Notes under the pieces: generated by a model
Seen by the model: only the letters and a program-made list of their open reading frames with translations
Database searches by the model: none
What the model was told of the DNA's origin: nothing
Shown here: one piece after another, positions 1-64,000 of the stretch
Position numbering within the stretch: position 1 is the stretch's first letter
Layout: each line of letters opens with the position of its first letter
Assembly: GCA_018267385.1 (NCBI GenBank)
Contig: JAFDYN010000002.1
Location: 130,548 to 194,547 of the forward strand
Length of the DNA stretch: 64,000 nt
Direction: 5' to 3'
Source: Bacteroidota bacterium
Lineage (GTDB): Bacteria > Bacteroidota > Bacteroidia > Chitinophagales > LD1
Translations under genes and position numbers: made by a program

Positions 1-1
1 C

Positions 2-1195
2 ACTAAAAAAAGCCTGCATGCTCTGTGGAAGCGCCATCACATCCCTACCATAGCGCTGCCGATACGCAATGATGTAGACATCTACGAGGTGATCTACAAA
101 GCCCCGTGGATAGACAGCTCTACCTGGATCAACTGCTCCGGCATAGCCTATGTACCTAAAACAAAAGGCAAGAAGGTACCGACATTTATGTTTGGCCATG
201 GTACGCAGATCAGCAAGGCGCGCGATATCACAGATGAGGACTCACAGCAGGGTGTCTGCCTGGGTTTTGCCGCTGATGGCTACCTGGCGCTATATCCCGA
301 CTACTATGGCATGGGCAAGGGCGACGGCCATCACCTCTACCAACACGCATGGAGTGAGGCGATGTCATACGTCTACATGCTCTACGCTGTGGAGGAGCTG
401 AAGAAACAACTGAACTATGAGACCAATGGACAACTTTTCCTGACGGGCTACTCTCAGGGAGGGCACTCTTCCTTTGCGGCACAGAAGTATATAGAGGCGC
501 TGCATGACCCACGCTTTAAGGTGACGGCTACCTCCCCAATGTCCGGCGCTTATGACATGACCGGTGAGCAGGCTAAGTACATGTTTGTGAAATACCCTAA
601 ACCTTTCTACCTGCCCTACCTGATCATCTCGTACCAGCTGGCATATCACATCTTCAACGATCCGAATGTCTACAATGCATTCCGCTCTCCGTATGATACG
701 CTGCTGCCGGGATTCTTTGGCGAGGTGCGGTCTAAAACCTATGACGACCTGGACAAGGTGATGCCCGCTGTACCGAGCGATGTGGTAAAGCCTGAGCTGG
801 TAGAGCGATTTAAAAATGACTCCAATTTCGTATTCCTGAAAAGGCTGCAGGAGAATAACCTGACCGACTGGGCCCCAGAGGCTCCTGTGCAACTCTGCTA
901 CTGCAAGGGTGACCGCGAGGTGAACTACAAGAACTCTGAAGTGGCCTACGAAAAAATATCTAAGGCCGGCAAGAAGGATATCAAGCTACTCAATCTATCA
1001 GACCATCTCGATCACAATACCTGCGCGGCCTTTGCAGTGCTCTCTACCAAGGCGTTTTTTGATCGCTTCAAAAAGAATGGTGAGAACCCGAAGCTGAAGG
1101 ACCTTACTCCATTCAAAAAGTGGGTGGCAAGCCTGGTGAAAAAGAAGATAGAGAAGCAGTACATGGCGGACGGCAAGGACCACGCGTATATGTAG
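2..1195 (+). CDS. alpha/beta hydrolase, secretory-lipase-like (5' end runs off the window)
   Basis: ORF 89..1195 begins at a GTG, but the same frame stays open back to nt 2, so the gene is cut by the window edge. It has a GYSQGG nucleophile-elbow motif. Confidence 0.6.
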   Translation, partial: TKKSLHALWKRHHIPTIALPIRNDVDIYEVIYKAPWIDSSTWINCSGIAYVPKTKGKKVPTFMFGHGTQISKARDITDEDSQQGVCLGFAADGYLALYPDYYGMGKGDGHHLYQHAWSEAMSYVYMLYAVEELKKQLNYETNGQLFLTGYSQGGHSSFAAQKYIEALHDPRFKVTATSPMSGAYDMTGEQAKYMFVKYPKPFYLPYLIISYQLAYHIFNDPNVYNAFRSPYDTLLPGFFGEVRSKTYDDLDKVMPAVPSDVVKPELVERFKNDSNFVFLKRLQENNLTDWAPEAPVQLCYCKGDREVNYKNSEVAYEKISKAGKKDIKLLNLSDHLDHNTCAAFAVLSTKAFFDRFKKNGENPKLKDLTPFKKWVASLVKKKIEKQYMADGKDHAYM

Positions 1196-1211
1196 GGCTA
1201 TCTGATCCGCA

Positions 1212-1925
1212 TCAGCATTTCAAAGTACCGATACCGTGCCATTCGTGTTCTACATTGGTCATTAAGAGTGCATGATCAAAATGCACTGAGCCTTTTGGGA
1301 AAACGACTTCATTTTCAAAGAAGCCAGAGGATACCTTTTTTACATTTAGTGGCGTGACTTTCCACTCATGAAGCATCAACTTCAGCCCATCAAATGAATT
1401 GCTGTCAGGCGAATAACCTGTACTTCCTTTTTCAAAGAAGTCCGAAGCATTTTTCAAGCTTTCGAAAATAGAGCCACTATTCAAATGTGAAGCAGTATCT
1501 GCCTCGATAGAAATAGTCGTTTTATCAGAACCTGTGACGTGAATATCATAATGGTCTGCTGTTTCCCTGGTATCAAACTGAGCAAGGTAGTGCCTGCCCG
1601 GAAACAGACGTCCACCAACCATTGCATTGAACCAAAGTGAAGTATCCCTACGGGGAATGTATACACCCTCATGCCTCACCCCTCCCTGATCCCACTCTAC
1701 GGCTATGCGGTGCGCAGCATTCTCTGAAGATATCCCGACAAAATCTGGTAATCCTTTTGGCTTAATGTTCTTGAGCCGGATCAGGCATACGCCAATAATG
1801 GCTTTCCCATTATAAGTCATTGGCCGAAAAGGCGCCGGTAAATAGCGACTAACCACATCTATATCTCCCACGTAATTGATCAGAATACGTCTGTCTATAT
1901 ATCCGTGGATAGTAGGAATCTTCAT
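1212..1925 (-). CDS. conserved hypothetical protein, DUF2071-like
   Basis: 237-aa ORF. Its N-terminal pattern (ILINY..D..VV..YLP.PF.P..YNGKAIIGVCLIRL) resembles the DUF2071 family as I remember it. Confidence 0.45.
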   Translation of the reverse strand: MKIPTIHGYIDRRILINYVGDIDVVSRYLPAPFRPMTYNGKAIIGVCLIRLKNIKPKGLPDFVGISSENAAHRIAVEWDQGGVRHEGVYIPRRDTSLWFNAMVGGRLFPGRHYLAQFDTRETADHYDIHVTGSDKTTISIEADTASHLNSGSIFESLKNASDFFEKGSTGYSPDSNSFDGLKLMLHEWKVTPLNVKKVSSGFFENEVVFPKGSVHFDHALLMTNVEHEWHGIGTLKC

Positions 1926-1930
1926 TTCGC

Positions 1931-4840
1931 TTAATTCTGATTGTCCTCCTCCAGCTTCTCCCTGAGGTAATAGCCGGTGTGCGATTCCTTGACCTTGACC
2001 AGTCCCTCAGGTGTGCCCTGATAGACCAGGTGGCCGCCCTCATCGCCGCCATCGGGGCCGAGATCTACTACCCAGTCTGCACATTTGATCACATCCATAT
2101 TGTGCTCTATGACCACCACGCTGTGACCTACCTCTATGAGCTGCTGGAAAGATGACATGAGCTTTTTGATATCATGAAAGTGGAGACCTGTAGTCGGCTC
2201 GTCAAAGATGAAGAGCAGAGGCTGTGTGGTTGAGCCCTTGGTGAGGAATGATGCAAGCTTGACACGCTGTGCCTCACCGCCAGAGAGCGTGGAGGATGAC
2301 TGGCCGAGCTTGACATAGCCGAGGCCTACATTGCGCAGTGGCGCGATGCGCTGTACGATGTCATTCTGCTCTGCAAAGAACTCTATAGCTTCATCTATGC
2401 TCAGCTCGAGGACGTCATAGACGTTCTTGTCTTTGTACATTACCTCCAGCACATCTTCCTTGAACTTACGACCATTGCAGACCTCACACTTCAGGTGAAC
2501 GTCTGCGAGGAACTGCATCTCTACGATCACTTCACCTTCGCCTTTGCAGTTCTCACAGCGGCCACCTTCGATATTGAATGAGAAAGTGCCTGCAGTGTAG
2601 CCACGAATCTTCGACAACTGCTGGCGGGCAAAGAGCTCACGGATAGCATCGTATGCCTTGACGTATGTGACAGGATTAGAGCGGGAGCTGCGGCCGAGTG
2701 GATTCTGATCTATCATCTCCACGCCGGTGATCTTCTTCATATCACCACGCAGCTCACGGTAGGAGCCCGGCTTCTCCCCTCCCCCATCAAACTGGCGCAT
2801 GAGAGCGGGATAAAGTATCTTCTTGATCAGTGTCGTCTTGCCAGAGCCGCTCACGCCGGTCACCACCACGAGCGAGTTGAGCGGGAACTTGGCATCTACA
2901 TCTTTCAGGTTGTGCTGTGTGGCACCGATGATGGAGATAGAGTTTGCTGTGCGGCGGCGGATGCGGTCGTAGTCTATTTTGAGGTCGCCCTTCAGGTATT
3001 TGCCGGTCAGGCTGTGTTTGTCTTTGGTGATGTCTTTGGCTGGGCCATTATAGACCACCTCACCGCCGTGTATACCGGCCTCGGGACCCATGTCTACTAT
3101 GTGGTCGCAGGCCTTCATGATGTCCTCATCGTGCTCTACTACGATCACAGTATTGCCGAGGTCACGTAGATTCTTCAGCACATCTATGAGGCGGGCTGTA
3201 TCGCGCTGATGGAGGCCTATGCTCGGCTCATCGAGGATATACATAGAGGAGGTGAGGTTGCTACCTATGGAGCGGGTCAGGTTGATACGCTGCGTCTCGC
3301 CGCCGCTGAGCGTATTGGAGAGGCGATTCAGCGTAAGGTAGCCCAGGCCTACATCCATCATGGTCTGCAGGCGGCTATTGACCTCCAGTAAAATTCGGTC
3401 CGCTACCTTCTTATCCTCCGTACCGAGCTTGATCTCTTTGAACCATGCATAGAGATCCTTGATAGGAGTCATGAGCAGCTCGGAGATATCTTTGCCGGCT
3501 ATTTTCACATACTGTGCGTCTTTACGGATGCGGGAGCCGTGGCACTCGGGGCAGGTCGTTTTGCCTCGATAGCGGGAGAGCATGACGCGGTATTGTATCT
3601 TGTAGCTTTTCTCCTCCAGGTACTGGAAGAAATAGGTAAGCCCCTGGAAGTATTCATTGCCCGTCCAGAGAAGTTTCTTCTCCTCGGCAGTAAGATCTTT
3701 GTAAGCGCGATGGATAGGGAAGTCAAAGTAGATGCCCTTCTTCAATATCGGCTCCAGCCACTCGCTCATCTTCTCGCCACGCCATGGGGCTATGGCACCT
3801 TCATAGAGTGACAGACCCTTATCCGGTACGATGAGATCCTCGTCGATGCCGATCACTGAGCCAAATCCCTCACAATTTTTGCAGGCACCGTAAGGGTTAT
3901 TGAAGTTGAATAGATTCTGCGACGGCAGCTCGAAGCTCATACCATCTGCTTCAAATTTATTGTTGAAGACTAGCTCTGCCCCCAAACCCCCAAAGGGGGC
4001 TTTAACAGCAGTTTTCTTAGTCGCCGTTAAGCCCTCCCCTTCGGGGAGGGTTTGGGGGGGGCTGAGTTCAGTCTCTACATAGCATTCATTTCCACCTTCA
4101 TTGAAGGCTGTAAGCACAGAGTCTGCCACGCGGGATTTCAGCTCTTCTTCCTGCTTCACGATGATACGGTCTACGAGGACTTTGACTGTTTTATCTTTTG
4201 ATTTAGCGATCTCTGGCCTGTCTATCAGGTCTTCTATCTTGGCCACGTTGCCGTCCCACTTCATACGGGTGAAACCCTTTTGCAGCAAGAGCTTCAGCTC
4301 TTCATTAAGTTTTGTTTTGACGGGTGCATCATAGTAGATGAAAGCTTTGGTGCCCTCGGTGAGAGAGAAGATATAGTCCACCACATCCACCACTTCATGC
4401 TTGGTCACGAGTTGGCCGGAGACGGGAGAATAGGTTTTACCCAGGCGTGCATAGAGCAGACGGAGATAGTCATAGATCTCCGTGAGAGAACCTACGGTCG
4501 AGCGGGTCGTGCGCGTAGATACTTTCTGCTCTATGGCGATGGCGGGGCAGAGACCTTTGATGTAGTCTACGTCTGGTTTGTCCATGCGGCTGAGGAACTG
4601 GCGCGCATAAGAGGTCAGGCTCTCTACATAGCGGCGCTGGCCCTCGGCGTAGAGCGTGTCTATGGATAGGGATGACTTGCCCGAGCCGGAAACACCGGTG
4701 AAAACGATGAACTGATTTTTGGGCAGCTCGAGGTCCACATTTTTGAGGTTGTGCACGCGGGCACCTTTGATGAGGATCTTTGTATCGGCTTGTTTCTTTA
4801 TAGGGAGGTCAGTACCTTTTTTAGTGCTGGTGGTAGGCAT
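1931..4840 (-). CDS. uvrA: excinuclease ABC subunit A
   Basis: 969 aa with two ABC ATPase modules (GVSGSGKSS and GVSGSGKTT Walker A motifs, LSGGE signatures, VIVVEHD/VVVIEHN) and UvrA-typical zinc-module context. Confidence 0.97.
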   Translation of the reverse strand: MPTTSTKKGTDLPIKKQADTKILIKGARVHNLKNVDLELPKNQFIVFTGVSGSGKSSLSIDTLYAEGQRRYVESLTSYARQFLSRMDKPDVDYIKGLCPAIAIEQKVSTRTTRSTVGSLTEIYDYLRLLYARLGKTYSPVSGQLVTKHEVVDVVDYIFSLTEGTKAFIYYDAPVKTKLNEELKLLLQKGFTRMKWDGNVAKIEDLIDRPEIAKSKDKTVKVLVDRIIVKQEEELKSRVADSVLTAFNEGGNECYVETELSPPQTLPEGEGLTATKKTAVKAPFGGLGAELVFNNKFEADGMSFELPSQNLFNFNNPYGACKNCEGFGSVIGIDEDLIVPDKGLSLYEGAIAPWRGEKMSEWLEPILKKGIYFDFPIHRAYKDLTAEEKKLLWTGNEYFQGLTYFFQYLEEKSYKIQYRVMLSRYRGKTTCPECHGSRIRKDAQYVKIAGKDISELLMTPIKDLYAWFKEIKLGTEDKKVADRILLEVNSRLQTMMDVGLGYLTLNRLSNTLSGGETQRINLTRSIGSNLTSSMYILDEPSIGLHQRDTARLIDVLKNLRDLGNTVIVVEHDEDIMKACDHIVDMGPEAGIHGGEVVYNGPAKDITKDKHSLTGKYLKGDLKIDYDRIRRRTANSISIIGATQHNLKDVDAKFPLNSLVVVTGVSGSGKTTLIKKILYPALMRQFDGGGEKPGSYRELRGDMKKITGVEMIDQNPLGRSSRSNPVTYVKAYDAIRELFARQQLSKIRGYTAGTFSFNIEGGRCENCKGEGEVIVEMQFLADVHLKCEVCNGRKFKEDVLEVMYKDKNVYDVLELSIDEAIEFFAEQNDIVQRIAPLRNVGLGYVKLGQSSSTLSGGEAQRVKLASFLTKGSTTQPLLFIFDEPTTGLHFHDIKKLMSSFQQLIEVGHSVVVIEHNMDVIKCADWVVDLGPDGGDEGGHLVYQGTPEGLVKVKESHTGYYLREKLEEDNQN
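3978..4061. repeat. 84-bp palindromic (REP/MITE-like) element inserted in frame in uvrA
   Basis: Terminal inverted repeats GCCCCCAAACCC and GGGTTTGGGGGGGGC, an inner imperfect palindrome, and a CCCTCCCC-TTCG-GGGGAGGG hairpin. It encodes about 28 extra low-complexity residues (LSPPQTLPEGEGLTATKKTAVKAPFGGLGA) where UvrA sequences I recall have only a short linker. Confidence 0.6.
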
Positions 4841-4958
4841 CAGAAATATTTATGCTTTTGCGCCCGGAGGCAAGCTGCGAAGATAAGGGTTTTGGGGCGC
4901 ATCTATATTACATGGGCGGAGTATAGGGGATGTGTTAAGAAGTTTTGGGGAGTTACCA

Positions 4959-4990
4959 GCCCCTGAATCCCCAAAGTGGACTTTAACAGC
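4959..4990. repeat. partial (left-arm) copy of the uvrA palindromic element, in the uvrA upstream intergenic region
   Basis: GCCCCTGAATCCCCAAAGTGGACTTTAACAGC compared with GCCCCCAAACCCCCAAAGGGGGCTTTAACAGC at 3978 matches at about 26 of 32 positions by eye. Confidence 0.45.
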
Positions 4991-5364
4991 CAGGGAACCG
5001 CAGAGACACAGAGCCGGAGCGGAAAATTGCTTTAAAAAGCTACATGACCTTTGTAAAGTTTAACCTGAAAAATAATTTTTACAATTATTTGGAAATACAG
5101 GAATACCTCCATAGCTTTGGATATATCCAAAACAAAAAGGCTATAGAGTAATCTTCTACTTTCAGTAATGCAGACCGTGAGGAATCAGTGAATAGAGTGT
5201 CTGCGCGCCTTGTTAATCAATTTTATAATCATATTTCGACAGTAGCAGTAGCTGCATTTTGCATTTGTCCTGATACACCGCTCCGGCTACTCCACTACTA
5301 AAAAACATCTGCCTATCGCTGCATAGACTCTACTTTTTAGATCACCACTTAAAACAGTACGTCT

Positions 5365-5961
5365 ATGCGCACACCACTCATGACAGACCAGGAACTGCTC
5401 AGGCAGTACCTCTCCGGCTCAGAAACGGCCTTCGAACGCCTTGTAGCCCGCCACAAAGACAAGGTCTATACCTCTATCTACATGATGGTGAAAGATGCCT
5501 ACCTGGCAGAGGATATCTTTCAGGAGACCTACATCAAGGTGATAGATACGCTGCGCTCCGGCAAGTATAACGACGAGGGCAAATTTATCCAGTGGGTGAT
5601 GCGTATCGCCTACAACCTGTGCATAGACTACTTCCGCAAAGTGAAGCGCGGGCCCGGTATCGTGACAAGCGAGGGTGACGATATCTTTAAGTACATGAAG
5701 TTTGACGAGGTGCCGCATGACGTCCATATGGATGTGATGAAGGGCGAAAACAAACTGAAAGACCTGATCGAGATGCTGCCTGAGGAGCAAAAAGAAGTGG
5801 TGATGCTCCGCCATTATTTCGACTTCAGCTTTAAGGAGATAGCAGAATATACCGGCGTGAGTATCAATACCTCTCTGGGCCGGATGCGCTACGCCCTGAT
5901 CAACCTGCGCAAGCTGATAGAAAAACACAATGTAGATGTGAGCCGCATCAACATAGGATAA
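5365..5961 (+). CDS. RNA polymerase sigma-70 family (ECF-type) sigma factor
   Basis: 198 aa with a region 2 (DIFQETYIKV) and a region 4 HTH (VVMLRHYFDFSFKEIAEYTGVSINTSLGRMRYA). Confidence 0.85.
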   Translation: MRTPLMTDQELLRQYLSGSETAFERLVARHKDKVYTSIYMMVKDAYLAEDIFQETYIKVIDTLRSGKYNDEGKFIQWVMRIAYNLCIDYFRKVKRGPGIVTSEGDDIFKYMKFDEVPHDVHMDVMKGENKLKDLIEMLPEEQKEVVMLRHYFDFSFKEIAEYTGVSINTSLGRMRYALINLRKLIEKHNVDVSRINIG

Positions 5962-5986
5962 GTCTTTGATTGTTCTCGATAAAAGC

Positions 5987-6022
5987 GCCGCTATCTGTGT
6001 ATCAGATGGCGGCTTTGTTTTG
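5987..6022 (+). terminator. rho-independent terminator after the sigma factor gene
   Basis: GCCGCTATCTG - 5-nt loop - CAGATGGCGGC stem, followed by TTTGTTTTG. Confidence 0.6.
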
Positions 6023-6219
6023 TCACTATCCTCTCTCATCACAGGGATCTGAAGAAGATCTTATAGGTGTAAAAAATTGGCTTTAAAAACAATTTTCGCT
6101 TAGCGATTACAAGCAGCTAATGACATATAAAACTGGCTATCAGATATCTGCTTTTTATATCAAAATAAAACAATAAGCCTATTGTTAAAAGCCTATCTTT
6201 AATACCAGAAACCCCTTTT

Positions 6220-9200
6220 ATGAAGAAAGTACCTATACTTCTCTGCGCCTTTTTATTGTCCTTCATCTCTTTCGCTCAGGCTCCCCCTCAGGGTATCAGC
6301 TACCAGGCCGTAGTGCGGAACGCATCAGGAGCGATAGTAGCCAATACACATGTGTCGATCCGCTTTACGATCCATGACCAAACTGCTACCGGTACGGTAG
6401 TCTTTCAGGAGACGCATGCGCAGAATACCAATCAATTTGGCCTTTTCAATGCCGTGATCGGCACCGGCGGTGGCAATCTGGGCACCGTAGCCTGGGGTAG
6501 CGGTCCTAAGTTTCTGCAGGTAGAGGTAGATATAAACGGCGGCGGTAGCTATACAGATATGGGTACCAATCAGCTGATGAGCGTGCCCTATGCCCTGTAT
6601 GCAGGCAATGGCGGCGGTGGCGCTACGGGTGCTACAGGGCCGCGGGGAGCCACAGGTGCCACTGGCGGTGTAGGCAATACCGGGCCCACCGGGGCTACTG
6701 GTGCAGGCGGTGGTGCTACAGGACCCACCGGCAATGATGGTGCTACAGGAGCACAAGGGCCTACCGGTGCGACAGGAAGTAATGGTGCGACAGGTGCCCA
6801 AGGCAATACGGGACCTATGGGTCCGACTGGTAACGATGGACCAGCCGGACCGACCGGTGGAGACGGCATGACAGGTCCGCAAGGAAATACAGGAGCTGAT
6901 GGAGTGACCGGACCTACCGGTGCTGATGGTATCACAGGTCCACAAGGAAATACTGGGACTGATGGCTCGACAGGACCAACAGGACCGACAGGACCTACTG
7001 GATCTGGCGGAGGCGCAACTGGACCAACGGGACTGACTGGTCCTACAGGTCCATCTGGAGTAGGAGGCGGTGCAACAGGGCCCACTGGTCCATCTGGTAA
7101 TGATGGAGCAACGGGGCCGACCGGCCCATCCGGAATAGATGGTGTTACCGGCCCAACAGGTGCGGGAATCACAGGACCAACTGGTCCTGCTGGTATTGAC
7201 GGCGCCACTGGTCCTACTGGTTCCGGTGGTGGCGCCACAGGACCAACCGGCCCTACCGGACCTACAGGCGTGGGAGGTGGTGCCACTGGTCCGACAGGCC
7301 CTTCGGGCAATGATGGAGTGACGGGGCCGACAGGTGCAAATGGAACGAATGGTGCTACTGGTCCATCAGGTGCTGATGGAGTCACTGGCCCTACAGGAGC
7401 AAATGGCACTAACGGTAATACAGGACCTACCGGCCCTTCGGGTGCTGATGGAGCTGCGGGGAGCACTGGTGCACAGGGACCAACCGGACCTACTGGTACG
7501 GGCGGAGGCGCTACCGGACCGACAGGACCGACAGGACCATCTGGCAATGATGGCGCGGCAGGTGCTACCGGCGTGCAAGGTGTAACAGGACCGACTGGAG
7601 CTAACGGACTCAACGGAGCTACGGGGCCATCCGGTGCAGATGGCGCAGCAGGTCCTACCGGGCCCACAGGCGCTACAGGTGTGGGAGGAGGTGCCACAGG
7701 ACCGACTGGACCATCTGGCAATGATGGCGCAACTGGTGCTTCCGGCGCGCAAGGTATCACAGGACCAACTGGTGCTAATGGACTCAACGGAGCTACCGGT
7801 CCATCTGGTGCAGACGGCGCTACAGGACCTACCGGACCCACAGGCGCTACCGGCGTAGGTGGGGGTGCCACGGGGCCTACTGGTCCGTCAGGTGTAGATG
7901 GTGTCGCGGGCTCTACTGGTGCGCCGGGTATAACAGGACCTACAGGTGCTAATGGAATAAATGGAGCTACAGGGCCATCGGGTATAGATGGCGCTGCGGG
8001 ACCTACCGGACCCACAGGCGCTACCGGCGTAGGTGGGGGTGCCACGGGGCCGACAGGACCCACGGGTAGCAATGGCAACAATGGCGCCACAGGACCATCT
8101 GGTGCTGACGGTAGTGCCGGACCTACAGGCGCTCAGGGTGCTACGGGTGCACAAGGAACGACAGGAGCACAAGGGCCGGCAGGAAATGATGGCGCTACAG
8201 GACCACAAGGCAATACAGGCTCAGCAGGACCTACAGGCTCGACTGGTGCGCAAGGACCTACCGGAGCACAAGGACCGGCAGGAAGTGATGGTGCTACAGG
8301 ACTGCAAGGCACTACAGGCTCAGCAGGCCCCACGGGCCCGGCAGGTGCACAAGGACCTACAGGTAACGCAGGACCTACCGGAGCACAAGGACCAGCAGGA
8401 AATGATGGCGCTACAGGACCGCAAGGCACTACAGGCTTAACAGGGCCCACAGGTCCGGCAGGGGCACAAGGACCTACCGGTAATGATGGCCCTACCGGCC
8501 CTCAGGGAGCCACGGGGCCTAGCGGCTCACTAGATGCGTGGAGCCTGACCGGCAATTCCGGTACGACTCCGGGCACTAACTTCATCGGGACGATAGACTC
8601 TACTGATTTTGTAGTGAAGACTGATAACATCGAAGCGATGCGCGTACGTGCTAACAGGTATGTCGGTATTGGTACGACCACTCCTGCATTCCCGCTGGAG
8701 GTAGCTACTCCATCGCAATTTGCGGCTGCTATACATATCATCCCGGCTACTACTGGCAGGCGTGCGTCTATGCAGATAGGAGACTGGCAGGCGCTGGAAG
8801 ACGTATCGGGCAATGGTGTACGAAACTTTGCGATTTACCAAAACGCTACAGGTAAACAACGCTTTGATATAGATACTAATGGCTATATCGGTATCGGTAC
8901 GCTGAAGCCCGGCTCACCGGTGGTCATAGCCAGCCCATTGCTCAATTCAGGTGTTTTCAAAGTAGGAACACTTAGCACGGATCCTGATGAAACCTGGTGG
9001 ATGGGCTTCAATTCATCTGTGAATACACTACTGGCACCGAGCAGCGCAGATGGTACAGATCGTGCACGGATAGGCGTCAATCTGGACGGAACGGGCCGTG
9101 GCCGCTTGTTCTTTACCACAGGCAATGCAGGTACGCAGGTAGAGCGCATGCGCATAGATGAGACCGGTCTGGTGGGCATCGGCACCTCCACTCCTACTAC

Positions 9201-11820
9201 AAAACTCGATGTAGAATCAACTACCTCTCCTGCCTTCAAGCTCGTAGATGGTACGCAGGGCACAGGCAAGGTACTGACCAGTGATGCAAGTGGCAATGCG
9301 ACATGGCAGACACCTGCAGCATCGGGCGGTGGCAGCTCAGACAGCACGATCTATAAAGCTGATGGTACTCTGACCGGCAACCGCACCGTGGTCATGGCGG
9401 ATAAGAACCTGACCTTTACTGCTACTACGGGTAAGTTCAGCTATACACCTACTGTGATCGGTAGTGTAGCCATGGGTAGGTCTGTGACATCCGGTGGAGA
9501 CATGAGTTTCGCGACGGGAGTTTTTACTACGTCCTCAGGCAGCCAATCTTTTGCGGGGGGCTCACAGACGATCGCATCTGGCGGACAAAGCTTTGCCATG
9601 GGTAATACTGACACTGCCTCGGGCAGTCAGAGTGCTGTATTCGGGCAATACAGTAAGGCGCTGGGCAGCAATAGTTTCGTGGCAGGTCAAAACTCTGTGG
9701 CTATAGGCAGTAGCGCCGCTGCCTTTGGCTGGGCCAATAATGCGGGTAATAACCAGACCTTTGCGCAAGGGCAGAATACAACAGCTAGTGGCGTAGATGC
9801 GGCATCTTTTGGCTATCAGACCTTGGCATCCGGCTATGCTAGTATGGCTGTGAATGCCGGCAACTCTGCCACACAGAATTATACCTTCGCTGCAGGCTAT
9901 CAGAATATAGCCTCTCAAAATGCAGCAGCAGCTTTTGGTCAAAGCGATACAGCCTCAGGTATGCAGAGCGCTGTATTTGGCCAGTATAATAAAGCCTCAG
10001 GATTCCAGAGCTTTGTATCAGGATCTAGCTCTACGGCCATAGGTACCAATGCTGCCTCATTCGGCTTGAGCAATGCCTCGTCAAACAATCAGACCTTTAC
10101 ACAAGGGCAAGGTAACACTGCAAGTGCCAGCAATGCCGCCGCGTTTGGGGTGCAGACCACAGCCTCCGGACAGGCCAGTATGGCTATCAACTCAGGTACC
10201 GCCGCCACTACCAATTACGCATTTGCCGCAGGCAGCCAGACCATCGCATCGGGTATAGCCAGCGCGGCATTTGGCCAGAGTGATACCGCCATGGGTAACC
10301 AGAGTGCAGCATTCGGCTCCAACAGCAAAGTGCAGGGCAGCAATAGTTTTGTGGCGGGGCAGTCTGTGACTGCTATCGGCAGCAATGCGGCGGCGTTTGG
10401 ATCAGGCAGTAGTGCGGGCAATAGCTCTACTTTTGCCGCTGGCCAGAATGCATCTGCCAGTGGCTTTGGGGCCGTAGCGATGGGTACACAGACCAGTGCC
10501 AGCGGCTCCAGCAGTATGGCTGTAAACGCCAGTACCACAGCCAGCCAGAGCTATGCCTTTGCTGCAGGCAACCAAACAGTAGCATCCGGCTCGGCTAGTG
10601 CTGCCTTTGGCCAGAGCGACACTGCTCAGGGTTTCAATAGTGCATCATTTGGCAACTACAACAGGGCTGCAGGAAGCCAGAGCTTTGTGGCGGGCGGCTA
10701 CTCAGTGGTGACCGGCAGCAATGCTGCCAGCTTTGGAGGCAACAACAATGTGTCCGGCAATCTGGCCTTTGCTGCTGGTAGCAACCATACCGTGAGTAGT
10801 AGCGGAGCAGCAGCATTTGGCAGTTATAATGTCGTATCGGGCAATGCAAGTTTTGCAACAGGCCAGTACAATACGGCATCCGGCTTTCAGAGTTTTGCCA
10901 CCGGCACAAACAATAAAGCTACCAACGGGCAATCATTTGTGGCCAATGAAAACAATGTGGCAAAGGGTTCAGACGCTACTGCGTTTGGCATCAATGACTC
11001 CGCTAACGGGGACCGGAGCTTTGTGATCGGCACAAACAACAAAGGCACTAACGCACAGTCCTTCGCCGCAGGAGAGTTTAACGTTACCAAAGGCCAGTCT
11101 GCCGCCGCATTTGGTGCTGGCGATTCTGCTAATGGCAATTTCTCATTTGTGTCTGGGATAGGCAGCACTGCTGCATCATACGGTGAGACCGTGATAGGCG
11201 CTTACGCCACCCAGTACACTCCGGCCAGCACTACTGCATGGCAGTCCAGCGACAGGCTATTTACGATAGGCAATGGCCAATCTTATGCCCGGGCAGATGC
11301 CATGGTAGTGATGAAGAATGGCAATACAGGGATAGGTACCAACGCCCCTACTGCCTTACTCTCGGTAAATGGATCTGCCAATAATGCTACAGGGGCGTGG
11401 GGAGTTTTCTCCGACAGCAGGATCAAGACAGTGGAAGGCGAATTCACCGATGGCCTCAATGTGATCAACCGCCTGCGACCGGTCACATTCCGCTACAATG
11501 CTAATGCACCGTATCAGGCAGATGGCGCGCAGATAGGTGTGATAGCGCAGGAGCTGGAGCAGGTAGCTCCCTATATGGTATCTCAGCGGGACTACAAAAA
11601 CATCTCCGGCCTGCGCCAAGTCAATAATCAGGCTTACACCTTTATCCTCATCAATGCCGTGAAGGAACAACAGGCCGAGATAGAACGCCTCAATGCACGA
11701 AATAAAATGCTGGAAGACCAGATGAAAGCCAGTGACAATAAGCATGACCAAGTGATCCGGACCATGAAAGCGCAGATAGATGCCATCAACGAACGCCTGA
11801 ATATAACTACGGTGAAATAG
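6220..11820 (+). CDS. giant secreted surface protein: collagen-like triple-helix repeats + YadA-head-like adhesin repeats + C-terminal tail-fibre intramolecular chaperone (peptidase S74-like) domain
   Basis: 1866 aa with an N-terminal signal peptide ([21 protein letters not shown]) and about 630 aa of Gly-X-Y repeats. A long array of SFA.G..N.ASG-type repeats follows. The C terminus has SDSRIK...VTFRY...[15 protein letters not shown] and then a coiled coil. Confidence 0.9.
6610..8526 (+). repeat. collagen-like Gly-X-Y coding repeat region
   Basis: Continuous GXT/GXY triplets interrupted by GGG/VGGG kinks. It contains 174-bp (58-aa) units starting at 7678, 7852 and 8026. 7825..7877 and 7999..8051 are an identical 53-bp pair. 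Confidence 0.9.
9601..10944 (+). repeat. four tandem 336-bp (112-aa) super-repeats of adhesin-head-like motifs
   Basis: The G(N/Q)(T/S)DTA.G landmark recurs at 9601, 9937, 10273 and 10609, exactly 336 bp apart. The wider degenerate repeat zone is about 9450..11205. Confidence 0.8.
11406..11700 (+). other. peptidase S74-like intramolecular chaperone auto-processing domain (domain of the 6220..11820 CDS)
   Basis: The motif [12 protein letters not shown]...LRPVTFRYN...[16 protein letters not shown] matches the tail-fibre/endosialidase C-terminal chaperone family. Confidence 0.7.
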
Positions 11821-11864
11821 CAGGGATAAAATAAAAAAGATAGCTTTCCGTAAAACTCAAAGAG

Positions 11865-12272
11865 ATGAAATACAAGATCGGTACCAAGGAAAAACCAATG
11901 GCGCTCAAAACTCCACCGCACACCTCTGAGTACACTATGCATGCAGATGAGAAGGACGGTAAAGAGATCCTTGTGTGTACAGTAGGTAAAACAGTACTCC
12001 ACTATGATGCCCGCGCTCTCGATGACCTGCATGCCATGCTGAAAAAACATGGCGACTGGATGGAGCTGGGCAGTGCAGATGAGCAGAAGCCTGCCAAAGA
12101 AGGGACGGTAGAGGCATGGGGGCGGTCAGAGCATAACCCTGCAGGTGGCTGGTATGGGCTGAAGAAAGGACTGCGCGGCCGTTTCGGAATGTATATACCA
12201 CCACTGATGGAGGCGCTGGGCCTGGCAGAGGTGACTCACGACCCTAAGGGTAACAGGATGCGGGCGAAATAA
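11865..12272 (+). CDS. conserved small hypothetical protein
   Basis: 135-aa ORF with good coding composition. The GGWYGLKKGLRGRFGMYIPPL motif looks like a widespread uncharacterised family. Confidence 0.6.
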   Translation: MKYKIGTKEKPMALKTPPHTSEYTMHADEKDGKEILVCTVGKTVLHYDARALDDLHAMLKKHGDWMELGSADEQKPAKEGTVEAWGRSEHNPAGGWYGLKKGLRGRFGMYIPPLMEALGLAEVTHDPKGNRMRAK

Positions 12273-12323
12273 ACAGACTATAGATATTGGACTTTAGACA
12301 ATAGACAAGTTATACAAATAAAC

Positions 12324-12347
12324 AGCCGCTCCATGAAGCGGCTATTT
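12324..12347 (+). terminator. putative terminator hairpin
   Basis: AGCCGCT - 6-nt loop - AGCGGCT, followed by ATTTACATT (a weak T tract). Confidence 0.45.
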
Positions 12348-12391
12348 ACATTATAGGATAACCCAAAGTTCAACATGTCCTCATGAGATAA

Positions 12392-12411
12392 AATCCCTAT
12401 AAATAGGGATT
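12392..12411. promoter_or_regulatory. 9-bp inverted repeat upstream of the lipoprotein operon (possible operator)
   Basis: AATCCCTAT-AA-ATAGGGATT lies about 90 bp upstream of the ATG at 12500. Confidence 0.3.
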
Positions 12412-12499
12412 GTACATATTTAATTGAATGTGAAATTTTGCAATGACACTGTACCATATTAGTCATCCCAAAATGATCCTTCAAACCCCAATCCGAAGT

Positions 12500-13345
12500 A
12501 TGAACAAACTATTAGCCGTATGGGCGCTCGTGCTAGTCATAGCAGTAGGTAGCTGCAAAAAAGATCAGACAGATCCTTCTAAGAACACACCTCAATACTG
12601 TGATACCACCATCAGCATCAGCTACTCTCATAGCAGCCACTATGACTATACTCAAGCCACGTTTACAGCCACAGCCTCATCTGACTTTGTGAGCTATACG
12701 TGGAATTTTGGCGATGGTGGTAGTTCATCAGAGCAGAACCCCGTACACCACTATCCGGCAGCAGGTAGTTATAATGTAACCCTGCAGGGAATCACCAAAT
12801 GCCATAATATAGTTAATCTCGATACGACCATCATCATCAGCAGCGCCTATACGTATAAATGGGTGTTCAGCTCCATCCAATATCAGGTATCTGTAGCGGG
12901 CAGCAGTCCGATGATGCTCAGTGACAGCGGTTATTACAACAACGGATACGGCTCAGATATGCTGACAGGAGATACATCGGTCCAGAATGGGGGACATTAT
13001 TTCTTTATCAATCATAATGTCATGAGTAATCCTGCTGTGCAATTTCACTTTTACTTTTTTGCAGGTAACCCTACGGCGTGGGGAGCTCCGCCTGCGGGCA
13101 GCTATGGCGCATCAGGTAGTGGTGGTACCATCAGTTATGGCAGTTATTTACCTTATTACTACTCTGACATATTTGGCCAGCAGTACGGCTCCGTACAGGT
13201 GAGTATCTCCCGCTCTGATAGCGTAGTAGACGGCACCTTTAACATAGCGGCAGTAGATGATGGATACGGCCTCAGTACGACCCCTACCAACATCAATATC
13301 AGCAATGGCTCGTTTCATGTAGCCCGGAGCAGATATTACTACTGA
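12500..13345 (+). CDS. PKD domain-containing lipoprotein
   Basis: The internal ATG at 12500 gives a lipoprotein signal (MNKLLAVWALVLVIAVGSCKKD). The PKD signature is YTWNFGDGGSSSEQNPVHHYPAAGSYNVTL. Confidence 0.75.
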   Translation: MNKLLAVWALVLVIAVGSCKKDQTDPSKNTPQYCDTTISISYSHSSHYDYTQATFTATASSDFVSYTWNFGDGGSSSEQNPVHHYPAAGSYNVTLQGITKCHNIVNLDTTIIISSAYTYKWVFSSIQYQVSVAGSSPMMLSDSGYYNNGYGSDMLTGDTSVQNGGHYFFINHNVMSNPAVQFHFYFFAGNPTAWGAPPAGSYGASGSGGTISYGSYLPYYYSDIFGQQYGSVQVSISRSDSVVDGTFNIAAVDDGYGLSTTPTNINISNGSFHVARSRYYY

Positions 13346-13452
13346 TGCGACATCTTACGAAATGTAGCAGCATAGAGAATGGCGCCTCCGGTGCCCAGAA
13401 TACTTCGTCTAAAAATTCACAGGTCAGATAATTACAACGCCCTAAAATAGAA

Positions 13453-14136
13453 ATGATGAAAAATGTAATTAATGTCTTTGCGGCTTTACTTCTTGTCTTA
13501 GCGATAGCTGGCTGCAAAAAAGGCGGCTGGTCGTGTAGCGGGAGTAGCTGCTACTCCGTGGAAGGTGGAGACTTTGCTAGTCAAAGCAGCTGTGAAAGCT
13601 ACTGCAGTAGCAATGGCGGCGGCGGCGGCGGCGGTGGCGGTGGTGGTGGTGGTGGTGGTAATAATTGCACCTACTCCACATACTCAGGCAGCAGTTGCAG
13701 TTCTGGCTACGTACAGGTGAGCGCTACTACCTGCTGTCCGTCCTCCTCTCCGTACTGGTGCTCAGGTACGAACAGTTGCTATAGCAGTTGCGCTTCGGCT
13801 GCAGCAAATTGCAGTGGTAGTGTAGTCTTGGGTTCTTATGGCAGCGGAGGAGGTGGAGGAGGAGGAGGTGGTGGTGGTGGCTCTACCGGTCAGCTGATGG
13901 TATGGACGGCTACTGACTGGCAGTGCGGGACGATAAGTGTCAGCTGCGGAGGCTACTCCGGTGGCGTGAGCCAGTACTACTATTCCGGTACACCTAGCTG
14001 CGGAGCTTCTGGTTGTGCCACTTTTACACTGGCACCCGGTACCTATACTGTGTCGGCTAGTTGCTCCAGTCGCAGCTGGCCTGGTGGTACGTATACTGTG
14101 ACTGCAGGCGGATGCAATACTGTAAAACTAAACTAG
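13453..14136 (+). CDS. Cys- and Gly/Ser-rich lipoprotein with two poly-glycine tracts
   Basis: Signal plus lipobox (LVLAIAGCKKGG), about 20 Cys residues, and two Gly runs. Confidence 0.65.
   Translation: MMKNVINVFAALLLVLAIAGCKKGGWSCSGSSCYSVEGGDFASQSSCESYCSSNGGGGGGGGGGGGGGGNNCTYSTYSGSSCSSGYVQVSATTCCPSSSPYWCSGTNSCYSSCASAAANCSGSVVLGSYGSGGGGGGGGGGGGSTGQLMVWTATDWQCGTISVSCGGYSGGVSQYYYSGTPSCGASGCATFTLAPGTYTVSASCSSRSWPGGTYTVTAGGCNTVKLN
13615..13659 (+). repeat. GGC/GGT trinucleotide tract encoding 15 consecutive Gly
   Basis: (GGC)6 GGT GGC then (GGT)7, read directly from the sequence. Confidence 0.85.
13846..13881 (+). repeat. GGA/GGT/GGC trinucleotide tract encoding a second poly-Gly run
   Basis: GGAGGAGGTGGAGGAGGAGGAGGTGGTGGTGGTGGC, read directly from the sequence. 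Confidence 0.85.
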
Positions 14137-14139
14137 CGG

Positions 14140-14625
14140 ATGAAAGCCCCCTACACGCCATGGCTGGCAGCCATCACAGCACTTTTGATCGCTCAGGTAG
14201 CGCTGACGGGATATATGACCTTTGGCAAGGGCAGAGAAAGTGCTACCACTATGGAGCATGCGCCCATAGGTGGACAGCCGTCGCTGAGATCTATGCCAGA
14301 TCTACCTAAGACGAATATTTCATTCTTACAGACGGTACATGATTTCGGAGTGATAAAAGACGACAAGAAGCAATACGCCACTTTTGATTTTGTCAATAAG
14401 GGTAAAGAACCGCTGCTGATACTCAGTGCCGAGGGTAGCTGTGGCTGTACGGTACCTACGTGGCCTCGGGAACCGGTAGCACCAGGTAAGACCGGCAAAA
14501 TAGAAGTGTCCTTTGATCCAAATGGCAAGACCGGTGAGCACACCAAAATAGTGACCATCACAGCAAACACTGATCCTCAAACCACGATTCTAACTATCAA
14601 AGCCACAATTGTAAAAAGCAATTAA
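14140..14625 (+). CDS. DUF1573 domain-containing membrane-anchored protein
   Basis: N-terminal TM segment, then HDFGVI....FDFVNKGKEPLLI....GSCGCTVP.W...PVAPG..G.I.V.F, typical of DUF1573. It starts 3 nt after the previous gene. Confidence 0.8.
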   Translation: MKAPYTPWLAAITALLIAQVALTGYMTFGKGRESATTMEHAPIGGQPSLRSMPDLPKTNISFLQTVHDFGVIKDDKKQYATFDFVNKGKEPLLILSAEGSCGCTVPTWPREPVAPGKTGKIEVSFDPNGKTGEHTKIVTITANTDPQTTILTIKATIVKSN

Positions 14626-14635
14626 AACTCTCGAT

Positions 14636-16051
14636 ATGAAAAAATATCTGATCATTAGTATCGCGCTGGTATGTATAGTATTGGGCAGCTGCAAAAAAGA
14701 CTCCTCTGGTCACCATATTTCCGGGCAGGTACTCGACGAAAATGGCAACGCCGTAAGCGGTGCTACCGTCACCTACAGGTCGGGCAGGACCACTACAGAT
14801 GCATCGGGCAACTTTAGTTTCTCCAATATAGCGAGTGGGGCGATCCAGCTCAAAGCGGAAGCCTCCGGCTATTTTGTGAATTACAAAAACGTGGAAAATA
14901 TAGATGGCTCCGGCGTACAGGCCCAGATAGTCCTGCTGACCAAAAATACTATCGGAGCTCTGAATGCCACTGCCGGTGGCACTGCCGGTGCTACGGGTCT
15001 CAGGGTGATAGCTCCTGCCAATGCATTTACTACAGCCGGCGGAGCCGTGTATACAGGCAACGTATTTGTAAATGCGCGGTATATAGACAAAAACAATAGT
15101 AAGATAGCGGACCTGATGCCAGGCGGGGACTTTGCAGCGACCGATGCCGGCGGTGCCGAGGGGGGTATGAGAACTTATGGATTTGTAGCTACCGAATTCA
15201 CCGATGCAGATGGCAATGTGCTCACACCTGACAATACCGTAAAAACTGCCGTCACTCTACCGGGCGGTGTGGCTGATCCGGCTACGACCGGCGCGCAGGC
15301 CTGGGCATATGACCAGGCTACTGGCAGGTGGGGATCACCCACGCAGATCACCACTGCGGCCAATGAATACTACCTGCCCTGCATCACGCTGTATCAGAAT
15401 ATAGACGCATTTGTTCCCACAGGTACGATAGAGGGCACCGTGACTTGTAGCAGTGGCGCACCGGCCGCCTACGTACCTATCACCATCGAGAGCCAATACG
15501 ATAAATACGTAACCGTGACCAATCAAAACGGCAAATATAAGGCCAAGGTAGAAGCTACAAATGGTAGCTGGTCTTATACCATATCCGCTACAGGCGGCAC
15601 GTCCATCACTGTGAGCACTGTGCCGGCCAATCAGACCACTACCGCACCAGATCTCACGGAGAGCCAGTGTAGCAGTGGTGGTGGCGGTAGTGGCGGCTCA
15701 GGACAATTTACGTATGGGGGAGGGAGCTATAGCGGGATGTGCGCCTCTGTAGCTGATGTCAGCGGCAGCGGGGGTATAGATGTCACTATCGCCACGGGTA
15801 GTGGTGCCAGCTTTATCATCTACAATATGCCTACAGCCAGCAGCGGTACATATAGTTTCACAGACGGCTGGACGAATGTCAATACAAGTGCGCTATACGC
15901 GCTGTGTAATGTGGGCAATGGTTCGAGTCAAACCGCCTCTCAGAACGGTACGGTGACCAAAACGGGGCCGAATAGTTTTACATTCTCCTGTACGATGAGC
16001 GACATCATATCCGGACAGACGTATAGTGCATCGGGCAGCGGAACCTATTGA
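14636..16051 (+). CDS. carboxypeptidase-regulatory-like domain lipoprotein
   Basis: Lipoprotein signal (VLGSCKKD) and a CarboxypepD_reg-like motif ISGQVLDENGNAVSGATVTY....TTDASGNFSFSNI. Confidence 0.7.
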   Translation: MKKYLIISIALVCIVLGSCKKDSSGHHISGQVLDENGNAVSGATVTYRSGRTTTDASGNFSFSNIASGAIQLKAEASGYFVNYKNVENIDGSGVQAQIVLLTKNTIGALNATAGGTAGATGLRVIAPANAFTTAGGAVYTGNVFVNARYIDKNNSKIADLMPGGDFAATDAGGAEGGMRTYGFVATEFTDADGNVLTPDNTVKTAVTLPGGVADPATTGAQAWAYDQATGRWGSPTQITTAANEYYLPCITLYQNIDAFVPTGTIEGTVTCSSGAPAAYVPITIESQYDKYVTVTNQNGKYKAKVEATNGSWSYTISATGGTSITVSTVPANQTTTAPDLTESQCSSGGGGSGGSGQFTYGGGSYSGMCASVADVSGSGGIDVTIATGSGASFIIYNMPTASSGTYSFTDGWTNVNTSALYALCNVGNGSSQTASQNGTVTKTGPNSFTFSCTMSDIISGQTYSASGSGTY

Positions 16052-16136
16052 CAGCTCCGTGAGCGGTCTTCTCAACTTTTGGCCATAAAATGGCTCAACA
16101 ATGCTTGATCATATTTATGCCTACTGGAACATTGTC

Positions 16137-16162
16137 AAACAGCCACCTACCGGTGGCTGTTT
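16137..16162. terminator. bidirectional terminator hairpin between convergent genes
   Basis: AAACAGCCACC - TACC - GGTGGCTGTTT. Confidence 0.6.
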
Positions 16163-16193
16163 GCATTTAAGGTTATTGTCTGATGGCTATTAC

Positions 16194-16517
16194 CTATTTA
16201 GATCCAAACAGGTTTTTGAATTTATCATTCAGCTGCGCAGACAGATCATTCAGCGACTTCTCTATATCGTTCAGCGCCTTCTTTCCTTCTGCTTCCAGAT
16301 TTTGAAAGTCTTCCGACTCGCGCACTTCTTTGGCCTTAGCCTCTACCTGAGAGCGCGTCTCATTGATCAGAACCTCAGCCTGCTGAGATACCTCGTCGGC
16401 TTTGATCGTGGCTATCTTGCCGGCAGTGGTGGCCAGCTTCTCCAGTTCAGCCTGCAGGTTAGAGAGGTGCTTCTTGCCGTCATTGAGCAGTTCGTTGATG
16501 TTATTGTTGTTTTCCAT
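16194..16517 (-). CDS. small coiled-coil hypothetical protein
   Basis: 107 aa, rich in E, K, A and L with heptad character. It is preferred over the overlapping plus-strand ORF, which has junk composition. Confidence 0.55.
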   Translation of the reverse strand: MENNNNINELLNDGKKHLSNLQAELEKLATTAGKIATIKADEVSQQAEVLINETRSQVEAKAKEVRESEDFQNLEAEGKKALNDIEKSLNDLSAQLNDKFKNLFGSK

Positions 16518-16772
16518 GTTTGCGTTTTAGTTGGTTTAAAGGTAAGAGATTTCTGTATAAGACGTTTGCATGCCGCCGCGTATTGCAAATGCTGTGCCCA
16601 CCGCCATTCTGTCAGGTAGAGTCCCTTGGCACAGTCTTTTACAGACAATAAAAACCAGTCCAGTCCGTCCATCTATACATTCCGGCACTGCCAGTGTGGC
16701 CATGTGGAGACAGTAGGTTGGATTTATTGGATATATTTATCAAACTTTGACAAAAATCGAGATACATAGGTT

Positions 16773-17474
16773 ATGAATTTGAAGGAAGCACAAGACTTTA
16801 AGAACTACGCGGTGAAGCATCATGGTATGAGCAGCATGCACCTCGAGAAATATATGAACGCTACCGCCCAGAGCGGTATCCAGAACCTGACCCGCACCGT
16901 GATAGAGGAGCGCCAGATGCCCTTCCGTGAGGTAGACGTATTCAGCCGCCTGATGATGGACCGTATCATATTCCTCGGTACCGAGGTCAATGACTATATC
17001 GCGAGCATCATACAGGCGCAGCTCCTCTTTCTGGAGAGCTCTGATGCGCGCTCTGACGTGCAGATTTACATTCACTCTCCTGGCGGTGAGGTCTACTCAG
17101 GCCTCGGCATATATGATACTATGCAGTACGTCAATATGGACGTAGCGACTATATGCACCGGTATGGCAGCGTCTATGGCAGCTGTACTGCTCTGCGCTGG
17201 AGAGAAAGGCAAGCGTACTGCGCTGAAACACGCCCGTGTGATGATACACCAGCCACTCGGCGGTATAGGCGGCAAGACCGCAGACATCCTTATCTCTGTG
17301 AATGAGATGAAGAAGATCAAGGAGGAGCTCTACGATATCATCTCTGAGCACTCAGGCCAGCCGCTGGAGAAAGTGCAGCGCGACAGCGACCGCGACTACT
17401 GGATGCGCGCGCAGGAGGCCAAGGAGTATGGCATGATAGATGAGGTACTCATCCGTAATAATAAAAAAGACTAA
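16773..17474 (+). CDS. clpP: ATP-dependent Clp protease proteolytic subunit
   Basis: DRIIFLG, IYIHSPGGEVYSGLGIYDTMQ, MAASMAAVLL and MIHQPLGG are all ClpP hallmarks. Confidence 0.95.
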   Translation: MNLKEAQDFKNYAVKHHGMSSMHLEKYMNATAQSGIQNLTRTVIEERQMPFREVDVFSRLMMDRIIFLGTEVNDYIASIIQAQLLFLESSDARSDVQIYIHSPGGEVYSGLGIYDTMQYVNMDVATICTGMAASMAAVLLCAGEKGKRTALKHARVMIHQPLGGIGGKTADILISVNEMKKIKEELYDIISEHSGQPLEKVQRDSDRDYWMRAQEAKEYGMIDEVLIRNNKKD

Positions 17475-17560
17475 ATCAGCCCTTTACAAGGTTTAAATGG
17501 TACCCCTTGAGGTGTTTAGCCAACATATCAGGGGGTATTTCCGTATATTTGTAGTATAAT

Positions 17561-18793
17561 ATGAAAAAAGAAGCCGAACAGTCGTGCTCTTTCTGTGGGA
17601 GGAAAAAGCGTGAAACACAGATCCTGATCTCAGGCATAGAGGGTCAGATATGCGACCAGTGCGTGGCACAGGCGCAGCAGATCATAGATGAGGAGCTCTT
17701 CCAGAAGGCAAAGAAGTTCCAGTACTCCCTACCTAATGGGGTCAAGCCAAAAGATATCGCGGCCTTTCTCGATCAGTATGTGATCGGCCAGGATGAGGCT
17801 AAGAAATACCTCTCCGTAGCCGTGTACAACCACTACAAGAGGCTCAATCAGCGCAAGGATGACGATGTAGAGATAGAGAAATCTAACATCATCATGGCCG
17901 GTCAGACCGGTACGGGTAAAACCCTCCTGGCGCGTACTATTGCGAAGTTCCTGAATGTGCCGTTTGCTATCGTAGATGCGACGGTATTTACCGAGGCGGG
18001 CTATGTGGGTGAGGACGTGGAGAGCATTCTCTCGCGCCTGCTGCAGGTGTGCAACTATGACGTAAAAGCGGCTGAGCATGGTATCATCTACATAGATGAA
18101 ATAGACAAGATCAGCCGCAAGAGCGACAATCCATCTATCACACGTGACGTATCTGGCGAGGGCGTACAGCAGGCCATGCTGAAGCTACTCGAAGGTACTG
18201 AAGTACTCGTGCCACCACAAGGTGGCCGCAAGCACCCTGAAGCAAAGATGGTAAAGGTAGATACGTCAAACATCCTCTTCATCTGCGGTGGTGCCTTCGA
18301 AGGGATCGACAAGGTGATAGCCCAGCGGATGAACCAGGCTAAGATCGGATTTAAAAAGGGCAAGGATAAGGACAAGGTGGATAATGAGAATTACCTCAAG
18401 TATATCAGCCCGTCTGACCTGCGCACCTTTGGCCTGATACCGGAGCTGATAGGCCGTCTGCCGGTGCTGGTACACCTCGATCCGCTGGACAAGGAGACGC
18501 TGCTCTCCATCCTCCTGGAGCCTAAGAATGCGCTGGTAAAGCAATACAAGAAGATCTTCAAATCAGAAGGCATAGAGCTGACCTTCACAGACGAGGCTAT
18601 GGACTACATCGTGTCAAAGGCCCTGGAATTCCAGCTCGGTGCGCGTGGGCTACGCTCTATCTGCGAGGCTATCATGACCGACGCCATGTTTGAGATGCCA
18701 TCTATCAAGGGTGAGAAAGAATTTGAGATCACGCTAGAGTACGCAGAGGATAAGATCAATAAGACGAATATCAACAGGCTGAAAGTAGCGTAA
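17561..18793 (+). CDS. clpX: ATP-dependent Clp protease ATP-binding subunit
   Basis: N-terminal C4 zinc finger (CSFCGR...CDQC), Walker [18 protein letters not shown] and GARGLRS. Confidence 0.97.
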
Positions 18794-18817
18794 AGTGCCC
18801 TTCGGTAAATAATATTT

Positions 18818-18845
18818 AAAGCCCCTCAACTGAGGGGCTTTTTTG
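18818..18845 (+). terminator. rho-independent terminator after clpX
   Basis: AAAGCCCCT-CAACTG-AGGGGCTTTTTT. Confidence 0.8.
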
Positions 18846-18856
18846 TGGCCTGACGT

Positions 18857-18886
18857 AGTAGGGGCCGGTCGCGACCGGCCCCTACT
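18857..18886. repeat. perfect 30-bp GC-rich palindrome (REP-like)
   Basis: AGTAGGGGCCGGTCG|CGACCGGCCCCTACT. It resembles the imperfect palindrome at 57427..57458. Confidence 0.6.
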
Positions 18887-18957
18887 AATTTGCGCATAGC
18901 GTATGACCTTCGCGATAAATTGTATTATTGCTGCTCACTTCATGCATGAAATTATCA

Positions 18958-19419
18958 ATGGTAACTATCCGGAAAGCAACCCGATCTGACGCACCACAAA
19001 TTCTTGGTCTCATCCGCGAGCTGGCGCTTTTTGAGAAAGCACCGGAAGCGGTGTGGAATACTGAGGCTGAGATACTAGAGGAGGGCTTTGGTGACCATCC
19101 CTATTTCTTCGCATTTGTGGCGGAGGCGGCAGATGGAGAGATAGTAGGCATGGCGGTGTATCACTGGGCATATTCCACGTGGAAGGGTAAATACATGTTT
19201 CTCGATGACCTCTATGTGAAGGAAAAAATGCGGGGCCATGGCATCGGCAAGCAATTGCTGGATGCTTTTCTCGCTGATGCCAAAGAACGCCGCGCTAATC
19301 TGGTGAAATGGCAAGTACTCCACTGGAATGAACCAGCGATCAATTTCTATAAGAAATATGAGGTGCTGATGGATAATGAATGGATAGACTGCAAGATCAT
19401 CTATCGCGAGCAGCCATGA
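18958..19419 (+). CDS. GNAT family N-acetyltransferase
   Basis: The ORF 18928..19419 opens with TTG. The ATG at 18958 (MVTIRKATRSD) or at 18946 is a more plausible start. It has a GNAT core (RGHGIGKQLL) and is diamine acetyltransferase-like. Confidence 0.8.
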   Translation: MVTIRKATRSDAPQILGLIRELALFEKAPEAVWNTEAEILEEGFGDHPYFFAFVAEAADGEIVGMAVYHWAYSTWKGKYMFLDDLYVKEKMRGHGIGKQLLDAFLADAKERRANLVKWQVLHWNEPAINFYKKYEVLMDNEWIDCKIIYREQP

Positions 19420-19484
19420 AACCTTCACTGATTTTAAAAAAATACATATTCAATTTTTACACTTTTAGTATTTAATCTCGCTTC

Positions 19485-20747
19485 ATGCAGGTTTACAAAT
19501 TTGGTGGTGCATCTGTAAAGGATGCCTCCGCAGTCAGGAATGTCGCAGCTATACTGCGAGAGAATAGCTCTAAAGACAAAGTAGTGGTGATCTCTGCTAT
19601 GGGCAAGACCACCAATGAACTGGAGAAAGTGGTAAATCTCTATGATGCAAAGGACGCCGCATGGCAGGCTGCGCTGGAGGGTGTATATGACAAACATCTA
19701 CCTATCATCCGCGACCTCTTTGATGGTAAAAGCGAAACTGCCGAAGCCACGGTCAAAGCGCTGATCGAGAAGGTTCGCACTTTCCTGCTGGCCAATCAGA
19801 CACATAACTATAACTTTATCTACGATCAGGTAGTATCACTGGGCGAGTATATCTCTACAGCCATCGTGAGCGCCTACTGCAATGCACAGGGCATCACTAA
19901 CCACTTTCTCGATGCCAAGGAGTGCATACACACTGACAATGCATATACCGAGGGCAAGATAGACTGGAAGAAAACCGAAAAAGCAATACAAACCGTGATA
20001 CCGGCCCTGACCAAAGATGCCTTTGTGATCACCCAGGGGTTTGTGGGCTGCACACCGGAGGGATTCACCACTACACTGGGCCGCGAGGGCTCCGACTACA
20101 CGGCGGCGATATTCTCTTTTTGCCTGGATGCAGAACGCATGACCGTGTGGAAAGATGTAGCCGGTGTGATGAATGGAGACCCGAAGGAGTTTCCCGATGC
20201 ACAGTTTCTGAGTGAGATCAGCTATCTGGAGGCCATAGAGATGACCTACTATGGTGCCAGCGTGATCCACCCCAAGACGATCAAGCCGCTGCAGAATAAG
20301 AATATCCCACTGGAGGTACGTTCCTTTGTAGACTCTGCCAAACGGGGCAGTGTGATATCGGCCAATGCGAATACAAGCTTCCTGCCGCCGGTGATCATCC
20401 TGAAGCGTGACCAGACGCTCCTCTCCTTCTCAGCAAAGGATTTTTCCTTCATCGCAGAAGACCACTTGTCCAAAGTGTTCTCCGTATTTGCCGCCCACCG
20501 CCTGCGCATCAATATGATGCAGAACGCTGCGATCAGCTTCTCCATCTGCGTAGATACCAAGAAAGAAAAAATTGAGAACATCATAGAAGAGCTGCAGGAT
20601 GACTTTCAGATAGTGCGCAACGAAAAGCTGACGCTACTCACTATACGCCACTACAATACAGGTATCATAGACCGCCTCACAAAGGATAAGGACATTCTTC
20701 TGCGTCAGATATCGCGCCAGACCATACAGGTATTGCTCAGGGAGTGA
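19485..20747 (+). CDS. lysC: aspartate kinase
   Basis: MQVYKFGGASV, VVVISAMGKTTN, GREGSDYTAA and a C-terminal ACT-like region. Confidence 0.88.
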   Translation: MQVYKFGGASVKDASAVRNVAAILRENSSKDKVVVISAMGKTTNELEKVVNLYDAKDAAWQAALEGVYDKHLPIIRDLFDGKSETAEATVKALIEKVRTFLLANQTHNYNFIYDQVVSLGEYISTAIVSAYCNAQGITNHFLDAKECIHTDNAYTEGKIDWKKTEKAIQTVIPALTKDAFVITQGFVGCTPEGFTTTLGREGSDYTAAIFSFCLDAERMTVWKDVAGVMNGDPKEFPDAQFLSEISYLEAIEMTYYGASVIHPKTIKPLQNKNIPLEVRSFVDSAKRGSVISANANTSFLPPVIILKRDQTLLSFSAKDFSFIAEDHLSKVFSVFAAHRLRINMMQNAAISFSICVDTKKEKIENIIEELQDDFQIVRNEKLTLLTIRHYNTGIIDRLTKDKDILLRQISRQTIQVLLRE

Positions 20748-21704
20748 TCAGCGTAGCTGTCGTGCTATATAGGCTGCTATAGAGTCACTCAATATAGCTG
20801 CACCATCGGCATTCAGGTGTTCATCTTCTATCCAATAATTTTTATTGTCATAAAAACTATCTGGCATCAAATAGACATCTGCCAACTGGCGATAATAACT
20901 TAAGTGTCGCGGTTTATGCCATGGATAGCCGTAGTTTGGGATATAGAGCATTAGGACCCGAGCGTGACTTTCCCGTGCCATCTGCATAATCCCCGAGATA
21001 TAGGACATAGGATAACGCAGCATAAGGCTATCTACCCAGGCGTTTCGCGGCTGACTATAATAGCGCTCCCATCTCCGCTGAGCACCTCTACGAAGTATGG
21101 CTGTATCGGCTACACCGTGTTGCCTATATATAGCCTGAGAAGGCTCCTCCCAGGTGGCATCATATTCTTTTATTCCCAGTTTACTCTGCAGATAGCTTAC
21201 CCTGACTCTAAAGGCATTGATAAAATCAGTGAAATATTGCACATCTACTATCGAGTATGGGACAAGTACATCAGCGATATCTGCTCTATATCCAAATTCG
21301 GGGTGGCTCAGATCAGGTTCTTCCTGCTTGACCTCCAATACGATCAGTTGAGGTCTTTTAGTCTTCAAAAGATCTTTGATAATCACATAATCCATATTGC
21401 GCCCTACACGGCAGATGGCGAGGTTAGCCAGACATCTATCTATTCTATGCGTCCGGAGCTTCCTATGCACTATGGAGTCGCTAATACCACACATGGTATG
21501 AGAAGTCCCTATAAAGGCGATATCTATAGGTGTGGAATCTTCGTAAAGCCTATGGTATATATAATTGGATTTAGGGGTACAATCACTTTTGGAAAATGCG
21601 TATTGATATCTTTTGTCTACTGGTAGCATCATGATACTAAAACATGATATGCCTACTAGAGCAAGAAAGAGGAAGAGTTTGATCAAAAAACGTTTCACGT
21701 ACAC
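20748..21704 (-). CDS. membrane-anchored hypothetical protein
   Basis: 318 aa with an N-terminal TM segment. Its composition is better than that of the antisense ORF 20964..21626. Confidence 0.5.
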   Translation of the reverse strand: MYVKRFLIKLFLFLALVGISCFSIMMLPVDKRYQYAFSKSDCTPKSNYIYHRLYEDSTPIDIAFIGTSHTMCGISDSIVHRKLRTHRIDRCLANLAICRVGRNMDYVIIKDLLKTKRPQLIVLEVKQEEPDLSHPEFGYRADIADVLVPYSIVDVQYFTDFINAFRVRVSYLQSKLGIKEYDATWEEPSQAIYRQHGVADTAILRRGAQRRWERYYSQPRNAWVDSLMLRYPMSYISGIMQMARESHARVLMLYIPNYGYPWHKPRHLSYYRQLADVYLMPDSFYDNKNYWIEDEHLNADGAAILSDSIAAYIARQLR

Positions 21705-21922
21705 GATTTAATCATCACCGGGTAGTGATCATTTCCATGAATTTACAGTTTTTTTCGAAAGGCGATCCCGGAGCAAAACTATATGTACCTCTGATTTTCA
21801 AAAATTTCTGACCTGCAAGGAAAACCTTTTTCGCGCAGGTACGTATAAGAATGCATACCCCTATAGCTCCCCCCGAGAGATATCACCCTTGATAGAAGAA
21901 GTATTATTTAACTGTATGCCGT

Positions 21923-22228
21923 ATGGCTGCAAAATGTATAACAATGGGTGCTGCTAAAAGAATGGACACAAACGAGCTGCTGAAAGTGACCTTTAAAAAT
22001 GAAACGAATTCACACACACAGGAGCGTATCAAAATGAAAGACCAGAAACTATATATGGCGATGTTGATGGGCAATAATTATTACAATAATGTTCGCATCA
22101 TCTTCAATACCGAAGAAGGTCAGAGTGAGATAGTATCACGCGTATGGGCCCGTACCGATAAATTTATCGTGCTCCGCGGTGGTGTCTTCATCCCGATCAA
22201 CTCGGTCGTAGATATCATACTCGACTAA
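21923..22228 (+). CDS. small hypothetical protein (start uncertain)
   Basis: 101-aa ORF followed by a strong terminator. The internal Met codons (MDTNELL, MKDQKLY) are alternative starts. Confidence 0.4.
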   Translation: MAAKCITMGAAKRMDTNELLKVTFKNETNSHTQERIKMKDQKLYMAMLMGNNYYNNVRIIFNTEEGQSEIVSRVWARTDKFIVLRGGVFIPINSVVDIILD

Positions 22229-22248
22229 AATTTTTCATTTGCAACAAT

Positions 22249-22276
22249 AAAAAAGCGGCTATATAGCCGCTTTTTG
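22249..22276. terminator. bidirectional rho-independent terminator
   Basis: AAAAAAGCGGCT-ATAT-AGCCGCTTTTT, between convergent genes. Confidence 0.75.
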
Positions 22277-22296
22277 CTTTTATATCTTCTGAATTA

Positions 22297-23556
22297 TCAG
22301 ATGAAGATCCTCATAGGCTCTTCCAGCATCTGCTTCAGCGTCTGCATAAATTTAGCGCCTACAGCGCCGTCTACAGCACGGTGGTCGGATGAGAGCGTGA
22401 GCTTCATCATGTTGCCCACTTTGATCTCGCCATTCACCACTATAGGTGTCTGGCGGATAGCGCCTACTGCCAGGATGCATGCATTAGGCTCATTGATGAT
22501 CGCGGTGAACTCTTCTATGCCAAACATACCAAGATTAGAGATGGTAAAGGTACTGCCCTCCATGTCTGCCGGCAGTAGTTTCTTGTTCTTGGCCTTCTCT
22601 CCCCAGTTCTTAGCTTCTGCCGCTATATCAGAGATGCTCTTATTATCTGCAAATTTGATGACCGGTACCAGCAGTCCCTCGTCTACTGCTACTGCCATAC
22701 CGATATGGATGTGGCTATAGCGGCGGATCGTATCTCCCAGCCATGAGCTATTCACAGCAGGATGCTGACGCAGGCTGAGGGCTACTGCTTTGATCACAAA
22801 GTCATTGAAAGATACCTTTGCCGGTAGCAGGTTATTCAGCTCCGTACGCAGCGCCACGGCCTTATCCATATTGACATCTACAGTGAGGTAGAAGTGCGGA
22901 TTGTCATTTTTAGATTGCGTCAGGCGCTTAGCTATGCTCTTGCGCATCTGAGACACCTTGGTATCAGTGTATGACTCCTGACCGGTATAGGTTTTAGCCG
23001 CTGGTGCTGTGGCAGGCGTAGGGCTCACATTCTCCAGGTCTTTCTTCACTATACGGCCCTCCTCTCCGGATCCATTGACTTTAGAGAGGTCTATGCCCTT
23101 TTCTTTTGCTATGGCCTTGGCGAGTGGAGAGGCTTTCACACGGCCATCTTCCGGCGTTACGGCACTTGTAGCAGGCTGCTGTACAGGGGCGCTGGCAGAT
23201 ACCTGCTGCGTAGATGCCTTGCTCTCTGCAGCCGGCTGTTGCGCAGGGGCTTCTGACTTTTCCTCTTTCTTAGAGGTTGCTGCGCCGCTATCATTCAGCA
23301 GTGCGGAAAAGTCCTCTCCTTGCTTGCCCACTACAGCCACCAGCGAATTGATGGGCAGTGTATCGCCTTTTTTTACTGCTATGTGTAGGATCGTACCATT
23401 ATAATATGATTCCAGGGGGAGCGTCGCTTTGTCTGTTTCTATATCCGCTATAGCATCGCCTACTTTTACAGTATCGCCTACTTTCACATTGATCTCTGCT
23501 ACAAATCCTTCCTCCATCGTGTCGGTCATCCGGCCCAGTCTGATCGCTTCTGCCAT
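22297..23556 (-). CDS. 2-oxoacid (pyruvate) dehydrogenase complex E2, dihydrolipoamide acyltransferase
   Basis: Lipoyl domain (IETDKATLPLES), E3-binding domain (ASPLAKAIAKEKGIDLSKVNGSG..GRI.KKD) and catalytic DHRAVDGA. Confidence 0.92.
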   Translation of the reverse strand: MAEAIRLGRMTDTMEEGFVAEINVKVGDTVKVGDAIADIETDKATLPLESYYNGTILHIAVKKGDTLPINSLVAVVGKQGEDFSALLNDSGAATSKKEEKSEAPAQQPAAESKASTQQVSASAPVQQPATSAVTPEDGRVKASPLAKAIAKEKGIDLSKVNGSGEEGRIVKKDLENVSPTPATAPAAKTYTGQESYTDTKVSQMRKSIAKRLTQSKNDNPHFYLTVDVNMDKAVALRTELNNLLPAKVSFNDFVIKAVALSLRQHPAVNSSWLGDTIRRYSHIHIGMAVAVDEGLLVPVIKFADNKSISDIAAEAKNWGEKAKNKKLLPADMEGSTFTISNLGMFGIEEFTAIINEPNACILAVGAIRQTPIVVNGEIKVGNMMKLTLSSDHRAVDGAVGAKFMQTLKQMLEEPMRIFI

Positions 23557-23617
23557 GTCTGCTTATTTTACATCCAAAAGTATTGATTTTTCGCAAACCG
23601 ACCCCACTTCGCTATAG

Positions 23618-23648
23618 CAAAAAGCCCCTGCCTTTCCGGGCAGGGGCT
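23618..23648 (-). terminator. rho-independent terminator of the T9SS-substrate gene
   Basis: AGCCCCTGCC-TTTCCG-GGCAGGGGCT, with a T run on the minus strand. Confidence 0.7.
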
Positions 23649-23673
23649 GAGGGAGAAAGATCAAATCGTATTC

Positions 23674-25578
23674 TTATTTCACAGCGAGCCTGATGGCTGC
23701 GTGTGCTGTTTCTGTAGTGACATTGATGATATAGACGCCTGCGCTCATGTCTGCCGTTTCAAACTTGAAAGCATACTTGCCCGCAGCTACATTCTTCTGA
23801 TCCATGATGGTCTTTACCTGATTGCCCATCATATCATAGATAGTGATATTCAGGTCAGAGTTATTGGCCAGTGCATAGCCTATCACAGCTTCATTCTGTG
23901 CAGGATTGGGAGCTACCTGGAGGTAGAGTTTCTCCTCACTGTAGGTAGGTATACCTGTAGAGGTAGAGCGGCTGTCGTAGTCCGTGTTGTTTGGATCCCA
24001 GTTAGTCCAGCCGGCAGTCCACTTGTCGCTATTGGCATTCTGCGCACCGATATGGTTTTCCGGCGTGAAGAAGGAGCTGGACAGCTTGCTGCTGGTCAGG
24101 TTTGGCACCAGTGTAGGGGCATTGTAGTTGATAAAGAGAGCCGTAGTATCTGTATTGATCGGTTTGGTAGGATCGTATGGATATACCTTGCCGTTTGAGA
24201 ATGGATCCAGTGTACCACCTGCTGTCACATAAGAAGGCAGGGCGGTAGAGTTGTATGATATAGGTGAAGTGCTGGTAGGGGTAAAATCAGGATTGGTAAG
24301 GTTAAATGGATTCTGGATGCGAAGGCCATTTTGCTCAGTGGCATAGATCTTATCCTTATTGGCAGGATCCTTGATAAAAGCCCAAGGGCCGGACCATGGA
24401 CCAAATGAGAACACACCGCTACCCGTGGTATCAGGGCTAGGCAGGTTAGTGGCTGTGAGAGAGCGGGCACCATTGTATACCAGTACTACTTCTTTGCCGC
24501 CACCTACAGCATTCAGTTGGATACCAGCTATAGCGTTGTTCTTAAACTCAGCCGCACCGCTCACGAGATTGGCTATAGTAGATCCGAAAGCTGTAGAGTC
24601 AGACTCATCTATCAGGAGACCTGCAGGATAGCCTACCACTACGCTATTGAGGAGGCTCATAGAGCTACCACGGCGCATATGCACACCTGCTACGAACTGA
24701 GGATCATAGGCTGTAGAGCTTGGTTGGACCAGCGGACCTACTACAGTATAATTGGTAAATACCGGGTGTGTAGGCATTGTATTGCCGCCGAGGCCAGTCA
24801 CAGTACCATTCTGATAGCTATCAGACTCCCAGGCTTTAGAGCCGGAGTTATCTGCTGCATATGGGTCGCGGAGACCGATGCCATATTGGTTGAGACCGGC
24901 ATAGCCGTTATCATTGTCAAAATCATCATCCCATCCAGCAAAGGCCACGAGATTTTTTGTATTTACAGTACCGCCAAACCACTCATAAGAATCATCTCCT
25001 GAGTAAGATACTTGTATGTGATCTATTTGGGTCGCATCACCCACAGAGCAAAATGTGAGGCCGTTGATCTCATTGTTTGGAGAGAAGGCGATACCGGGAA
25101 ACTCGATACGCACATAGTGCATTTCACCTGAGTTGTCATGAGGATCCGTACCACCATAGAGTGAGCGTGGACCACCTTCTACCTGTGCTGTACCTGACGA
25201 CCAGTTGTTAGGAGATTTGCCGCAGAGGATCACACCACCCCAGTCACCATAAGAACGATTGCCCAGAGCCTCATTTGAAGTGAAAACGATAGGCTGAGAC
25301 GCCGTACCCATGGCCATGAGCTTGGCACCACGCTCCACTATCAGAGAGCCTTTGGTTTGCTTATCGCCGCGGATCACTGTGCCCGGATCTATGGTCAGAG
25401 TCGTACCATTGGTCACATATACATATCCCTTCAGAAGGTATTGACGGTCGTTAGTCCAATGCGTATCTGTAGAGATGCTATCCTGTACCGTGACCTTGGT
25501 AAATGATTGCGCAGATACCGCGCCACAGAAACCCAGTGCCATCAGACAGGTCGTGAGTCTTTGATAAAAGTTTTTCAT
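23674..25578 (-). CDS. secreted protein of unknown function with a T9SS C-terminal sorting domain
   Basis: The signal peptide begins at the internal Met (MKNFYQRLTTCLMALGFCGAVSAQ). The C terminus is LQVAPNPAQNEAVI...ITIYDMMGNQV...GVYIINV....IRLAVK, which is T9SS CTD-like. Confidence 0.75.
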   Translation of the reverse strand: MKNFYQRLTTCLMALGFCGAVSAQSFTKVTVQDSISTDTHWTNDRQYLLKGYVYVTNGTTLTIDPGTVIRGDKQTKGSLIVERGAKLMAMGTASQPIVFTSNEALGNRSYGDWGGVILCGKSPNNWSSGTAQVEGGPRSLYGGTDPHDNSGEMHYVRIEFPGIAFSPNNEINGLTFCSVGDATQIDHIQVSYSGDDSYEWFGGTVNTKNLVAFAGWDDDFDNDNGYAGLNQYGIGLRDPYAADNSGSKAWESDSYQNGTVTGLGGNTMPTHPVFTNYTVVGPLVQPSSTAYDPQFVAGVHMRRGSSMSLLNSVVVGYPAGLLIDESDSTAFGSTIANLVSGAAEFKNNAIAGIQLNAVGGGKEVVLVYNGARSLTATNLPSPDTTGSGVFSFGPWSGPWAFIKDPANKDKIYATEQNGLRIQNPFNLTNPDFTPTSTSPISYNSTALPSYVTAGGTLDPFSNGKVYPYDPTKPINTDTTALFINYNAPTLVPNLTSSKLSSSFFTPENHIGAQNANSDKWTAGWTNWDPNNTDYDSRSTSTGIPTYSEEKLYLQVAPNPAQNEAVIGYALANNSDLNITIYDMMGNQVKTIMDQKNVAAGKYAFKFETADMSAGVYIINVTTETAHAAIRLAVK

Positions 25579-25683
25579 TGTGCTTATTTTTTGTTGGCGC
25601 AAAAGTCCATTGTAGATGTTACCAAATATTTATGTGCCGGTTAAGGTTAGGCTACTCTGGTCCCACTTATGCACACTCAGGCC

Positions 25684-26085
25684 CTAGCTATCAGGGGCAC
25701 CCAGGCTGATCCAGGCCTTGATAATAGCAATGGAAGAATCCGGCATCTTATATGAAGGCGGCATTACCAAAACACCCGAACCGTGATCGATAGCCCTCAT
25801 GAATTTCGATCCATAAATGCTGTCGTTGTGATAGTAATAGTTTAGATAAAATTTTAGCTGCGAGAAATCCTCTATATCTAAACCGGCAGCGCCCCCGGCA
25901 GAAGCAGAGTCCGAATGACAACTGTAACAGTGCGTTTGAAAAATGGGCTGGACACAACTGCGGTAGCTGACAGACATGCTATCACAGATGATTTGGCCTG
26001 ATGCCGGTATTACTGCTTTATCTCTCGTACAGCTTTGGTCTGTCACAATGGCCACAAGCAGGACTATGATGATCTGCAGCCGCAT
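25684..26085 (-). CDS. small lipoprotein with a CxxCH haem-binding motif (PSCyt1-like cytochrome c domain)
   Basis: VQPIFQTHCYSCHSD ... VLVMPP ... IAIIKAWISLGAP matches the planctomycete-type cytochrome c domain pattern. Its start overlaps the TBDR stop (TGATG). Confidence 0.6.
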   Translation of the reverse strand: MRLQIIIVLLVAIVTDQSCTRDKAVIPASGQIICDSMSVSYRSCVQPIFQTHCYSCHSDSASAGGAAGLDIEDFSQLKFYLNYYYHNDSIYGSKFMRAIDHGSGVLVMPPSYKMPDSSIAIIKAWISLGAPDS

Positions 26086-28877
26086 CAGAACTTCGCTCTT
26101 ATACCTACAGAATAGTAGCGATTCATCACATAGCTGCGGATCTCCCTATCCAGGCCATGCTTTGTATCAAATTTTCCGTTGCGGTCTATATCGAGTACCA
26201 AGCGTGATGACTGTGCCAGTATGTCCTGTATAGCCACGATAAATGTAAGGTGCTTCAGTACTGTATATGACAGTGTCAGATCCAGGCTATGCTTTGGCAT
26301 CTCTCCGATATTGGGATAAAACTGATTGCCTATGGCGTATATCCTTGGTCCCGAAACGTTATATAGCAGAGAGGCTTGCAGGCCTATGCTATCATTCTGG
26401 TAGTATAGGCCTGCATTTACAATATATGGTGATTGACCCTGTAGCTGCGTAGTGTGGCTCAGTGAGGGCAGATCTGGCAGGTATAGCCTGGAGTAGATAT
26501 AGGCCGCGTTTAAAACAAGATTGAAGTCTGCCATCACATTGCGACCGGAGTGCTGCATGAATCCAAGGTTTTTGCGGATATCCACCTCCAATCCTGCCGT
26601 ATAGGCATGGTCACCGTTGATAAATGTGAAGCCCTTACTATCATTGCCTCCTGTAGGTGTGATCACCTGCTGGATCGGATCTTTGAAGTATTTGAAGAAA
26701 CCACCCACATGTACCATATCGCCCGGTGATGGATAAAATTCATAGCGCAGGTCGACATTCTGGATCTTAGCTACATTGAGCACGGTACCGTTAGGATAAA
26801 ACACCGTAGGGAATAGTGAGCCGTAGTTGCCCGCGCTGAGCTGGAAGTCATAAAAATAGAATGGCGACCATTCCCTAAACTCTGGCCTATTGACTGTCAT
26901 ACCATAGGCCACACGTACCAGCATATTCTTATGCACGTTAAATGCGGCATTGACCGATGGCAGTACAAAGTGCGTGACTATACTTGGGCTCACACTATCC
27001 AGGTTCACATGGCTCTGCAGGGATTGCTTATTGTACTCATGGCGGACACCCACTATGATCTTCACAATGTTCTCTACAGGCAAAACAAAATTGACGTAGG
27101 TAGCTATCTGCAGGTTTTGAGCTTTGTATGCATCTGAGGGGCTGGTGATCTCATCCAGGCGGAAATTTGTAGCCTCGCCCACAGCAGTCGGATCAAATAT
27201 CGTAGAAAGTGGCTGCTCCAGCAGATGCTGTGCCGTAGCGCTCGGCTTGATGGTGTAGCCTATCAGCCGCGCAGCAAAACTGCGCATTTTGTACTCTACA
27301 TAGTTGCCGGCAGAGAGTTCAAAGGTATATCCCGGAGCCTTGACCTGCTGCCTTATACCATGATTGAATGAGACTACGTGCTCTTTGAGATCTGAGTAGA
27401 AGCGTCCGCCACCGTTTACCGGGTCTACTACGTTTGCTATCTGTGCCTTGTAGGCTGAGTCAAAGGGGTTGTACGCAAATTTGATCCTTTTAAAGTCAGG
27501 TTCTTTGCGTGCGCTGTATGCGTAGCTGAGATTCCAGTTGTATATGGTGGACTCATCATTAAAGTTATGCCCACCGGCCAGCTGCGTGAGCGCTGTGGTA
27601 CGCTGCTGGTAGTACTCCGCATAGAATCGTTCATTCTTTCCATTAAATGTGTCATTGCGCAGAGTGGTCTGAGACATACCCATCTGATTGAGCAGGGCTT
27701 TGATCTCTATCTGATTGCCTCCCCATTTGAATGCCATATTCTCCATGATACCGCTATACACTGTACGAGTACTGACGGTATCAGTTTGCTCCAGATTCTT
27801 GCCCACAGAGTCATAGTCAGCTCTGCGTATCAGATAGGTAGACTGAGTATTGGTATAGGTGAGCGCGGTCGTATTGCCAAACTGAAATTTCCCCTTTTTT
27901 ACCACCCGCTGGAGGGTCAGAGATGCCCGCTGGTCCGGTATAGCCTGGCCGCGGTTGATACCCCAATCATTATTAAATGCCTTGGTGATCGCACCGATAT
28001 TTGAAATATTTTTCTGGATATAAGAAGGCGTACCTGCGGGCATATTCCTGTAGCCATTATCAAAGCCCAGCATATCGGTCTTGCTGCCCTGAGTACTAAA
28101 AAACGGCTTGAAGGTGCTTCCTTCTCGGAATGAGGTAGTATAACTTACGGTCACCGAGTTTTTCTCCGGCATAGCCGGTGTGTAGATCTTCACCATGCCC
28201 CCTGCAAAATCTCCCGGCAGCTCCGCAGATGGAGTCTTGTAGATCAGTATCCGCTCTATCATGCCGCTAGGTATCACATCAAAAGAGAAGGCACGGCGGT
28301 CTGCCTCGGAGCTCGGAGCCCCCGCATCATTCAGAAATACATTGTTATACCGGTCACTGAGGCCACGGATATTAATGAAGCGGCCATCCACTATCGTGAC
28401 ACCGGGTATACGCTTCACTACGTCTGCTGCGCTACGATCCTGTGTCTTTTGTATTTGTGCAGAGGATATACCGCTTACTATACTATTGGCTTTGCGTATC
28501 TCCATATTCACGGCATTCTCTGTATTTCTGCGACGCACCTCCTGCACAGTCACCTCCTTTATCTTTTGCGTCTCCGGCTCTAGCGCTACATCCTTTGTAT
28601 TGGGCCCTTCATTGATCAGTATCTCCTGATTGATAGTAGTGTAGGATACGTAGCTGATCCTGATCATGTGGCGGCCGGCAGGTATATTTTCGATAGTGTA
28701 TTGGCCGTCGTAGTCGGTCTGTGCTGCCATGGTCGTGCTGCTGTCTATCATCACTATGGCACCGATCACAGCCTGCTTCTTATCATCTATGATGTGTCCG
28801 GATAGCGTGCCTCCCGCCACTGCATTTAGGGTCAGCAATAAAAACAGAAGGAATAAGGATATAGATCTTCTCATCAT
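26085..28877 (-). CDS. TonB-dependent receptor (CarboxypepD_reg + plug + beta-barrel)
   Basis: 930 aa with a signal peptide, an N-terminal carboxypeptidase-regulatory-like domain, a plug (VVKRIPGVTIVDGRFINIRGL) and a terminal aromatic residue (RAKF). Confidence 0.9.
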   Translation of the reverse strand: MMRRSISLFLLFLLLTLNAVAGGTLSGHIIDDKKQAVIGAIVMIDSSTTMAAQTDYDGQYTIENIPAGRHMIRISYVSYTTINQEILINEGPNTKDVALEPETQKIKEVTVQEVRRRNTENAVNMEIRKANSIVSGISSAQIQKTQDRSAADVVKRIPGVTIVDGRFINIRGLSDRYNNVFLNDAGAPSSEADRRAFSFDVIPSGMIERILIYKTPSAELPGDFAGGMVKIYTPAMPEKNSVTVSYTTSFREGSTFKPFFSTQGSKTDMLGFDNGYRNMPAGTPSYIQKNISNIGAITKAFNNDWGINRGQAIPDQRASLTLQRVVKKGKFQFGNTTALTYTNTQSTYLIRRADYDSVGKNLEQTDTVSTRTVYSGIMENMAFKWGGNQIEIKALLNQMGMSQTTLRNDTFNGKNERFYAEYYQQRTTALTQLAGGHNFNDESTIYNWNLSYAYSARKEPDFKRIKFAYNPFDSAYKAQIANVVDPVNGGGRFYSDLKEHVVSFNHGIRQQVKAPGYTFELSAGNYVEYKMRSFAARLIGYTIKPSATAQHLLEQPLSTIFDPTAVGEATNFRLDEITSPSDAYKAQNLQIATYVNFVLPVENIVKIIVGVRHEYNKQSLQSHVNLDSVSPSIVTHFVLPSVNAAFNVHKNMLVRVAYGMTVNRPEFREWSPFYFYDFQLSAGNYGSLFPTVFYPNGTVLNVAKIQNVDLRYEFYPSPGDMVHVGGFFKYFKDPIQQVITPTGGNDSKGFTFINGDHAYTAGLEVDIRKNLGFMQHSGRNVMADFNLVLNAAYIYSRLYLPDLPSLSHTTQLQGQSPYIVNAGLYYQNDSIGLQASLLYNVSGPRIYAIGNQFYPNIGEMPKHSLDLTLSYTVLKHLTFIVAIQDILAQSSRLVLDIDRNGKFDTKHGLDREIRSYVMNRYYSVGIRAKF

Positions 28878-29011
28878 ACTTCAGGTGGCTTATTGGCCGC
28901 GAAAATATCTTTGGCAAAAAGCCAAAACATTTCCTAAACGTTAAGCAATCATTAACACAGTAGATATGCACATTATATGGTCGCTCTACTCACATTTATT
29001 AAACTTATGTT

Positions 29012-29659
29012 ATGGAAGATGCATCTTTCTCATCCACAGATTTTCATACTATCTGTGATAAGCTGGCAGATCTAGATGCTGATCTTGGCAAGATCATACT
29101 TCAGCACGGTTATCCGCCGCTGTGGTCGCGGCAGCCGGGTTTTGCTACGCTGGTACACATCATACTGGAGCAGCAGGTGTCTCTGGCCTCTGCCCGCGCT
29201 GCCCTGAATAAGCTGGTAAAAAAGATCGGTACCGTGACTCCATCAAAACTCCTGGCGCTCACAGACGAAGAATTGAAAGATTGCTACTTCAGCCATCAGA
29301 AAATAGTCTATACACGTGACCTGGCTGCGCATGTGCTGGAGGGCAGGCTGCGGCTAGATGCCTTTGACAGGCTATCCAATGAAGAGATCCGCCGCGAGCT
29401 GACTGCCGTGAAGGGAATAGGCCAATGGACCGTAGACGTATACCTCATGATGGTACTACACCGCTGCGATCTTTTCCCTCTGGGAGATATAGCCCTCATT
29501 AATAGTACAAAGACCGTGAAGAACCTACCCGTCACCACCAGCCGCGAGGAGATAGCACTCATGGCCAATAACTGGCAACCTTATCGCACGGTGGCCGCTT
29601 TCCTGCTCTGGCATGCCTATATCATACGGCGGGGCATGAAGGTCACTCCCTATCCGTGA
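29012..29659 (+). CDS. DNA-3-methyladenine glycosylase II-like (HhH-GPD, AlkA family)
   Basis: ILEQQVSLASA, the HhH motif LTAVKGIGQWTVDVYLM and FPLGD. Confidence 0.8.
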   Translation: MEDASFSSTDFHTICDKLADLDADLGKIILQHGYPPLWSRQPGFATLVHIILEQQVSLASARAALNKLVKKIGTVTPSKLLALTDEELKDCYFSHQKIVYTRDLAAHVLEGRLRLDAFDRLSNEEIRRELTAVKGIGQWTVDVYLMMVLHRCDLFPLGDIALINSTKTVKNLPVTTSREEIALMANNWQPYRTVAAFLLWHAYIIRRGMKVTPYP

Positions 29660-29713
29660 TGCGGTTTATTCAGATAAAAACAGCAACTTTACATAGCTAA
29701 ATCAATCCTCTCT

Positions 29714-30448
29714 ATGAAGAAAATAGTACTGCTCATCGCGATCGTCTCTACAGCTATGCATGCCTTCAGTATCAGTGACAAAGTGAAGCTGGGGTTATTT
29801 GCCGCACCGGGGGCCTCATGGATGAAGCCGATGGGAAAAGATATAAGCAAGGGGGTAGCAGGATACGGCATGACCTATGGCCTGAAGATAGAGTACTATT
29901 TCAAAGACCAAAACTATGCGCTGTCTACCGGGCTGTATGGGGGCATGGATATGGGTGGCGTCAAAGGGCGTGATACTTTTACTGTGCTATCCGGTGGCAA
30001 ATCTGTGGTAGAGCGGTACAATACCAATTATATCATGCTCCCCATATATCTGAAGCTGAAGACAAATGCGTTCAAGGACAAATACATCCTCTTTGGCGAG
30101 CTGGGTGGCTCTTTTGTATTTAATGTATCAGCGCGAGCCAACTACAGTGATGGTATCAATCAGGCAGGTACAGTGCCACCCTCGGTAGTCTCCATATCAA
30201 AAGAGAATGTGCTGCAAAATGGCAATGAAGTGCAGAAGCTGATCCCGGACTTCCGCTACCAGGTGTTTGATTTCCGCCTGAGCGTAGGTGGTGGTTTGGA
30301 GTATGTGATCAATGACAAGACATCTGTCTTCTTTGCCCTGCACTATCACAATGGCTTTGTAAACCAGATAAGAGATACCTCCGTGAATCCAAAGAAAGAT
30401 GCCATAGTAGTGCGCAATGTGCTCCTGAGCATTGGCGCAATGTTTTAA
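29714..30448 (+). CDS. outer-membrane beta-barrel (porin-family) protein
   Basis: Signal peptide, alternating beta-strand pattern and a C-terminal aromatic residue (GAMF). Confidence 0.65.
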   Translation: MKKIVLLIAIVSTAMHAFSISDKVKLGLFAAPGASWMKPMGKDISKGVAGYGMTYGLKIEYYFKDQNYALSTGLYGGMDMGGVKGRDTFTVLSGGKSVVERYNTNYIMLPIYLKLKTNAFKDKYILFGELGGSFVFNVSARANYSDGINQAGTVPPSVVSISKENVLQNGNEVQKLIPDFRYQVFDFRLSVGGGLEYVINDKTSVFFALHYHNGFVNQIRDTSVNPKKDAIVVRNVLLSIGAMF

Positions 30449-30457
30449 TGACAATAT

Positions 30458-32089
30458 ATGAAAGTAGGACTCGCCCAGCTCAATATCCATGTGGGCAATT
30501 TCCGGGCTAATACAGATAAAATAATAGCCGCTATCCAGGCTGCAGAGGCGCAGGGTGCTGATCTGGTGGTATTCAGCGAGCTCAGCGTTTGCGGCTACCC
30601 GTCTCGTGATTTTCTCGAGTTTGACGACTATATCTCCAAATGCATCGAAGCAGTAAACGAGATCGCACAGCATACTATGAATGTAGCAGCAGTAGTCGGT
30701 GCACCGGCGCGCAACCCTCGCCCGGAGGGCAAGGATCTTTTCAATGCGGCTTACTTTCTCTATCAGGGCAAGGTGCAAAAGGTGATCCACAAGACACTGC
30801 TTCCTACATATGACATCTTTGATGAGTATCGCTATTTCGAGCCAAATACAATTTTTGAATTAGTAGAGTTTAAGGACCGCAAGCTGGCTATCACCATCTG
30901 TGAGGATATATGGAATGTGGGCAATGAAAACCCGCTGTACGTAGCCTGCCCGATGGATGAACTGATCAAGCTGCAGCCAGACCTGATGATCAATCTTTCT
31001 GCGTCTCCTTTCAGCTACAGGCAGTATCACGAGCGTATGAGCGTAGTACGTGCCAACTGTGACCGCTACCAGCTACCTATGGTATATGTCAATCAGGTGG
31101 GTGCGCAGACGGAGCTGATATTCGACGGAGGCTCTGTAGTCGTAGGCGCGGGTGGCACATTTGCAGCGCAGTTGCCATTCTTTAGTGAAGAACTGCGAGT
31201 GGTAGATCTAGATGATATCAGAGAGCCAGCGCCCTTTGACCTGCCGGCACCTGTATCGCTGATATATGATGCACTGGTTCTGGGCATACGTGATTACTTT
31301 GCCAAGCTCGGCTTCAAAAAGGCTGTCCTTGGCCTCAGCGGGGGAATAGACTCAGCACTGGTACTATGCCTTGCTGCAGCAGCGCTGGGCAAAGACAATG
31401 TACTCTCAGTACTGCTGCCATCTGCCTACTCCAGCGGCCACTCTGTAGATGACTCACTGGCTTTGGTCGGAAATCTCGGTTCGCCACATGAGATCATCCC
31501 TATAGAGGAACCCTTTCAGTCCTATCTCAAAACGCTGCATCCGTTTTTCAAGGATCTGCCCGCCAATGTAGCGGAAGAGAATCTTCAGGCGCGGGTACGA
31601 GGCACACTGCTCATGGCCATGAGCAATAAATTTGGCTATATCCTGCTCAATACGACTAATAAGAGCGAAGCTGCTGTAGGTTACGGTACACTCTATGGTG
31701 ATATGTGCGGTGGCCTGGCTGTACTCGGCGATGTGTATAAAACACAGGTGTACGAACTGGCTCACTATGTCAATCGGAACGGTGAAGTGATCCCGGAAAA
31801 CATCATCACCAAGGCGCCTAGCGCGGAGCTGCGGCCGGGTCAGAAAGACTCTGACTCCCTGCCCGAGTACGACTTACTGGACAAGGTTCTGTATCAGTAT
31901 ATCGAACTGCGTCAAGGGCCTAAAGAATTAATAGCACAGGGCTTTGAAAAAGCGCTGGTAGACCGCATACTGCGTATGGTCAATATGAATGAATGGAAGC
32001 GCTACCAGGCACCACCTATCCTCCGCGTATCACCCAAGGCCTTTGGGATGGGGCGCCGTATGCCGATCGAAGGGCGGTATCTGGGCTAA
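30458..32089 (+). CDS. nadE: glutamine-dependent NAD+ synthetase
   Basis: N-terminal nitrilase/CN-hydrolase domain plus a C-terminal NAD synthetase domain (GLSGGIDSAL PP-loop). Confidence 0.93.
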   Translation: MKVGLAQLNIHVGNFRANTDKIIAAIQAAEAQGADLVVFSELSVCGYPSRDFLEFDDYISKCIEAVNEIAQHTMNVAAVVGAPARNPRPEGKDLFNAAYFLYQGKVQKVIHKTLLPTYDIFDEYRYFEPNTIFELVEFKDRKLAITICEDIWNVGNENPLYVACPMDELIKLQPDLMINLSASPFSYRQYHERMSVVRANCDRYQLPMVYVNQVGAQTELIFDGGSVVVGAGGTFAAQLPFFSEELRVVDLDDIREPAPFDLPAPVSLIYDALVLGIRDYFAKLGFKKAVLGLSGGIDSALVLCLAAAALGKDNVLSVLLPSAYSSGHSVDDSLALVGNLGSPHEIIPIEEPFQSYLKTLHPFFKDLPANVAEENLQARVRGTLLMAMSNKFGYILLNTTNKSEAAVGYGTLYGDMCGGLAVLGDVYKTQVYELAHYVNRNGEVIPENIITKAPSAELRPGQKDSDSLPEYDLLDKVLYQYIELRQGPKELIAQGFEKALVDRILRMVNMNEWKRYQAPPILRVSPKAFGMGRRMPIEGRYLG

Positions 32090-32213
32090 GCCACTGCACC
32101 GCCGGTGCAGTTAAAATAACACAATCTATTGCCCGCTTTAGCGTTACACCCGGTGCCTGTCAGGCATTTTCGTTAATTGTGTTACTTTAGCGCACCCAAA
32201 AAATTGTAGTTTG

Positions 32214-32936
32214 ATGAAGAAAGTACTATTGGTCCTCCTTATGGTCATCTCTGTAGCTGCCGCCTGGGCTCAGACGGACTCTACAGGCAATAACAAACCT
32301 GCCAAGCGGGTAAAGAAGCCATATGTGATGAACGTACCAAAGGATCGCCTGGTACTGGATCTCAACGCTACTAACTGGATACATAAAAGTGAAAACGGGA
32401 TGAAGACCCAGTTCTACTCCCGTGGCCTCAACCTCTATGGCATGTATGATATTCAGATCAAGAAGAGCCGCGTCAGCTTTGCGATAGGTGCAGGTATCAG
32501 CTGGGTCAATATCTACACCAACTCCCGCCTGACCGACTCAGCGGCCAGCGGGGCGCGGTTCCATCCCTATCCTGTGGCCAACTATCATGACTCTATCAAG
32601 ATCAACAAGCTGACAGAGACCTGGATAGATGTACCGCTGGAGCTCCGTATCCGTACCAATAGGGATAAACTGGACCAGGTCTGGAAATTTAATGTGGGTT
32701 TCAAGTTTGGCGTAAAAGTGGACGCTTATACCAAGATCGTATTCAAGAATCCTCATTATAACATCAAGGAAAAGCCATATGGAGACTTCAACCTCTTCCG
32801 TATGGGGCCTACCCTGCGCATAGGGTACAGTAGTTTCAATATCACGGGATACTACGGCCTACTGAATGTATTTAAACAAGGCCGCGGCCCTTCGGCCAAC
32901 GAGTGGTCCCTAGGCATCTCTTTCAACGGACTATAG
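32214..32936 (+). CDS. outer-membrane beta-barrel protein, function unknown
   Basis: The ATG lies 3 nt into the listed TTG ORF. It has a signal peptide (MKKVLLVLLMVISVAAAWAQ) and a beta-strand pattern. Confidence 0.55.
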   Translation: MKKVLLVLLMVISVAAAWAQTDSTGNNKPAKRVKKPYVMNVPKDRLVLDLNATNWIHKSENGMKTQFYSRGLNLYGMYDIQIKKSRVSFAIGAGISWVNIYTNSRLTDSAASGARFHPYPVANYHDSIKINKLTETWIDVPLELRIRTNRDKLDQVWKFNVGFKFGVKVDAYTKIVFKNPHYNIKEKPYGDFNLFRMGPTLRIGYSSFNITGYYGLLNVFKQGRGPSANEWSLGISFNGL

Positions 32937-32984
32937 TAGCTGCGGTGCAATATGCCTGCCGCACATTTCGTCTATCTTAGCAGT

Positions 32985-33218
32985 ATGCTTTCCGCTATAG
33001 GCAGATTTTTTTCGCAGATACTGGTATACCTGATCAGGGGCTATCAGTTGCTAATATCGCCGCACCTGCCCCGCAGCTGCCGCTACACACCCACCTGCAG
33101 CCAGTACGGCATCCAGGCCCTGCAAAAGCACGGCCCTATCAAAGGCAGCTACCTGACCATCAAGCGCATCCTATCATGCCATCCCTGGGGTGGGCATGGA
33201 TATGATCCTGTGCCTTGA
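32985..33218 (+). CDS. yidD: membrane protein insertion efficiency factor
   Basis: [21 protein letters not shown]...HG..KG..L...[16 protein letters not shown]. The start is taken at the internal ATG. Confidence 0.85.
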
Positions 33219-33374
33219 TACCGCGATCCGGATATCCACTCTCATTTCAAACAAATAACTGGTCATGCACAAGGGTCATGCCGGCTGACACTCATTTGCA
33301 GAGGATGCAAAAACTGGTTAGCTACTATACCGGGAAACCGAAACCCACCCCGGTTCTGATCCTATTGACTCGGT

Positions 33375-36134
33375 CTACTCTGGTTCCTGACCGAGTACGA
33401 TGTTGATCCGGCCGTTAGGGTTGGCCTTGCTGCCGCTGCTGTATATCACCTTATCCAGCGGGAAGCCATAATCCAGACCAAGAAGGCCAAACATAGGCAG
33501 GAATACCCGTACACCTATACCCACAGACTTATTGAGCATATATGGACGGTAGTCCCTTATGTCCTGCCATGTATTGCCACCCTCCAGGAAGGCCAGTGCA
33601 AAGATCGTGGCAGATGGGTTGAGCGATATAGGGTAGCGTATCTCCGCAGTGAACTTATTGAAGATGGCCGCGCCGGCTATGGTAGCAGGCGGCGAGGTAG
33701 GGCTGATCACATCATAGCCCCGCAGACGCACGATCTCCTTGCCCAGGATAGAGTAGGTACTGATACCATCTCCACCTACCTCAAAACGTTCAAACGGAGA
33801 AAGGCCCAGCTTTGAATTGTACGTACCGAGGAAGCCAAACTTTGCCGAAGCACGGAATACGAGATTCTGATAGATAGTAGTGTACCAGTCTGCAAAGAAT
33901 TTCACCTTGAAGAATTCTATATACTTATATCTCTGCTCAGGTGTCACAGTGGTATCAGCATAGTTGATCCTCTTCAAGGCCGGGAAGATCTTGGAGTACG
34001 GCAGGGTGCCGGTCACAGACAGCATAAAGCTGGAACCATGCTTAGGATATAGTACCTGGTCCAGAGAGTTGCGGCTCAGGATCAGAGAGAGATTCAGGTT
34101 ATGCGAGTTGCCCGCGCCGGTACCATTATCATAAGAGAAAATAGGCAGGTAAGAGGAGTTGACGATCTGATAGTACTGATAGGTCAGAGCCGCCTCAAAG
34201 GTAAAGAAGTCATCCGGCTTCTTGAGTCGGGTAGCCCATGATACCGTACCCCCTGTAGAGAAGTAGTGACCAGTAGAGGCATAGGTCAAGCCGTTATCAT
34301 AAGAGTAAATATTGGTCCGGTTGAAAGCAAATGTGAGTGAGTTAGGCTTCTTGCCACCCAGCCACGGCTCGGTGAAAGACAAAGTGTAAAACTGGCTCAT
34401 TTTGCCACCGCTCTGCACGCGCAGGCTCAGGCGCTGGCCATCACCACTTGGTAGCGGATTCCATGACTTTTTGTCTATGATATTGCGCAGTGAGAAGTTT
34501 GTAAATGTGACCCCCAGCGTGCCGGTGAGGCCATAGTTAGATCCGCCATAGCCGGCAGAGAGCTCCAGCTGGTCAGATGGTTTCTCAGTCACCCTGTACT
34601 CTATATCCACTGTCCCGTTTTCAGCATTGGGTATAGGGACCACATCCAGCTGCTGCGGGTCAAAGTACCCGAGATTGATGATCTCGCGCTGTGAGCGGAT
34701 CAGGTCCGAGCGGCTGAATTTATTGCCCGGCAGGGTACGCAGCTCACGTCGTATGACCTTCTCATTTGTTTTAGTATTGCCATAGATGCGTACCTCATTG
34801 ATGGTAGCCTGAGGCCCCTCTGTGATACGCAACTCTACGTCTATAGAGTCTCCATCCACTTTCACCTCTGCAGGTGTGATGGAGAAAAACAAGTAGCCGT
34901 CATCCATATACAGTGAGCTCACATCCCCCCCGTTTGGATTGGAGAAGAGCTTTTCCTCCAGGGCGTGGGCATTGTACACTTCGCCTTTATGTATGTTGAT
35001 GATCTTAGCCAAGATACTGTCCGGGTATTTTGTATTGCCATTAAAGTAGATATTGCGGAAGTAGTAGCGATGGCCCTCGTCTATTTTGATGTTTACGATC
35101 AGATTCTGACTATCGGTACGCAGTTCTCCATTGCCATCTACATAGCTGGCGCGGTACACCGTATCAAAGGTGATACGTGCATCCCGGTACCCCTTGCTAT
35201 TGTAAAACTCAATGAGCTTCTTTTTGTCATCTTCAAATTCTTTGCGGCGGAATTTGGAAGCTTTGAAGATGTTCAGGTTTACAAAGTGCTCCAGGTAGTA
35301 ATACCAACTGACGGGCGAGAGACTCCCTGGTACCGTATACCACTTAGGGTGGTAGCCAAATTTCTTAAAGTTACTCTTGAAGCGGAGGATACTGTCCATC
35401 TGAAACTTGACCCGCTCCTTTGTTTCCTTCATTTTATGCTTTAGCATAGGCTCAGAAAACGCCTGAGCTCCTTCAAAGTTGATAGCGCGTATTTTGACAG
35501 CTTCACCCTTATCCACATAAAAAACAATGTGATTGGAGTTTCTCATGGACACGCTCCGGGATGTATCACGTGTCTCTCTGACCGCCACCTGCACATTCAG
35601 AAATCCCTTGTCTATATAATAATTGCGAATGACCTCGACGGATTTTTTGCGGAGGTTATCACTAAAGATAATGCCAGAGCGGAGATCAAGTTTCTTCTTC
35701 AGCTCCTCTACGTCTGAATTTTTGATACCCTTAAACTGATAGCCCCCTATGCGCGGGCGGTCCTGCACAGTGATCTCCAGAAAGACCTCATCACCCACTA
35801 TTTTTTCAATATCGATGGAGAGATCTGTAAAGAGTCGTTGCTTCCAGAGATTTTTTATCGCCTTGGATATCTCCTCGCCGGGTATTTTGATCTTCTCTCC
35901 CTGGCGCAGGCCGGACAGAGATATGAGGATGGACTTTTCCAGATTTTCGGTACCCCTCACACCTATATGCGCTATCGTATATTCACGCGGAGTAGTGTAG
36001 TCTATATTTACGCTGGTGATCGTATCCGCCTGCGCCGAGGCAGTGAGACCGGATAGCATGCACACAGCTACCAGCAGGCATATCAGACGACCCAGATGAC
36101 CATGTATATTTTTTGCTATGCTACCTTGATTCAC
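33375..36134 (-). CDS. bamA: outer membrane protein assembly factor
   Basis: 919 aa with repeated POTRA modules and a C-terminal Omp85 barrel, directly downstream of uppS as in many Bacteroidota. Confidence 0.92.
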   Translation of the reverse strand: MNQGSIAKNIHGHLGRLICLLVAVCMLSGLTASAQADTITSVNIDYTTPREYTIAHIGVRGTENLEKSILISLSGLRQGEKIKIPGEEISKAIKNLWKQRLFTDLSIDIEKIVGDEVFLEITVQDRPRIGGYQFKGIKNSDVEELKKKLDLRSGIIFSDNLRKKSVEVIRNYYIDKGFLNVQVAVRETRDTSRSVSMRNSNHIVFYVDKGEAVKIRAINFEGAQAFSEPMLKHKMKETKERVKFQMDSILRFKSNFKKFGYHPKWYTVPGSLSPVSWYYYLEHFVNLNIFKASKFRRKEFEDDKKKLIEFYNSKGYRDARITFDTVYRASYVDGNGELRTDSQNLIVNIKIDEGHRYYFRNIYFNGNTKYPDSILAKIINIHKGEVYNAHALEEKLFSNPNGGDVSSLYMDDGYLFFSITPAEVKVDGDSIDVELRITEGPQATINEVRIYGNTKTNEKVIRRELRTLPGNKFSRSDLIRSQREIINLGYFDPQQLDVVPIPNAENGTVDIEYRVTEKPSDQLELSAGYGGSNYGLTGTLGVTFTNFSLRNIIDKKSWNPLPSGDGQRLSLRVQSGGKMSQFYTLSFTEPWLGGKKPNSLTFAFNRTNIYSYDNGLTYASTGHYFSTGGTVSWATRLKKPDDFFTFEAALTYQYYQIVNSSYLPIFSYDNGTGAGNSHNLNLSLILSRNSLDQVLYPKHGSSFMLSVTGTLPYSKIFPALKRINYADTTVTPEQRYKYIEFFKVKFFADWYTTIYQNLVFRASAKFGFLGTYNSKLGLSPFERFEVGGDGISTYSILGKEIVRLRGYDVISPTSPPATIAGAAIFNKFTAEIRYPISLNPSATIFALAFLEGGNTWQDIRDYRPYMLNKSVGIGVRVFLPMFGLLGLDYGFPLDKVIYSSGSKANPNGRINIVLGQEPE

Positions 36135-36163
36135 TTGTATGCTTTACTATCTCTCTTAATCTT

Positions 36164-36916
36164 TTATTTCCCTTCCTCCTTCACCTGCTCCGTTGTCTTG
36201 CCAAACCTGCGCTCTCTATTCTGATAGGTCAGGATAGCCCGGTACAGCTCCTCGCGATCAAACTCCGGCCAGAACTTCTCCGTAAAATAAAACTCTGCGT
36301 ACGCCAGCTGCCACAGCAGAAAGTTGCTGATGCGCTGCTCGCCGCTGGTACGTATCATCAGCTCAGGATCAGGTATACCTGCCGTATACAGCTGGTCTGT
36401 GACCATCTGCTCGGTGATATCCTCTGGTGTCAGCGTACCAGCCTTGGCCGCCGCTGCCATCTGCTTTACAGCACGCACTATCTCTGCCTTGCCACTATAG
36501 TTTAGCGCCAGTATCAGATCCATGCGGCTATTGCCGGCGGTATCAGCTATGGCCTGGCGCAGCTCCCGCGCGGTACTGGCCGGCAGCGCATCCATATCAC
36601 CTATAGCCCTGAGGCGTATATTGTTTTTCTGCAGGGTCTTGATCTCTGAGCGGGTGGTCTTGAGCAGCAGGTCCATGAGTCCCGTCACCTCGAGGATCGG
36701 GCGGTTCCAGTTTTCTGTAGAGAAGGCATACAAGGTCAGGTATTTGACACCCAACTCTGCACAACCCTCCGATACCTCGCGTACCGCAGATACACCATTA
36801 CTATGTCCAAAGAGCCTGTTCTTGCCCTGAGACTTGGCCCAACGGCCATTGCCATCCATGATGATGGCTATGTGCTGCGGGAGCCGGGTCTGGTCTATCG
36901 AGTCTTTGAGGCTCAT
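36164..36916 (-). CDS. uppS: isoprenyl transferase (undecaprenyl diphosphate synthase)
   Basis: HIAIIMDGNGRWA, TLYAFSTENW.RP and IRTSGEQRISNFLLWQLAYAE. Confidence 0.93.
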   Translation of the reverse strand: MSLKDSIDQTRLPQHIAIIMDGNGRWAKSQGKNRLFGHSNGVSAVREVSEGCAELGVKYLTLYAFSTENWNRPILEVTGLMDLLLKTTRSEIKTLQKNNIRLRAIGDMDALPASTARELRQAIADTAGNSRMDLILALNYSGKAEIVRAVKQMAAAAKAGTLTPEDITEQMVTDQLYTAGIPDPELMIRTSGEQRISNFLLWQLAYAEFYFTEKFWPEFDREELYRAILTYQNRERRFGKTTEQVKEEGK

Positions 36917-37202
36917 CTATGGGCTTTGCATTAAACGCCGGATGGTCAAAATATTTTGATCCTGATCAGGCTACGGCTTAATTTAACAATTATACGAAAG
37001 TCGGCAAATATAGCCAATTTGGCGGGTACTCAAAGATGGTGGCGGCCAGCCGGCCTGGCCTGCGGTGAAAAGGTTCCTTTATAAGTTTTTTTGGCAAGTA
37101 GCCTGTCTTGATGGCATTTTGCCGGCAGGGATGGGTCGTTTGTTGCGCAATATTTTGAAATCATTCTAAATATGCCATTTTTGAGATACAACAATTACAT
37201 AA

Positions 37203-38516
37203 ATGAAAAAACTCTTTACCCTCTGCCTCATAGCCATGAGCCTGGCTGCTGCGGCACAATCTCAGCACCGCATACTCTGTGGCAATGAATACCTACTGGA
37301 TCTCACCGAGCAGCGCCACCCGGGCTACAAGGCTGCCGTGCAGCAGGCTTTTGACCGGGCCAAAAATCATAGCGCCAGCCGGGCTACCAATGCGGTGACC
37401 TATACCATACCTATCATCTTTCACGTAGTATATGGTGCGGCGGCGGAGAACCTGGACGATAGTGTCCTGCAGTCTGAGATAGCAGTACTGAATGCTGACT
37501 ATAGCCGCACCAATGCCGATGCGGTGAATACGATCGCTTACTTTGACAGTGTGGGGGCAGATACACATATACAGTTTACGCTTCACAGCACGGTGCGCGT
37601 ACAGACCAGCAATCAGTTTACCCTGGACCTATTCACCGGCCTGCCGGACTCGCTGATCAAGCTGAGCGCAGCCGGTGGTGATGATGCCGTAGATCCTGAC
37701 CACTACCTCAATATATGGATCGTAAACCTGCAGCCGTCACTTTTCGGCCAGCTGCTGGGCTACTCCTATCCGCCGGATGGCCTGCCAAACTGGCCTGCAG
37801 GACAGTCATCTGCCGCACCTCAGCAGGGCTACGATGGTGTGGTGCTCGACTACCGTACGGTAGGTGCCAATAATCCCAATCCCATCAACTTTAGTGGTAT
37901 GAACCTCGTGATCCGTGGCCGCACAGGTACCCATGAGATAGGGCACTACCTTGGCCTCCGCCACATCTGGGGCGATGGAGCTACTTTCGGTACCAACGAC
38001 TGCCAGCAAAGTGATGGTATAGATGATACGCCGTTTGCTAATACGCAATCTAACTTTGACTGCGATACAACCCGCAATACCTGCACCCAGGCAGAGGCCT
38101 ACTACGGTGCCGATGCTCCTGACATGGTGCAGAACTATATGGACTACTCCTCTGAAGAGTGCATGAACCTCTTCACCAAAGGCCAGGCTGCCCTCATGCA
38201 GAACACGCTGGAGGTGAACCGTCCGAACCTGGCGACCAAGTCCTACCCGCTCGGTGTGTCGCAGGCTGTAGCCAACACAGTAGCTATCTATCCTAACCCG
38301 ACTACTGGCATAGTATACATCCGCTACGCGCAAAACTCAGATGCAGCTACTACAGCTACTGTCTATAATATGCTCGGCGAAACAATGGCGGTAACCCAAT
38401 CAACAGCTGTCGGCGCTATAAAACTGGATATGAGTGCCCTCTCGGGTGGTGTCTATACCATAGACCTGCTGAAAGATGGTCAGCATACAACAAAGAAAGT
38501 GGTGCTGAATAAATAA
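37203..38516 (+). CDS. M43 (pappalysin/cytophagalysin-like) zinc metalloprotease with a T9SS C-terminal domain
   Basis: HEIGHYLGLRHIWGD zinc site, a signal peptide, and the C-terminal VAIYPNPTTGIVYI...GVYTIDLL....KKVVLNK. Confidence 0.8.
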   Translation: MKKLFTLCLIAMSLAAAAQSQHRILCGNEYLLDLTEQRHPGYKAAVQQAFDRAKNHSASRATNAVTYTIPIIFHVVYGAAAENLDDSVLQSEIAVLNADYSRTNADAVNTIAYFDSVGADTHIQFTLHSTVRVQTSNQFTLDLFTGLPDSLIKLSAAGGDDAVDPDHYLNIWIVNLQPSLFGQLLGYSYPPDGLPNWPAGQSSAAPQQGYDGVVLDYRTVGANNPNPINFSGMNLVIRGRTGTHEIGHYLGLRHIWGDGATFGTNDCQQSDGIDDTPFANTQSNFDCDTTRNTCTQAEAYYGADAPDMVQNYMDYSSEECMNLFTKGQAALMQNTLEVNRPNLATKSYPLGVSQAVANTVAIYPNPTTGIVYIRYAQNSDAATTATVYNMLGETMAVTQSTAVGAIKLDMSALSGGVYTIDLLKDGQHTTKKVVLNK

Positions 38517-38542
38517 GCATATAATTTACAATCACATCTTGA

Positions 38543-38579
38543 GATGCCATCCCTGAGAGGGATGGCATCGTTATTTTTA
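38543..38579 (+). terminator. rho-independent terminator
   Basis: GATGCCATCCC-TGAGA-GGGATGGCATC, followed by GTTATTTTT. Confidence 0.75.
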
Positions 38580-38650
38580 GTAAGCTCCAAAGGAGCGGAG
38601 CGCCTCAAGCGTAGAGCATCGCCCTACGTAATCTGATCATAAAACAAGTG

Positions 38651-39238
38651 TTACTTCTTCTTAGCCCGCCAGCAGTCGGATGTATGATCATCTACGATAC
38701 CCGTAGCCTGCATAAAGGCATAGCAGATCGTCCCGCCCAGAAACTTAAAGCCCCGCTTCTGCAGGTCTTTGGTGATCTTCTTTGACAGGTCAGTGATAGG
38801 CGGCACATCGCGCAGCGTAGCTGGCCTGTTCACCACAGGCTTGCCACCGGTGAAGCTCCAGATATATTTATCAAAAGAGCCAAACTCCTTCTGTACTTCC
38901 ATGAAGCGCTGGGCATTATTCACTGCTGCCTCTATTTTCAGCCTGTTGCGAATGATACCTTCATCCTGCATCAGCGCCTCTTTCTTCCTTGCATCAAATT
39001 TCGCCACCTTCTTCACATCAAAACCTGCAAAAGCCTTGCGGAAGTTCTCGCGTTTGCGCAGGATCGTGAGCCAGCTCAGCCCCGCCTGGAAGCTCTCAAG
39101 TACCAGAAACTCAAAGAATACAGTATCATCATGCACAGGTCGACCCCATTCTTTATCATGGTAGTCTATATAGATGTCATCTGCAGTGCACCATGCACAG
39201 CGCGTTTTGTTGTCTTTCGGTTTAGTAGCGGTAGCCAT
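38651..39238 (-). CDS. tag: DNA-3-methyladenine glycosylase I
   Basis: RCAWC....Y..YHD.EWG.P.HDD..FFEFL.LE.FQAGLSW..IL.KR..F. The start is taken at the internal Met (MATATKPK). Confidence 0.9.
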   Translation of the reverse strand: MATATKPKDNKTRCAWCTADDIYIDYHDKEWGRPVHDDTVFFEFLVLESFQAGLSWLTILRKRENFRKAFAGFDVKKVAKFDARKKEALMQDEGIIRNRLKIEAAVNNAQRFMEVQKEFGSFDKYIWSFTGGKPVVNRPATLRDVPPITDLSKKITKDLQKRGFKFLGGTICYAFMQATGIVDDHTSDCWRAKKK

Positions 39239-39292
39239 GTGATGAATGTACCGAAAGATTGATAATTTCGATAGCACTAAAAAACTGTTGCT

Positions 39293-39694
39293 ATGAAGTT
39301 TGCCGGTATCGCACTGATGTCCCTCTTTCTTTTAGGCAAAGATAAAACCACGATACAAGTCAATCCGGCCTACTACGGTAGCTATGCCAAACAGGATGCT
39401 AAAGAGCGCGAATGGCTGCTAAAACCCGGTAATAAACCGGATAGGGTAAACTTCTATCAGAATAGCGACACGGTGCACTATCTCTTTTATGTAGTGATGA
39501 AAGATTCGGTACACTTCAGTACCAAGGGCGAATTTGCCGAGCAGCCTGATGGCCAGCCTACCCGCTACTGGAGCGCCAAGGGAGAGTTTTTGCCTGATGG
39601 TCAGATGAAGATGGCCGTCAAGACCTCTGACGCACTGATGAAACTTACAGTAGACCTGGAGGCACAAGAGAAAGTACTTTATATAAAGAAGTGA
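39293..39694 (+). CDS. hypothetical secreted protein
   Basis: 133-aa ORF with a hydrophobic N terminus. I recognised no family. Confidence 0.45.
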   Translation: MKFAGIALMSLFLLGKDKTTIQVNPAYYGSYAKQDAKEREWLLKPGNKPDRVNFYQNSDTVHYLFYVVMKDSVHFSTKGEFAEQPDGQPTRYWSAKGEFLPDGQMKMAVKTSDALMKLTVDLEAQEKVLYIKK

Positions 39695-39921
39695 CAGCCT
39701 ATAAAAAGACTAGCTGCTTTTCGGACAGCGATAATGAGCGTCCCACTTTTTTTACGCTTTAGCATTTTTGCGGTTGACCCGTATTGGATGCGGTCAATAT
39801 TTGTTAATTTCTTCATCCATCCAAAATAAGAATCCGTACTTTCAGTTTGTGAATGTAGGCTACCTGCACAGGTGGCATGATTTTTTCGCTTTTTACCCAA
39901 CCTAACTTTTAAATATCCTAC

Positions 39922-41481
39922 ATGGCTAAAACTACCATCCTCTGGGCTGACGACGAGATAGACCTGCTCAAACCACAAATACTTTTCCTCAAAGACAAAG
40001 GCTACGATGTGATCACCGTGACCAACGGCAAAGATGCCATAGACGGTGTGCAGAAAAACCCAGTAGATGTCGTCTTCCTGGATGAGTCTATGCCCGGCCT
40101 CAGCGGCCTGCAGACACTCACAGAGATAAAGGGGTACAACAGCCAGCTACCAGTGGTGATGATCACTAAGAATGAAGAAGAAAATCTGATGGAAGATGCC
40201 ATCGGCTCTCAGATAGCAGACTACCTGATCAAACCTGTGAAACCGCAGCAGATACTCTCGACGCTTAAAAAGATCATCAATAAAACGGAGCTGGTGAGCG
40301 AGAAAACCGTCTCCGACTACAGGAGCAAATTCCAGCAGCTTTTCACCCGCATACAGGACAACCTCAGCTACCAGGAGTGGGCCGAACTTTACAAGGACCT
40401 TATATATTGGGAGATCGAGCTGGATCGCTCCAAGACCGTAGAGATGCAGGATGTCTTTGAGATGCAGAAAAGCGAGGCCAATACGGAGTTCAATAAATTT
40501 GTGATCAAGAACTACAAGAACTGGATCAAAGGCGAGGCGGGCAAAGATGCACCGATCATGTCTCATACCCTGCTGAAGAGCAAAGTATTTGACCTGATCA
40601 AGCAGCCCAAGCCTACCTTTGTGATACTGATAGACAATCTCCGCTTTGACCAGTGGAGGTCTATACAGCAGCTCATCACGCCTTTCTTTCGTGTGGACGA
40701 GGAGGACACTTTCTATGCTATCCTCCCTACCGCCACTCAGTACAGCCGCAATGCGATCTTCAGCGGTATGATGCCGGCTGATATTCAGAAGAACTTTCCC
40801 GGCAAATGGCTGAATGATGATGATGAGGGCGGCAAGAATATGCATGAAGGTGAGTTTCTCGATGCACTGATCAAGAAGACCTTTCGCGAGCCGATCAAGA
40901 CGCAATACACCAAGATCACTAACCACCGCGATGGCCTGCTGCTGGAGGAGAATATCCTAAACTATCTCAATAACCGCCTGAATGTGATAGTCTATAACTT
41001 TGTGGATATGCTCTCTCATGCCCGTACAGAGATGGAGGTGCTGAAGGAACTGGCCAATGACGAAGCGGCCTATCGTTCACTTTCGGTGTCCTGGTTTGAG
41101 CACTCGCCGCTCTTTAATGCATTGAAGAAACTAGCTGGCAAAGACATCAACCTCGTGATCACCACAGATCATGGGACCGTGAATGTGAAAGACCCATCAA
41201 AGTGTATAGGTGACCGCCAGACCACTACCAATATCCGCTACAAGACTGGCCGCAATCTACAGTACGAGGAGAAAGATGTCTTCGCGGTACGCAATCCGGA
41301 GGAGATCATGCTGCCTAAATCTAACCTGACCTCTACGTACATCTTTGCCAAGACAGACAAATACCTGGTCTATCCCAATAACTACAATCACTTCGTATCA
41401 TACTTCAAGAATACCTTCCAGCATGGTGGTATCTCCCTGGAGGAGATGATCGTGCCGATAGTAAAGCTGAGCAGCAGGTAA
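39922..41481 (+). CDS. porX: T9SS-associated response regulator with a PglZ/alkaline-phosphatase-like output domain (PorX family)
   Basis: Receiver domain (ILWADDE...DVVFLDESMPGLSG...MITK) fused to a PglZ-like domain of about 380 aa. The length of 519 aa matches PorX. Confidence 0.85.
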   Translation: MAKTTILWADDEIDLLKPQILFLKDKGYDVITVTNGKDAIDGVQKNPVDVVFLDESMPGLSGLQTLTEIKGYNSQLPVVMITKNEEENLMEDAIGSQIADYLIKPVKPQQILSTLKKIINKTELVSEKTVSDYRSKFQQLFTRIQDNLSYQEWAELYKDLIYWEIELDRSKTVEMQDVFEMQKSEANTEFNKFVIKNYKNWIKGEAGKDAPIMSHTLLKSKVFDLIKQPKPTFVILIDNLRFDQWRSIQQLITPFFRVDEEDTFYAILPTATQYSRNAIFSGMMPADIQKNFPGKWLNDDDEGGKNMHEGEFLDALIKKTFREPIKTQYTKITNHRDGLLLEENILNYLNNRLNVIVYNFVDMLSHARTEMEVLKELANDEAAYRSLSVSWFEHSPLFNALKKLAGKDINLVITTDHGTVNVKDPSKCIGDRQTTTNIRYKTGRNLQYEEKDVFAVRNPEEIMLPKSNLTSTYIFAKTDKYLVYPNNYNHFVSYFKNTFQHGGISLEEMIVPIVKLSSR

Positions 41482-41506
41482 AATAGTAGATTATCGTATC
41501 TTCACG

Positions 41507-41555
41507 CTACCAGCGGGAGTAGCTCAGGGGTAGAGCGTCAGTTTCCCAAACTGAA
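41507..41555 (+). repeat. attL direct repeat (CTACCA + tRNA-Gly nt 1-43)
   Basis: Identical to 46304..46352 by direct reading. Confidence 0.8.
41513..41555 (+). pseudogene. truncated tRNA-Gly(CCC) fragment (acceptor 5' arm through the anticodon stem-loop; no T arm or 3' acceptor)
   Basis: GCGGGAGTAGCTCAGGGGTAGAGCGTCAGTTTCCCAAACTGAA, then unrelated sequence. Confidence 0.8.
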
Positions 41556-41610
41556 TAAGGCGAACCTTCAAACCATTGATAGCACTACGTTTCAGCATTA
41601 GTCGGCCTGC

Positions 41611-41631
41611 ATTTGCCTGTTTTTTGCCTGC
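41611..41631 (+). repeat. two direct TTTGCCTG(T/C) motifs (candidate integrase arm-type sites, left end)
   Basis: ATTTGCCTGT and TTTTGCCTGC. The same motif recurs three times at the right end. Confidence 0.45.
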
Positions 41632-42303
41632 TTGGTAGTTAGAAAATTTGTTTACGTCTATTGTGTCAGGCGAATCTAAAAGATAGCCTGCTAAGTGATA
41701 ATAAAGGGAGCAAAGTATCTCATCTGCTCCCTTAGACCGCACCAGTCGGCAGGCTATTCCTGTAGGGTTGCTCTCCAGCATTGCCCTATTCCGCTTTACC
41801 TGCTGTCAGGTGTTAAGCTCCTGCACTATGTGATACCCACCACGAGTTATGCCTTTAAAAAACTCATGTATTTTATATTATGCAAAATACGCTATAAGAT
41901 AGATCTCATCCTGCACTTTGACGTTTCATCAAAACACCTCGGTTTATATATCCTTGGGGCAAGGTTTTGGCTGGGATATACAAAAGAGGCTGCCCGTTCA
42001 AGGTGACAGCCTCTGCTCCTGCTTCTTCAACAGCTTTATCTTCTTTTACGAGCCAAAACCTAGTTCAAAAAGCATGGGAAGAATCGTATAAGGCTCGAAT
42101 GGTGGATGTACACAGAGCACTGACCGAACCATTAATGCTAATGACTCATTCAAAGGGGTCTTTATGATCGCTTTTCATCTGGGGGTCAATCGAGTGGGGG
42201 GGGGGTATACCAAAAACTAAATACAACCCGGGGGTCTCTGTAATAGGAGTTGAAGGAAACAGATACCTCTACAAATATAGGGTGCCTAATTTTGCAGAAT
42301 CGG

Positions 42304-42816
42304 CTAAAGACTCTTTGCCCAGTGAATCATACTTGCCTGTTGTCTTTTTTTCCACCTTGTGAGATAGTCATCATAGCTTTTTGCATCCTGAATTTCTTTC
42401 CTGTGATAAGATCGAGATAGTCTGACACTATGTTTGTAATCCCAATAGTTTACAATGGTCATCAGTAGTCCAATTATCGTTAGTATACCGCAGATGAACC
42501 AAACAATTATGCCTACTGCCATAGCTTGGGCAATAGGTGGGAGTAATATCATCAATAACTCCACAAGACCGAAGCTCACGAACAATGCTACCAATACAAA
42601 GAGAAATACGAGAAGTTCTTTCAAAAATGATTTGAAGTTTATAGAGCGATCAGGCACCACTGTATTATACATGTCCGGCTTTGATTGTAGATAGTTGAAC
42701 TGTTGAATGCTGAGCGGCTTACTATCCTCAACATACATGAATTTCTTATAAAATAGATGTGCCTTACCTGCGTAAATCATGGGTCTAAGATATAAAGTTA
42801 ATTGCGAATAGGTCAT
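42304..42816 (-). CDS. small membrane protein, function unknown (island cargo)
   Basis: 170 aa with two long hydrophobic segments (LLVFLFVLVALFVSFGLVELLMILL and AMAVGIIVWFICGILTIIGLLMTIV). It is divergent from the XRE regulator. Confidence 0.55.
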   Translation of the reverse strand: MTYSQLTLYLRPMIYAGKAHLFYKKFMYVEDSKPLSIQQFNYLQSKPDMYNTVVPDRSINFKSFLKELLVFLFVLVALFVSFGLVELLMILLPPIAQAMAVGIIVWFICGILTIIGLLMTIVNYWDYKHSVRLSRSYHRKEIQDAKSYDDYLTRWKKRQQASMIHWAKSL

Positions 42817-42843
42817 ATATGACCTAATAAAATTTTGTATACA
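42811..42843. promoter_or_regulatory. two palindromes in the divergent XRE/membrane-protein control region
   Basis: GGTCATATATGACC (42811..42824) overlaps the ATG of the membrane-protein ORF. TGTATACA is at 42836..42843. Confidence 0.45.
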
Positions 42844-42859
42844 GTTGTCTATTCACTAG

Positions 42860-43147
42860 GTGAAATCAAAAATTGATATACCTAGCAAAAAAAGAGGCAA
42901 GTCTTATAGGGATGAGGCCGGTATAAAAATGTTTGGTAGCCGGATGCGTGAGATAAGGAAGTCCCTAAACATAACTCAGGAAGAATTGGTCAGGCGCAGC
43001 GGATTTGATTTAAGGCAGATTGGCCGCATCGAGCGTGGTGAAGTGAGTACTAATCTGAGCCATGTTTTTAAAATAGCCGAGTGTCTTGGCATTTCGGTAC
43101 AGGAATTATTCACTTTCCCACCTGCAGATATCAAAAAAAGAAAATAG
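42860..43147 (+). CDS. XRE-family helix-turn-helix transcriptional regulator
   Basis: IRKSLNITQEELVRRSGFDLRQIGRIERGEVSTNLSHVFKIAECLGISVQELF. The listed start is GTG, and the ATG at 42929 is an alternative. Confidence 0.8.
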   Translation: MKSKIDIPSKKRGKSYRDEAGIKMFGSRMREIRKSLNITQEELVRRSGFDLRQIGRIERGEVSTNLSHVFKIAECLGISVQELFTFPPADIKKRK

Positions 43148-43299
43148 TATCAGTTAAATCACAGAAAAACGTGTTTTGAATGACCTTTGGGTTGTCTACT
43201 GATAAAAACTTATTTTTGTACTATCGCAGCAACCATCTATGCTGTGATGGACATATTCCCTGAGGATAGCTTTATTCATCTGAACACCGCACCTCCGAG

Positions 43300-43379
43300 A
43301 AAGTCACCTATCTCCGGTATCCCATACTGTTGAGAGATAGTAGGTGACTTTGTATTTTATAATTTTTAAAATACAAAGT
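43300..43379. promoter_or_regulatory. nested inverted repeats immediately upstream of the ATPase gene (operator or origin-like)
   Basis: AAAGTCACCTATCTC (43300..43314) pairs with GAGATAGTAGGTGACTTT (43334..43351). A perfect 13-bp inverted repeat, ACTTTGTATTTTA (43347..43359) and TAAAATACAAAGT (43367..43379), ends 1 nt before the ATG. Confidence 0.5.
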
Positions 43380-43380
43380 T

Positions 43381-44433
43381 ATGTTCAAAAATCAACAAGA
43401 ACAGACAGATTCGGTAGGTGGTACCAACTATACCGTATCACTCAGAGAAATGATGGAGAGGGTAAAGACTGAGCCTCCCCAAAAAATGATATACTCAGGT
43501 ATCAAAGAAAATTCAGTTGGGTTTATATTTGGACCCAGTAAATCCGGCAAGACTACATTTTGTGAAAACCTAGCGCTGAGCATCGCATCGGGGCAGTTTG
43601 AATATCTTGGCAAGCCAATCAATTCGACAAACAGAAAAGTACTTTTTCTATCCCTCGAAGAATTTTACTCAGGCAGAACAAATAGAAATATAAAACAAGT
43701 AGAGGCAATCACAACACATGTCTCGGGTGATACGTGGATAGACAATTATATAGTCGCCACAAATAATATCCCACGTTACGTCACAGAAAAAGAGGATTGG
43801 AAGATCATTAGCAATGAAATAAAGAAGCATGCCCCTGGGCTTGTGATAATAGACTCTGCCAGCCGATTGCATAATGGCCCCATAGAGGACAGTACAGAGG
43901 CGAAATTACTAATGAAGCAACTCAGAGAATTGGCATTGGACGTGTCTACCACCATCATTGTGATTCACCATACGCCCAAACTATACAATATGCCTTTGTC
44001 TATTTATGCACTGGCGGGTAGTAGAATACTCGCACAGGAAGCAGATTTTATGATAGGCATAAACAAAACACTGGATGGCAAAATCTATCTGAAGGAAGTA
44101 GCATTCAGATATGCGCCTGAGGATTGTGAAACAGTATCCCTCTTACAGATGGACGACCATCAATGGTTTAGTGTAATTGGCAAAGCAGATGAAGCTTCGC
44201 TGCTTTCAGCTTTTGATGGGCGCAAAGATGAGCATAACAAGGCTGCTATCTTCGAATATATTCAAGAGCGTAATGCTAATGGCGGGGCAGTTGTCACCAC
44301 CGAGGAACTCTTTACTCTATTTGTTGAATCAAAGGTATGTAGCAAGGATACACTTCACAAGGCATTAAATTCTCTTGTGGCAGAAAAGAAAATTCAAAAG
44401 CCACAGAAAGGTCACTACAAAATGCCTGCCTAA
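43381..44433 (+). CDS. RecA/AAA-type (AAA_25/RepA-like) ATPase with a C-terminal winged-helix-like tail
   Basis: Walker A GPSKSGKTT, Walker B LVIIDSASRL, and the C-terminal LNSLVAEKKIQKPQKGHYKM. Confidence 0.7.
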   Translation: MFKNQQEQTDSVGGTNYTVSLREMMERVKTEPPQKMIYSGIKENSVGFIFGPSKSGKTTFCENLALSIASGQFEYLGKPINSTNRKVLFLSLEEFYSGRTNRNIKQVEAITTHVSGDTWIDNYIVATNNIPRYVTEKEDWKIISNEIKKHAPGLVIIDSASRLHNGPIEDSTEAKLLMKQLRELALDVSTTIIVIHHTPKLYNMPLSIYALAGSRILAQEADFMIGINKTLDGKIYLKEVAFRYAPEDCETVSLLQMDDHQWFSVIGKADEASLLSAFDGRKDEHNKAAIFEYIQERNANGGAVVTTEELFTLFVESKVCSKDTLHKALNSLVAEKKIQKPQKGHYKMPA

Positions 44434-44552
44434 TTATCCTGACTATCCATACTACCCTGACTCAAGACGTACTTTATCAAAGTTAGTCAGCATAGTCAGG
44501 GTAGTCGGGATAGTTTAGAACGTATTTATTACTTTAGTAAAAAAATACAACT

Positions 44553-44993
44553 ATGAATGAAACAGAAAAGAAGGAGAAACTGAGTACATCTCAGGAAATA
44601 GTACCGGCAGATTGGTTTTTGAGCCTCTTTGTTAATCTCGCCAATAAAACTGGATTGGGATTTGATATTACTATAGTAACGCAGGGATATTTAGTATGTG
44701 GCAAATTGATCAGCGGGAAACAGTATTTCGAAGAAACCTCTGCTATGTTCAAAGATAATCCATCAGAGATTGCAGAGACTTTAGCAACTTCGATTGAATC
44801 GTATGGCGATAAAATTTATGGTGAGGGGGGGGATAAGCCAGTCCCCCCTCCATCATACATACATCTTAAAGAAGCTCGTTTTTTTAACGGCCAGAGTAAA
44901 CCGCTTCCAGCCAATCGTGGTGTTCTGTGGAGAGGCAGACTTTCAGAAGTTAGTGGCTTCTTTATTGGTATATTAAATAGCGAGACTACTTAG
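44553..44993 (+). CDS. small hypothetical protein, GvpU-like by recalled motif pattern
   Basis: FVNLANKTGLGFDITIV.QGYLVCGKLISGKQYF ... IHLKEARFF ... LWRGRLSEVSGFFIG resembles my recollection of gas-vesicle accessory GvpU-family proteins. This is unverified. Confidence 0.45.
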   Translation: MNETEKKEKLSTSQEIVPADWFLSLFVNLANKTGLGFDITIVTQGYLVCGKLISGKQYFEETSAMFKDNPSEIAETLATSIESYGDKIYGEGGDKPVPPPSYIHLKEARFFNGQSKPLPANRGVLWRGRLSEVSGFFIGILNSETT

Positions 44994-46189
44994 ATCTTAC
45001 TCACGGATAATATCATCTCGTCTATCACCTCCTGATCAAATGTATCAAGATAGATACCTGTGACTTTATTACCGAACTCATGTCCCAATGCCTCAGCTAT
45101 GAGGTCTTTGCTGTAACCCATACGCTTGGCTATGGTCGCTGCGCTATGACGTGACACGTAGGTGGTCAGATGACCGATGTTAAGTGCTGTGCCTATCTGC
45201 TTGAGATATTTATTGACAGTTTTGGTAGCCTGCTGTATATGCCTACGCTCCAGCTCTGGGTCGCCTGCTGAACTCTCCGGCACTACAGGTAATATGTATG
45301 TACGCTCAGGGCTGTAATAGTACTGTATTAGCTCCCACGCAGTAGATGTGAGCTTGATATTATACAGCTTATGGGTTTTCTTCCGCCTATACGAGATACG
45401 TCCCTTGATTATATCAGTATATTTGAGAGTAGCCAAATCTACAAATGATGCCCCAAAGAGATTGAATGATAGCATGAAGAAATTACGAGCATGCCACGCG
45501 GGGCTATCTCGTTCTATGTCCATAGCAACTATGGCCTTTATGTCCTCCTTACTTATATTTCTTTTGGCAGTGGCCTCCATCTTGATTCTGTAGCTCTCAT
45601 AGGGATAGTTTGCGCGGTCTATAAGCTTCTCTTTGATGGCCCTGTTGTATATAGCCCTAATAGTGCGCATGTACATGGCTATCCCATTTACAGTCAGACC
45701 ACCTGCGAGCATCTTGCTTTCCAACTTCTGTAGAAATTCATAGCTGACCTCGCTGAATTGTATAGTCTGCCTGCCAGTGTATGTTTTGAGTGCACTGATA
45801 GCTGACTGGTAAAATAGGGCATTCCCATACTTTTTACTCTCCCTCAGATCAAGTACGATCTTCTGTGCAAACTGAATGACATCCATCTTCACTACAGGTT
45901 TGACCACAGTAGTCTTTATCTTGCCTGCGGTGGCCTGCTCTTCTGCCAACTCAATCTTTAGTGCTGTGCCTTGTAACTGTACCAGCGTCTGGGTGATTTT
46001 TTGATTGATCTCTTTCTTGTTTGGGTGCTTTACGACCCTCTGTGTGGCTTCATCAAACTCCTCTTTGCATACAGAGGTTTTTAAATTGATGTCCCGCCTG
46101 CTGCTGCCACTATGGATTCTGATAATAAGCGGATAGGTGCCATCTTTTAGCTGTCTGCGTGTGTCCAGCTTTACCTTGAACTTTGCCAT
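44990..46189 (-). CDS. tyrosine-type site-specific integrase (Bacteroidota arm-binding-domain type)
   Basis: 399 aa. The N terminus (KFKVKLDTRRQLKDGTYPLIIRI) is arm-domain-like. The C-terminal catalytic region is SRHSAAT...LGHEFGNKVTGIYL. Confidence 0.9.
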   Translation of the reverse strand: MAKFKVKLDTRRQLKDGTYPLIIRIHSGSSRRDINLKTSVCKEEFDEATQRVVKHPNKKEINQKITQTLVQLQGTALKIELAEEQATAGKIKTTVVKPVVKMDVIQFAQKIVLDLRESKKYGNALFYQSAISALKTYTGRQTIQFSEVSYEFLQKLESKMLAGGLTVNGIAMYMRTIRAIYNRAIKEKLIDRANYPYESYRIKMEATAKRNISKEDIKAIVAMDIERDSPAWHARNFFMLSFNLFGASFVDLATLKYTDIIKGRISYRRKKTHKLYNIKLTSTAWELIQYYYSPERTYILPVVPESSAGDPELERRHIQQATKTVNKYLKQIGTALNIGHLTTYVSRHSAATIAKRMGYSKDLIAEALGHEFGNKVTGIYLDTFDQEVIDEMILSVSKI

Positions 46190-46221
46190 TGGATTATGGG
46201 GGTTAATCCAAACGGGCTAAA

Positions 46222-46286
46222 ATTTGCCTGCTATTTGCCTGTCTATAGGCCGAACTATGCTAATCTATGTTTTGGGGATTGCCTGT
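46222..46286 (+). repeat. three direct (A/G)(T)TTGCCTG(C/T) motifs (candidate arm-type sites, right end)
   Basis: ATTTGCCTGC at 46222, ATTTGCCTGT at 46233 and GATTGCCTGT at 46277. Confidence 0.45.
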
Positions 46287-46303
46287 GTTTCCTTAGTTTC
46301 ACC

Positions 46304-46352
46304 CTACCAGCGGGAGTAGCTCAGGGGTAGAGCGTCAGTTTCCCAAACTGAA
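46304..46352 (+). repeat. attR direct repeat
   Basis: Identical to 41507..41555. Confidence 0.8.
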
Positions 46353-46381
46353 GGCCGCGGGTTCGAGACCCGTTTCCCGCT
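46310..46381 (+). tRNA. tRNA-Gly (anticodon CCC)
   Basis: Hand-folded cloverleaf: acceptor GCGGGAG/TTCCCGC, D arm GCTC-AGGGGTA-GAGC, anticodon arm TCAGT-TTCCCAA-ACTGA, variable loop AGGCC, T arm GCGGG-TTCGAGA-CCCGT, discriminator T. No CCA is encoded. Confidence 0.9.
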
Positions 46382-46428
46382 CATATTTTTTTGGCAGCTT
46401 TTCACTGACGGTATTAAACTACTACCTA

Positions 46429-47676
46429 TTGCCTATCCGTATCCACTATCACGATGGCCGGCCACGTGTGACCTGGGATCTGCACCTGGTCATAAATATC
46501 AGGATCATATACCTCATAGGTATTTTGGCATTGCCCTATTTGATCTGGGAGCTATACTGGGCCGGGCATGTAGGCTACGCTTGTATCAAATGGCATACTC
46601 ACCTCGCCATATATTTTTACTTTGGGTTGGCCACCAGTCTGATACTCGAGCTACTGGTAAAGCGTCCCGCGTCCTGGCAACTGGCTGTAGCATCTCTATG
46701 TACCAGTGTCATGCTAGCCGAAGGTGTACTGATGCTGGCAGGTATCGGTACTACCTATAGTGAGCGGATGGGCTATGGCTATAGTTCTATCTATTCTACG
46801 AAAGGGGAGAGCTACTATCGCACACGTGTACCAGGTTCTGTCTTTTGGTTTGACAGGTCTGAGTTTCGACATGAATGGCATGTCAACTCTATGGGCTACT
46901 CTGACCGCGAATGGCCCATAGCCAAAAAGCCCGGCGAAAAACGTATCCTATGCCTGGGCGACTCATGGACGGAGGGTATAGGTGCCCCGCAGGACTCTTC
47001 CTATGTGAGTCAACTGGGAAGGATACTGGCAGCAATAGACAGCAATACCTATGTCATGAATGCCGGCATAGCTGCAGATGACCCGTTTGTAAACTATGTC
47101 AACTACCGTGACCGCCTGATAGCATATCATCCCGATGTCATCATTCAGACACTTTCTGGAAACGATATGACGACAGATATCCTGTCCAAAGGCGGAATGG
47201 AAAGATTTGGTGCCAATGGGGAACTTCATACCGCGGCCGGACCAGCTTGGGAGCCACTCTATGCTTTGAGCTATGTATCGCGACTGGTATTCCACGCCAT
47301 TGGCTACAATGCACTGCTACAAAAGGCACCCACACCGGAAACGATCAAAGAGCTAAACGAGAAGGTGGTAAATCTTTTCAGCGTCTATGCCAGCATGGCC
47401 TCGAGGCAAGGTACTATGCTCATCGTGGTGATCCAGGCTTCAGACCATGACTATGATTTTGGTCCGATCATAACCGGTCTCCGGCAGATACATGGGTTGA
47501 AAGTATGTGATCTTCAGGATTATTATAACGCCGAATTTTCTAAGAGAGGCAGCGATCCTGAGAAATATTACTGGCCCATTGATGGACATCACACACCCCG
47601 TGGCTACCAACTGATGGCGCGCAGCATTTATCATGCTTTGGATTCATTTTACCTCAATCCGACTGCTTCTAAGTAG
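46429..47676 (+). CDS. membrane-anchored SGNH/GDSL-family hydrolase (start uncertain)
   Basis: Block I is ILCLGDSWTEGIG and block V is IDGHHTPRGY. The N terminus is hydrophobic and the listed start is TTG. Confidence 0.7.
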   Translation: MPIRIHYHDGRPRVTWDLHLVINIRIIYLIGILALPYLIWELYWAGHVGYACIKWHTHLAIYFYFGLATSLILELLVKRPASWQLAVASLCTSVMLAEGVLMLAGIGTTYSERMGYGYSSIYSTKGESYYRTRVPGSVFWFDRSEFRHEWHVNSMGYSDREWPIAKKPGEKRILCLGDSWTEGIGAPQDSSYVSQLGRILAAIDSNTYVMNAGIAADDPFVNYVNYRDRLIAYHPDVIIQTLSGNDMTTDILSKGGMERFGANGELHTAAGPAWEPLYALSYVSRLVFHAIGYNALLQKAPTPETIKELNEKVVNLFSVYASMASRQGTMLIVVIQASDHDYDFGPIITGLRQIHGLKVCDLQDYYNAEFSKRGSDPEKYYWPIDGHHTPRGYQLMARSIYHALDSFYLNPTASK

Positions 47677-47694
47677 TCGATACAATACTGTGGC

Positions 47695-48429
47695 TTACAT
47701 CCCCTGCTTCTTGCGAAAGCGGATATTGAGTACCTCTACACCTATGGAGAAAGCCACTGCCACATAGACAAAGGTCTTGTCTACCTCGTGGCCAAAGCCC
47801 TCCATGATCAGCGTGACACCTATCATGATCAGAAAGGATAGTGCCAGCATCTGGATGGTCGGATATTTAGCTACCAGCCGGCCTACCGGCTGGGTAAAGA
47901 GCATCATGATAGCGATAGAAAGCACTACCGCCATGATCATCACTGCCAGCTGGTCGGCTATACCTACCGCAGTCAGTATCGAGTCAAAAGAGAATACGAT
48001 ATTGAGTACCGCTATCTGTATCAGTACAGAGAAGAAAGCTCCGCTCCGCTCACTGCTGCTCACGTGAAACTCATCATCATCTCCTGTCAGTTTGTGGTGT
48101 ATCTCAGAGGTAGATTTGTAGATCAGGAAGACACCACCCGCTATCAGGATGATCCCCTTGCCAGTCAGCTCAAAACCCCAGGAGGCCGGCAGCAGGTTTT
48201 CCTTCAGGCTCAGTATCCACCCCAGGAAGAACAAGAGCACGATACGCAGCACCATGGCCAGCAGCAAGCCGATATTCTGGCCCAGCTTGCGCTTGTCCTC
48301 CGGTAGCTTTTGCGTCACGATAGAGATGAAGATGATATTGTCCACCCCGAGCACGATCTCCAGAAAGGTGAGGGTGAGCAGGCTGACCCAGGCTGAGGTG
48401 TGGGCAAATACGGTGAAGTCGATATTCAT
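47695..48429 (-). CDS. TerC-family integral membrane protein
   Basis: LEIVLGVDNIIFISI and FSFDSILTAVG motifs with multiple TM segments. The start is taken at the internal Met (MNIDFTVF). Confidence 0.85.
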   Translation of the reverse strand: MNIDFTVFAHTSAWVSLLTLTFLEIVLGVDNIIFISIVTQKLPEDKRKLGQNIGLLLAMVLRIVLLFFLGWILSLKENLLPASWGFELTGKGIILIAGGVFLIYKSTSEIHHKLTGDDDEFHVSSSERSGAFFSVLIQIAVLNIVFSFDSILTAVGIADQLAVMIMAVVLSIAIMMLFTQPVGRLVAKYPTIQMLALSFLIMIGVTLIMEGFGHEVDKTFVYVAVAFSIGVEVLNIRFRKKQGM

Positions 48430-48618
48430 AACGGCTAAAAATAGCATTTTAGAAAATATGTAGACGTAGCTGGTCGTCTTATATTGCTGCAATACGGTGA
48501 TTTCCCATGTAAATAAAAACATTAACTAATATGTTCTCTTTTATATGGGATATGCCGAAAATAATCTATGCAAGTGTTTTGATTTAATTACATTTGGTGC
48601 GCTCAAAAAATTTATACC

Positions 48619-49905
48619 ATGGCTAATAACGCAACACTCACCTACGATGGCAAATCGTACGACCTGCCGGTGATCACAGGTACCGAAAACGAAAGTGCTA
48701 TAGACATCTCTAAGCTCCGCGGCCAGTCCGGCCTCGTGACATATGACGAGGGGTACAAGAATACAGGCGCTACGCAGTCTGCTATCACCTTCCTGGATGG
48801 TGAGAAAGGCATCCTGCGCTACCGTGGCTATAATATAGAAGACCTGGCCGAGAAGGCCACCTTCACTGAGGTCAGCTACCTGCTGCTCTATGGTGAGCTG
48901 CCTACTGCTGAGCAGCTGAAAAAATTTGAGTCTGACCTGACCATGCATACACTGGTGCATGAGAACCTGGTCAAGGTGTTTGAGGTTTTCCCGTCAAAGA
49001 GCCACCCTATGGGCCAGCTCATGACCGCACTCTCTGCATTGTCCTCTTTCTACCCTGAGTCTCTCAACCCTAATAATAAGCCCGAGGAGACAAACATGAC
49101 CATCATCCGCCTGCTGGCCAAAATGCCTACTATCACTGCGATGATCATGAAGAAGGGCAAGGGCCATCCGGTACTCTACCCTCAGAATAAGTACGACTAT
49201 GTGACCAACTTTCTCTATATGACCTTTGGCAATGTGACCAGCGAGTACATGGCCGATCCTGTAGTGGTAGATGCGATGAATAAGCTCCTCATACTGCACG
49301 CAGACCATGAGCAGAACTGCTCTGCCTCTACCGTGCGTATAGTAGGCTCCTCTCACGCTAACCTGTACGCCTCTGTGGCTGCAGGTGCTGCTGCCCTCTG
49401 GGGTCCACGCCACGGCGGTGCCAATCAGGAGGTACTCGAGATGCTGGAAGACATCCAGAACAACTATGGTGGCAATGTAGCCAAAGTAGTAGATGAGGCC
49501 AAGGACAAGAAGCGCCTCCTCTTCGGCTTCGGTCACCGCGTGTACAAAAACTTTGATCCACGTGCCAAGATCATCAAGGTGGCATGTGACAATATCCTCA
49601 ATAAGCTGGGCATCAATGACCCGCTGCTCGAGATAGCCAAGGAGCTGGAGCAAGTGGCCCTCAAGGACCCATACTTCGCAGAGCGCAAGCTGTATCCTAA
49701 CGTAGACTTCTACTCCGGTATCATCTACAAGGCACTGGGCTTCCCTACGCCTATGTTCACTGTTCTCTTTGCCCTGGGCCGTATGCCGGGCTGGGTATCT
49801 CAGTGGAAGGAGATGCGTGAGCGCAAAGAAGACATCGGCCGCCCTCGTCAGATCTACACCGGCGCTACACAGCGTCCGTTCGTAGGCATCAAGGACAGGA
49901 AGTAA
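48619..49905 (+). CDS. gltA: citrate synthase
   Basis: LILHADHEQNCSASTVR, GPRHGGANQEV, GFGHRVYKNFDPRA and the length of 428 aa. Confidence 0.95.
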   Translation: MANNATLTYDGKSYDLPVITGTENESAIDISKLRGQSGLVTYDEGYKNTGATQSAITFLDGEKGILRYRGYNIEDLAEKATFTEVSYLLLYGELPTAEQLKKFESDLTMHTLVHENLVKVFEVFPSKSHPMGQLMTALSALSSFYPESLNPNNKPEETNMTIIRLLAKMPTITAMIMKKGKGHPVLYPQNKYDYVTNFLYMTFGNVTSEYMADPVVVDAMNKLLILHADHEQNCSASTVRIVGSSHANLYASVAAGAAALWGPRHGGANQEVLEMLEDIQNNYGGNVAKVVDEAKDKKRLLFGFGHRVYKNFDPRAKIIKVACDNILNKLGINDPLLEIAKELEQVALKDPYFAERKLYPNVDFYSGIIYKALGFPTPMFTVLFALGRMPGWVSQWKEMRERKEDIGRPRQIYTGATQRPFVGIKDRK

Positions 49906-49919
49906 TTCTCCTACATTAT

Positions 49920-49968
49920 ATCAATAAAGCGAAAAGGCGGGTTGTCCCCGCCTTTTCGCTTTATTGAT
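49920..49968 (+). terminator. terminator formed by a 22-bp perfect-stem palindrome
   Basis: ATCAATAAAGCGAAAAGGCGGG-TTGTC-CCCGCCTTTTCGCTTTATTGAT. Confidence 0.8.
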
Positions 49969-50115
49969 ATCCGACAAATCAGCTTCCAAAAAAATATTTA
50001 TCGAAAACCTGCTATTGTACCAAATATTTTGAAGACTGGCGCGTCCTAATTGGAACAAACATTCTAAATGATCGGATGTTTGATTGTGTTCATTCAAACC
50101 ATAAAAAATTAAGAA

Positions 50116-50859
50116 ATGTCAACTAACAAGAAAGTAGCGCTGATCACTGGCGCCAACAAAGGTATCGGCCTCGAAACAGCTCGCCAGCTCGGCCAGCAAG
50201 GTATCACAGTACTCATAGGAGCCCGCGATGAAAGCCGTGGCAAAGAAGCTGCTGCAAAGCTTACCTCTGAGGGTATAGACGCACATTATATCAAGGTAGA
50301 TATGGAGCAGCCGGCAGGCTTCCAGGCTGTGCATGATGAGATAGCCAGGACCTATGGCAAACTGGATATCCTCGTGAATAACGCAGGCATACAGGCAGAG
50401 GAGGCGGGCTGGGGCCAGAACACGGTGACCTCTACCAGCTATGCAGACCTGCTCAAGACCTTTGATGTAAATGTCTTTAACCTGATAGGTCTCACGCAGA
50501 CACTGCTGCCGCTGATCCGCAAGGCGGATGCTGGCCGTGTGGTCAACCTCTCCAGTATACTGGCGTCGCTACACCTGCATGCTACACCTGGCTCACCTAT
50601 CTATGACTCCAAGGCCTTTGCCTACGATATGTCAAAGACTGCCCTGAACCAGTTCACCGTACACCTGGCCCATGCGCTGAAGGATACCAATATCAAAGTC
50701 AACTCCGCTCACCCGGGATGGGTCAAGACAGATATGGGCACTGATGCTGCACCGATGGAGATACCTGATGGAGCCAAGACCTCAGTGCGACTGGCTACGC
50801 TCCCGGCAGATGGTCCTACAGGAGGCTACTTCCACCTGAATGATACCTTGCCTTGGTAG
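50116..50859 (+). CDS. SDR-family short-chain dehydrogenase/reductase
   Basis: TGANKGIGLE cofactor motif, NNAG and Y..SK catalytic elements. Confidence 0.88.
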   Translation: MSTNKKVALITGANKGIGLETARQLGQQGITVLIGARDESRGKEAAAKLTSEGIDAHYIKVDMEQPAGFQAVHDEIARTYGKLDILVNNAGIQAEEAGWGQNTVTSTSYADLLKTFDVNVFNLIGLTQTLLPLIRKADAGRVVNLSSILASLHLHATPGSPIYDSKAFAYDMSKTALNQFTVHLAHALKDTNIKVNSAHPGWVKTDMGTDAAPMEIPDGAKTSVRLATLPADGPTGGYFHLNDTLPW

Positions 50860-50883
50860 TTTTACCGAGGTTCTCTATATACA

Positions 50884-50911
50884 AAGAAAGCCGGCTTGTG
50901 CCGGCTTTCTT
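50884..50911. terminator. bidirectional terminator between the SDR gene and gldH
   Basis: AAGAAAGCCGGC-TTGT-GCCGGCTTTCTT. Confidence 0.75.
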
Positions 50912-50928
50912 TATTTCTATCTCTTTAG

Positions 50929-51426
50929 TTATTGATTTTGCCCCTGTAGCGGCTTAGCCTTTTCTATCCTAAGGCCTACGCTCTTAATCTTCTCCAGTGG
51001 GTCTACTCGCATATCCTGCCGCAGTGTGAAGGTATACTTGCCCGGCATAGGAAACCTGGCGTCATGCTGGATCATCACCGGCACATCACAGTTATCTCCG
51101 AGGCAGGAGCCGTACCATTTGCCATCCGGCTCACAGAGGGGCAGGTTCACACGCTTCTCCATCTTCTTGCCATCGGGTAGCTGTGTGCCTACCTGCACAT
51201 ATACATTGCGCCAGTCAAACTGAAAGGAATGCCTGAGATTGATGTAGATATTGTATCGTGTAGTAGTGTCCTGTACATCTACAGTGTATGATTTGATATC
51301 AGCGTAAGACCATTTCTCGCTCTTCACGGGAGTATTGGTCTCATAGAGACGGTTAGGATCACAAGACGACAGCAGGACCGCGCTTGCTGCCAGGATCGCC
51401 AGAGATATGCGCTTCATACCAGTCAT
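50929..51426 (-). CDS. gldH: gliding motility lipoprotein GldH
   Basis: About 160-aa lipoprotein (LLSSCD) immediately downstream of a PSP1-domain gene, which is the conserved Bacteroidota arrangement. It has the W..........RH...F.W.N pattern. Confidence 0.72.
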   Translation of the reverse strand: MTGMKRISLAILAASAVLLSSCDPNRLYETNTPVKSEKWSYADIKSYTVDVQDTTTRYNIYINLRHSFQFDWRNVYVQVGTQLPDGKKMEKRVNLPLCEPDGKWYGSCLGDNCDVPVMIQHDARFPMPGKYTFTLRQDMRVDPLEKIKSVGLRIEKAKPLQGQNQ

Positions 51427-51428
51427 TA

Positions 51429-52934
51429 CTATTTAGGTTCGGTATTATCAGCTTTGGGCGCAGTGGGCTTATCGCCTTGAGGTTTATTACCCTGCTGCTT
51501 ATTTCGGTCGCCGCCCTGGCGGTTTTGATTATTGCCTCCCTGATTGCGCTGCTGATTATTGCGATCACCACCTTGGCGGTTCTCATTATTACCACCTTGA
51601 TTACGTTGCTGGTTATTGCGCTCACCCTGAGGCTTCTGGCCCTGCTGATTGCCGCGCTCGCCCTGAGGCTTATTGCGGTCACCTCCCTGGCGGTTCTGGT
51701 TATTGCCACCCTGATTACGCTGCTGATTATTGCGCTCCCCCTGAGGCTTTTGGCCCTGAGATCTCTCACCGCTCTGCTGCTGGCGATCATCTCCACCTTT
51801 GCCGCCACGCTTATTACGCGCCTTATTGCGGTTTTTGCGTGCTTTCTCATCCAGTGAGGTGAGACTCACCTGGCCTACCAGGTCATCATGCTTGGACTCA
51901 TCCACTATCACCTCCTCCACTACATGATAGTTGCCCAGGCTTGCCGGTTTTTTGCCTTGCTTATTCATCCAGATCAGTTCATTCACTGTTTCTACATCCA
52001 GCTTGAATGGCGTGCCACCGTGGCCTTCGTAGGCGTACCAGAGCTGCTTCTTGAGTATCTCCGTCTTGCGTAGGTAGGCTGTGCCCTCCTCTGTCTCAAT
52101 CTTATCAGGATTCTTAGGAAACTTCTTCAGCGCGTCATTGTAGGTATCCAGCTCATAGTTGAGGCAGCACTTCAGCCTGCCGCACTGGCCGCTCATTTTC
52201 TCAGTATTAATGGCGAGGTTTTGGTACCGCACTGCCTGTGTGGTCACCGACTTAAAGTCTGCCAGCCAGGTGGAGCAGCATAGCTCGCGGCCACAGGTGC
52301 CCATACCACCTATGCGGGCGGCCTCCTGGCGCGCACCGATCTGGCGCATCTCTATCTTCACTTTAAAGTCACGGGCATATACCTTCACCAGCTCTCGGAA
52401 GTCCACACGGTCATCAGCAGTATAGTAGATCGTAGCTTTCTTGCCGTCGCCTTGAAACTCGACGTCGCCTATCTTCATATCCAGCTTCAGGCTCTTGGCT
52501 ATGGCACGGGAGCGGATCATAGTCTCTTGCTCCTTGTTGCGGCCATCGAGGTAGGTATTGATATCCTGCTCTCCGGCTACGCGTATCACAGCGCGGATGG
52601 TATCATCACGCTCGCTAACACGGTTCTTTTTCATTTGGGCCTTGACCAGCTCACCCTGCAGGCTCACCTCACCCACATCATATCCTTGTGCTGCCTCTAT
52701 CACCACCAGTTGTCCTTTGGTGAGGCTCAGGTTGGAGCTATTCCGATAGAATCCCTTGCGGGCACCCTTTTTGAAGGCTACCTCTATGATGTTAAAATTC
52801 TCATTGAAAGACAGCGGCATATCTGCCAGCCAGTCGTAGACATTATTCTTATTACAGCCGCCTGTAGAGCAGCCGCCTTTGCTCTGGCAGCCCTGCTCAC
52901 CTCCGGTGGCTGTACCACACGATCCACATCCCAT
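51429..52934 (-). CDS. PSP1 domain protein (YaaT/RicT-like) with a repetitive R/N/Q/G-rich C-terminal extension
   Basis: Cys-rich N terminus and a PSP1 core (CGRLKCCLNYE). The last ~135 aa are tandem low-complexity repeats. Confidence 0.85.
   Translation of the reverse strand: MGCGSCGTATGGEQGCQSKGGCSTGGCNKNNVYDWLADMPLSFNENFNIIEVAFKKGARKGFYRNSSNLSLTKGQLVVIEAAQGYDVGEVSLQGELVKAQMKKNRVSERDDTIRAVIRVAGEQDINTYLDGRNKEQETMIRSRAIAKSLKLDMKIGDVEFQGDGKKATIYYTADDRVDFRELVKVYARDFKVKIEMRQIGARQEAARIGGMGTCGRELCCSTWLADFKSVTTQAVRYQNLAINTEKMSGQCGRLKCCLNYELDTYNDALKKFPKNPDKIETEEGTAYLRKTEILKKQLWYAYEGHGGTPFKLDVETVNELIWMNKQGKKPASLGNYHVVEEVIVDESKHDDLVGQVSLTSLDEKARKNRNKARNKRGGKGGDDRQQQSGERSQGQKPQGERNNQQRNQGGNNQNRQGGDRNKPQGERGNQQGQKPQGERNNQQRNQGGNNENRQGGDRNNQQRNQGGNNQNRQGGDRNKQQGNKPQGDKPTAPKADNTEPK
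51470..51850 (-). repeat. coding tandem repeats (57-bp/19-aa units plus shorter QGQKPQGER units)
   Basis: Units start at 51508, 51565 and 51679 in plus-strand coordinates. They encode DRNNQQRNQGGNNQNRQGG-like repeats. Confidence 0.8.
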
Positions 52935-52968
52935 TTATATAGCTATTGTCACTGTTATTATAATATAT

Positions 52969-52998
52969 AAAAATCCGTCCCTATCTCAGGACGGATTT
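52969..52998 (-). terminator. rho-independent terminator of the NHL-repeat gene
   Basis: AAATCCGTCC-CTATCTCA-GGACGGATTT, with a T run on the minus strand. Confidence 0.65.
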
Positions 52999-53071
52999 CT
53001 TCACCTAGCGAATATAGCACAAAATGTGGATAAATCAGAGGGTTCAAAGTGGTGCCGCAGCCTTGTCACGT

Positions 53072-55822
53072 TTATCTGATCACCGATAGTTTGGCTATGC
53101 CTGATGCGTGCGTTGTTTTGATATGGACGAAGTAGATGCCATCTGCCATAGCAGCCGGTAGGTCTACCGTAATGCTCTTGCTATTTTTTACAGCTCCCAG
53201 GTACACATCCAGCCCTGCTATATCCGTGATGCTGACAGCAGTGATCATATCATCAGCAGTGATGGACACTTTGCCGGTAGTGGGGTTTGGATAGAGGGTT
53301 ATGTTTGCATCGGCTACTTCAGGTATACCACTCGGTTCATAGCCTACCTGGCTGGTATCTGCACCCTCATTGATTTGTATCTGATTCCCTTGATTATCTA
53401 TGGCTACTATATCGCTGATGTAGCCTATATTACTGTAGTAGCTGGAGTATTTGCCACTGATATTATCTGTAGTGATTCTGAAATTGGCTCTGGCTATCGG
53501 TCCATAGCCGCTCCGCGTCTGGTGATCTATTCTGGTCACCGCAGCCTTTATCTGGCCTATACTATTGAGTGTTTTACTGATGGCTATTTTATCGGAATTG
53601 CCTATCCAGGAAGACCCAAAACTCATGCTCGTGAAAGTGGAATCTACTATAGTGGGGTCAAAGTTGTAGGTGAAAGCAAGGCCGTAAATATCATTGGCCT
53701 GCAAAACGCTATCGCCCATCGAAAAAGTGATATTCAATATATCTCCAGCCTGGAGGGTATCACGGCTGCGGTATACATTCAGCATCGGTACTCCTGCACG
53801 AGGGCTGGCTGTAGCAAAGGTCTTTTGATGTGTAAGGCTAAAATTTTGGATAATAGCGTCCGTATCCATCGCATTGATCCGCCCACTGCCATCACAGTCT
53901 GCATGCTTATAGTCTGTGTATGGAAAGTAGCCCCCAAAACGATGAGACCAATCTGCTACCGTATCAGGTTGCCATACGATACTTTGCACGGACCGGCTGG
54001 TACCTGTACTATCGTACCCCAGGCCGAGTGGGAGCAGGTCTATATTATCTACCCGTCCATTGGCGTCAGCATCGCCTGGCCAGACCACAGACTCCGGGCA
54101 GGCAGTGAGCGTCACAGAGTCTGATGTCGTGATACAACCCAGCTCGGTAGATGTGCTCACGGTAGAGTATACTCCGGGATTCGTAGGCAGGTAGGTCGTA
54201 TCTACGCGATCTGCGCGCCATCTTTGCACGTTATAATTTCCCCAATCAGCTACTATGACCGCTCCATCCTTATCAAGAGATACGCCAGTCGTCTTCACAA
54301 TATAGGTTACATTATTGGCATCGCCGGCCACCGTTATCCCATTAGTAGCCGATGTACTACCGTCTGGAAATTTTTGCACCCGGTGATTCCCAAACTCGGC
54401 AACGTAAATATTGCCCGCTGCGTCTCCGGTCAGTCCCCATGGATAGCTCGTCTGATTGGCAGCCCTGCCTATACCATTACCCCCAGCCACAGTAGTACCA
54501 TTGGTAGCAGACGTGCCATTGGGCGGAAATTTCTGTACGCGGTGATTATAAAAGTCGGAGACGAAAATATTGCCAGCCGCGTCTACATAGACGCCCTTAG
54601 GTTGATGAAATTGATTGTTGGCGGTACCGGAGCCATTTCCTCCTGCTACCACTATACCATTTGTAGCAGAGGTGCTACCCGCCGGAAACTTTAGTATTCG
54701 GTTATTATTGCCATCCGCTACATAGATATTGCCGGTATTATCTACATATATGCTTTGAGCGCCACTGAATTGATTGAGCGCATTGCCATCCCCGTTTCCA
54801 CCGGCCACTGTGACACCTGCCGTGAAAGCGGTACTATGCGCCGGATATTTCTGGATGCGGGCGTGGCCGGTATCCAGCACGTAGATTTCCCCACCGGGAG
54901 TGACAAAAATGTCAATCGCACCGTTCAGGTATAAAGCTCCACTACCTACTGAAACGAGGCCAGCCACGACGGTTCCAATTGTAGTATCAGTACTATGTGG
55001 AGGGAACCTGACGATAACGTCATTATAATAATCGGCAGCATAGAGATAGCCTGCACTATCCTCCATGGCCTTGGTGGGGCCGATACGCTCGATCATATTT
55101 CCCGTCGGCAGCACCATCTGCGTTGCTATGATCTCCTGCGGAAATTTAGCGTCCAACACGAGCGAGTCGCCCATATACCACTTTATCGAGTATGCATCTG
55201 AGGCCTGCAGTACCAACGTATCCTGTCCGGCACAGTCGCCCTTTACCGTCAGTAGAGGTACCGGTGGTGCCTGGTTGTATTTGATGATATAGTCACGTGC
55301 TGTATCTGTAGTGGCACAGGTGGCAGATGATATGACCATCACAGAAAATGTATCTCTGCCAGGTGCTAATAGCGTGTTGAACAGCGGCGTATTGCCGCCG
55401 GTTAATACTCCGTGATCGTACCAATAGTAAACTGGCAAAGCTCCCCCACCTACTACTGTGGCATAAAAAGTGTCCATTACATTGCTGCATAAATTCCAGT
55501 AGGTATCCATCAGCCTTACGGTCGGGGTGATAGCGGTATCTACAGTAATGGTGACCGAATCAACACCTGATGACGACTGCCAGATGAGCAAATAGCGCCC
55601 CCTTATATCAAAACCGCTGACAGCCGTGCTACCAGAGGAGGTATCAGATATCAGCAGCGCTGAAGGATTGGCCCCCGGCTGGGACCACCTACCCATGCCC
55701 GTCGCCTGCATAGTAGTATTTGTGTGCAGGCAGATGAGCTGGTCCGGTCCTGCAGATTGTGCATCACAAGTGTGAGCAAACATGGTCAGTAGTATGGCTA
55801 GAAAGTGAGTTTTCAATCTCAT
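53072..55822 (-). CDS. NHL-repeat beta-propeller protein with dockerin-like and cohesin-like modules and a T9SS C-terminal domain
   Basis: Repeated IYVAD..N.RI.KFP NHL motifs and two EF-hand-like dockerin repeats (GDADANGRVDNIDLL and DCDGSGRINAMDTDAI). The C terminus is ITLYPNPTTGKVSI...GIYFVHIKT....KLSVIR. Confidence 0.8.
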   Translation of the reverse strand: MRLKTHFLAILLTMFAHTCDAQSAGPDQLICLHTNTTMQATGMGRWSQPGANPSALLISDTSSGSTAVSGFDIRGRYLLIWQSSSGVDSVTITVDTAITPTVRLMDTYWNLCSNVMDTFYATVVGGGALPVYYWYDHGVLTGGNTPLFNTLLAPGRDTFSVMVISSATCATTDTARDYIIKYNQAPPVPLLTVKGDCAGQDTLVLQASDAYSIKWYMGDSLVLDAKFPQEIIATQMVLPTGNMIERIGPTKAMEDSAGYLYAADYYNDVIVRFPPHSTDTTIGTVVAGLVSVGSGALYLNGAIDIFVTPGGEIYVLDTGHARIQKYPAHSTAFTAGVTVAGGNGDGNALNQFSGAQSIYVDNTGNIYVADGNNNRILKFPAGSTSATNGIVVAGGNGSGTANNQFHQPKGVYVDAAGNIFVSDFYNHRVQKFPPNGTSATNGTTVAGGNGIGRAANQTSYPWGLTGDAAGNIYVAEFGNHRVQKFPDGSTSATNGITVAGDANNVTYIVKTTGVSLDKDGAVIVADWGNYNVQRWRADRVDTTYLPTNPGVYSTVSTSTELGCITTSDSVTLTACPESVVWPGDADANGRVDNIDLLPLGLGYDSTGTSRSVQSIVWQPDTVADWSHRFGGYFPYTDYKHADCDGSGRINAMDTDAIIQNFSLTHQKTFATASPRAGVPMLNVYRSRDTLQAGDILNITFSMGDSVLQANDIYGLAFTYNFDPTIVDSTFTSMSFGSSWIGNSDKIAISKTLNSIGQIKAAVTRIDHQTRSGYGPIARANFRITTDNISGKYSSYYSNIGYISDIVAIDNQGNQIQINEGADTSQVGYEPSGIPEVADANITLYPNPTTGKVSITADDMITAVSITDIAGLDVYLGAVKNSKSITVDLPAAMADGIYFVHIKTTHASGIAKLSVIR

Positions 55823-56000
55823 ATGTCAGAATTTAAAAGTACAGGATTACATTCCCTTTCATGATGCAAATAAATGGAAGGCTTAACGGCAAAAAAAGTA
55901 CATTAAAGGATCTATATACACTACTTTTTACCAAAACAGTAAATGATAAAATTGGTTTATATACCCAAACTTTTATTAAGATGCCTATCTTTATTGAATA

Positions 56001-57416
56001 ATGCTTCAAACCAAGCCGGATCAAATCCTTCGCTGCCTCTCTCAGCCAGAGCTGAACCGGCTAGACCGCTTCATGCCGGGTGCCCGTGCTGATGATCATG
56101 TGCTGGCCTGCTGGGAGTATATCCGTATATTCTATAAGGAGCGTATACCTGAGGCGCTGAGTAAGGAAAATGTCTGGAAGGCAGCCTTCGGCAAGAAGAA
56201 GTTTGCTGCGCTACGCTATGCGCGCCTGCTGTCAGACCTGACGAAGGCGATAGAGCGCTTTCTGCTGCAGGAGTATTTATCCCAGCACGATACCGAGCGA
56301 AACCTGATGCTGCTGGATATCTACAATACCAGAGCGCTCCCCTCCTGCGCAGCACCTATGGTAAAGGCCGTCAATGACACAGTGAGCAAAAACGATCTTC
56401 GTGATGCAGCATACTACATGGATCGCTACCGTGCAGATGAGCTGCAGAATACTTTCATAGAAAACCTGGATCGGCGCGATAGCGAGAAACACCTCACTGC
56501 TACTATGCAGAGCCTGGACTGCTACTATGTGATCCAAAAGCTGAAATACTATGCCTCGGCGCTGCACTATGAAAAGTTTCTAAATACACCATCAGAGATA
56601 CAACATATGTCCGTGGTGCTGGAGATGGCTGCACATACCCACCTGAGTGACGTGCCGCTCATCAGGATCTATCTCGCCATCATCCATACACTGCAGGAGA
56701 AAGACGGTGATGCCAACTTTGAACTATTGCGCAGCCTGCTATCGGAGTATATACATCTTTTCCCCGCCGCAGAGGCGGAGCAGCTTTATGCATTTGCTGT
56801 GAACTACTGTATCCGTATGATCAACCAGGGCGATCTATCATATGTTCAGAAGATACTTTCACTCTACAAGCAGCAGCTGAAAGACGGTCTGCTCACACAT
56901 AGTGGTACTATGTCTCCCTGGGAGTTTAAAAACATCGTGACCATCGCTCTCAGGGCAAAGGAACTAAAGTGGACGGCTGAGTTTATCGAAGCTTATATCG
57001 CCTATATTCCGCAGCGGGACCGAAGCAATGCTTATAGATTCAACATGGCCCGCTACACTTTTGCCGCAGGCAAATATGACCGGGTGCTGGAGCTGCTCGG
57101 ATCGGTGGAGTATAATGATGTCTTCTATCAGCTTGATGCCAAAGCTACCCTCATGAAGACCTACTACGAGCTGGGCGAATACCAGCCTTTGCAGTCGCTT
57201 AGTGAAAGTTTCCGCATACTCCTAAGCCGGAAGCGACTCATATCAGACACTCAGCGGGCAGTATACGGCAATTTTGTGCGCTATACGCTCAAACTTTTCC
57301 GCGCAGATGTGAAGGACCGCAAAAAGATGGCACAACTCACCCATGACATCAATAAAGTAAAACAACTGGCAGACAAGAGCTGGATCATGGAGAAGCTGGG
57401 GGAGCTGAGTACGTAG
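56001..57416 (+). CDS. hypothetical protein (helical, possibly TPR-like)
   Basis: 471-aa ORF with clean coding composition. I recognised no motif. Confidence 0.55.
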   Translation: MLQTKPDQILRCLSQPELNRLDRFMPGARADDHVLACWEYIRIFYKERIPEALSKENVWKAAFGKKKFAALRYARLLSDLTKAIERFLLQEYLSQHDTERNLMLLDIYNTRALPSCAAPMVKAVNDTVSKNDLRDAAYYMDRYRADELQNTFIENLDRRDSEKHLTATMQSLDCYYVIQKLKYYASALHYEKFLNTPSEIQHMSVVLEMAAHTHLSDVPLIRIYLAIIHTLQEKDGDANFELLRSLLSEYIHLFPAAEAEQLYAFAVNYCIRMINQGDLSYVQKILSLYKQQLKDGLLTHSGTMSPWEFKNIVTIALRAKELKWTAEFIEAYIAYIPQRDRSNAYRFNMARYTFAAGKYDRVLELLGSVEYNDVFYQLDAKATLMKTYYELGEYQPLQSLSESFRILLSRKRLISDTQRAVYGNFVRYTLKLFRADVKDRKKMAQLTHDINKVKQLADKSWIMEKLGELST

Positions 57417-57426
57417 CTTCGCTAGT

Positions 57427-57458
57427 GGGTAGGGACGGTTCGCGGCCTGTCTCTACCC
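57427..57458. repeat. imperfect GC-rich palindrome related to 18857..18886
   Basis: GGGTAGGGACGGTTCG|CGGCCTGTCTCTACCC has GTAG(G/A)G...CTCTAC ends and a central TCGCG core, like the clpX-distal palindrome. Confidence 0.4.
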
Positions 57459-57549
57459 AAACATCTTGAACCTAAGTCCTCATTTTTCCTTTTCTACCAA
57501 AATCACTTACTTTCAACCCTCATACATTTAAAACAGTAAAACACAAGAT

Positions 57550-59202
57550 ATGTCACTAAGCCAGTCTCACCGCGAGATCGTAGAAAACGCCATCAAGGCC
57601 ATTCACTCCCGCGCTTTCTTTGCACAATACCCTGAGTCACCAAAAGCCTACGGCGAAGAGGCTTCCACTGAAGGCCTGAAACTCTACAACGAGCAACTCG
57701 GCAAAAAGTTTGAACTGCTCAAGCAGCAGAACCCTACCGGCTGGATAGGAGAGGAACTATCTCCATATACCATGAAGCCGCTGGGCATCACGTATCCTAC
57801 CTTTGAGGTTGACACGCTGCTGGTACGTGCCGGTCGCGCCTTTGGCGAGTGGAAGAAGGTCTCTGCAGATGAGCGTGCCGAGGTACTGATAGACGCACTG
57901 GAACGCATCAAGAATAAGTTTTTTGAGATAGCCTATGCCACGCAGCATACTACGGGCCAGTCTTTTGTGATGAGCTTCCAGGCATCTGGTCCTCATGCCA
58001 GCGACCGCGCGCTGGAGGCACTGGCTATGGGCTGGGAAGAGCTGAAGCGCTTTCCTGAGTCTATCACATGGGAGAAACCAGCCGGCAAATCGACCATCAA
58101 ACTCCAAAAACAATACCATGCCATACCAAAGGGTGTAGGACTCATCATCGGCTGCTCTACCTTCCCTACATGGAATACAGTGCCTGGCCTCTTTGCCACG
58201 CTGATCACCGGCAATACAGCTATCGTAAAGCCGCACCCTAAGTCTGTCTACGCGATAGCCATCGTAGTAGCCGAGATCCAAAACGCCCTGCAGCAAAAGG
58301 GCCATGACATCAATATCTGCCAGCTGGCAGTAGACTCTTCTGACAATCTGATCACCAAGAAACTGGCCGAGCATCCGCTCGTAAAGCTGATAGACTACAC
58401 CGGTGGCTCTGCCTTTGGCAAATATGTAGAAAGCCTGTCCGGCAAGACGACCTTCACTGAGAAGGCCGGTGTCAACTCTGTGATCATAGACTCGGTAGCA
58501 GACCTCGCCGCTGTAGCGCAGAATCTGGCATTCTCCGTATCGCTCTACTCCGGCCAGATGTGCACAGCACCGCAGAACTTCTTCATACCGGAAGGAGGCA
58601 TCAGCTCTCCTGTCGGTAATATCAGTTATGAGGATACTGTCAAGGCGCTCATAGATGCGATCAGCGGTATAGCCAAGCACCCTGCCATGGGCCCCGGCAC
58701 ACTCGGCGCTATACAGAGCGATGCTACGCTGAAGCGTGTGGACTCCGTGAGCGATATCGCTACACAGCTCCTCGCACCTGGCAAAGTGGCCAATGCCGAG
58801 TATCCTGACGCACGCACCTCCTCTCCTATCGTACTGGAGGTCGCAGCCAAGGACTTTGGTATCTATGAGAATGAGCTCTTCGGCCCGATCGTACTCGTGA
58901 TCAAGACCAAAAACACCGCTCAGTCTGTAGAGCTGGCCAAGGAGATGGCAGGCAAGCACGGCGCTATCACTTGTGCGGCCTATAGCACAAACGAAGACAC
59001 CATCAAACTGATAGAAGAAGAAATGGAGTCCGTCTTCACGCCGGTATCCTTCAACCTGACCGGCGGCATCTTTGTCAATCAGCACGCTACTTTCAGCGAC
59101 TTTCACGTGACGGGTGGTAATCCTGCCGGCAATGCCAGCTTTACCAATCCGGAGTATGTCAATAAGCGCTTCGTGTGGGTGGGGCACAGGAGAAATGGAT
59201 AA
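57550..59202 (+). CDS. aldehyde dehydrogenase family protein, PaaN-like
   Basis: 550 aa with an ALDH fold (catalytic-Cys context SGQMCTAP and ELFGP). The N terminus and length resemble the phenylacetate-pathway PaaN proteins of Bacteroidota. Confidence 0.75.
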   Translation: MSLSQSHREIVENAIKAIHSRAFFAQYPESPKAYGEEASTEGLKLYNEQLGKKFELLKQQNPTGWIGEELSPYTMKPLGITYPTFEVDTLLVRAGRAFGEWKKVSADERAEVLIDALERIKNKFFEIAYATQHTTGQSFVMSFQASGPHASDRALEALAMGWEELKRFPESITWEKPAGKSTIKLQKQYHAIPKGVGLIIGCSTFPTWNTVPGLFATLITGNTAIVKPHPKSVYAIAIVVAEIQNALQQKGHDINICQLAVDSSDNLITKKLAEHPLVKLIDYTGGSAFGKYVESLSGKTTFTEKAGVNSVIIDSVADLAAVAQNLAFSVSLYSGQMCTAPQNFFIPEGGISSPVGNISYEDTVKALIDAISGIAKHPAMGPGTLGAIQSDATLKRVDSVSDIATQLLAPGKVANAEYPDARTSSPIVLEVAAKDFGIYENELFGPIVLVIKTKNTAQSVELAKEMAGKHGAITCAAYSTNEDTIKLIEEEMESVFTPVSFNLTGGIFVNQHATFSDFHVTGGNPAGNASFTNPEYVNKRFVWVGHRRNG

Positions 59203-59216
59203 AATACCCACTGGGC

Positions 59217-59260
59217 TATAATAGTAAAGGCGATGAATGATCATCGCCTTTACTATTATA
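59217..59260. terminator. bidirectional terminator formed by a 20-bp perfect-stem palindrome
   Basis: TATAATAGTAAAGGCGATGA-ATGA-TCATCGCCTTTACTATTATA. Confidence 0.75.
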
Positions 59261-59272
59261 AACGTAGCTTGA

Positions 59273-59749
59273 TTACTGTTGCATCAGATCAAAACTTTGA
59301 ATGGTGTGGTACCTACCGGAATAATCTTCCTGTATACGGATATTTGAGCCGGTCAGTCGTAACTTGTTATTTACAATGGTTACAGATACTTTTTGTGATG
59401 AGTTACCACCCGTAGCAGCACCAGAGAAAAACGCCAGGTTCATCACTTCTATAGATACCTGATTTCCGGTAGGTGAGCTAGATACGATTGGTATATCGCC
59501 GTTTGTCACAGGTAAACTACCACTGAATACAAAGCGTATCTCGTTAAAACCTGTAGTATCAATCGCTTCCATATATTTTCTTGAGCTGGTAGAGTTAAAT
59601 GTGTCATACTTAAAGCTGACTACCGGGTGCAGCGTATCATCCTGCACCCAACTCCCAGCGCCTGTGATCGGGAGGGTGACTGTTTGATGGCTGCAAGAGC
59701 CAATAAAAAGGATAGAAAATAAGGCAATGGTGTATACTAGCGTTTTCAT
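59273..59749 (-). CDS. lipoprotein of unknown function
   Basis: The internal Met gives MKTLVYTIALFSILFIGSCSHQ. It lies downstream of the TBDR cluster. Confidence 0.55.
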   Translation of the reverse strand: MKTLVYTIALFSILFIGSCSHQTVTLPITGAGSWVQDDTLHPVVSFKYDTFNSTSSRKYMEAIDTTGFNEIRFVFSGSLPVTNGDIPIVSSSPTGNQVSIEVMNLAFFSGAATGGNSSQKVSVTIVNNKLRLTGSNIRIQEDYSGRYHTIQSFDLMQQ

Positions 59750-59819
59750 GAGAAGAAAATGGTGAGTTGCTAATATATGCCTATCCACTCATCTTGCAAA
59801 CAGATCATCGCAAATTTGC

Positions 59820-60365
59820 TTATTGCACCACTACCGGATAGTCCGCCTCAAAGTCCACATTGCCCGGTGTAGGTGTGCCATTCTTGCCCATAGGCTGGTG
59901 GTAGAGTATCAGGCGCAGGTAGCCCGTGGCGCTGTCTCCTGTCTGCCAAGTACTCTGGAGGCCCAGCGGCAGTCCATGGGAGTCTTTATCCTGAATGGAG
60001 CTTTTGATCAGGCCTGATACAGGGTCTATAGTATAGACCACCAGATGGGTATCGCCCATATGCCTGATACTATCAGTGAGATCGAGTATAGGATTGCTGG
60101 CTTCATCCAGTATACGTAGCTGTATGGCATAGGTCCTGCCGGTGTGGAGGCGGATGGTGTCTATCAGCGTGGCTGGGCCACCCTCTGCCTCGCGGAAGTT
60201 GATATAGGCGAAGGTATCGGCTGTCAGGTTTGTCTGATCTGTAGCGATCACATCTATGCGAGAGATATACTCAATAGTAGAGAGCGCTGTGTCCGTCTTG
60301 CAGGAGTAGAGCCCGGCCATCAGGAGTGCCAGTACACTGAGTAGTATGACGATTTTTTTATTCAT
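59820..60365 (-). CDS. lipoprotein of unknown function
   Basis: MNKKIVILLSVLALLMAGLYSCKTD lipobox; 181 aa. Confidence 0.6.
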   Translation of the reverse strand: MNKKIVILLSVLALLMAGLYSCKTDTALSTIEYISRIDVIATDQTNLTADTFAYINFREAEGGPATLIDTIRLHTGRTYAIQLRILDEASNPILDLTDSIRHMGDTHLVVYTIDPVSGLIKSSIQDKDSHGLPLGLQSTWQTGDSATGYLRLILYHQPMGKNGTPTPGNVDFEADYPVVVQ

Positions 60366-60541
60366 CTCGCGGTTTAAAAATATTGAATATATCTGCCCTG
60401 CCTATTCACAAGCTAACAGCCTGGCGTGATAGCTGTACACATGCTTCGTTCTCATTCAGAAACGCATTACGGTCAGAATATTGCATGGCCTAGTATTTTG
60501 AAGGCAGATTTCATCGGTCAAAACTCAATTTTCAGAGAGAA

Positions 60542-60578
60542 ATCCCGGTGCTCCAGCCTGTGCCAATAGCACCGGGAT
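60542..60578 (-). terminator. putative terminator hairpin after the TBDR gene
   Basis: ATCCCGGTGCT - 15-nt loop - AGCACCGGGAT, then TTTCTCTC on the minus strand (a weak T tract). Confidence 0.4.
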
Positions 60579-60586
60579 CGGTGCTT

Positions 60587-63034
60587 TTATATCTTAAAAT
60601 CCAGTGGAAACACGACTTTGATGTTTACGTTTGTCCCCATGTTATAGATACCATTGCGGCCGGTATAGTTGCCCGGGTAGGGCTCAAAATACTTCAGGCG
60701 GCTCAGGTGGTCCTGATAGGCAGTGTTGAGCAGATTGGAGCCGAGTACATAGAGACTCATGATGGTCCTGCCCTTTTTATTAGCAAAACCCGCTCCTACT
60801 CCCGCATTCAGCAGGGCATAGCCGGTAGTAGGCGTCTCTGTGCCAAAGGCGCTGTAGACACGCCCTTGCCTCGCGTAGTAGGTTACCCCTATTTTCACAA
60901 AAGCATTGACGATCTGCGCCTTTTTGATGTTGAAATCATACCTGATCTCCGAGTTGCCATGCATGGGCGCTATGAGTGGTAGGTAGCGCTCGCTATCTGC
61001 CACAGCCCTGCCCTTCTCACCCAGAAAGTCGCCGTATGTCAGCGAGAACACATTCTCGATATGGAGAGAGCTGACCGGGTGAATATCCAGCCCTATCTCG
61101 CCGCCATAGAGCTGCGCACGGGCAGCGCGGTACTGAAAGGTCTGATTGCCGGGTACGAGGATAGAATCACCGCCATGGACGCTTTGTAGTTTCTGATTGT
61201 AGATGTAGTTCTGGATATAGTTGTAAAAAACATCTGCAGTCAGCGCCACATACTTTGACGTATAGCTGATACCAAAGTCCGGCTGGAGGCTAAACTCGGG
61301 CTTGAAGTCTGCATTTCCCATCTGATAGATATTGGTGCCGGGGTGTACGCCATTAGCTGATATCTCAGAAATATTGGGCGCACGGTAGCCACGGGCAAAG
61401 TTTAGTTTCAGCGCGAGTTGGTTATTGACGTTGTATGTCGCGCCGATGCTGCCCGTCACGCCTTGGAAAGTGGTGTGGTAATCAGAAAATACTTTAGTAG
61501 CGCCTGCTGTATCTGCACCGGATACAGGCATATCAAAACCTGTCACAGGGTTGGGCGCAGTATATAGCTGCTGATTATTAAAAATGCGAACGTCATAACG
61601 GATACCCGCTTCTATATCAAACTTGCCTATCTCCTTACGCACCACGGCAAAAGGCCCGAAGTCTATCTGTGAGTATGATGGTATCACAAACTCGGTCCCC
61701 GCCGTCACATTGTTCTGCTGGTACATGCCATTGATCCCGAGCGTAAAGTTCCAATGTCTGATCTCCGTCATGTGGTATTTGATATCAAAGTTGATCGTAT
61801 TGAGCTGCAAGTACAGCCCGGGGATATCGTACAGCAGCGGATGGCTGTACTCCCTGCGCACACTGCGCTGGTAGCCCGCATCTATATCCAGTGTGCCGCC
61901 CTTTGGGCCCAGATGTATATGGTTGTCAGCATTCACCCGGTAGTGCTGCACGCGCTGGTGCAGGCGCTCTATACTGTAGGTACGGAGGTCGTGCTGAGAA
62001 ACGATCTCACTATTGCCATCCTCATCTATCTGGCGGGTAAACTGCCGCGTGGCACTATCGCGGCTGCCGTCTGGTATTTCCTGCACATCATCGTAGAGTG
62101 AGAAGTTGACATGCGAGTAGCCCCAGGCCCGGTGTATGCCGAGAGAGGCGCTGGCATCTGTCTCGTTGAAGGCTGTATTGAACACCCGCCCGTCATACTT
62201 ATCAGTATAGTCCATAGCCTGCTTATGCGAGACACGGGCTATCCAGTCGATACCTTTCTTAGTGCCTTTGATCATCGCAGAGCCGCCGATCTGATTATTG
62301 TTTGTGCCGTAGTCCAGTGTCACATCTCCCTGCAGCCCGCCCTCAGGTGCAGGGCGCGTAGGGATGAGGTTCACTACACCAGCCAGTGCATCGCTGCCAT
62401 AGCTGAGGCTCGCAGGCCCCTTGATGATCTCTGCGCGCTCGACTCCGTATTGATCTACCTCTATCCCGTGCTCATCTCCCCACTGCTGTCCCTCCTGGCG
62501 CATACCATCATAGAGCGTGAGCACCCGGTTGAAACCCAAGCCACGAATGTACGGCTTTGATACATTGGGACCGGTGGTCACGGCAGTCACACCCGGTATC
62601 TTTGTGAGTGCGTCTATGGCATTCGTAGCCGAGTTAGTAAGCAGGTAGTCCTTATTGATCACCACGATGGGTATAGGGCTCCGGCTGATCTCCGTAGCGT
62701 GAGACTCGCCTGTCACTACTACTTCATTCAGCTCCCCTGCTGAGTGCGAGAGATAGATAGTGAGCGTATCTGGTGTCACCGCTGCGGTGATGGCCTGAGA
62801 TGCATAGCCCAGCATCCTGATCTCCAGCAGTACCCTGGCATCCGGCAGGTTATTGAGTGTAAATATGCCTGCGGTATCTGTCAGCGTGCCGCTCTTGTGC
62901 TCGGGCAGGTATATGGTCGCTCCGTAGAGCGGTTCTTTTGTGTCTTTGTCGTAGACTCGGCCTGACAAGGTATGCTGTGCGGGTAGAACCGTGTAGCATC
63001 CTATCAAGGCCATGAATAATGCAATATGCTTCAT
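60587..63034 (-). CDS. TonB-dependent receptor
   Basis: 815 aa with a signal peptide, a CarboxypepD_reg-like N terminus (LSGRVYDKDTKEPLYGATIYL), a plug, a barrel and a terminal aromatic residue (LDFKI). Confidence 0.9.
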   Translation of the reverse strand: MKHIALFMALIGCYTVLPAQHTLSGRVYDKDTKEPLYGATIYLPEHKSGTLTDTAGIFTLNNLPDARVLLEIRMLGYASQAITAAVTPDTLTIYLSHSAGELNEVVVTGESHATEISRSPIPIVVINKDYLLTNSATNAIDALTKIPGVTAVTTGPNVSKPYIRGLGFNRVLTLYDGMRQEGQQWGDEHGIEVDQYGVERAEIIKGPASLSYGSDALAGVVNLIPTRPAPEGGLQGDVTLDYGTNNNQIGGSAMIKGTKKGIDWIARVSHKQAMDYTDKYDGRVFNTAFNETDASASLGIHRAWGYSHVNFSLYDDVQEIPDGSRDSATRQFTRQIDEDGNSEIVSQHDLRTYSIERLHQRVQHYRVNADNHIHLGPKGGTLDIDAGYQRSVRREYSHPLLYDIPGLYLQLNTINFDIKYHMTEIRHWNFTLGINGMYQQNNVTAGTEFVIPSYSQIDFGPFAVVRKEIGKFDIEAGIRYDVRIFNNQQLYTAPNPVTGFDMPVSGADTAGATKVFSDYHTTFQGVTGSIGATYNVNNQLALKLNFARGYRAPNISEISANGVHPGTNIYQMGNADFKPEFSLQPDFGISYTSKYVALTADVFYNYIQNYIYNQKLQSVHGGDSILVPGNQTFQYRAARAQLYGGEIGLDIHPVSSLHIENVFSLTYGDFLGEKGRAVADSERYLPLIAPMHGNSEIRYDFNIKKAQIVNAFVKIGVTYYARQGRVYSAFGTETPTTGYALLNAGVGAGFANKKGRTIMSLYVLGSNLLNTAYQDHLSRLKYFEPYPGNYTGRNGIYNMGTNVNIKVVFPLDFKI

Positions 63035-63131
63035 GCTCCTTTTTATAGTCTGATAAAAGAATGGAGGCCCGTATAGCTACAGGCTGAAATATAGCTACGC
63101 TATACCTCTTTGAGTTTTCAGTGAAACGGTA

Positions 63132-63470
63132 TCAGGCTATGGCAGGAGGGCCACGGAGATAATAGTGCGCGGCCACTGTAGCATGATAGAGCGGCGCTAT
63201 GCGCTCACCGGTGCTACGCGGGAGGAATACTACAGTGAAAGAATAAACCTGCTGCGCATGTTCATAGATATGGTTGACATCTATTTTACAGATGTTACAA
63301 TCGTCTTCCTTATCTGTAGAGTGTATGTGGTGGTCACAGGCGTGATCGTGCGCCTCGGTATGATATTTGACAGAGAAAGAATAGTGAAGCTCCCGCACTA
63401 CCGTAGAGTACAGGAAGGAGCTGAGCAGGAATGCTACAGCTATGATCCGGCCTATGTGCCTTATCTTCAC
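63132..63470 (-). CDS. small His/Cys-rich membrane-anchored protein (start uncertain)
   Basis: ORF 63132..63626 would overlap the divergent sixA-like start. The GTG at 63470 gives (M)KIRHIGRIIAVAFLLSSFLY, a TM segment, then HTEAHDHACDHHIH...DDCNICK...LRGPP. Confidence 0.5.
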   Translation of the reverse strand: MKIRHIGRIIAVAFLLSSFLYSTVVRELHYSFSVKYHTEAHDHACDHHIHSTDKEDDCNICKIDVNHIYEHAQQVYSFTVVFLPRSTGERIAPLYHATVAAHYYLRGPPAIA

Positions 63471-63519
63471 GACGGCAAAAGTATTTAAAAACAAAGAAAC
63501 AGACTTTGAAATTAACGTT

Positions 63520-64000
63520 ATGAGATCAGTAGTGCTCATCAGGCATACTAAATCGGACTGGACCAGTGCAGTGGCAGACTTTGACCGCCCGATACGTGAA
63601 GACAGGAAGGAGGATGCAACCCTCATAGCCCGCGAGATAGCCCGCCGCGGCTTCCGCCCGGACTATATAGCAGCCAGCCCCGCCAGGCGCACCCTGCAAA
63701 CGGCAAAGCTGATCTGCCAGGAGTGGGACTATAAATATGCGGATGTAGTACAAGACAAAACCCTGTATGAGTCTACTCCCTATGAGATCATACAGCACCT
63801 GCGCGGACTGGATGATAAAATACAGAATGCGGTGGTGATCTGCCACAATCCATCCATCACCTACTTTCTCAATCGCTACGGAGATACCTACATAGACAAT
63901 GTGCCGACCACCGGGGCTGCCCTTATAAGATTTGACAAAGGCCACTGGGCTGACATAGGCGAGCGCGGCAAAATGGAATGGTTCTTGCGGCCAAAAGACC
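63520..64000 (+). CDS. SixA-like histidine phosphatase family protein (3' end runs off the window)
   Basis: This is not in the supplied ORF track because there is no stop in the window. The frame from the ATG at 63520 is open to nt 64000. Motifs are LIRHTKSDW, RPI...G, SPARRTLQTA, CHNP and PTTGAALI. Confidence 0.8.
   Translation, partial: MRSVVLIRHTKSDWTSAVADFDRPIREDRKEDATLIAREIARRGFRPDYIAASPARRTLQTAKLICQEWDYKYADVVQDKTLYESTPYEIIQHLRGLDDKIQNAVVICHNPSITYFLNRYGDTYIDNVPTTGAALIRFDKGHWADIGERGKMEWFLRPKD

Follow-up and report, generated by a model that had tools for sequence, protein, structure and literature searches.

An in-frame palindromic insertion in uvrA belongs to a dispersed Bacteroidota repeat family with a DUF559-bearing long form

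The uvrA gene in the stretch of Bacteroidota DNA analysed here contains an 85-bp palindromic element that was inserted in frame and that belongs to a repeat family found in other Bacteroidota genomes; its anatomy, its status as an insertion and its family membership were each observed directly. We consider it probable that the element is a non-autonomous, nuclease-less miniature of a mobile family of Bacteroidota repeats whose long form carries a DUF559 endonuclease. Coordinates refer to the window, that is, the whole 64-kb stretch, unless another locus is named.

Anatomy of the element and its place in UvrA

The host gene, uvrA, occupies 1931–4840 on the minus strand as an intact ORF of 969 aa with all UvrA domains present. 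Its product matches the solved structures 2r6f and 3pih over residues 20–967 (E = 1e-258 and 1e-256, respectively), and Pfam places UvrA_inter, the UvrB-interaction domain, at residues 152–257 and UvrA_DNA-bind at residues 333–404. The element lies at 3978–4062 and, read in frame on the minus strand, codes for S260–A288 (...SPPQTLPEGEGLTATKKTAVKAPFGGLGA...). Only one of its three sense frames is free of stops, and this is the frame that uvrA uses. The initial annotation had proposed an 84-bp palindromic element in frame within uvrA at about residues 260–288; both the palindrome and its position are confirmed, with the unit measuring 85 nt rather than 84.

The element consists of two inverted arms and a variable centre. 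Terminal inverted repeats had been recognized from the outset, and CCCCCAAACCC (3979–3989) indeed pairs with GGGTTTGGGGG (4048–4058) at 11/11 positions. Arm A (3978–4009; arm profile E = 9e-11, three-block detector match at 3979–3999 on the minus strand) reads on the plus strand G, CCCCC (the outer block, 3979–3983), AAA, CCCCC (3987–3991), AAA and GGGGG (3995–3999), followed by the inner motif CTTTAACAGC (4000–4009). Its inner hairpin is CCCCC-AAA-GGGGG (3987–3999). On the minus strand arm A is GCTGTTAAAG-CCCCC-TTT-GGGGG-TTT-GGGGG-C, encoding AVKAPFGGLGA. Comparison of the window with four related loci (L002, L003, L004 and L049) delimits a centre of 13 nt, AGTTTTCTTAGTC (4010–4022), which has no reading frame of its own and encodes no endonuclease. 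Arm B (4023–4062; detector match at 4032–4061, plus strand) comprises, on the plus strand, the inner motif GCCGTTAAG (4023–4031), CCCTCCCC (4032–4039), TTC, GGGGAGGG (4043–4050), TTT, GGGGGGGG (4054–4061) and C, and its minus strand encodes SPPQTLPEGEGL. The GC hairpin noted previously is an 8-bp stem, CCCTCCCC-TTC-GGGGAGGG (4032–4050), closed by a TTC loop and not by TTCG. The outer block of arm B is the mirror image of the stem at 7/8 positions, and the matching arm in the same four loci carries the exact mirror block CCCCTCCC.

The GC content of the element is 62%, compared with 52% for uvrA and 49% for the window. Its mRNA strand has a predicted folding energy of −52.6 kcal/mol (z = −4.98), and none of 200 shuffled sequences folded as well. 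The three-block motif detector returned two matches across the whole 64-kb window, which are the two arms of the uvrA element; 248 kb of control uvrA loci yielded two such motifs as background.

AlphaFold2 modelled UvrA residues 260–287 as coil, free of secondary structure and at pLDDT below 50, and flanked by predicted strands at residues 252–257 and 289–293, which places the insert at the tip of a β-hairpin after the UvrB-interaction domain. On this model, we infer that the insert is read as a disordered surface loop of about 28 residues; its translation is inferred from the intact ORF. The earlier guess of a surface loop next to the UvrB-binding domain agrees with this model and with the end of UvrA_inter at residue 257. 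The insert is probably near-neutral for UvrA.

Filled and empty uvrA alleles and the dispersed family

We compared the distance between two conserved anchors, VDR and FNFNNP, which is 88 residues in the window UvrA and 62 in 36 of 42 metagenomic UvrA loci among the matches listed. The count covers only UvrA loci with both anchors, was obtained with the UvrA P0013 as query and concerns mostly distant UvrAs (56–60% identity). From 88 versus 62 residues follows an excess of about 26–27 residues over the usual loop, rather than the exactly 28 of the initial description. Among the 60 closest UvrA proteins, the loop has 6–7 residues in most and 10–16 in about 14, and arm-type inserts of 23–52 residues occur in about 15. 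P0030 (16 residues) and P0032 (13 residues) look like partial remnants. In a tree of UvrA, close relatives carry filled and empty alleles in interleaved fashion; several clades have an occupied loop, with the frame shared and the position the same to within 1–2 codons. We conclude that the 85-bp palindrome in uvrA is an insertion. The proposal of a lineage-specific insertion where other UvrAs have a short linker is therefore upheld: a segment of the same length throughout the orthologues would have refuted it, and loop lengths vary among the 60 closest proteins.

The filled and empty uvrA alleles that could be paired (P0016/P0031, 92% nucleotide identity; P0015/P0029, 88%) are too diverged to settle either junctions or duplications, and so is a third pair (L035/L045, 85%). 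In the uvrA pairs the element takes the place of an 18-nt loop and is not a clean addition, and no target-site duplication was seen, though these pairs are only 88–92% identical. No near-identical filled/empty uvrA pair was found among the metagenomic matches listed. Arm A is identical at 32/32 nucleotides to the uvrA arms of L001 and L002, even though uvrA as a whole agrees with L001 and L002 at just 64% and 53% of third codon positions, respectively, which points to nucleotide-level constraint on the arm or to its recent arrival.

A second, decayed trace of the family lies in the window itself. This single arm, CCCCTGAATCCCCAAAGTGGACTTTAACAGCC (4960–4991, plus strand), was matched by blastn and by the arm profile some 120–150 nt upstream of the uvrA start, and the relative L002 carries a complete 76-bp element upstream of uvrA in the corresponding place (9838–9913 of that locus). 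The window, the only 64 kb of this genome that were considered, holds one intact copy and one relic. Elsewhere, a strict 22-base pattern gave 39 exact matches, nearly all in Bacteroidota genomes, with 11 in the metagenome-assembled genome RYN_284 and 9 in bog_973. The absence of other copies and of palindromic relatives would have counted against the initial interpretation; the full copy in L002, the decayed arm in the window and the 39 pattern matches show that the element does have relatives. Copies lie in frame in mutS (L026), an FtsL-like gene (L025), a methyltransferase gene (L028) and an alpha-2-macroglobulin-like gene (L030), and there are several in the isoleucyl-tRNA synthetase gene ileS (L035, L045 and L040). 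Further copies sit between genes.

Across the family, inverted arms of 32–40 bp form elements of about 75–105 bp. Each arm starts with (A/G)CCCCCAAA and, read outward, consists of the inner motif (G)CTGTTAAAG, a pyrimidine block, a loop of 3–4 nt, a complementary purine block, TTT and a mirrored purine block. At least five different stem sequences of the family follow the mirror rule exactly, and where the third block has T for A the change is compatible with a triplex. We had considered the outer block as a direct repeat and dropped this description for one of mirror symmetry. One subfamily, with a 3-nt loop and the end ...GGGGGC, is found mostly in ORFs (15 inside, 6 outside), and another, with a 4-nt TTTA loop and the end ...GGGGGT, mostly outside them (4 inside, 20 outside). 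The element region also changes through indels, nesting and arm duplication (L001 and L004). No flanking direct repeat that could represent a target-site duplication was detected in about ten complete copies. Rfam gave no credible family, with no intron family for the short element at E up to 10 and none at the gathering threshold for the L049 and L035 loci; a match to mir-4477 scored 24 bits against a threshold of 74 and was discarded as sub-threshold noise.

The DUF559 long form and the proposed origin of the short form

The UvrA P0087 (locus L049), from another Chitinophagales-like lineage, holds in the same loop and frame a left arm, a DUF559 domain (Pfam E = 5.5e-37) and a right arm. The left arm matches the window arm at 20 of the first 21 nucleotides, with an identical inner motif, GCTGTTAAAG. 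The uvrA element and this DUF559-bearing allele share their site, frame and arm type, and the centre of the window element corresponds to the place of the DUF559 reading frame in long relatives. DUF559 is a Vsr-like PD-(D/E)XK endonuclease domain and not a known transposase. Long relatives have the full domain with its D...E-x-D-G-x-x-H motif. The design of arm, DUF559 and arm also occurs in ileS, recG, a PaiB-like gene and one free-standing gene. Six Bacteroidota copies of DUF559 (L049, L035, L045, L012, L007 and, in recG, L211) have a minus-strand motif to the left of the domain and a plus-strand motif to its right, at distances of 4–93 nt, and the arms of the window element show the same convergent arrangement. 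At L040 there is a right-hand motif only, 41 nt away. We found no DUF559 gene in the 64-kb window and no triplex arms at DUF559 homologues in 79 viral contigs. Since the viral homologues lack arms, the arm–DUF559 link is limited to some lineages, and we dropped the idea of a universal link.

We infer that the short form was derived from, or moved in trans by, the DUF559 cassette. Movement would start with a cut by the nuclease, whose activity is itself inferred, at or near the structured arms, and would proceed by homing-like repair copying rather than by DDE transposition. An element landing in a gene would be read through in the host frame, without an intron or intein, and the C- and G-runs of its arms would become Pro/Gly-rich linkers; because the arms are read in this way, an insert would survive only in surface loops. 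One nuclease type and many target genes fit poorly with classical site-specific homing. The order of events may also have been the reverse, with an older short form later invaded by the nuclease gene.

An alternative is that the element is an ordinary MITE, moved in trans by an unidentified classical transposase, and that the DUF559 reading frame either is a passenger with no connection to it or entered the palindrome centre secondarily. Small size, inverted-repeat architecture, many dispersed copies and the existence of non-autonomous forms are traits that the family shares with MITEs and with REP/REPIN sequences, and many copies have no reading frame at all. Copies that carry DUF559 are far fewer than solo arms and arm pairs, and the armless viral homologues are also compatible with a passenger. 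However, the lack of a target-site duplication in the complete copies is unlike a MITE, no transposase gene was seen beside any copy in the loci examined, albeit in an unsystematic look, and the long forms found with the same ends code only for DUF559, with no transposase partner among them. For a mere passenger it would also be an odd coincidence that the Bacteroidota DUF559 copies examined are bracketed by convergent arms, L040 with its right-hand motif excepted. We regard a classical MITE as unlikely but not negligible.

It is less likely still that there is no transposable unit, and that triplex or hairpin repeats arise and spread locally by replication stalling, template switching and gene conversion, with the uvrA loop as a tolerated hotspot. 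Such an origin would suit the indels, nesting and arm duplication in L001 and L004 and the replacement of the loop in filled alleles, and in E. coli the TM/BoxC loci are rearrangement hotspots with no mobility genes noted nearby (PMC4666352). Nevertheless, arms of nearly identical sequence that share the 10-nt inner motif recur in unrelated genes and in different orders, which requires sequence transfer and not local generation, and mirror symmetry is not produced by any simple replication error.

We see very little room for a feature kept by the host, either as an adaptive flexible linker in UvrA or as an mRNA structure tuning uvrA expression. The strong predicted mRNA structure, the conservation of the arm at the nucleotide level across lineages and the position of the insert beside the UvrB-interaction domain would be in keeping with such a role, but close relatives lack the insert, unrelated proteins and intergenic regions contain the same sequence, disorder is predicted for the peptide and the element coincides with no called terminator-like or promoter-like site. 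Removal as a mini-intein or intron before the mature protein forms is hardly credible: an in-frame insert in a repair gene, a typical intein host, with endonuclease-bearing long relatives like those of many inteins and introns would fit, but 28 residues fall far short of an intein, the only Pfam domains in the long inserts are DUF559 and MTES_1575, with no Hint domain, the Rfam searches gave no intron family for the short element at E up to 10 or for L049 and L035 at the gathering threshold, and all uvrA variants are in frame and stop-free, which a spliced RNA would not need.

Known relatives and implications

BoxC/PIT/TM repeats have, to our knowledge, been known since the 1990s without a known origin or function. 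They are intrastrand triplex motif repeats (TM_ECO in E. coli; Bachellier et al. and Hoyne et al., as cited in PMC4666352), which fold into triplexes in vitro and are markers of unstable loci (Holder et al. 2015, NAR, PMC4666352). Under the motif rule, the second of three consecutive blocks is the complement of the first and the third is the mirror image of the second; loops measure 1–6 nt and stems at least 6 nt (PMC4666352). Arm B meets this rule with 8-nt blocks and one mismatch (CCCTCCCC-ttc-GGGGAGGG-ttt-GGGGGGGG), whereas the blocks of arm A (CCCCC-ttt-GGGGG-ttt-GGGGG) are 5 nt long, below the 6-nt cut-off. Judged by sequence only, the arms of the family obey the rule for a hairpin that may fold back into an intrastrand purine-motif triplex.

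By the same sequence-level measure of anatomy, the BoxC/PIT/TM repeats are the closest described relatives of the element. Each is built of three G/C-rich blocks (pyrimidine, loop, purine, loop, mirror purine) and is found singly or in inverted pairs, and the E. coli pair 1+2 (164547–164631) also spans 85 bp. Related uvrA inserts share with the E. coli repeats the two types of second loop, TTT/TTA and CCG (L046 and L047), and GGAGAGGGTAAGGGTGAGG, which is a nested arm of L001 and L009, agrees with the E. coli core at 18/19 positions. Unlike the E. coli copies, which are reported to be always intergenic and never near mobility genes (PMC4666352), the Bacteroidota copies are found in frame inside essential genes and on both sides of a DUF559 nuclease, and third blocks point inward in E. 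coli pairs but outward in the window element. The initial annotation, whose reading of a palindromic in-frame insertion is supported, did not foresee the link to a DUF559 cassette.

A broader reading, which we offer tentatively and hold to be possible rather than probable, is that BoxC/PIT/TM repeats are the ends of an unrecognized DUF559-driven mobile element that makes no target duplication, needs no splicing because its arms read as Pro/Gly linkers, settles in the surface loops that essential genes encode and degenerates into nuclease-less palindromes, that of uvrA being an example. A hint from outside the Bacteroidota is E. coli TMECO no. 9, which is found downstream of ycjD, a DUF559 gene, at a distance of 168 nt; a degenerate arm is present at the ycjD stop codon. 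The gene occurs in 3,378 of 5,426 E. coli genomes. Genomes without ycjD were rejected as a clean cassette-level empty site, as upstream of fabI they carry another block of genes, with a breakpoint some 50 nt past the TM.

Rickettsia palindromic elements (RPEs) are about 100–150 bp long and AT-rich. As described by Ogata and colleagues, they are reportedly short, translated palindromes in frame in housekeeping genes, at surface positions and with presence/absence variation. The uvrA element behaves alike, as a short palindrome in frame at a surface position of a housekeeping gene that is present or absent between relatives, and to this extent the resemblance first suggested stands. It remains an analogy, with homology not demonstrated: the Bacteroidota element is GC-rich, shorter (about 75–105 bp) and in another host phylum, follows a triplex-type mirror rule and has a nuclease-bearing long form. 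From composition and host, we judge homology to RPE-1 to RPE-8 unlikely.

Unspliced homing elements offer a further parallel. An in-frame homing insert without splicing is known in the methylase of phage ShiLan (PMC11855218), and the Vsr/DUF559 clade includes a proven homing enzyme, the Vsr-fold endonuclease I-Bth0305I (cited in PMC3424549). As in those elements, an endonuclease-bearing insert is read through with the host gene without an intron or intein and recurs at one site of a conserved gene, and relatives have empty alleles. In ShiLan, however, the nuclease is of the HNH type and out of frame with its host, whereas the Bacteroidota DUF559 is in frame, and the Bacteroidota cassette differs in its structured inverted arms, many host genes and nuclease-less miniatures, the nuclease-free window copy among them. 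REP/REPIN palindromes are headed by the tetranucleotide GTAG or CGTC (PMC3733652); the Bacteroidota arms have neither head, and no DDE or RAYT partner came to light in the loci examined, albeit in an unsystematic look.

We found no paper on in-gene copies of the triplex-arm family or on its link to DUF559, and nothing on point for in-frame DUF559 inserts, palindromic elements in Bacteroidetes genes or Vsr-like selfish insertions, in literature coverage that excludes most subscription journals. The family extends translated palindromic elements in essential proteins, until now a Rickettsia curiosity, to free-living Bacteroidota, with the repair genes uvrA, mutS and recG as well as ileS among its hosts. 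Orphan BoxC/triplex repeats gain a candidate mobilizing enzyme, and the large DUF559 family a candidate biological role. Alongside introns and inteins, the long form suggests a third route by which a nuclease gene can reside inside a host gene without killing it, in that it is read through and its ends encode flexible linkers. Inserts of this kind inflate and split protein families, create frameshift-prone and assembly-prone sites in marker genes, and mark permissive loops for protein engineering.

An in-frame palindrome in the UvrA loop

The uvrA gene (1931-4840, minus strand) was called as a 969-residue coding sequence, of which residues 20-967 align to solved UvrA structures (E = 1e-258). 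Inside it lies a palindromic element at 3978-4062 (plus-strand sequence GCCCCCAAACCCCCAAAGGGGGCTTTAACAGC AGTTTTCTTAGTC GCCGTTAAGCCCTCCCCTTCGGGGAGGGTTTGGGGGGGGC) with perfectly paired terminal 11-mers and two internal GC hairpins. The initial annotation had described an 84-nt unit with a TTCG hairpin loop; the measured unit is 85 nt and the long hairpin has a TTC loop, and the reading of a real palindromic in-frame insertion in uvrA stands. RNA of the sense strand is predicted to fold at -52.6 kcal/mol (z = -5), a value equalled by no shuffled sequence. The element corresponds in translation to UvrA S260-A288, and the only one of its three sense frames that is open is the frame used by uvrA.

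We surveyed the stretch between ...ECxVE and VFNNKFE in the 60 nearest UvrA proteins. This loop has 6-7 residues in most of them, 10-16 in about 14 and 23-52 in about 15, all of the last carrying recurring peptides (QTLPEGEGL, QTLSKGEGL, SPSPLERAGER and KAPFGGLGA). In a tree from which the loop was excluded, alleles with and without the insert (filled and empty) are interleaved and sometimes nearest neighbours, and the alignment thus bears out the proposed insertion. Among the matches listed in which both anchors were found, 36 of 42 more distant metagenomic UvrAs have a VDR-to-FNFNNP distance of 62 residues; in the window protein it is 88. The UvrB-interaction domain ends at residue 257 (Pfam). 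In an AlphaFold2 model (mean pLDDT 69), residues 260-287 are coil with pLDDT < 50 between strands at 252-257 and 289-293, as expected of the suggested surface loop, and since they are so placed the insert is modelled as a disordered protrusion from the tip of a hairpin. Nearby, residues 296-303 read FEADGMSF throughout the clade, whereas Bacillus UvrA has HACPYCGF, with the first C-x-x-C of the zinc module; the downstream GACKNCEG motif is retained in the clade.

A repeat family with triplex-type arms

Related uvrA alleles share a DNA design in which a variable centre, measuring 13-60 nt, separates a left arm from the right arm GCTGTTAAAGCCCCC-TTT-GGGGGTTTGGGGGC. The window right arm is identical at 32/32 nt to those of two relatives, L001 and L002, whose uvrA genes are 86% and 78% identical to that of the window overall and 64% and 53% at third positions. 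Indels and nesting distinguish the left side of this insert among the alleles. The right arm is either constrained at the nucleotide level or a recent arrival or recently homogenised. The nearest relatives show nesting or duplication in their uvrA inserts: in L001 (10798-10896) and L009 a second arm is nested in the first element, and in L004 (10753-10896) the left arm is present as a tandem pair. Repeated events seem to be drawn to the site.

Copies also occur elsewhere. In L002 the spacer upstream of uvrA contains a complete copy of 76 bp (9838-9913), and at the corresponding position the window retains a decayed arm (4960-4991). A strict 22-base pattern searched against 185,579 species genomes matched 39 stretches, nearly all in Bacteroidota MAGs (11 in RYN_284, 9 in bog_973 and 3 in Umea_bin-04588), with Larkinella rosea and Mucilaginibacter limnophilus as cultured species; at least one match, in Helicobacter pylori, looks like chance. 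Full copies typically measure 64-80 bp, and no flanking direct repeat indicative of target-site duplication was found in about ten complete copies. The full L. rosea copy (L044, 3171-3234) has an additional flanking inverted repeat, gccgcctttc ... gaaaggcgg; either this copy landed midway in a terminator-like palindrome or its subfamily has longer ends. Two perfect inverted repeats in the window (49918-49970 and 59217-59260; 24 nt and 20 nt, loops of 4-5 nt) are unrelated to the family; AT-rich with GC cores, they are probably terminators.

In arms whose stems are not plain C/G runs, the outer block is the mirror of the purine stem, neither a direct nor an inverted copy: TCTCCCC/GGGGAGA with AGAGGGG, CCTCCCC/GGGGAGG with GGAGGGG, CCCTCTCC/GGAGAGGG with GGGAGAGG and TCCCCTC/GAGGGGA with AGGGGAG. 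Third-block deviations are A-to-T, which purine-motif triplexes tolerate. Judged by sequence, this rule is the definition of the E. coli intrastrand-triplex repeats BoxC/PIT/TM_ECO, which Holder et al. (PMC4666352) showed to form triplexes in vitro and to mark unstable loci; according to the same authors, TM_ECO is found exclusively between genes and never close to mobility functions. The E. coli repeats include inverted pairs of a TTA-loop and a CCG-loop motif, one pair being 85 bp. TTT-loop and CCG-loop arms are similarly combined in the uvrA inserts of L046 and L047, and the nested arm of L001 and L009 agrees with the E. coli core at 18/19 positions. A three-block detector written for the mirror rule gave two hits across the window's 64 kb, both of them within the element, and two in 248 kb of control uvrA loci. 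A distant metagenomic Bacteroidota contig (L071, 3086-3118) carries a BoxC-like CCCCTCTCC-ttt-GGAGAGGGG-ctg-GGGGTGAGG directly downstream of uvrA.

Other host genes and the DUF559 nuclease

Long ORFs run through arm copies in genes for MutS (L026), an alpha-2-macroglobulin-like protein (L030), an FtsL-like protein (L025, L036) and a methyltransferase (L028), and isoleucyl-tRNA synthetase genes (L035, L045, L040) have in-frame copies at up to five separate sites. The arms read SPQTPEGG(F/L) forward and (A)VKAPxGGLGA in reverse. Arms with a 3-nt loop, ending ...GGGGGC, lie in long ORFs in 15 cases and outside them in 6; for arms with a TTTA loop, which creates a stop codon in one frame, ending ...GGGGGT, the counts are 4 and 20. 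In L035 a single ileS gene (3051-7049, plus strand) holds several separate arm insertions and a full DUF559 cassette, and some of these insertions are absent from the related MAGs L045 and L040.

One UvrA match of 1081 residues (P0087) contains the Vsr-like nuclease domain DUF559 in the same loop and frame as the window element. Its left arm, AGCCCCTCCCAAACCCTCCCC..., agrees with the window left arm at 20/21 positions, its right arm is GGCTGTTAAAG-TCCCCTCT-gca-GGAGGGGA-ttt-AGGGGAGG, and the domain is full (E = 5.5e-37; nearest solved structure 3hrl, E = 1.5e-17). The arm-DUF559 design recurs in ileS (L035, L045, L040) and, fused to the C-terminus, in a PaiB-like protein (L012). In L007 the DUF559 gene stands alone, starts at its own ATG and has a tandem arm array beside it, and a further case, found via the protein and with arms of different sequence, lies in recG (L211). 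All complete cases have a minus-strand motif on the left and a plus-strand motif on the right, 4-93 nt from the domain, and in L040 the right-hand motif stands alone. The arms of the window element are arranged likewise around a 13-nt centre. The array of L007, a Bacteroidales MAG, comprises about eight 39-nt units (1212-1467), each a CCCCTC/GAGGGG three-block motif, and directly adjoins the DUF559 gene. Protein matches place DUF559 in MetH and IspG as well, with Pro/Gly-rich flanks. Three-block motifs were absent around DUF559 at 79/79 viral-contig loci; the link is not universal.

Although Holder et al. place no TM_ECO motif near mobility functions, their motif no. 9 (TMECO no. 9; 1351204-1351239) lies 168 nt downstream of the E. 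coli DUF559 gene ycjD. In this K-12 locus (L050, 6030-6840; NC_000913.3, 1351029-1351839) the ycjD stop codon carries a degenerate arm, and between that arm and TMECO no. 9 there is a duplicated ycjD 3'-end fragment. The gene is present in 3378/5426 complete E. coli genomes (62%), and no clean empty site was found in those without it.

Elsewhere in the window, beside a sigma factor gene, a 1866-residue protein (6220-11820, plus strand) has a signal peptide, a collagen-like region with G-x-T/G-P-T triplets over hundreds of residues, then serine/alanine-rich repeats and a C-terminal part resembling phage tail-fibre chaperone domains; its L001 orthologue (1895 aa) has no Pfam match.

Origin and spread of the element

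Our analysis establishes the anatomy, insertion status and family membership of the element, and the ends and uvrA site that it shares with the DUF559 cassette. In-frame read-through in several essential genes is demonstrated as far as intact ORFs allow, translation not having been measured. We infer that the short form may have arisen from the cassette by loss of the nuclease or may instead be its landing pad. The Vsr-like nuclease would initiate movement through a cut in the empty allele or at or close to the structured arms, and repair would then copy the element in. The C/G runs of the arms would translate as flexible linkers, and therefore only surface-loop, open-frame copies would survive. 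Such a homing-like cycle of gain, nuclease loss and remnant loss is consistent with the mixture of long, short, relic and empty alleles seen at uvrA.

The wide range of host genes, however, argues for some transposon-like target freedom. Movement by an unidentified transposase ranks first among the rivals to the cassette, followed by local structure-driven instability and by a host function for the element. Splicing ranks last: Rfam gave no credible intron RNA match to the short element or the L049 (P0087) and L035 loci, and Pfam no intein domain in the long inserts. We found no literature on in-gene BoxC-type copies, in-frame DUF559 cassettes or a DUF559-BoxC link; subscription journals were mostly uncovered and absence is unproven. 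A DUF559 nuclease cassette as parent remains an untested proposal, and the element is best filed as one that obeys the BoxC-type triplex rule and resembles the Rickettsia palindromic elements in its behaviour.

Follow-up and report, generated by a model that had tools for sequence, protein, structure and literature searches.

A Bacteroidota gene that likely encodes a mosaic adhesive trimer-type surface fibre with a collagen-like stalk and a predicted self-cleaving chaperone

What does a bacterium make from a protein that resembles collagen along one stretch, an adhesin head along another, and a phage tail fibre at its end? This question is raised by an uninterrupted ORF of 5.6 kb at 6220..11820 (+) in a 64-kb stretch of Bacteroidota DNA (hereafter, the window), which starts with ATG and encodes 1866 aa. 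The first-pass annotation read it as an unusual, phage-derived chimera of four parts. Domain calls bore out the four-part division, and both the signal peptide and the conserved N-terminal module were confirmed, while a beta-helix at aa 772-1082 had been overlooked. The gene is divided as follows.

6220..6276 (+): Sec/SPI signal peptide, aa 1-19, read from the sequence; predicted cut after SFA, exposing Gln20
6277..6609 (+): N-terminal beta-sandwich, the conserved module, aa 20-130; a homologue by sequence of the Bdellovibrio MAT N-domain (first half)
6610..8532 (+): collagen-like stalk of Gly-X-Y triplets, aa 131-771 (Pfam Collagen)
8533..9465 (+): MAT-type beta-helix segment, aa 772-1082, with PDB sequence matches to Bdellovibrio MAT fibres
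9466..11187 (+): 41 in-register 14-residue repeats, left-handed beta-roll of YadA/BpaC head type, aa 1083-1656
11188..11409 (+): neck, last turn of the beta-helix and capping loop number four (15 protein letters not shown)
11410..11820 (+): Peptidase_S74 intramolecular chaperone, aa 1731-1866, and stop codon

We began with the N-terminus. The signal peptide (19 protein letters not shown, followed by QAPPQ) has its predicted cut before Gln20, a residue that is invariant in one set of 27 relatives and another of 69, and whose position agrees with the Bacteroidetes Q-rule (PMC5837995). The module that follows (aa 20-130) is conserved, with 118 matches in a sequence search (best E 2e-56). Used as the query, it matched the NCBIfam model Bdello_MAT_N at E 4.3e-13, with a score of 49.4 bits that lies below the 60-bit cut-off curated by NCBI for the subfamily and an alignment that spans only profile positions 2-79 of 162; a profile scan of the whole protein did not report the model. 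All 10 mature N-domains of relatives that we tested match it. From these sequence comparisons, the N-module is a homologue of the N-domain found in the mosaic adhesive trimer (MAT) fibres, which were first described in 2024 in the predator Bdellovibrio bacteriovorus (Caulton et al. 2024, PMC10769870), and it is presumed to be the cell-proximal anchoring end. An AF2 model of the module has 6-7 strands (pLDDT 86.9), and a fold search with this model in PDB and BFVD returned no specific match.

The N-module occurs in 28,042 cluster representatives, almost all of them cellular, and nearly always at residues ~20-130. The 80 genome loci that we fetched are all Bacteroidota records except for one MAG labelled Bifidobacteriaceae, and genomes with the module carry several paralogues each, often in tandem. 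What follows the module varies: among 69 full-length proteins, 38 have Collagen, 12 S74, 4 Fib_succ_major, 2 YadA_head, 2 C1q, 2 Lcl_C and 1 a tail Collar domain. A common module, usually with a collagen stalk, and exchanged tips is the logic of mosaic adhesive trimers. Near-equivalents of the whole architecture exist among relatives (P0208, L014 and L017 included), so the protein is not the unusual chimera it was taken for but a new member of a known, barely studied family.

We next asked whether the gene belongs to a phage or to the cell. Pfam Peptidase_S74 matches aa 1731-1787 at 44.7 bits (cut-off 22), in agreement with the earlier call of an S74 domain with SDSRIK as its catalytic motif. 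The predicted SDxxxK catalytic pair is Ser1731 (11410-11412) and Lys1736 (11425-11427), and none of 21 aligned relatives differs at S1731, D1732, R1734 or K1736. AF2 models this part with pLDDT above 90, and Foldseek relates the model to the MyRF ICA (7dc3, prob 1.0) and to the endosialidase-type chaperones 3gw6 and 3gud; a terminal helix of ~60 residues (about aa 1803-1865) follows. S74 is typical of phage fibres, and a PHROG search with the C-terminal 266 aa found phage tail-fibre families (best phrog_1980, E 1.9e-21), as would be expected of a tail fibre that a decayed prophage or tailocin had left behind and that had no cellular role. We consider this origin highly improbable. Unlike virion proteins, this one carries a Sec signal peptide; its ORF is intact, and the N-module is found in at least 594 genome loci as against 1 viral contig. 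Moreover, the flanking genes are of the housekeeping kind. They encode a hydrolase, DUF2071, UvrA, an ECF sigma factor, DUF6855, PKD, DUF1573, ClpP and ClpX and are syntenic with the closely related MAG L001, and Pfam and PHROG scans of the window flanks found no phage structural genes. The chromosomal, non-prophage setting claimed earlier thus holds within the window. The claim of phage derivation survives in part: it fits the S74 and beta-helix modules, which have phage tail-fibre PHROG matches, but not the N-domain or the family, which are cellular.

Three neighbouring features bear on whether the gene is part of a larger unit.

5365..5961 (+): upstream ECF-type sigma-70 factor (Pfam Sigma70_r2, r4_2, ECF)
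5987..6013 (+): terminator-like hairpin between the sigma and fibre genes, with an 11-bp stem (7 G-C pairs) followed by a T-run
11865..12272 (+): DUF6855 gene, 45 nt downstream of the fibre gene on the same strand (Pfam E 1.3e-70)

A stand-alone ECF sigma gene separated from the fibre gene by a terminator had been described correctly. The hairpin is plausible as a terminator because of its position and stem length; the number of terminator-like sites in the scanned region (6, with 5.8 expected from shuffles) is not significant by itself. Nothing connects the sigma factor to the fibre: the two genes adjoin in L001 and in 0 of the 79 other loci, and the sigma factor is probably unrelated. The same is probably true of the DUF6855 gene, whose product has no signal peptide and which is missing from all 80 related loci.

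Between the N-module and the chaperone lie three kinds of repetitive structure. The collagen region (Pfam Collagen, E 1.4e-67) contains 210 Gly-X-Y triplets, or 630 residues, in 11 runs within aa 131-771 that are parted by one-residue interruptions (GGGATG). It is rich in Thr, Ala and Pro, and its DNA shows tandem repeats, 174, 99 and 117 bp long, that have diverged to ~80-87% identity. The segment at aa 772-1082 matches Bdellovibrio MAT fibres in a PDB sequence search (Bd2133 8ond, E 5.9e-13; 8oml, 9e-11), and near aa 827, 902 and 997 it carries the motif xGIGTxxPxxxL, the capping loop defined for MAT fibres (PMC10769870). The whole protein has four copies of this loop, the fourth being in the neck, which together with the last turn aligns with the MyRF stalk and the MAT fibres 8on4 and 8oml and ends at Phe1730, where the mature protein is predicted to stop. 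The 14-residue repeats are 41 in number, consecutive and in register, with a super-period of 112 residues (register and autocorrelation analysis). They match solved heads of trimeric autotransporters, namely BpaC (7o23, E 3e-14), YadA (1p9h, 4e-5), CbpF and UspA1. A Pfam scan of the repeats gave no YadA_head match and instead returned LbR_Ice_bind (49.4 bits), another left-handed beta-roll. In an AF2 monomer model of the C-terminal part, only S74 is confident, and the beta-helix and beta-roll have pLDDT below 50.

Taken as a whole, we think it likely, though well short of certain, that the gene product is a MAT-type cell-surface fibre from Bacteroidota and that it works as follows. Trimerisation, folding direction, cleavage, surface display, adhesion and the outer-membrane route are steps that we infer. 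Sec would export the precursor, and a cut by signal peptidase I would then expose Gln20. The S74 chaperone would set three chains in register at their C-termini, and from there folding would spread N-terminally: first the terminal beta-helix, then the 41-turn YadA-type beta-roll and the MAT-type beta-helix, and last the 640-residue collagen triple helix. Once the trimer has formed, Ser1731 and Lys1736 would cut the chain, freeing the 136-residue chaperone and exposing the distal tip. The N-terminal beta-sandwich would keep the fibre on the cell surface, while the beta-roll and tip may bind a ligand presented by another cell or by a surface. By standard geometry (~0.29 nm per residue assumed for collagen, ~0.5 nm per beta-roll turn), the mature fibre would be ~200 nm long. 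Among the points that count against this explanation is the make-up of the collagen region: charged residues are few and hydroxyproline is absent in bacteria, which puts the stability of the triple helix in question.

How would such a fibre be held on the cell? Pfam and NCBIfam scans of the protein found no T9SS sorting domain, as had been noted earlier, and no YadA anchor or LPXTG. Because no membrane or cell-wall anchor was recognisable in these scans, the protein could instead be released to the medium, matrix or vesicles as a free collagen-like fibre, a scaffold for biofilms or aggregates rather than an anchored adhesin. Legionella Lcl, which is collagen-like and built on the same general plan, is a peripheral protein outside the cell (PMC11162425), and two family members have Lcl_C tips. 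We nevertheless regard release as unlikely. The N-domain is strictly conserved directly after the signal peptide in ~28,000 clusters, which speaks for a shared role in docking, of the kind proposed for MAT fibres; the latter have been located on the cell surface and on a vesicle (PMC10769870).

Alternatively, the T9SS could export and anchor the fibre through a separate small adaptor that binds the N-domain. Behind its signal peptide, such an adaptor would have ~55 conserved aa and then a type A sorting domain, and it would give the sorting signal in trans, since the fibre's C-terminus is taken by the S74 or tip domain. The organism does have T9SS cargo proteins, one of them in the window.

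23674-25602 (-): T9SS cargo with Por_Secre_tail

A small T9SS-sorting-domain ORF lies upstream of 29 of the 98 N-module genes with enough upstream sequence, on the same strand and ending within 200 nt (typical gap 5-45 nt), and at least one copy is present in 34 of 80 loci. These ORFs form one family, in which a conserved N-part (VIxSSGG...LSxTxGE...LTQGFQQP) precedes Por_Secre_tail/TIGR04183 (E 1e-9 to 1e-11), and every fibre paralogue in L010 and L058 comes with one of them. The small protein could be a trans-acting export or anchoring adaptor for the family. For this fibre we think the idea rather unlikely, though less so than release. A search of the window found no copy (best E 0.84), nor is one adjacent to the syntenic fibre gene in L001, so the adaptor gene would have to lie elsewhere in the genome; 70% of family genes have no adjacent copy, and adjacency by itself is no proof of binding. 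Literature searches turned up no piggy-back export through the T9SS, and we know of no precedent for it.

The MAT-type fibre that we favour can be compared with several known systems. With the collagen-like surface proteins Scl1/2 of Streptococcus, Lcl of Legionella and BclA of Bacillus it shares a layout of globular N-domain, long Gly-X-Y stalk and trimerising C-terminal domain, and with BclA also Thr-rich triplets. It scores under the cut-offs of the SclB, Lcl and SclA models (239/325, 225/500 and 170/400, respectively), lacks LPXTG, and has as its trimerising domain an S74 chaperone, which cleavage is predicted to remove, although some family members do have C1q or Lcl_C tips. The heads of YadA, BpaC and UspA1 resemble it, at the level of sequence, in their 14-residue left-handed beta-roll repeats. 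Unlike trimeric autotransporters, however, it has no C-terminal YadA-type membrane anchor, and as there was also no Pfam YadA_head match, we ruled out a type Vc autotransporter. By Pfam score, Ser/Lys pair and predicted fold, its S74 domain is the same as those of K1F endosialidase (3GW6), GA-1 (3GUD), T5 pb1 and MyRF ICA (7DC3), and MyRF likewise has a triple-beta-helix-type capping loop ahead of S74. The phage domains ride on virion proteins and that of MyRF on an ER membrane transcription factor, whereas here the carrier is a Sec-exported cellular protein.

The closest parallel is Bd3182, of the MAT S74 subgroup, which self-cleaves at the SDxxxK serine (PMC10769870); cleavage of the window fibre is predicted from its sequence. 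Both have a signal peptide followed by a conserved beta-rich N-domain, beta-helix segments with a VG(G/N)xxxPxxxL capping loop, and a C-terminal S74 chaperone with SDxxxK, and both belong to multigene families with exchanged tips. They differ in that Bd3182 comes from Bdellovibrionota and the window fibre from Bacteroidota, in an organism with no sign of a predatory lifestyle. The window N-domain is shorter (~110 aa, compared to ~130-160 in Bdellovibrio), with only its first ~67 residues aligning to the profile, and many Bacteroidota members, though not the window fibre, adjoin the small T9SS-domain gene, which sets them apart from Bdellovibrio MAT. Where the Bdellovibrio stalk is beta-helix, that of the window fibre is mainly 640 residues of collagen and the 41-turn beta-roll, and it would be ~200 nm long, compared with ~55 nm for Bd3182. 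MAT proteins of the FCB group with collagen-like and S74-like tips are already listed in Supplementary Table S3 of the MAT paper (PMC10769870).

The fibre gene (6220..11820, + strand) starts with ATG and runs through 1866 uninterrupted codons. We conclude that its product, though very long, is an ordinary representative of a large branch, within Bacteroidota, of the superfamily of mosaic adhesive trimer (MAT) type fibres, the surface fibres described in Bdellovibrio (Caulton et al. 2024, PMC10769870). An exact-sequence look-up of the protein found no record. The first-pass annotation had described this ORF accurately, and its collagen, repeat and S74 calls are each borne out by Pfam or PDB matches. 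However, its parts list overlooked a MAT-type beta-helix at aa 772-1082, and its picture of a singular, phage-derived chimera gives way to that of one protein in a large family.

The protein begins with a signal peptide of the typical signal peptidase I type (19 residues, followed by QAPPQ). Gln20, the residue after the cleavage site, is invariant among relatives, as the Bacteroidetes Q-rule leads one to expect (PMC5837995). As in MATs, the signal peptide is followed directly by a conserved N-terminal domain (aa 20-130, the N-module), here with a score below the model's cut-off. This domain matched the NCBIfam model Bdello_MAT_N (NF053851) with an E-value of 4.3e-13 when the signal peptide was included and 2.7e-11 without it; all ten of the mature N-domains of relatives that were tested matched the model too. 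The match scored 49 bits against a curated subfamily cut-off of 60, and aligned only with profile positions 2-79 of 162. Because the score is under the cut-off and the alignment stops halfway through the profile, we read the N-module, from its sequence, as a divergent homologue of the Bdellovibrio MAT N-domain and not as a Bdellovibrio-type orthologue. The match was seen only when the N-terminal 135 aa were scanned alone; an NCBIfam scan of the whole 1866-aa protein (6220-11817) with an E limit of 0.1 did not return it, and whole-protein annotation pipelines may likewise overlook it. The Pfam copy that we used holds no model for the N-module. An AlphaFold2 monomer model shows a small beta-sandwich (pLDDT 87), for which fold searches returned generic Ig-like sandwiches and no specific PDB or viral match; the same lack of a specific fold match was reported for the MAT N-domain (PMC10769870). 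The N-domain is likely the cell-proximal end of the fibre.

Three repetitive segments follow. The collagen segment (aa 131-771; Pfam Collagen, E 1.4e-67) consists of 210 Gly-X-Y triplets in 11 runs, with one-residue interruptions between runs. G+C content reaches 0.61-0.63 over this part of the gene, and antisense ORFs of up to 500 aa lie opposite it, between 6325 and 9350 (e.g. 6588..8090, - strand). Given the high G+C, they are in all likelihood a side effect of the repeated Gly-X-Y codons rather than genes. The second segment, aa 772-1082, matches beta-helix parts of solved Bdellovibrio MAT fibres (Bd2133, 8ond, E 5.9e-13; 8oml, E 9e-11), and sequence searches found further homology of the fibre body to the MAT structures 8on4, 8ojn and 8ol4. 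The capping-loop motif V-G-G/N-x-x-x-P-x-x-x-L, as defined by Caulton et al. for both MyRF and MAT fibres (PMC10769870), occurs in four copies; beta-helix segments with this loop are a feature of the MAT fibre body. The third segment (aa 1083-1656) comprises 41 consecutive, indel-free 14-residue repeats with a 112-residue super-period. Sequence matches link them to trimeric autotransporter adhesin heads of known structure (BpaC, E 3e-14; CbpF; YadA, E 4e-5; UspA1), and Pfam labels them LbR_Ice_bind. A phmmer search with this region found no matches among the family proteins, even though Pfam YadA_head does match two of them (L017 and P0208). We suspect that a composition filter caused this result, and we relied on periodicity instead.

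The C-terminus is formed by a Peptidase_S74 domain (PF13884, aa 1731-1787), which scored 44.7 bits (cut-off 22) and aligned with profile positions 1-57 of 58. Its SDSRIK motif (aa 1731-1736) contains the Ser-Lys pair of the S-D-x-x-x-K signature; neither S1731 nor K1736 varies in alignments of 21 and of 40 relatives, nor do D1732 and R1734 in that of 21. MAT fibres carry at this position either an S74 domain with SDxxxK (the S74 subgroup) or a swapped adhesive tip, and the former is found here. When the last 266 residues were modelled with AlphaFold2 as a monomer, confidence was high only over ~1735-1866 (pLDDT >90). Foldseek placed this confident part closest to the MyRF ICA domain (7dc3, E 6e-6, probability 1.0), followed by the phage chaperones 3gw6 and 3gud. 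The terminal ~60 residues are modelled as one long helix, which accounts for the coiled coil called at first pass.

These parts and their homologies are observed; by analogy, they suggest how the fibre might be built. As in phage fibres, MyRF and Bd3182, the S74 domain would align three chains with one another at their C-terminal ends, and the beta-helix, beta-roll and collagen would fold from there towards the N-terminus. The S74 domain is then predicted to remove itself by cleavage at Ser1731, so that residues 20-1730 would make up the mature chain. In a repetitive collagen of 640 residues, setting the register from the C-terminus makes structural sense. By our estimate from standard geometry, which takes about 0.29 nm for each collagen residue and about 0.5 nm for each turn of the beta-roll, such a fibre would measure about 200 nm.

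How widespread are such proteins? An exhaustive profile search with the N-module returned 28,042 cluster representatives, with clusters defined at 50% identity (21,326 at E up to 1e-10), and the module almost always lies at residues ~20-130. Scanning a single genome for each species confirmed at least 594 loci. The best 80 of these belong to Chitinophagales, Flavobacteriales, Saprospiraceae and Bacteroidales, the exception being L028, from a MAG labelled Bifidobacteriaceae. In public records, family proteins go by the name "tail fiber domain-containing protein" or else "trimeric autotransporter adhesin". Among 69 full-length members we found Collagen in 38, Peptidase_S74 in 12 and Fib_succ_major in 4, and, more rarely, YadA_head (2), C1q (2), Lcl_C (2) and phage tail Collar (1). 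Three members have an architecture similar to that of the fibre protein:

P0208, 1198 aa: N-module, 20 Gly-X-Y triplets, YadA_head and S74
L014, 1770 aa: collagen and S74
L017, 1805 aa: collagen and YadA_head

A further protein, P0240 (916 aa), matches the N-domain profile in six stretches and hence carries tandem copies of the module rather than one. Genomes often carry several family members, with up to four tandem paralogues among the best 80 of the at least 594 loci (L032, L036, L046). One of the closest relatives by N-domain among these 80 is encoded in the MAG UBA1941 (L003:9950-15070). Its N-domain is 86% identical to that of the fibre protein, and its 1707 aa include 258 Gly-X-Y triplets and a different, unannotated C-terminal domain in place of S74; compared at the sequence level, the pair looks like a tip exchange between close relatives. 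FCB-group proteins whose tips are collagen-like and S74-like already appear in Supplementary Table S3 of the MAT paper (PMC10769870). The Kordia and Dokdonia proteins of that table were absent from the best 120 matches of a profile search built from flavobacterial members.

We also considered whether the gene is part of a prophage, that is, whether it encodes a phage tail fibre. Its surroundings are as follows:

Upstream flank: hydrolase, DUF2071, UvrA and ECF sigma factor genes
Downstream flank: DUF6855, PKD, DUF1573, a CarboxypepD_reg protein, ClpP, ClpX and more housekeeping genes
11865-12272, + strand: the DUF6855 gene (Pfam E 1.3e-70), 45 nt downstream of the fibre gene

A PHROGs scan of nine flanking ORFs found no phage structural protein, returning only a generic sigma-factor match and one family of unknown function, in agreement with the first reading of the neighbourhood. 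Across viral contigs, the N-module occurs at a single locus in 2.9 million. We therefore reject a prophage origin on the grounds of the housekeeping flanks, the lack of phage structural genes and this viral rarity. The sole viral match (L081:8001-8318, IMGVR_UViG_2721755344_000003, 45% identity) lies on an 88-kb contig, and could be either host sequence next to a prophage or a copy truly carried by a phage.

Positions 1-7800 of the window are syntenic with a closely related MAG, "Bacteroidetes bacterium SZAS-59" (L001), with flanks 79-89% identical at the nucleotide level; in that MAG the contig ends within the collagen repeats and truncates the fibre gene. The ECF sigma gene had been noted directly upstream of the fibre gene, separated by a terminator. 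A strong hairpin with a T-run is indeed present 3' of it, but the adjacency recurs only in L001 and in none of the other 79 loci, and we rejected the sigma factor as a regulator of the fibre. On the downstream side, the 45-nt gap, together with the first terminator-like hairpin lying only beyond DUF6855 (12324-12343), suggests from the sequence that the two genes may be co-transcribed. DUF6855 was rejected as an accessory gene, since the related loci do not have it and its product lacks a signal peptide. Because neither gene adjoins family members in the other 79 loci, we treat both neighbours as incidental. A shufflon or inversion that switches tips was likewise rejected, there being no inverted repeats of note.

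The export of the fibre poses a separate question. Pfam and NCBIfam searches found no type A (Por_Secre_tail/TIGR04183), type B or type C T9SS sorting domain in the fibre protein, though the genome encodes T9SS, as the first-pass annotation had it. The organism uses T9SS, since ORFs elsewhere in the window carry the sorting domain:

23674-25602, - strand: sorting-domain ORF (Pfam Por_Secre_tail, E 5e-10)
37203-38516, + strand: candidate sorting-domain ORF (tblastn match of sorting domains only)
53072-55822, - strand: candidate sorting-domain ORF (tblastn match of sorting domains only)

Clustering all ORFs of the best 80 of the at least 594 loci revealed one recurrent neighbour of family genes, present in 34 of the 80. 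This small protein of 150-190 aa, a candidate adaptor and called so below, has a signal peptide, a conserved stretch of ~55 aa (VIxSSGG...LSxTxGE...LTQGFQQP) and a type A T9SS sorting domain. Its ORF ends at most 200 nt upstream of 29 of 98 family genes, on the same strand, typically with gaps of 5-45 nt; at L010 and L058 each fibre paralogue has an adaptor copy of its own. Culturable species with an adaptor-fibre pair include Flavobacterium soyae (L052) and Aquimarina litoralis (L054). Examples of the adaptor ORF are:

L071:9370-9939, adaptor ORF
L013:9334-9894, adaptor ORF
L046:7078-7590, adaptor ORF
L052:9399-9920, adaptor ORF
L058:7783-8349 and 9351-9899, two adaptor ORFs
L010:15673-16191 and 18088-18606, two adaptor ORFs

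This adjacency suggests T9SS export or surface attachment in trans. Our tentative reading, to which we give a rather low probability, is that Bacteroidota MAT-type fibres, in which a self-cleaving chaperone or a binding tip occupies the C-terminus, both reach the surface and remain on it by pairing of the conserved N-domain with the adaptor, most often encoded immediately upstream, which would supply the sorting signal. There is no adaptor copy in the 64-kb window or at L001, and if this reading is true, the window's fibre would depend on one encoded elsewhere in the genome. We found no paper that links an S74 (endosialidase-chaperone) domain with T9SS. Among the by-products of our analysis, the association with the candidate adaptor is the most interesting one. 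The recurrence of its gene beside family members makes the question of fibre export and anchoring directly testable.

To our knowledge, MAT fibres have been studied only in Bdellovibrio, where they mediate prey recognition. Our results show that the design is very common in Bacteroidota, where it is built on long collagen stalks, with relevance to adhesion in soil and aquatic members of the phylum. Such fibres would also be natural instances of collagen triple helices whose register is set by a C-terminal chaperone that is later removed, a point of interest for recombinant collagen engineering.

We compared the fibre with several known systems. Of the models for LPXTG-anchored collagen-like adhesins (Scl1/Scl2) and Lcl, those named SclB, Lcl and SclA match it in the Gly-X-Y region only, at 239, 225 and 170 bits respectively, short of their equivalog cut-offs of 325, 500 and 400. 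T9SS cargo carries a C-terminal sorting domain, whereas the fibre protein has none. Trimeric autotransporters (type Vc) are anchored by a YadA-type beta-barrel; in contrast, the fibre has no YadA_anchor match in Pfam or NCBIfam and ends in S74. Its 41 repeats match YadA-type heads in the PDB, but not Pfam YadA_head at E up to 0.1. MATs also have paralogues with exchanged tips, which are found across the family, while the 64-kb window holds a single copy. With their fixed N-domain, trimer-forming stalk and swappable tip, MATs share the design of the window's family.

Follow-up and report, generated by a model that had tools for sequence, protein, structure and literature searches.

The window analysed here, a 64,000-nucleotide stretch of DNA of a Bacteroidota metagenome-assembled genome (MAG), has a sole tRNA gene, tRNA-Gly(CCC), which was recovered by the ARAGORN run proposed in the initial annotation. 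Upstream of it lies a segment bordered by direct repeats and carrying a tyrosine integrase gene divergent from the tRNA (Table 1). Repeat search returned a 55-nt direct repeat with one mismatch (41501-41555 and 46298-46352), within which 49/49 nt are identical at a spacing of 4,797 bp. The exact part consists of six upstream nt, CTACCA, followed by tRNA-Gly(CCC) nt 1-43, and within the tRNA it reaches one nt beyond the 3′ strand of the anticodon stem. Such a 49-nt exact repeat cannot plausibly have arisen by chance in 64 kb. GC content is 0.414 in the interior; the 10-kb flanks have values of 0.493 and 0.497. Thus the element is bounded as the initial annotation had described it: by a perfect 49-bp repeat with the integrase in between, with a truncated copy that holds the tRNA's 5′ half through the anticodon stem, and with an intact tRNA gene whose 5′ half and upstream region lie inside the element. 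The integrase gene, described there as abutting the intact tRNA, begins at a distance of 120 nt from the 5′ end of that gene.

Table 1. Features of the element and its junctions, with positions in the window.
Feature	Position	Strand	Evidence
Native -7-like box TATCTTCA	41497-41504	+	upstream of distal tRNA fragment
Distal attachment junction: host-derived upstream nt and truncated tRNA-Gly(CCC)	41507..41555	+	exact repeat
Truncated tRNA-Gly(CCC) copy, nt 1-43	41513-41555	+	Rfam 23.7 bits, below threshold
Distal candidate arm-type pair, ATTTGCCTG and TTTTGCCTG, 11 bp apart	41611..41630	+	repeat search
Conserved non-coding block, candidate structured RNA, terminator-like end hairpin	41699..41897	-	conservation in L007, L008
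Predicted membrane protein, 170 aa, cargo	42304..42816	-	weak family matches
HTH_3 (XRE/Cro-C1 type) regulator, 95 aa	42860..43147	+	Pfam HTH_3, E = 6.9e-13; PHROG repressor families
Near-perfect palindrome, 33 bp, candidate operator or origin	43347..43379	.	repeat search
AAA_25 (RepA/DnaB-like) ATPase, 350 aa	43381..44433	+	Pfam AAA_25, E = 1.3e-22; PHROG primase/helicase families
GvpU-family match, 146 aa	44553..44993	+	NF041667 100.6 bits (cut-off 70); phrog_14356
Tyrosine integrase, 399 aa, divergent from tRNA	44990..46189	-	Pfam Arm-DNA-bind_5, Phage_int_SAM_5, Phage_integrase
Proximal candidate arm-type pair, ATTTGCCTGCTATTTGCCTG	46222..46241	+	repeat search
Candidate element-borne tRNA promoter: TTTG (46271-46274), 19-nt spacer, TAGTTTCA (46294-46301)	46271..46301	+	sequence
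Proximal repeat copy; element gives 5′ half of intact tRNA	46304..46352	+	sequence, repeat search
Intact reconstituted tRNA-Gly(CCC)	46310..46382	+	ARAGORN, Rfam 65.3 bits
Inferred core site, anticodon stem-loop TCAGT-TTCCCAA-ACTGA, within intact tRNA-Gly(CCC)	46335-46351	+

Unoccupied and differently occupied sites in relatives

Empty sites came from a protein search and contig look-ups. L173 (GCA_018267415.1) is a related MAG. Its gene order is porX, 29 nt, tRNA-Gly(CCC), 38 nt and a GDSL gene, and the window is colinear with it over 29906-41555 and 46298-53693, the overlap being exactly the repeat. The intact tRNA-Gly(CCC) of the window is identical in sequence to the uninterrupted gene of L173. 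Five Logan contigs (L167-L171), probably of the same species as the window, show 96% nucleotide identity to the left flank and extend from porX across the tRNA, beyond nt 43, into GGCCGCGGGTTCGA. Upstream of the distal junction, the flank agrees with the empty sites of L167-L171 and L173. The insertion can thus be read against an unoccupied site in both, with the GDSL neighbour seen in L173. The empty site anticipated in the initial annotation (porX, intact tRNA-Gly, SGNH hydrolase) is therefore present in relatives, and the outcome that would have spoken against insertion, the same segment without repeat or integrase, is not what they carry. At tRNA position -7 the proximal copy has C, whereas the host flank and the empty sites have G; the crossover is therefore placed to the right of -7. 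At the same attB and in the same orientation, GCA_018267365.1 (L172 and L002) carries a different element of ~17.5 kb, whose integrase is 63% identical to that of the window.

Exact look-up of the window PorX and integrase in the contig index gave no match, and scanning metagenomes with PorX gave relatives of <=76% identity, with no tRNA-Gly adjoining porX and no flank synteny. Among PorX relatives at 89-93% identity, synteny was lost. A GDSL-based search yielded contigs L163-L166, which begin within or just upstream of the tRNA; L164 is only a partial witness of the empty site because a non-PorX ORF lies upstream. Contig breaks inside the tRNA were dropped as repeat evidence, since conserved tRNA sequence tangles metagenome assembly graphs.

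Integrase and candidate arm-type sites

The integrase has the three domains of a heterobivalent tyrosine integrase of the Bacteroidota type: arm-binding (PF17293, E = 5e-14), SAM-like core-binding (PF13102, E = 1e-18) and catalytic (PF00589, E = 4e-11). All invariant residues of a 44-member alignment, the first row of which is the window protein, are present in it, including R210, R347, H370 and Y380, whose catalytic roles were assigned by motif position and not by structure. At E <= 1e-20, 1,689 homologues were found. Phage and plasmid collections contained no close integrase; to the Bacteroides phage and plasmid integrases the similarity is distant, at 25-36% identity. A single-sequence search of the PDB gave no match, and the alignment profile gave weak C-terminal matches only.

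TTGCCTG occurs 18 times in the window and seven times in the element, all seven on the + strand. As the initial annotation had noticed, the motif is repeated near both ends: five of the seven copies sit no more than about 130 bp from an end, in pairs with 11-bp spacing, and besides the proximal pair a copy is at 46279-46285. A counterpart of the distal pair is found at the same place in L007, L008, L036 and L070, in a sequence particular to each element. Throughout the family, whichever the orientation class, a tandem pair is conserved 25-60 nt upstream of the int ATG. Paired 11-bp-spaced repeats are present at both element ends, and their sequence varies between elements. The 11-bp-spaced ATTTGCCTG repeats on both arms are likely to be the binding sites of the N-terminal arm-binding domain of the integrase.

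Orientation within the integrase family

In a survey of 80 loci of integrase relatives, a tRNA gene was sought within 600 nt upstream of int and was present in 66 of them (observed at 84-421 nt). The tRNA and int were co-directional, the usual orientation, at 46/66 tRNA-adjacent loci and divergent, or reversed, at 20/66. The reversed share is about 30% in this family vs about 4% in Islander. The distal repeat was verified in 6/21 reversed cases (the window and 20 loci), the others having too little sequence or an element larger than the 10-kb flank. In tRNA positions these repeats span -6..43 (window), -32..43 (L007), -37..43 (L008), -55..43 (L036), 1..51 (L070) and about 1..41 (L172/L002). 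Four elements in usual orientation (L021, L051, L056, L069) have a 3′-half repeat, with blocks beginning at nt 27-33.

The clade of the window, with Gly-CCC, Met-CAT, Arg-ACG and Lys-CTT targets, is almost uniformly reversed. At least five pairs of integrases with 62-75% identity occur in opposite orientations, with the same tRNA as target and arm sites that are nearly identical. That attP polarity with respect to the target tRNA flipped repeatedly in this Bacteroidota family, so that elements donate either promoter and 5′ half or 3′ half and terminator, is a suggestion we make tentatively and regard as somewhat doubtful.

Position of the crossover

In reversed elements the identity blocks extend to nt 41-51, and the usual blocks of the four elements begin at nt 27-33; the anticodon stem-loop alone is therefore common to them, and the crossover probably takes place there. 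Intersection of the blocks of reversed and usual relatives bounds strand exchange to about nt 27/33-41. The block of the window, -6..43, spans the anticodon loop, as first proposed, together with its symmetric stem, as in the anticodon-loop ('A') sublocation class (Williams 2002; Islander), to which it probably belongs. In the core site, the 7-nt anticodon loop would likely be the overlap region, with 5-bp inverted stem arms on either side.

A single element cannot pinpoint the crossover within its own block, nt -6..43, and strand exchange might have occurred elsewhere in the 49-bp identity, in the D-arm or at the 5′ end of the gene. This is very improbable: only the anticodon loop and stem are common to the reversed blocks and the four in usual orientation, and this segment has the 5-7-5 dyad expected for a tyrosine-recombinase core. 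The opposite-orientation pairs also argue against it, since at 62-75% integrase identity and with near-identical arm motifs one core is probably common to both members.

Promoter of the reconstituted tRNA

A sigma-70-type promoter scan was set aside as not applicable to Bacteroidota, and the position of the sigma-A -7 box was taken from PMC9723704. The TAGTTTCA box ends 8 nt before tRNA +1, and its register is that of the native box TATCTTCA of the empty sites. The native box TATCTTCAC is conserved in the empty sites, and its element-side counterparts are TAGTTTCAC (window), TATCTTCAC (L002) and TATATTCAC (L003). A perfect TAnnTTTG lies <=40 nt upstream of the tRNA in 8/22 reversed loci and 25/39 usual loci, and in 1-2% of shuffles. 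From this comparison of boxes the element probably supplies the promoter of tRNA-Gly(CCC), in agreement with the initial annotation.

The -7-like box of the window, TAnnTTCA, matches four of the six fixed consensus positions, and tRNA-Gly(CCC) is dispensable in many bacteria. The tRNA of the integrated element could then be silent, with tRNA-Gly(UCC) covering GGG, or be transcribed conditionally by read-through or from the integrase-divergent regulatory region. We consider this improbable. The empty sites have this weak box, TAnnTTCAC, as their conserved native one, and the native promoter of tRNA-Gly(CCC) is as divergent from consensus as the box of the window, although the native gene could itself be read through from porX. 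The box is kept in three element attP regions despite diverged spacers to the tRNA, which suggests selection. Other reversed elements have a perfect TAnnTTTG at native-like distances, and in L007, L008 and L036 the identity block reaches 32-55 nt upstream, so the whole native promoter would have been copied. In the tentative, somewhat doubtful reading of repeated polarity flips, the donated promoter would lie inside the region of arm sites and int promoter, and Int occupancy could therefore also modulate the host tRNA.

Cargo and completeness of the element

The 33-bp palindrome lies directly upstream of the ATPase gene, and a related copy is at 41867-41890. Elsewhere in the integrase family, elements L002, L003, L068 and L079 encode homologues of the ATPase (47-50% identity), and the protein likely has a replication or maintenance function in the excised element. 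ORFs in 41556-42303 were rejected as genes: they are without family matches and their frame is unconserved in L008. The non-coding block within this region has the same relative position in L007 and L008, with indels that disrupt the reading frame. Compensatory change was seen in 14/41 predicted pairs (three sequences), the single-sequence z-score was -2.1, and Rfam gave no match to the block.

Pfam, PHROG and NCBIfam searches of the element ORFs recognised no excisionase, relaxase or capsid gene, so autonomy is uncertain. The segment does not classify as a prophage, its PHROG/Pfam matches being integrase, repressor-type HTH and helicase-like ATPase, with no structural or packaging genes. Nor does it classify as mobilisable or conjugative, the five ORFs being without relaxase or conjugation families, a result that at the sequence level leaves room for an oriT. 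The integrase family is almost absent from IMG/VR, in which the pattern of a circular attP junction was not found.

With a size of only 4.8 kb, no recognised Xis, relaxase or structural genes in these family searches, about 750 bp (41556-42303) without a convincing ORF, and relatives of 9-17 kb or more at the same or similar sites, the segment might be a decayed, immobile remnant of a larger element that kept its att repeats and lost excision or transfer. Several observations make this unlikely. The two repeat copies agree at 49/49 nt, the intact integrase ORF retains every family-invariant residue, neither arm-site pair is disrupted and the site is empty in near-identical genomes. L008 is an independent 4.7-kb element of the same layout, and the 'empty' 750 bp holds the block conserved in L007 and L008.

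Discussion

The insertion, its exact limits, its orientation and the conservation of the architecture across the family are shown by these comparisons. The segment is very probably a small integrative element (4,797-bp unit) of a Bacteroidota MAG that entered tRNA-Gly(CCC) in reversed orientation, by the following route. The tyrosine integrase would have recombined attP with the host tRNA-Gly(CCC) gene at its anticodon stem-loop, opposite to the usual orientation, attP carrying a copy of the promoter-proximal region of the gene and nt 1-43. After integration the intact gene would be a chimera, its promoter and 5′ half coming from the element and its 3′ half from the host, and the original promoter and 5′ half of the host would have moved 4.8 kb off to adjoin porX as a dead fragment. 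The HTH regulator, the RepA/DnaB-like ATPase and two proteins of unknown function would regulate and maintain the excised circle. It is from sequence that we infer the position of the crossover, arm-site binding, promoter activity and current mobility.

In Islander terms the locus has an intact tRNA, a fragment in the same orientation 4.8 kb upstream of it and an integrase gene in the interval, which places it in the 5′-fragment minority class. The mirror-image arrangement claimed in the initial annotation is thus real, with the 5′ fragment upstream, but its novelty is not: it is already a documented minority class. In Islander the counts are 159 islands for 5′ tDNA fragments vs 3,760 for 3′ fragments (PMC4383910). 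Islands of the 5′ kind, first reported in 2002, have been called 'considerably less frequent' (PMC6563490), and the arrangement is 'seldomly encountered in bacteria' (PMC8371274). Like the locus in the window, the known cases have an integrase-bearing island flanked by the intact tRNA gene and, upstream in the same orientation, a 5′ fragment, a regenerated gene with an element-derived 5′ part, and att centred on the anticodon. The element of the window differs in host phylum and integrase lineage, a comparison in which the Islander side is known by counts only.

A 5′-half attB is also used by the pTN3-like integrases of Thermococcales (archaea), and there expression of the recombinant tRNA comes from element DNA (PMC8371274). 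Those integrases are of the SSV-type, 'suicidal' in that integration splits their own gene; the promoter used by the tRNA is said to be that of the integrase. In contrast, int of the window is intact and divergent from the tRNA, so a separate tRNA promoter is needed; the sequences are unrelated. Arm-DNA-bind_5, SAM_5 and catalytic domains are shared with CTnDOT, NBU1 and NBU2 (IntDOT/IntN-type) and with Bacteroides phage integrases, and the candidate arm-type sites would be a further likeness. NBU1 and NBU2 target tRNA-Leu and tRNA-Ser genes at the 3′ end; CTnDOT is not known to target a tRNA gene. None of these Bacteroides elements is close in sequence, and the element in the window is without recognised mobilisation genes. 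In the tRNA-dependent lysogeny of actinobacteriophages, attB likewise overlaps the anticodon region and the host tRNA supply depends on element DNA; there the core is about 10 bp, and the host tRNA is destroyed and complemented by a separate phage-encoded tRNA (PMC10865867), whereas here the host tRNA gene is precisely rebuilt.

Putting a host tRNA gene under the control of a mobile element is an uncommon outcome of tRNA-targeted integration. The reversed class also bears on annotation, and should be accommodated both by island finders geared to 3′ fragments and by tRNA callers confronted with 5′ halves. Closely related genomes with an empty site, a 4.8-kb occupant and a 17.5-kb occupant, together with an integrase family of two polarities, form a ready comparison set for the way in which attP comes by a tRNA gene's 'other half' and for the fidelity of element-borne vs native promoters. 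If polarity flips are indeed undescribed, the family would offer a natural series for how attP sites get rebuilt when polarity switches.

Limits of the element at tRNA-Gly(CCC)

The only tRNA gene that ARAGORN detected in the window is tRNA-Gly(CCC). The intact gene scores 65.3 bits against Rfam, and the left-hand copy 23.7 bits, under the family threshold. End sequences and a repeat search revealed an exact 49-nt direct repeat, its copies spaced 4,797 bp start to start, which lengthens to 55 nt with one mismatch. It is composed of CTACCA followed by tRNA nt 1-43, and includes the acceptor 5' strand, the D arm and the complete anticodon stem-loop (TCAGT-TTCCCAA-ACTGA) plus 1 extra nt. GC content is 0.414 in the element interior versus 0.493 and 0.497 in the 10-kb flanks. 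The initial annotation had described an integrative element duplicating the 5' half of tRNA-Gly(CCC). Its coordinates are all correct, and the element is real, precisely delimited and was correctly interpreted. The attP junction is predicted to be …TTCACCCTACCA-tRNA nt 1-43-TAAGGCGAACC… and the restored attB …TTCACGCTACCA-full tRNA.

Features of the element and its flanks. Positions refer to the window unless a locus or contig is named.
Feature	Position	Strand	Remarks
PorX-type response regulator	39922-41481		PglZ domain; left flank
Left repeat copy	41507-41555		41501-41555 with one mismatch
Conserved non-coding block	41699-41897	-	counterparts L008 5831-6047, L007 18543-18757
GTATTTT...AAAATAC copy	41867-41890		related to palindrome
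Membrane protein	42304-42816	-	170 aa
HTH_3 regulator	42860-43147	+	95 aa
Palindrome	43347-43379		33 bp, near-perfect
AAA_25 (RepA/DnaB-like) ATPase	43381-44433	+	350 aa
Inverted repeat	44442-44462 / 44494-44514		21-nt arms, 90% complementary, 31-nt spacer
GvpU-like protein	44553-44993	+	146 aa; NCBIfam GvpU, 100.6 bits, cut-off 70
Tyrosine integrase	44990-46189	-	399 aa; Arm-DNA-bind_5, Phage_int_SAM_5, Phage_integrase domains
Right repeat copy	46304-46352		46298-46352 with one mismatch
tRNA-Gly(CCC)	46310..46382	+	intact gene
GDSL hydrolase	46429-47676		right flank
Site with ~17.5 kb element	L172 11590-11631		second occupant, reversed
Site with ~17.5 kb element, further range	L002 3635-3707		same contig as L172

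Five convincing ORFs lie between the repeats; no capsid, terminase, relaxase or recognisable excisionase was found among them. The integrase gene is divergent from the tRNA, its start codon 120 nt from the tRNA 5' end. GvpU is a gas-vesicle accessory protein; the ORF similar to it adjoins the integrase gene and also matches phrog_14356 (function unknown), and gas-vesicle genes were not recognised among the other four element ORFs. The palindrome, ACTTTGTATTTTATAA-T-TTTTAAAATACAAAGT, immediately precedes the ATPase start, and the related copy adjoins the conserved non-coding block; both could serve the HTH protein as operators, or act as an origin. The inverted repeat lies between the ATPase and GvpU-like genes.

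Empty and occupied states of the site

A protein search retrieved PorX homologues of 97-99% identity. On contig L173 (GCA_018267415.1) the order is porX, 29 nt, tRNA-Gly(CCC), 38 nt, GDSL, TerC and citrate synthase, which is the empty site (porX, intact tRNA-Gly, SGNH hydrolase) proposed initially. Window positions 29906-41555 and 46298-53693 are colinear with L173 at 81-88% identity, and what these two alignments have in common is the repeat, no more and no less, so L173 simply lacks the 4,797 bp. Its tRNA sequence is identical to the reconstituted gene of the window. Five Logan contigs (L167-L171) are 96% identical to the window across 11.6 kb, a level suggestive of a single species; each continues from porX across the tRNA, beyond nt 43, into GGCCGCGGGTTCGA, which represents the uninterrupted attB.

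A third state was observed in GCA_018267365.1 (JAFDYQ010000034.1, the contig of L172 and L002). Here tRNA nt 1-41 come after the same PorX protein, and beyond them lies a different element of ~17.5 kb. It carries an integrase 63% identical to that of the window, together with an AAA_25 ATPase, DUF3871 and a protein of 1,423 aa, and has the intact tRNA and a GDSL homologue at its far end. As the site is seen empty, with the window element and with the ~17.5 kb element, the tRNA-Gly(CCC) next to porX is an integration hot spot. Both occupants have reversed polarity, that is, the tRNA is divergent from int and the element lies on its 5' side.

On a further contig with 93% PorX identity (L176 11561-11809), tRNA-Gly(CCC) lies ~250 nt downstream of porX beyond an AT-rich spacer, and cytochrome and radical-SAM genes come after it in place of GDSL; a rearrangement could account for this, or the scar of an old element. 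Logan contigs repeatedly break off within tRNA-Gly(CCC), either at nt 28-30 or in its T arm (starts of L162, L163 and L166, ends of L167-L171). Such breaks are probably an assembly-graph effect of the conserved tRNA sequence, and were left out as occupancy evidence, for or against.

Polarity and probable crossover site in the integrase family

A search at E <= 1e-20 gave 1,689 homologues of the integrase. A scan with one genome per species returned 80 loci (L001-L080, int on the + strand), and in 66 of these a tRNA gene was present <=600 nt upstream of the int start codon, at distances of 84-421 nt. In 46 of the 66, tRNA and int are co-directional, the usual polarity, in which the element lies on the tRNA 3' side; in 20 they are divergent, as in the window. 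The closest relative from the protein search (P0004, 71% identity, on contig L161) is divergent at tRNA-Gly(CCC) and has ATTTGCCTG repeats as in the window. In a neighbour-joining tree the window integrase groups with L001-L010, a clade in which 9 of the 10 members with a tRNA are reversed, the targets being Gly-CCC, Met-CAT, Arg-ACG and Lys-CTT. Elsewhere in the tree, near neighbours of opposite polarity occur at the same tRNA species (L055/L057, L069/L070, L015/L020, L052/L034 and L010/L004); at least 5 such pairs are 62-75% identical in amino-acid sequence and have arm motifs that hardly differ. As this is a quick distance tree, the number of polarity switches is approximate.

Distal repeats were verified at loci with enough sequence. 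At reversed loci the repeat covers tRNA positions -6..43 (window), -32..43 (L007), -37..43 (L008), -55..43 (L036), 1..51 (L070) and about 1..41 (L172/L002). At usual loci it extends to the 3' end from position 28 (L021), 27 (L051), 30 (L056) or 33 (L069). The anticodon loop and stem is the sole segment shared by all identity blocks; this symmetric segment is the classical 'A' sublocation (PMC4383910; PMC8371274).

Two near-full-length tRNA copies, both called by ARAGORN, bound the usual-orientation elements L013, L019, L022, L029 and L044, and attP therefore holds nearly the whole gene at these loci. At L070, a degenerate tRNA-Val-like extra copy (~200-300) between integrase and intact tRNA suggests remnants of serial or tandem integration.

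Candidate promoter of the reconstituted tRNA

The DNA upstream of the tRNA in reversed elements is element DNA. In Bacteroidota the sigma-A -7 box TAnnTTTG is located at -12..-5 (PMC9723704). A perfect box was found <=40 nt upstream of the tRNA at 25/39 usual loci, where the promoter is native, and at 8/22 reversed loci, where it is element-borne; another 9/22 reversed loci match 5/6 positions, and the match rate in shuffled sequences is 1-2%. The native tRNA-Gly(CCC) promoter has a variant box, T(T)ATCTTCAC; both the empty sites (L164, L167-L175) and the displaced left flank of the window conserve it. The element-side boxes, TAGTTTCAC in the window, TATCTTCAC in L002 and TATATTCAC in L003, have the same register; the box-to-tRNA spacer is diverged in L002, and the window box, at 46294-46301, has a TTTG farther upstream, at 46271-46274, with 19 nt between the two. 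Identity between attP and attB reaches 32-55 nt upstream of the tRNA in L007, L008 and L036, so that the native promoter is copied outright. Box conservation, element-side mimicry in the same register and upstream identity together argue that the element supplies the tRNA promoter, as was initially proposed, and this reading is well supported by sequence comparison. Elements of usual polarity are the mirror image, supplying the 3' half and then a terminator-like hairpin.

Candidate arm sites and a conserved non-coding block

Of the 18 TTGCCTG copies in the window, the element holds seven, every one of them on the + strand; five of these seven lie <=~130 bp from the ends, paired 11 bp apart. 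Every verified reversed element has a tandem pair in direct orientation close to each end, with an element-specific motif (ATTTGCAAG in L007 and L008, (T)TCTCAAAC in L036, TTACAAGCA in L070). Family-wide, and in either polarity class, the proximal pair keeps one orientation and a distance of 25-60 nt from the int ATG, on its upstream side, and the motifs are almost identical between opposite-polarity neighbours. Such co-variation is the pattern that arm-type sites bound by the integrase N-terminal domain would show. It further implies that what a switch of polarity flips, with respect to int and the arms, is the core (tRNA) segment alone.

A non-coding block of ~200 nt is conserved in three reversed elements (window, L008 and L007) at an identical position, 150-340 nt inside the distal end. 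Any reading frame in it is disrupted by indels. RNAalifold predicted 41 pairs from the three sequences, 14/41 with compensatory change, and the predicted fold ends, on the minus strand, in a hairpin with a U-run; the z-score for a single sequence is -2.1. The block had no match in Rfam, and its core motif was not found in IMG/VR. A small RNA encoded by the element is the candidate reading.

Relation to known tRNA-targeting elements

Zhao & Williams in 2002 gave the first report of recombination involving the 5'-distal part of a tRNA gene, which is 'considerably less frequent' than use of the 3' part (PMC6563490). In Islander, islands with a 5' tDNA fragment number 159, and those with a 3' fragment 3,760 (PMC4383910). 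According to a review, bacterial recombinant tRNA genes retain the original promoter 'with very few exceptions', and archaeal pTN3-like integrases use the tRNA 5' half (PMC8371274). The 5'-fragment arrangement is thus a documented minority class, and its novelty as a mirror image was overrated initially. No description of this Bacteroidota integrase family or its polarity switching was found, key papers lying outside the search, and no priority is claimed. Some added value comes from a locus seen in three states, from promoter mimicry, and from a family in which ~30% of the tRNA-adjacent loci are reversed.
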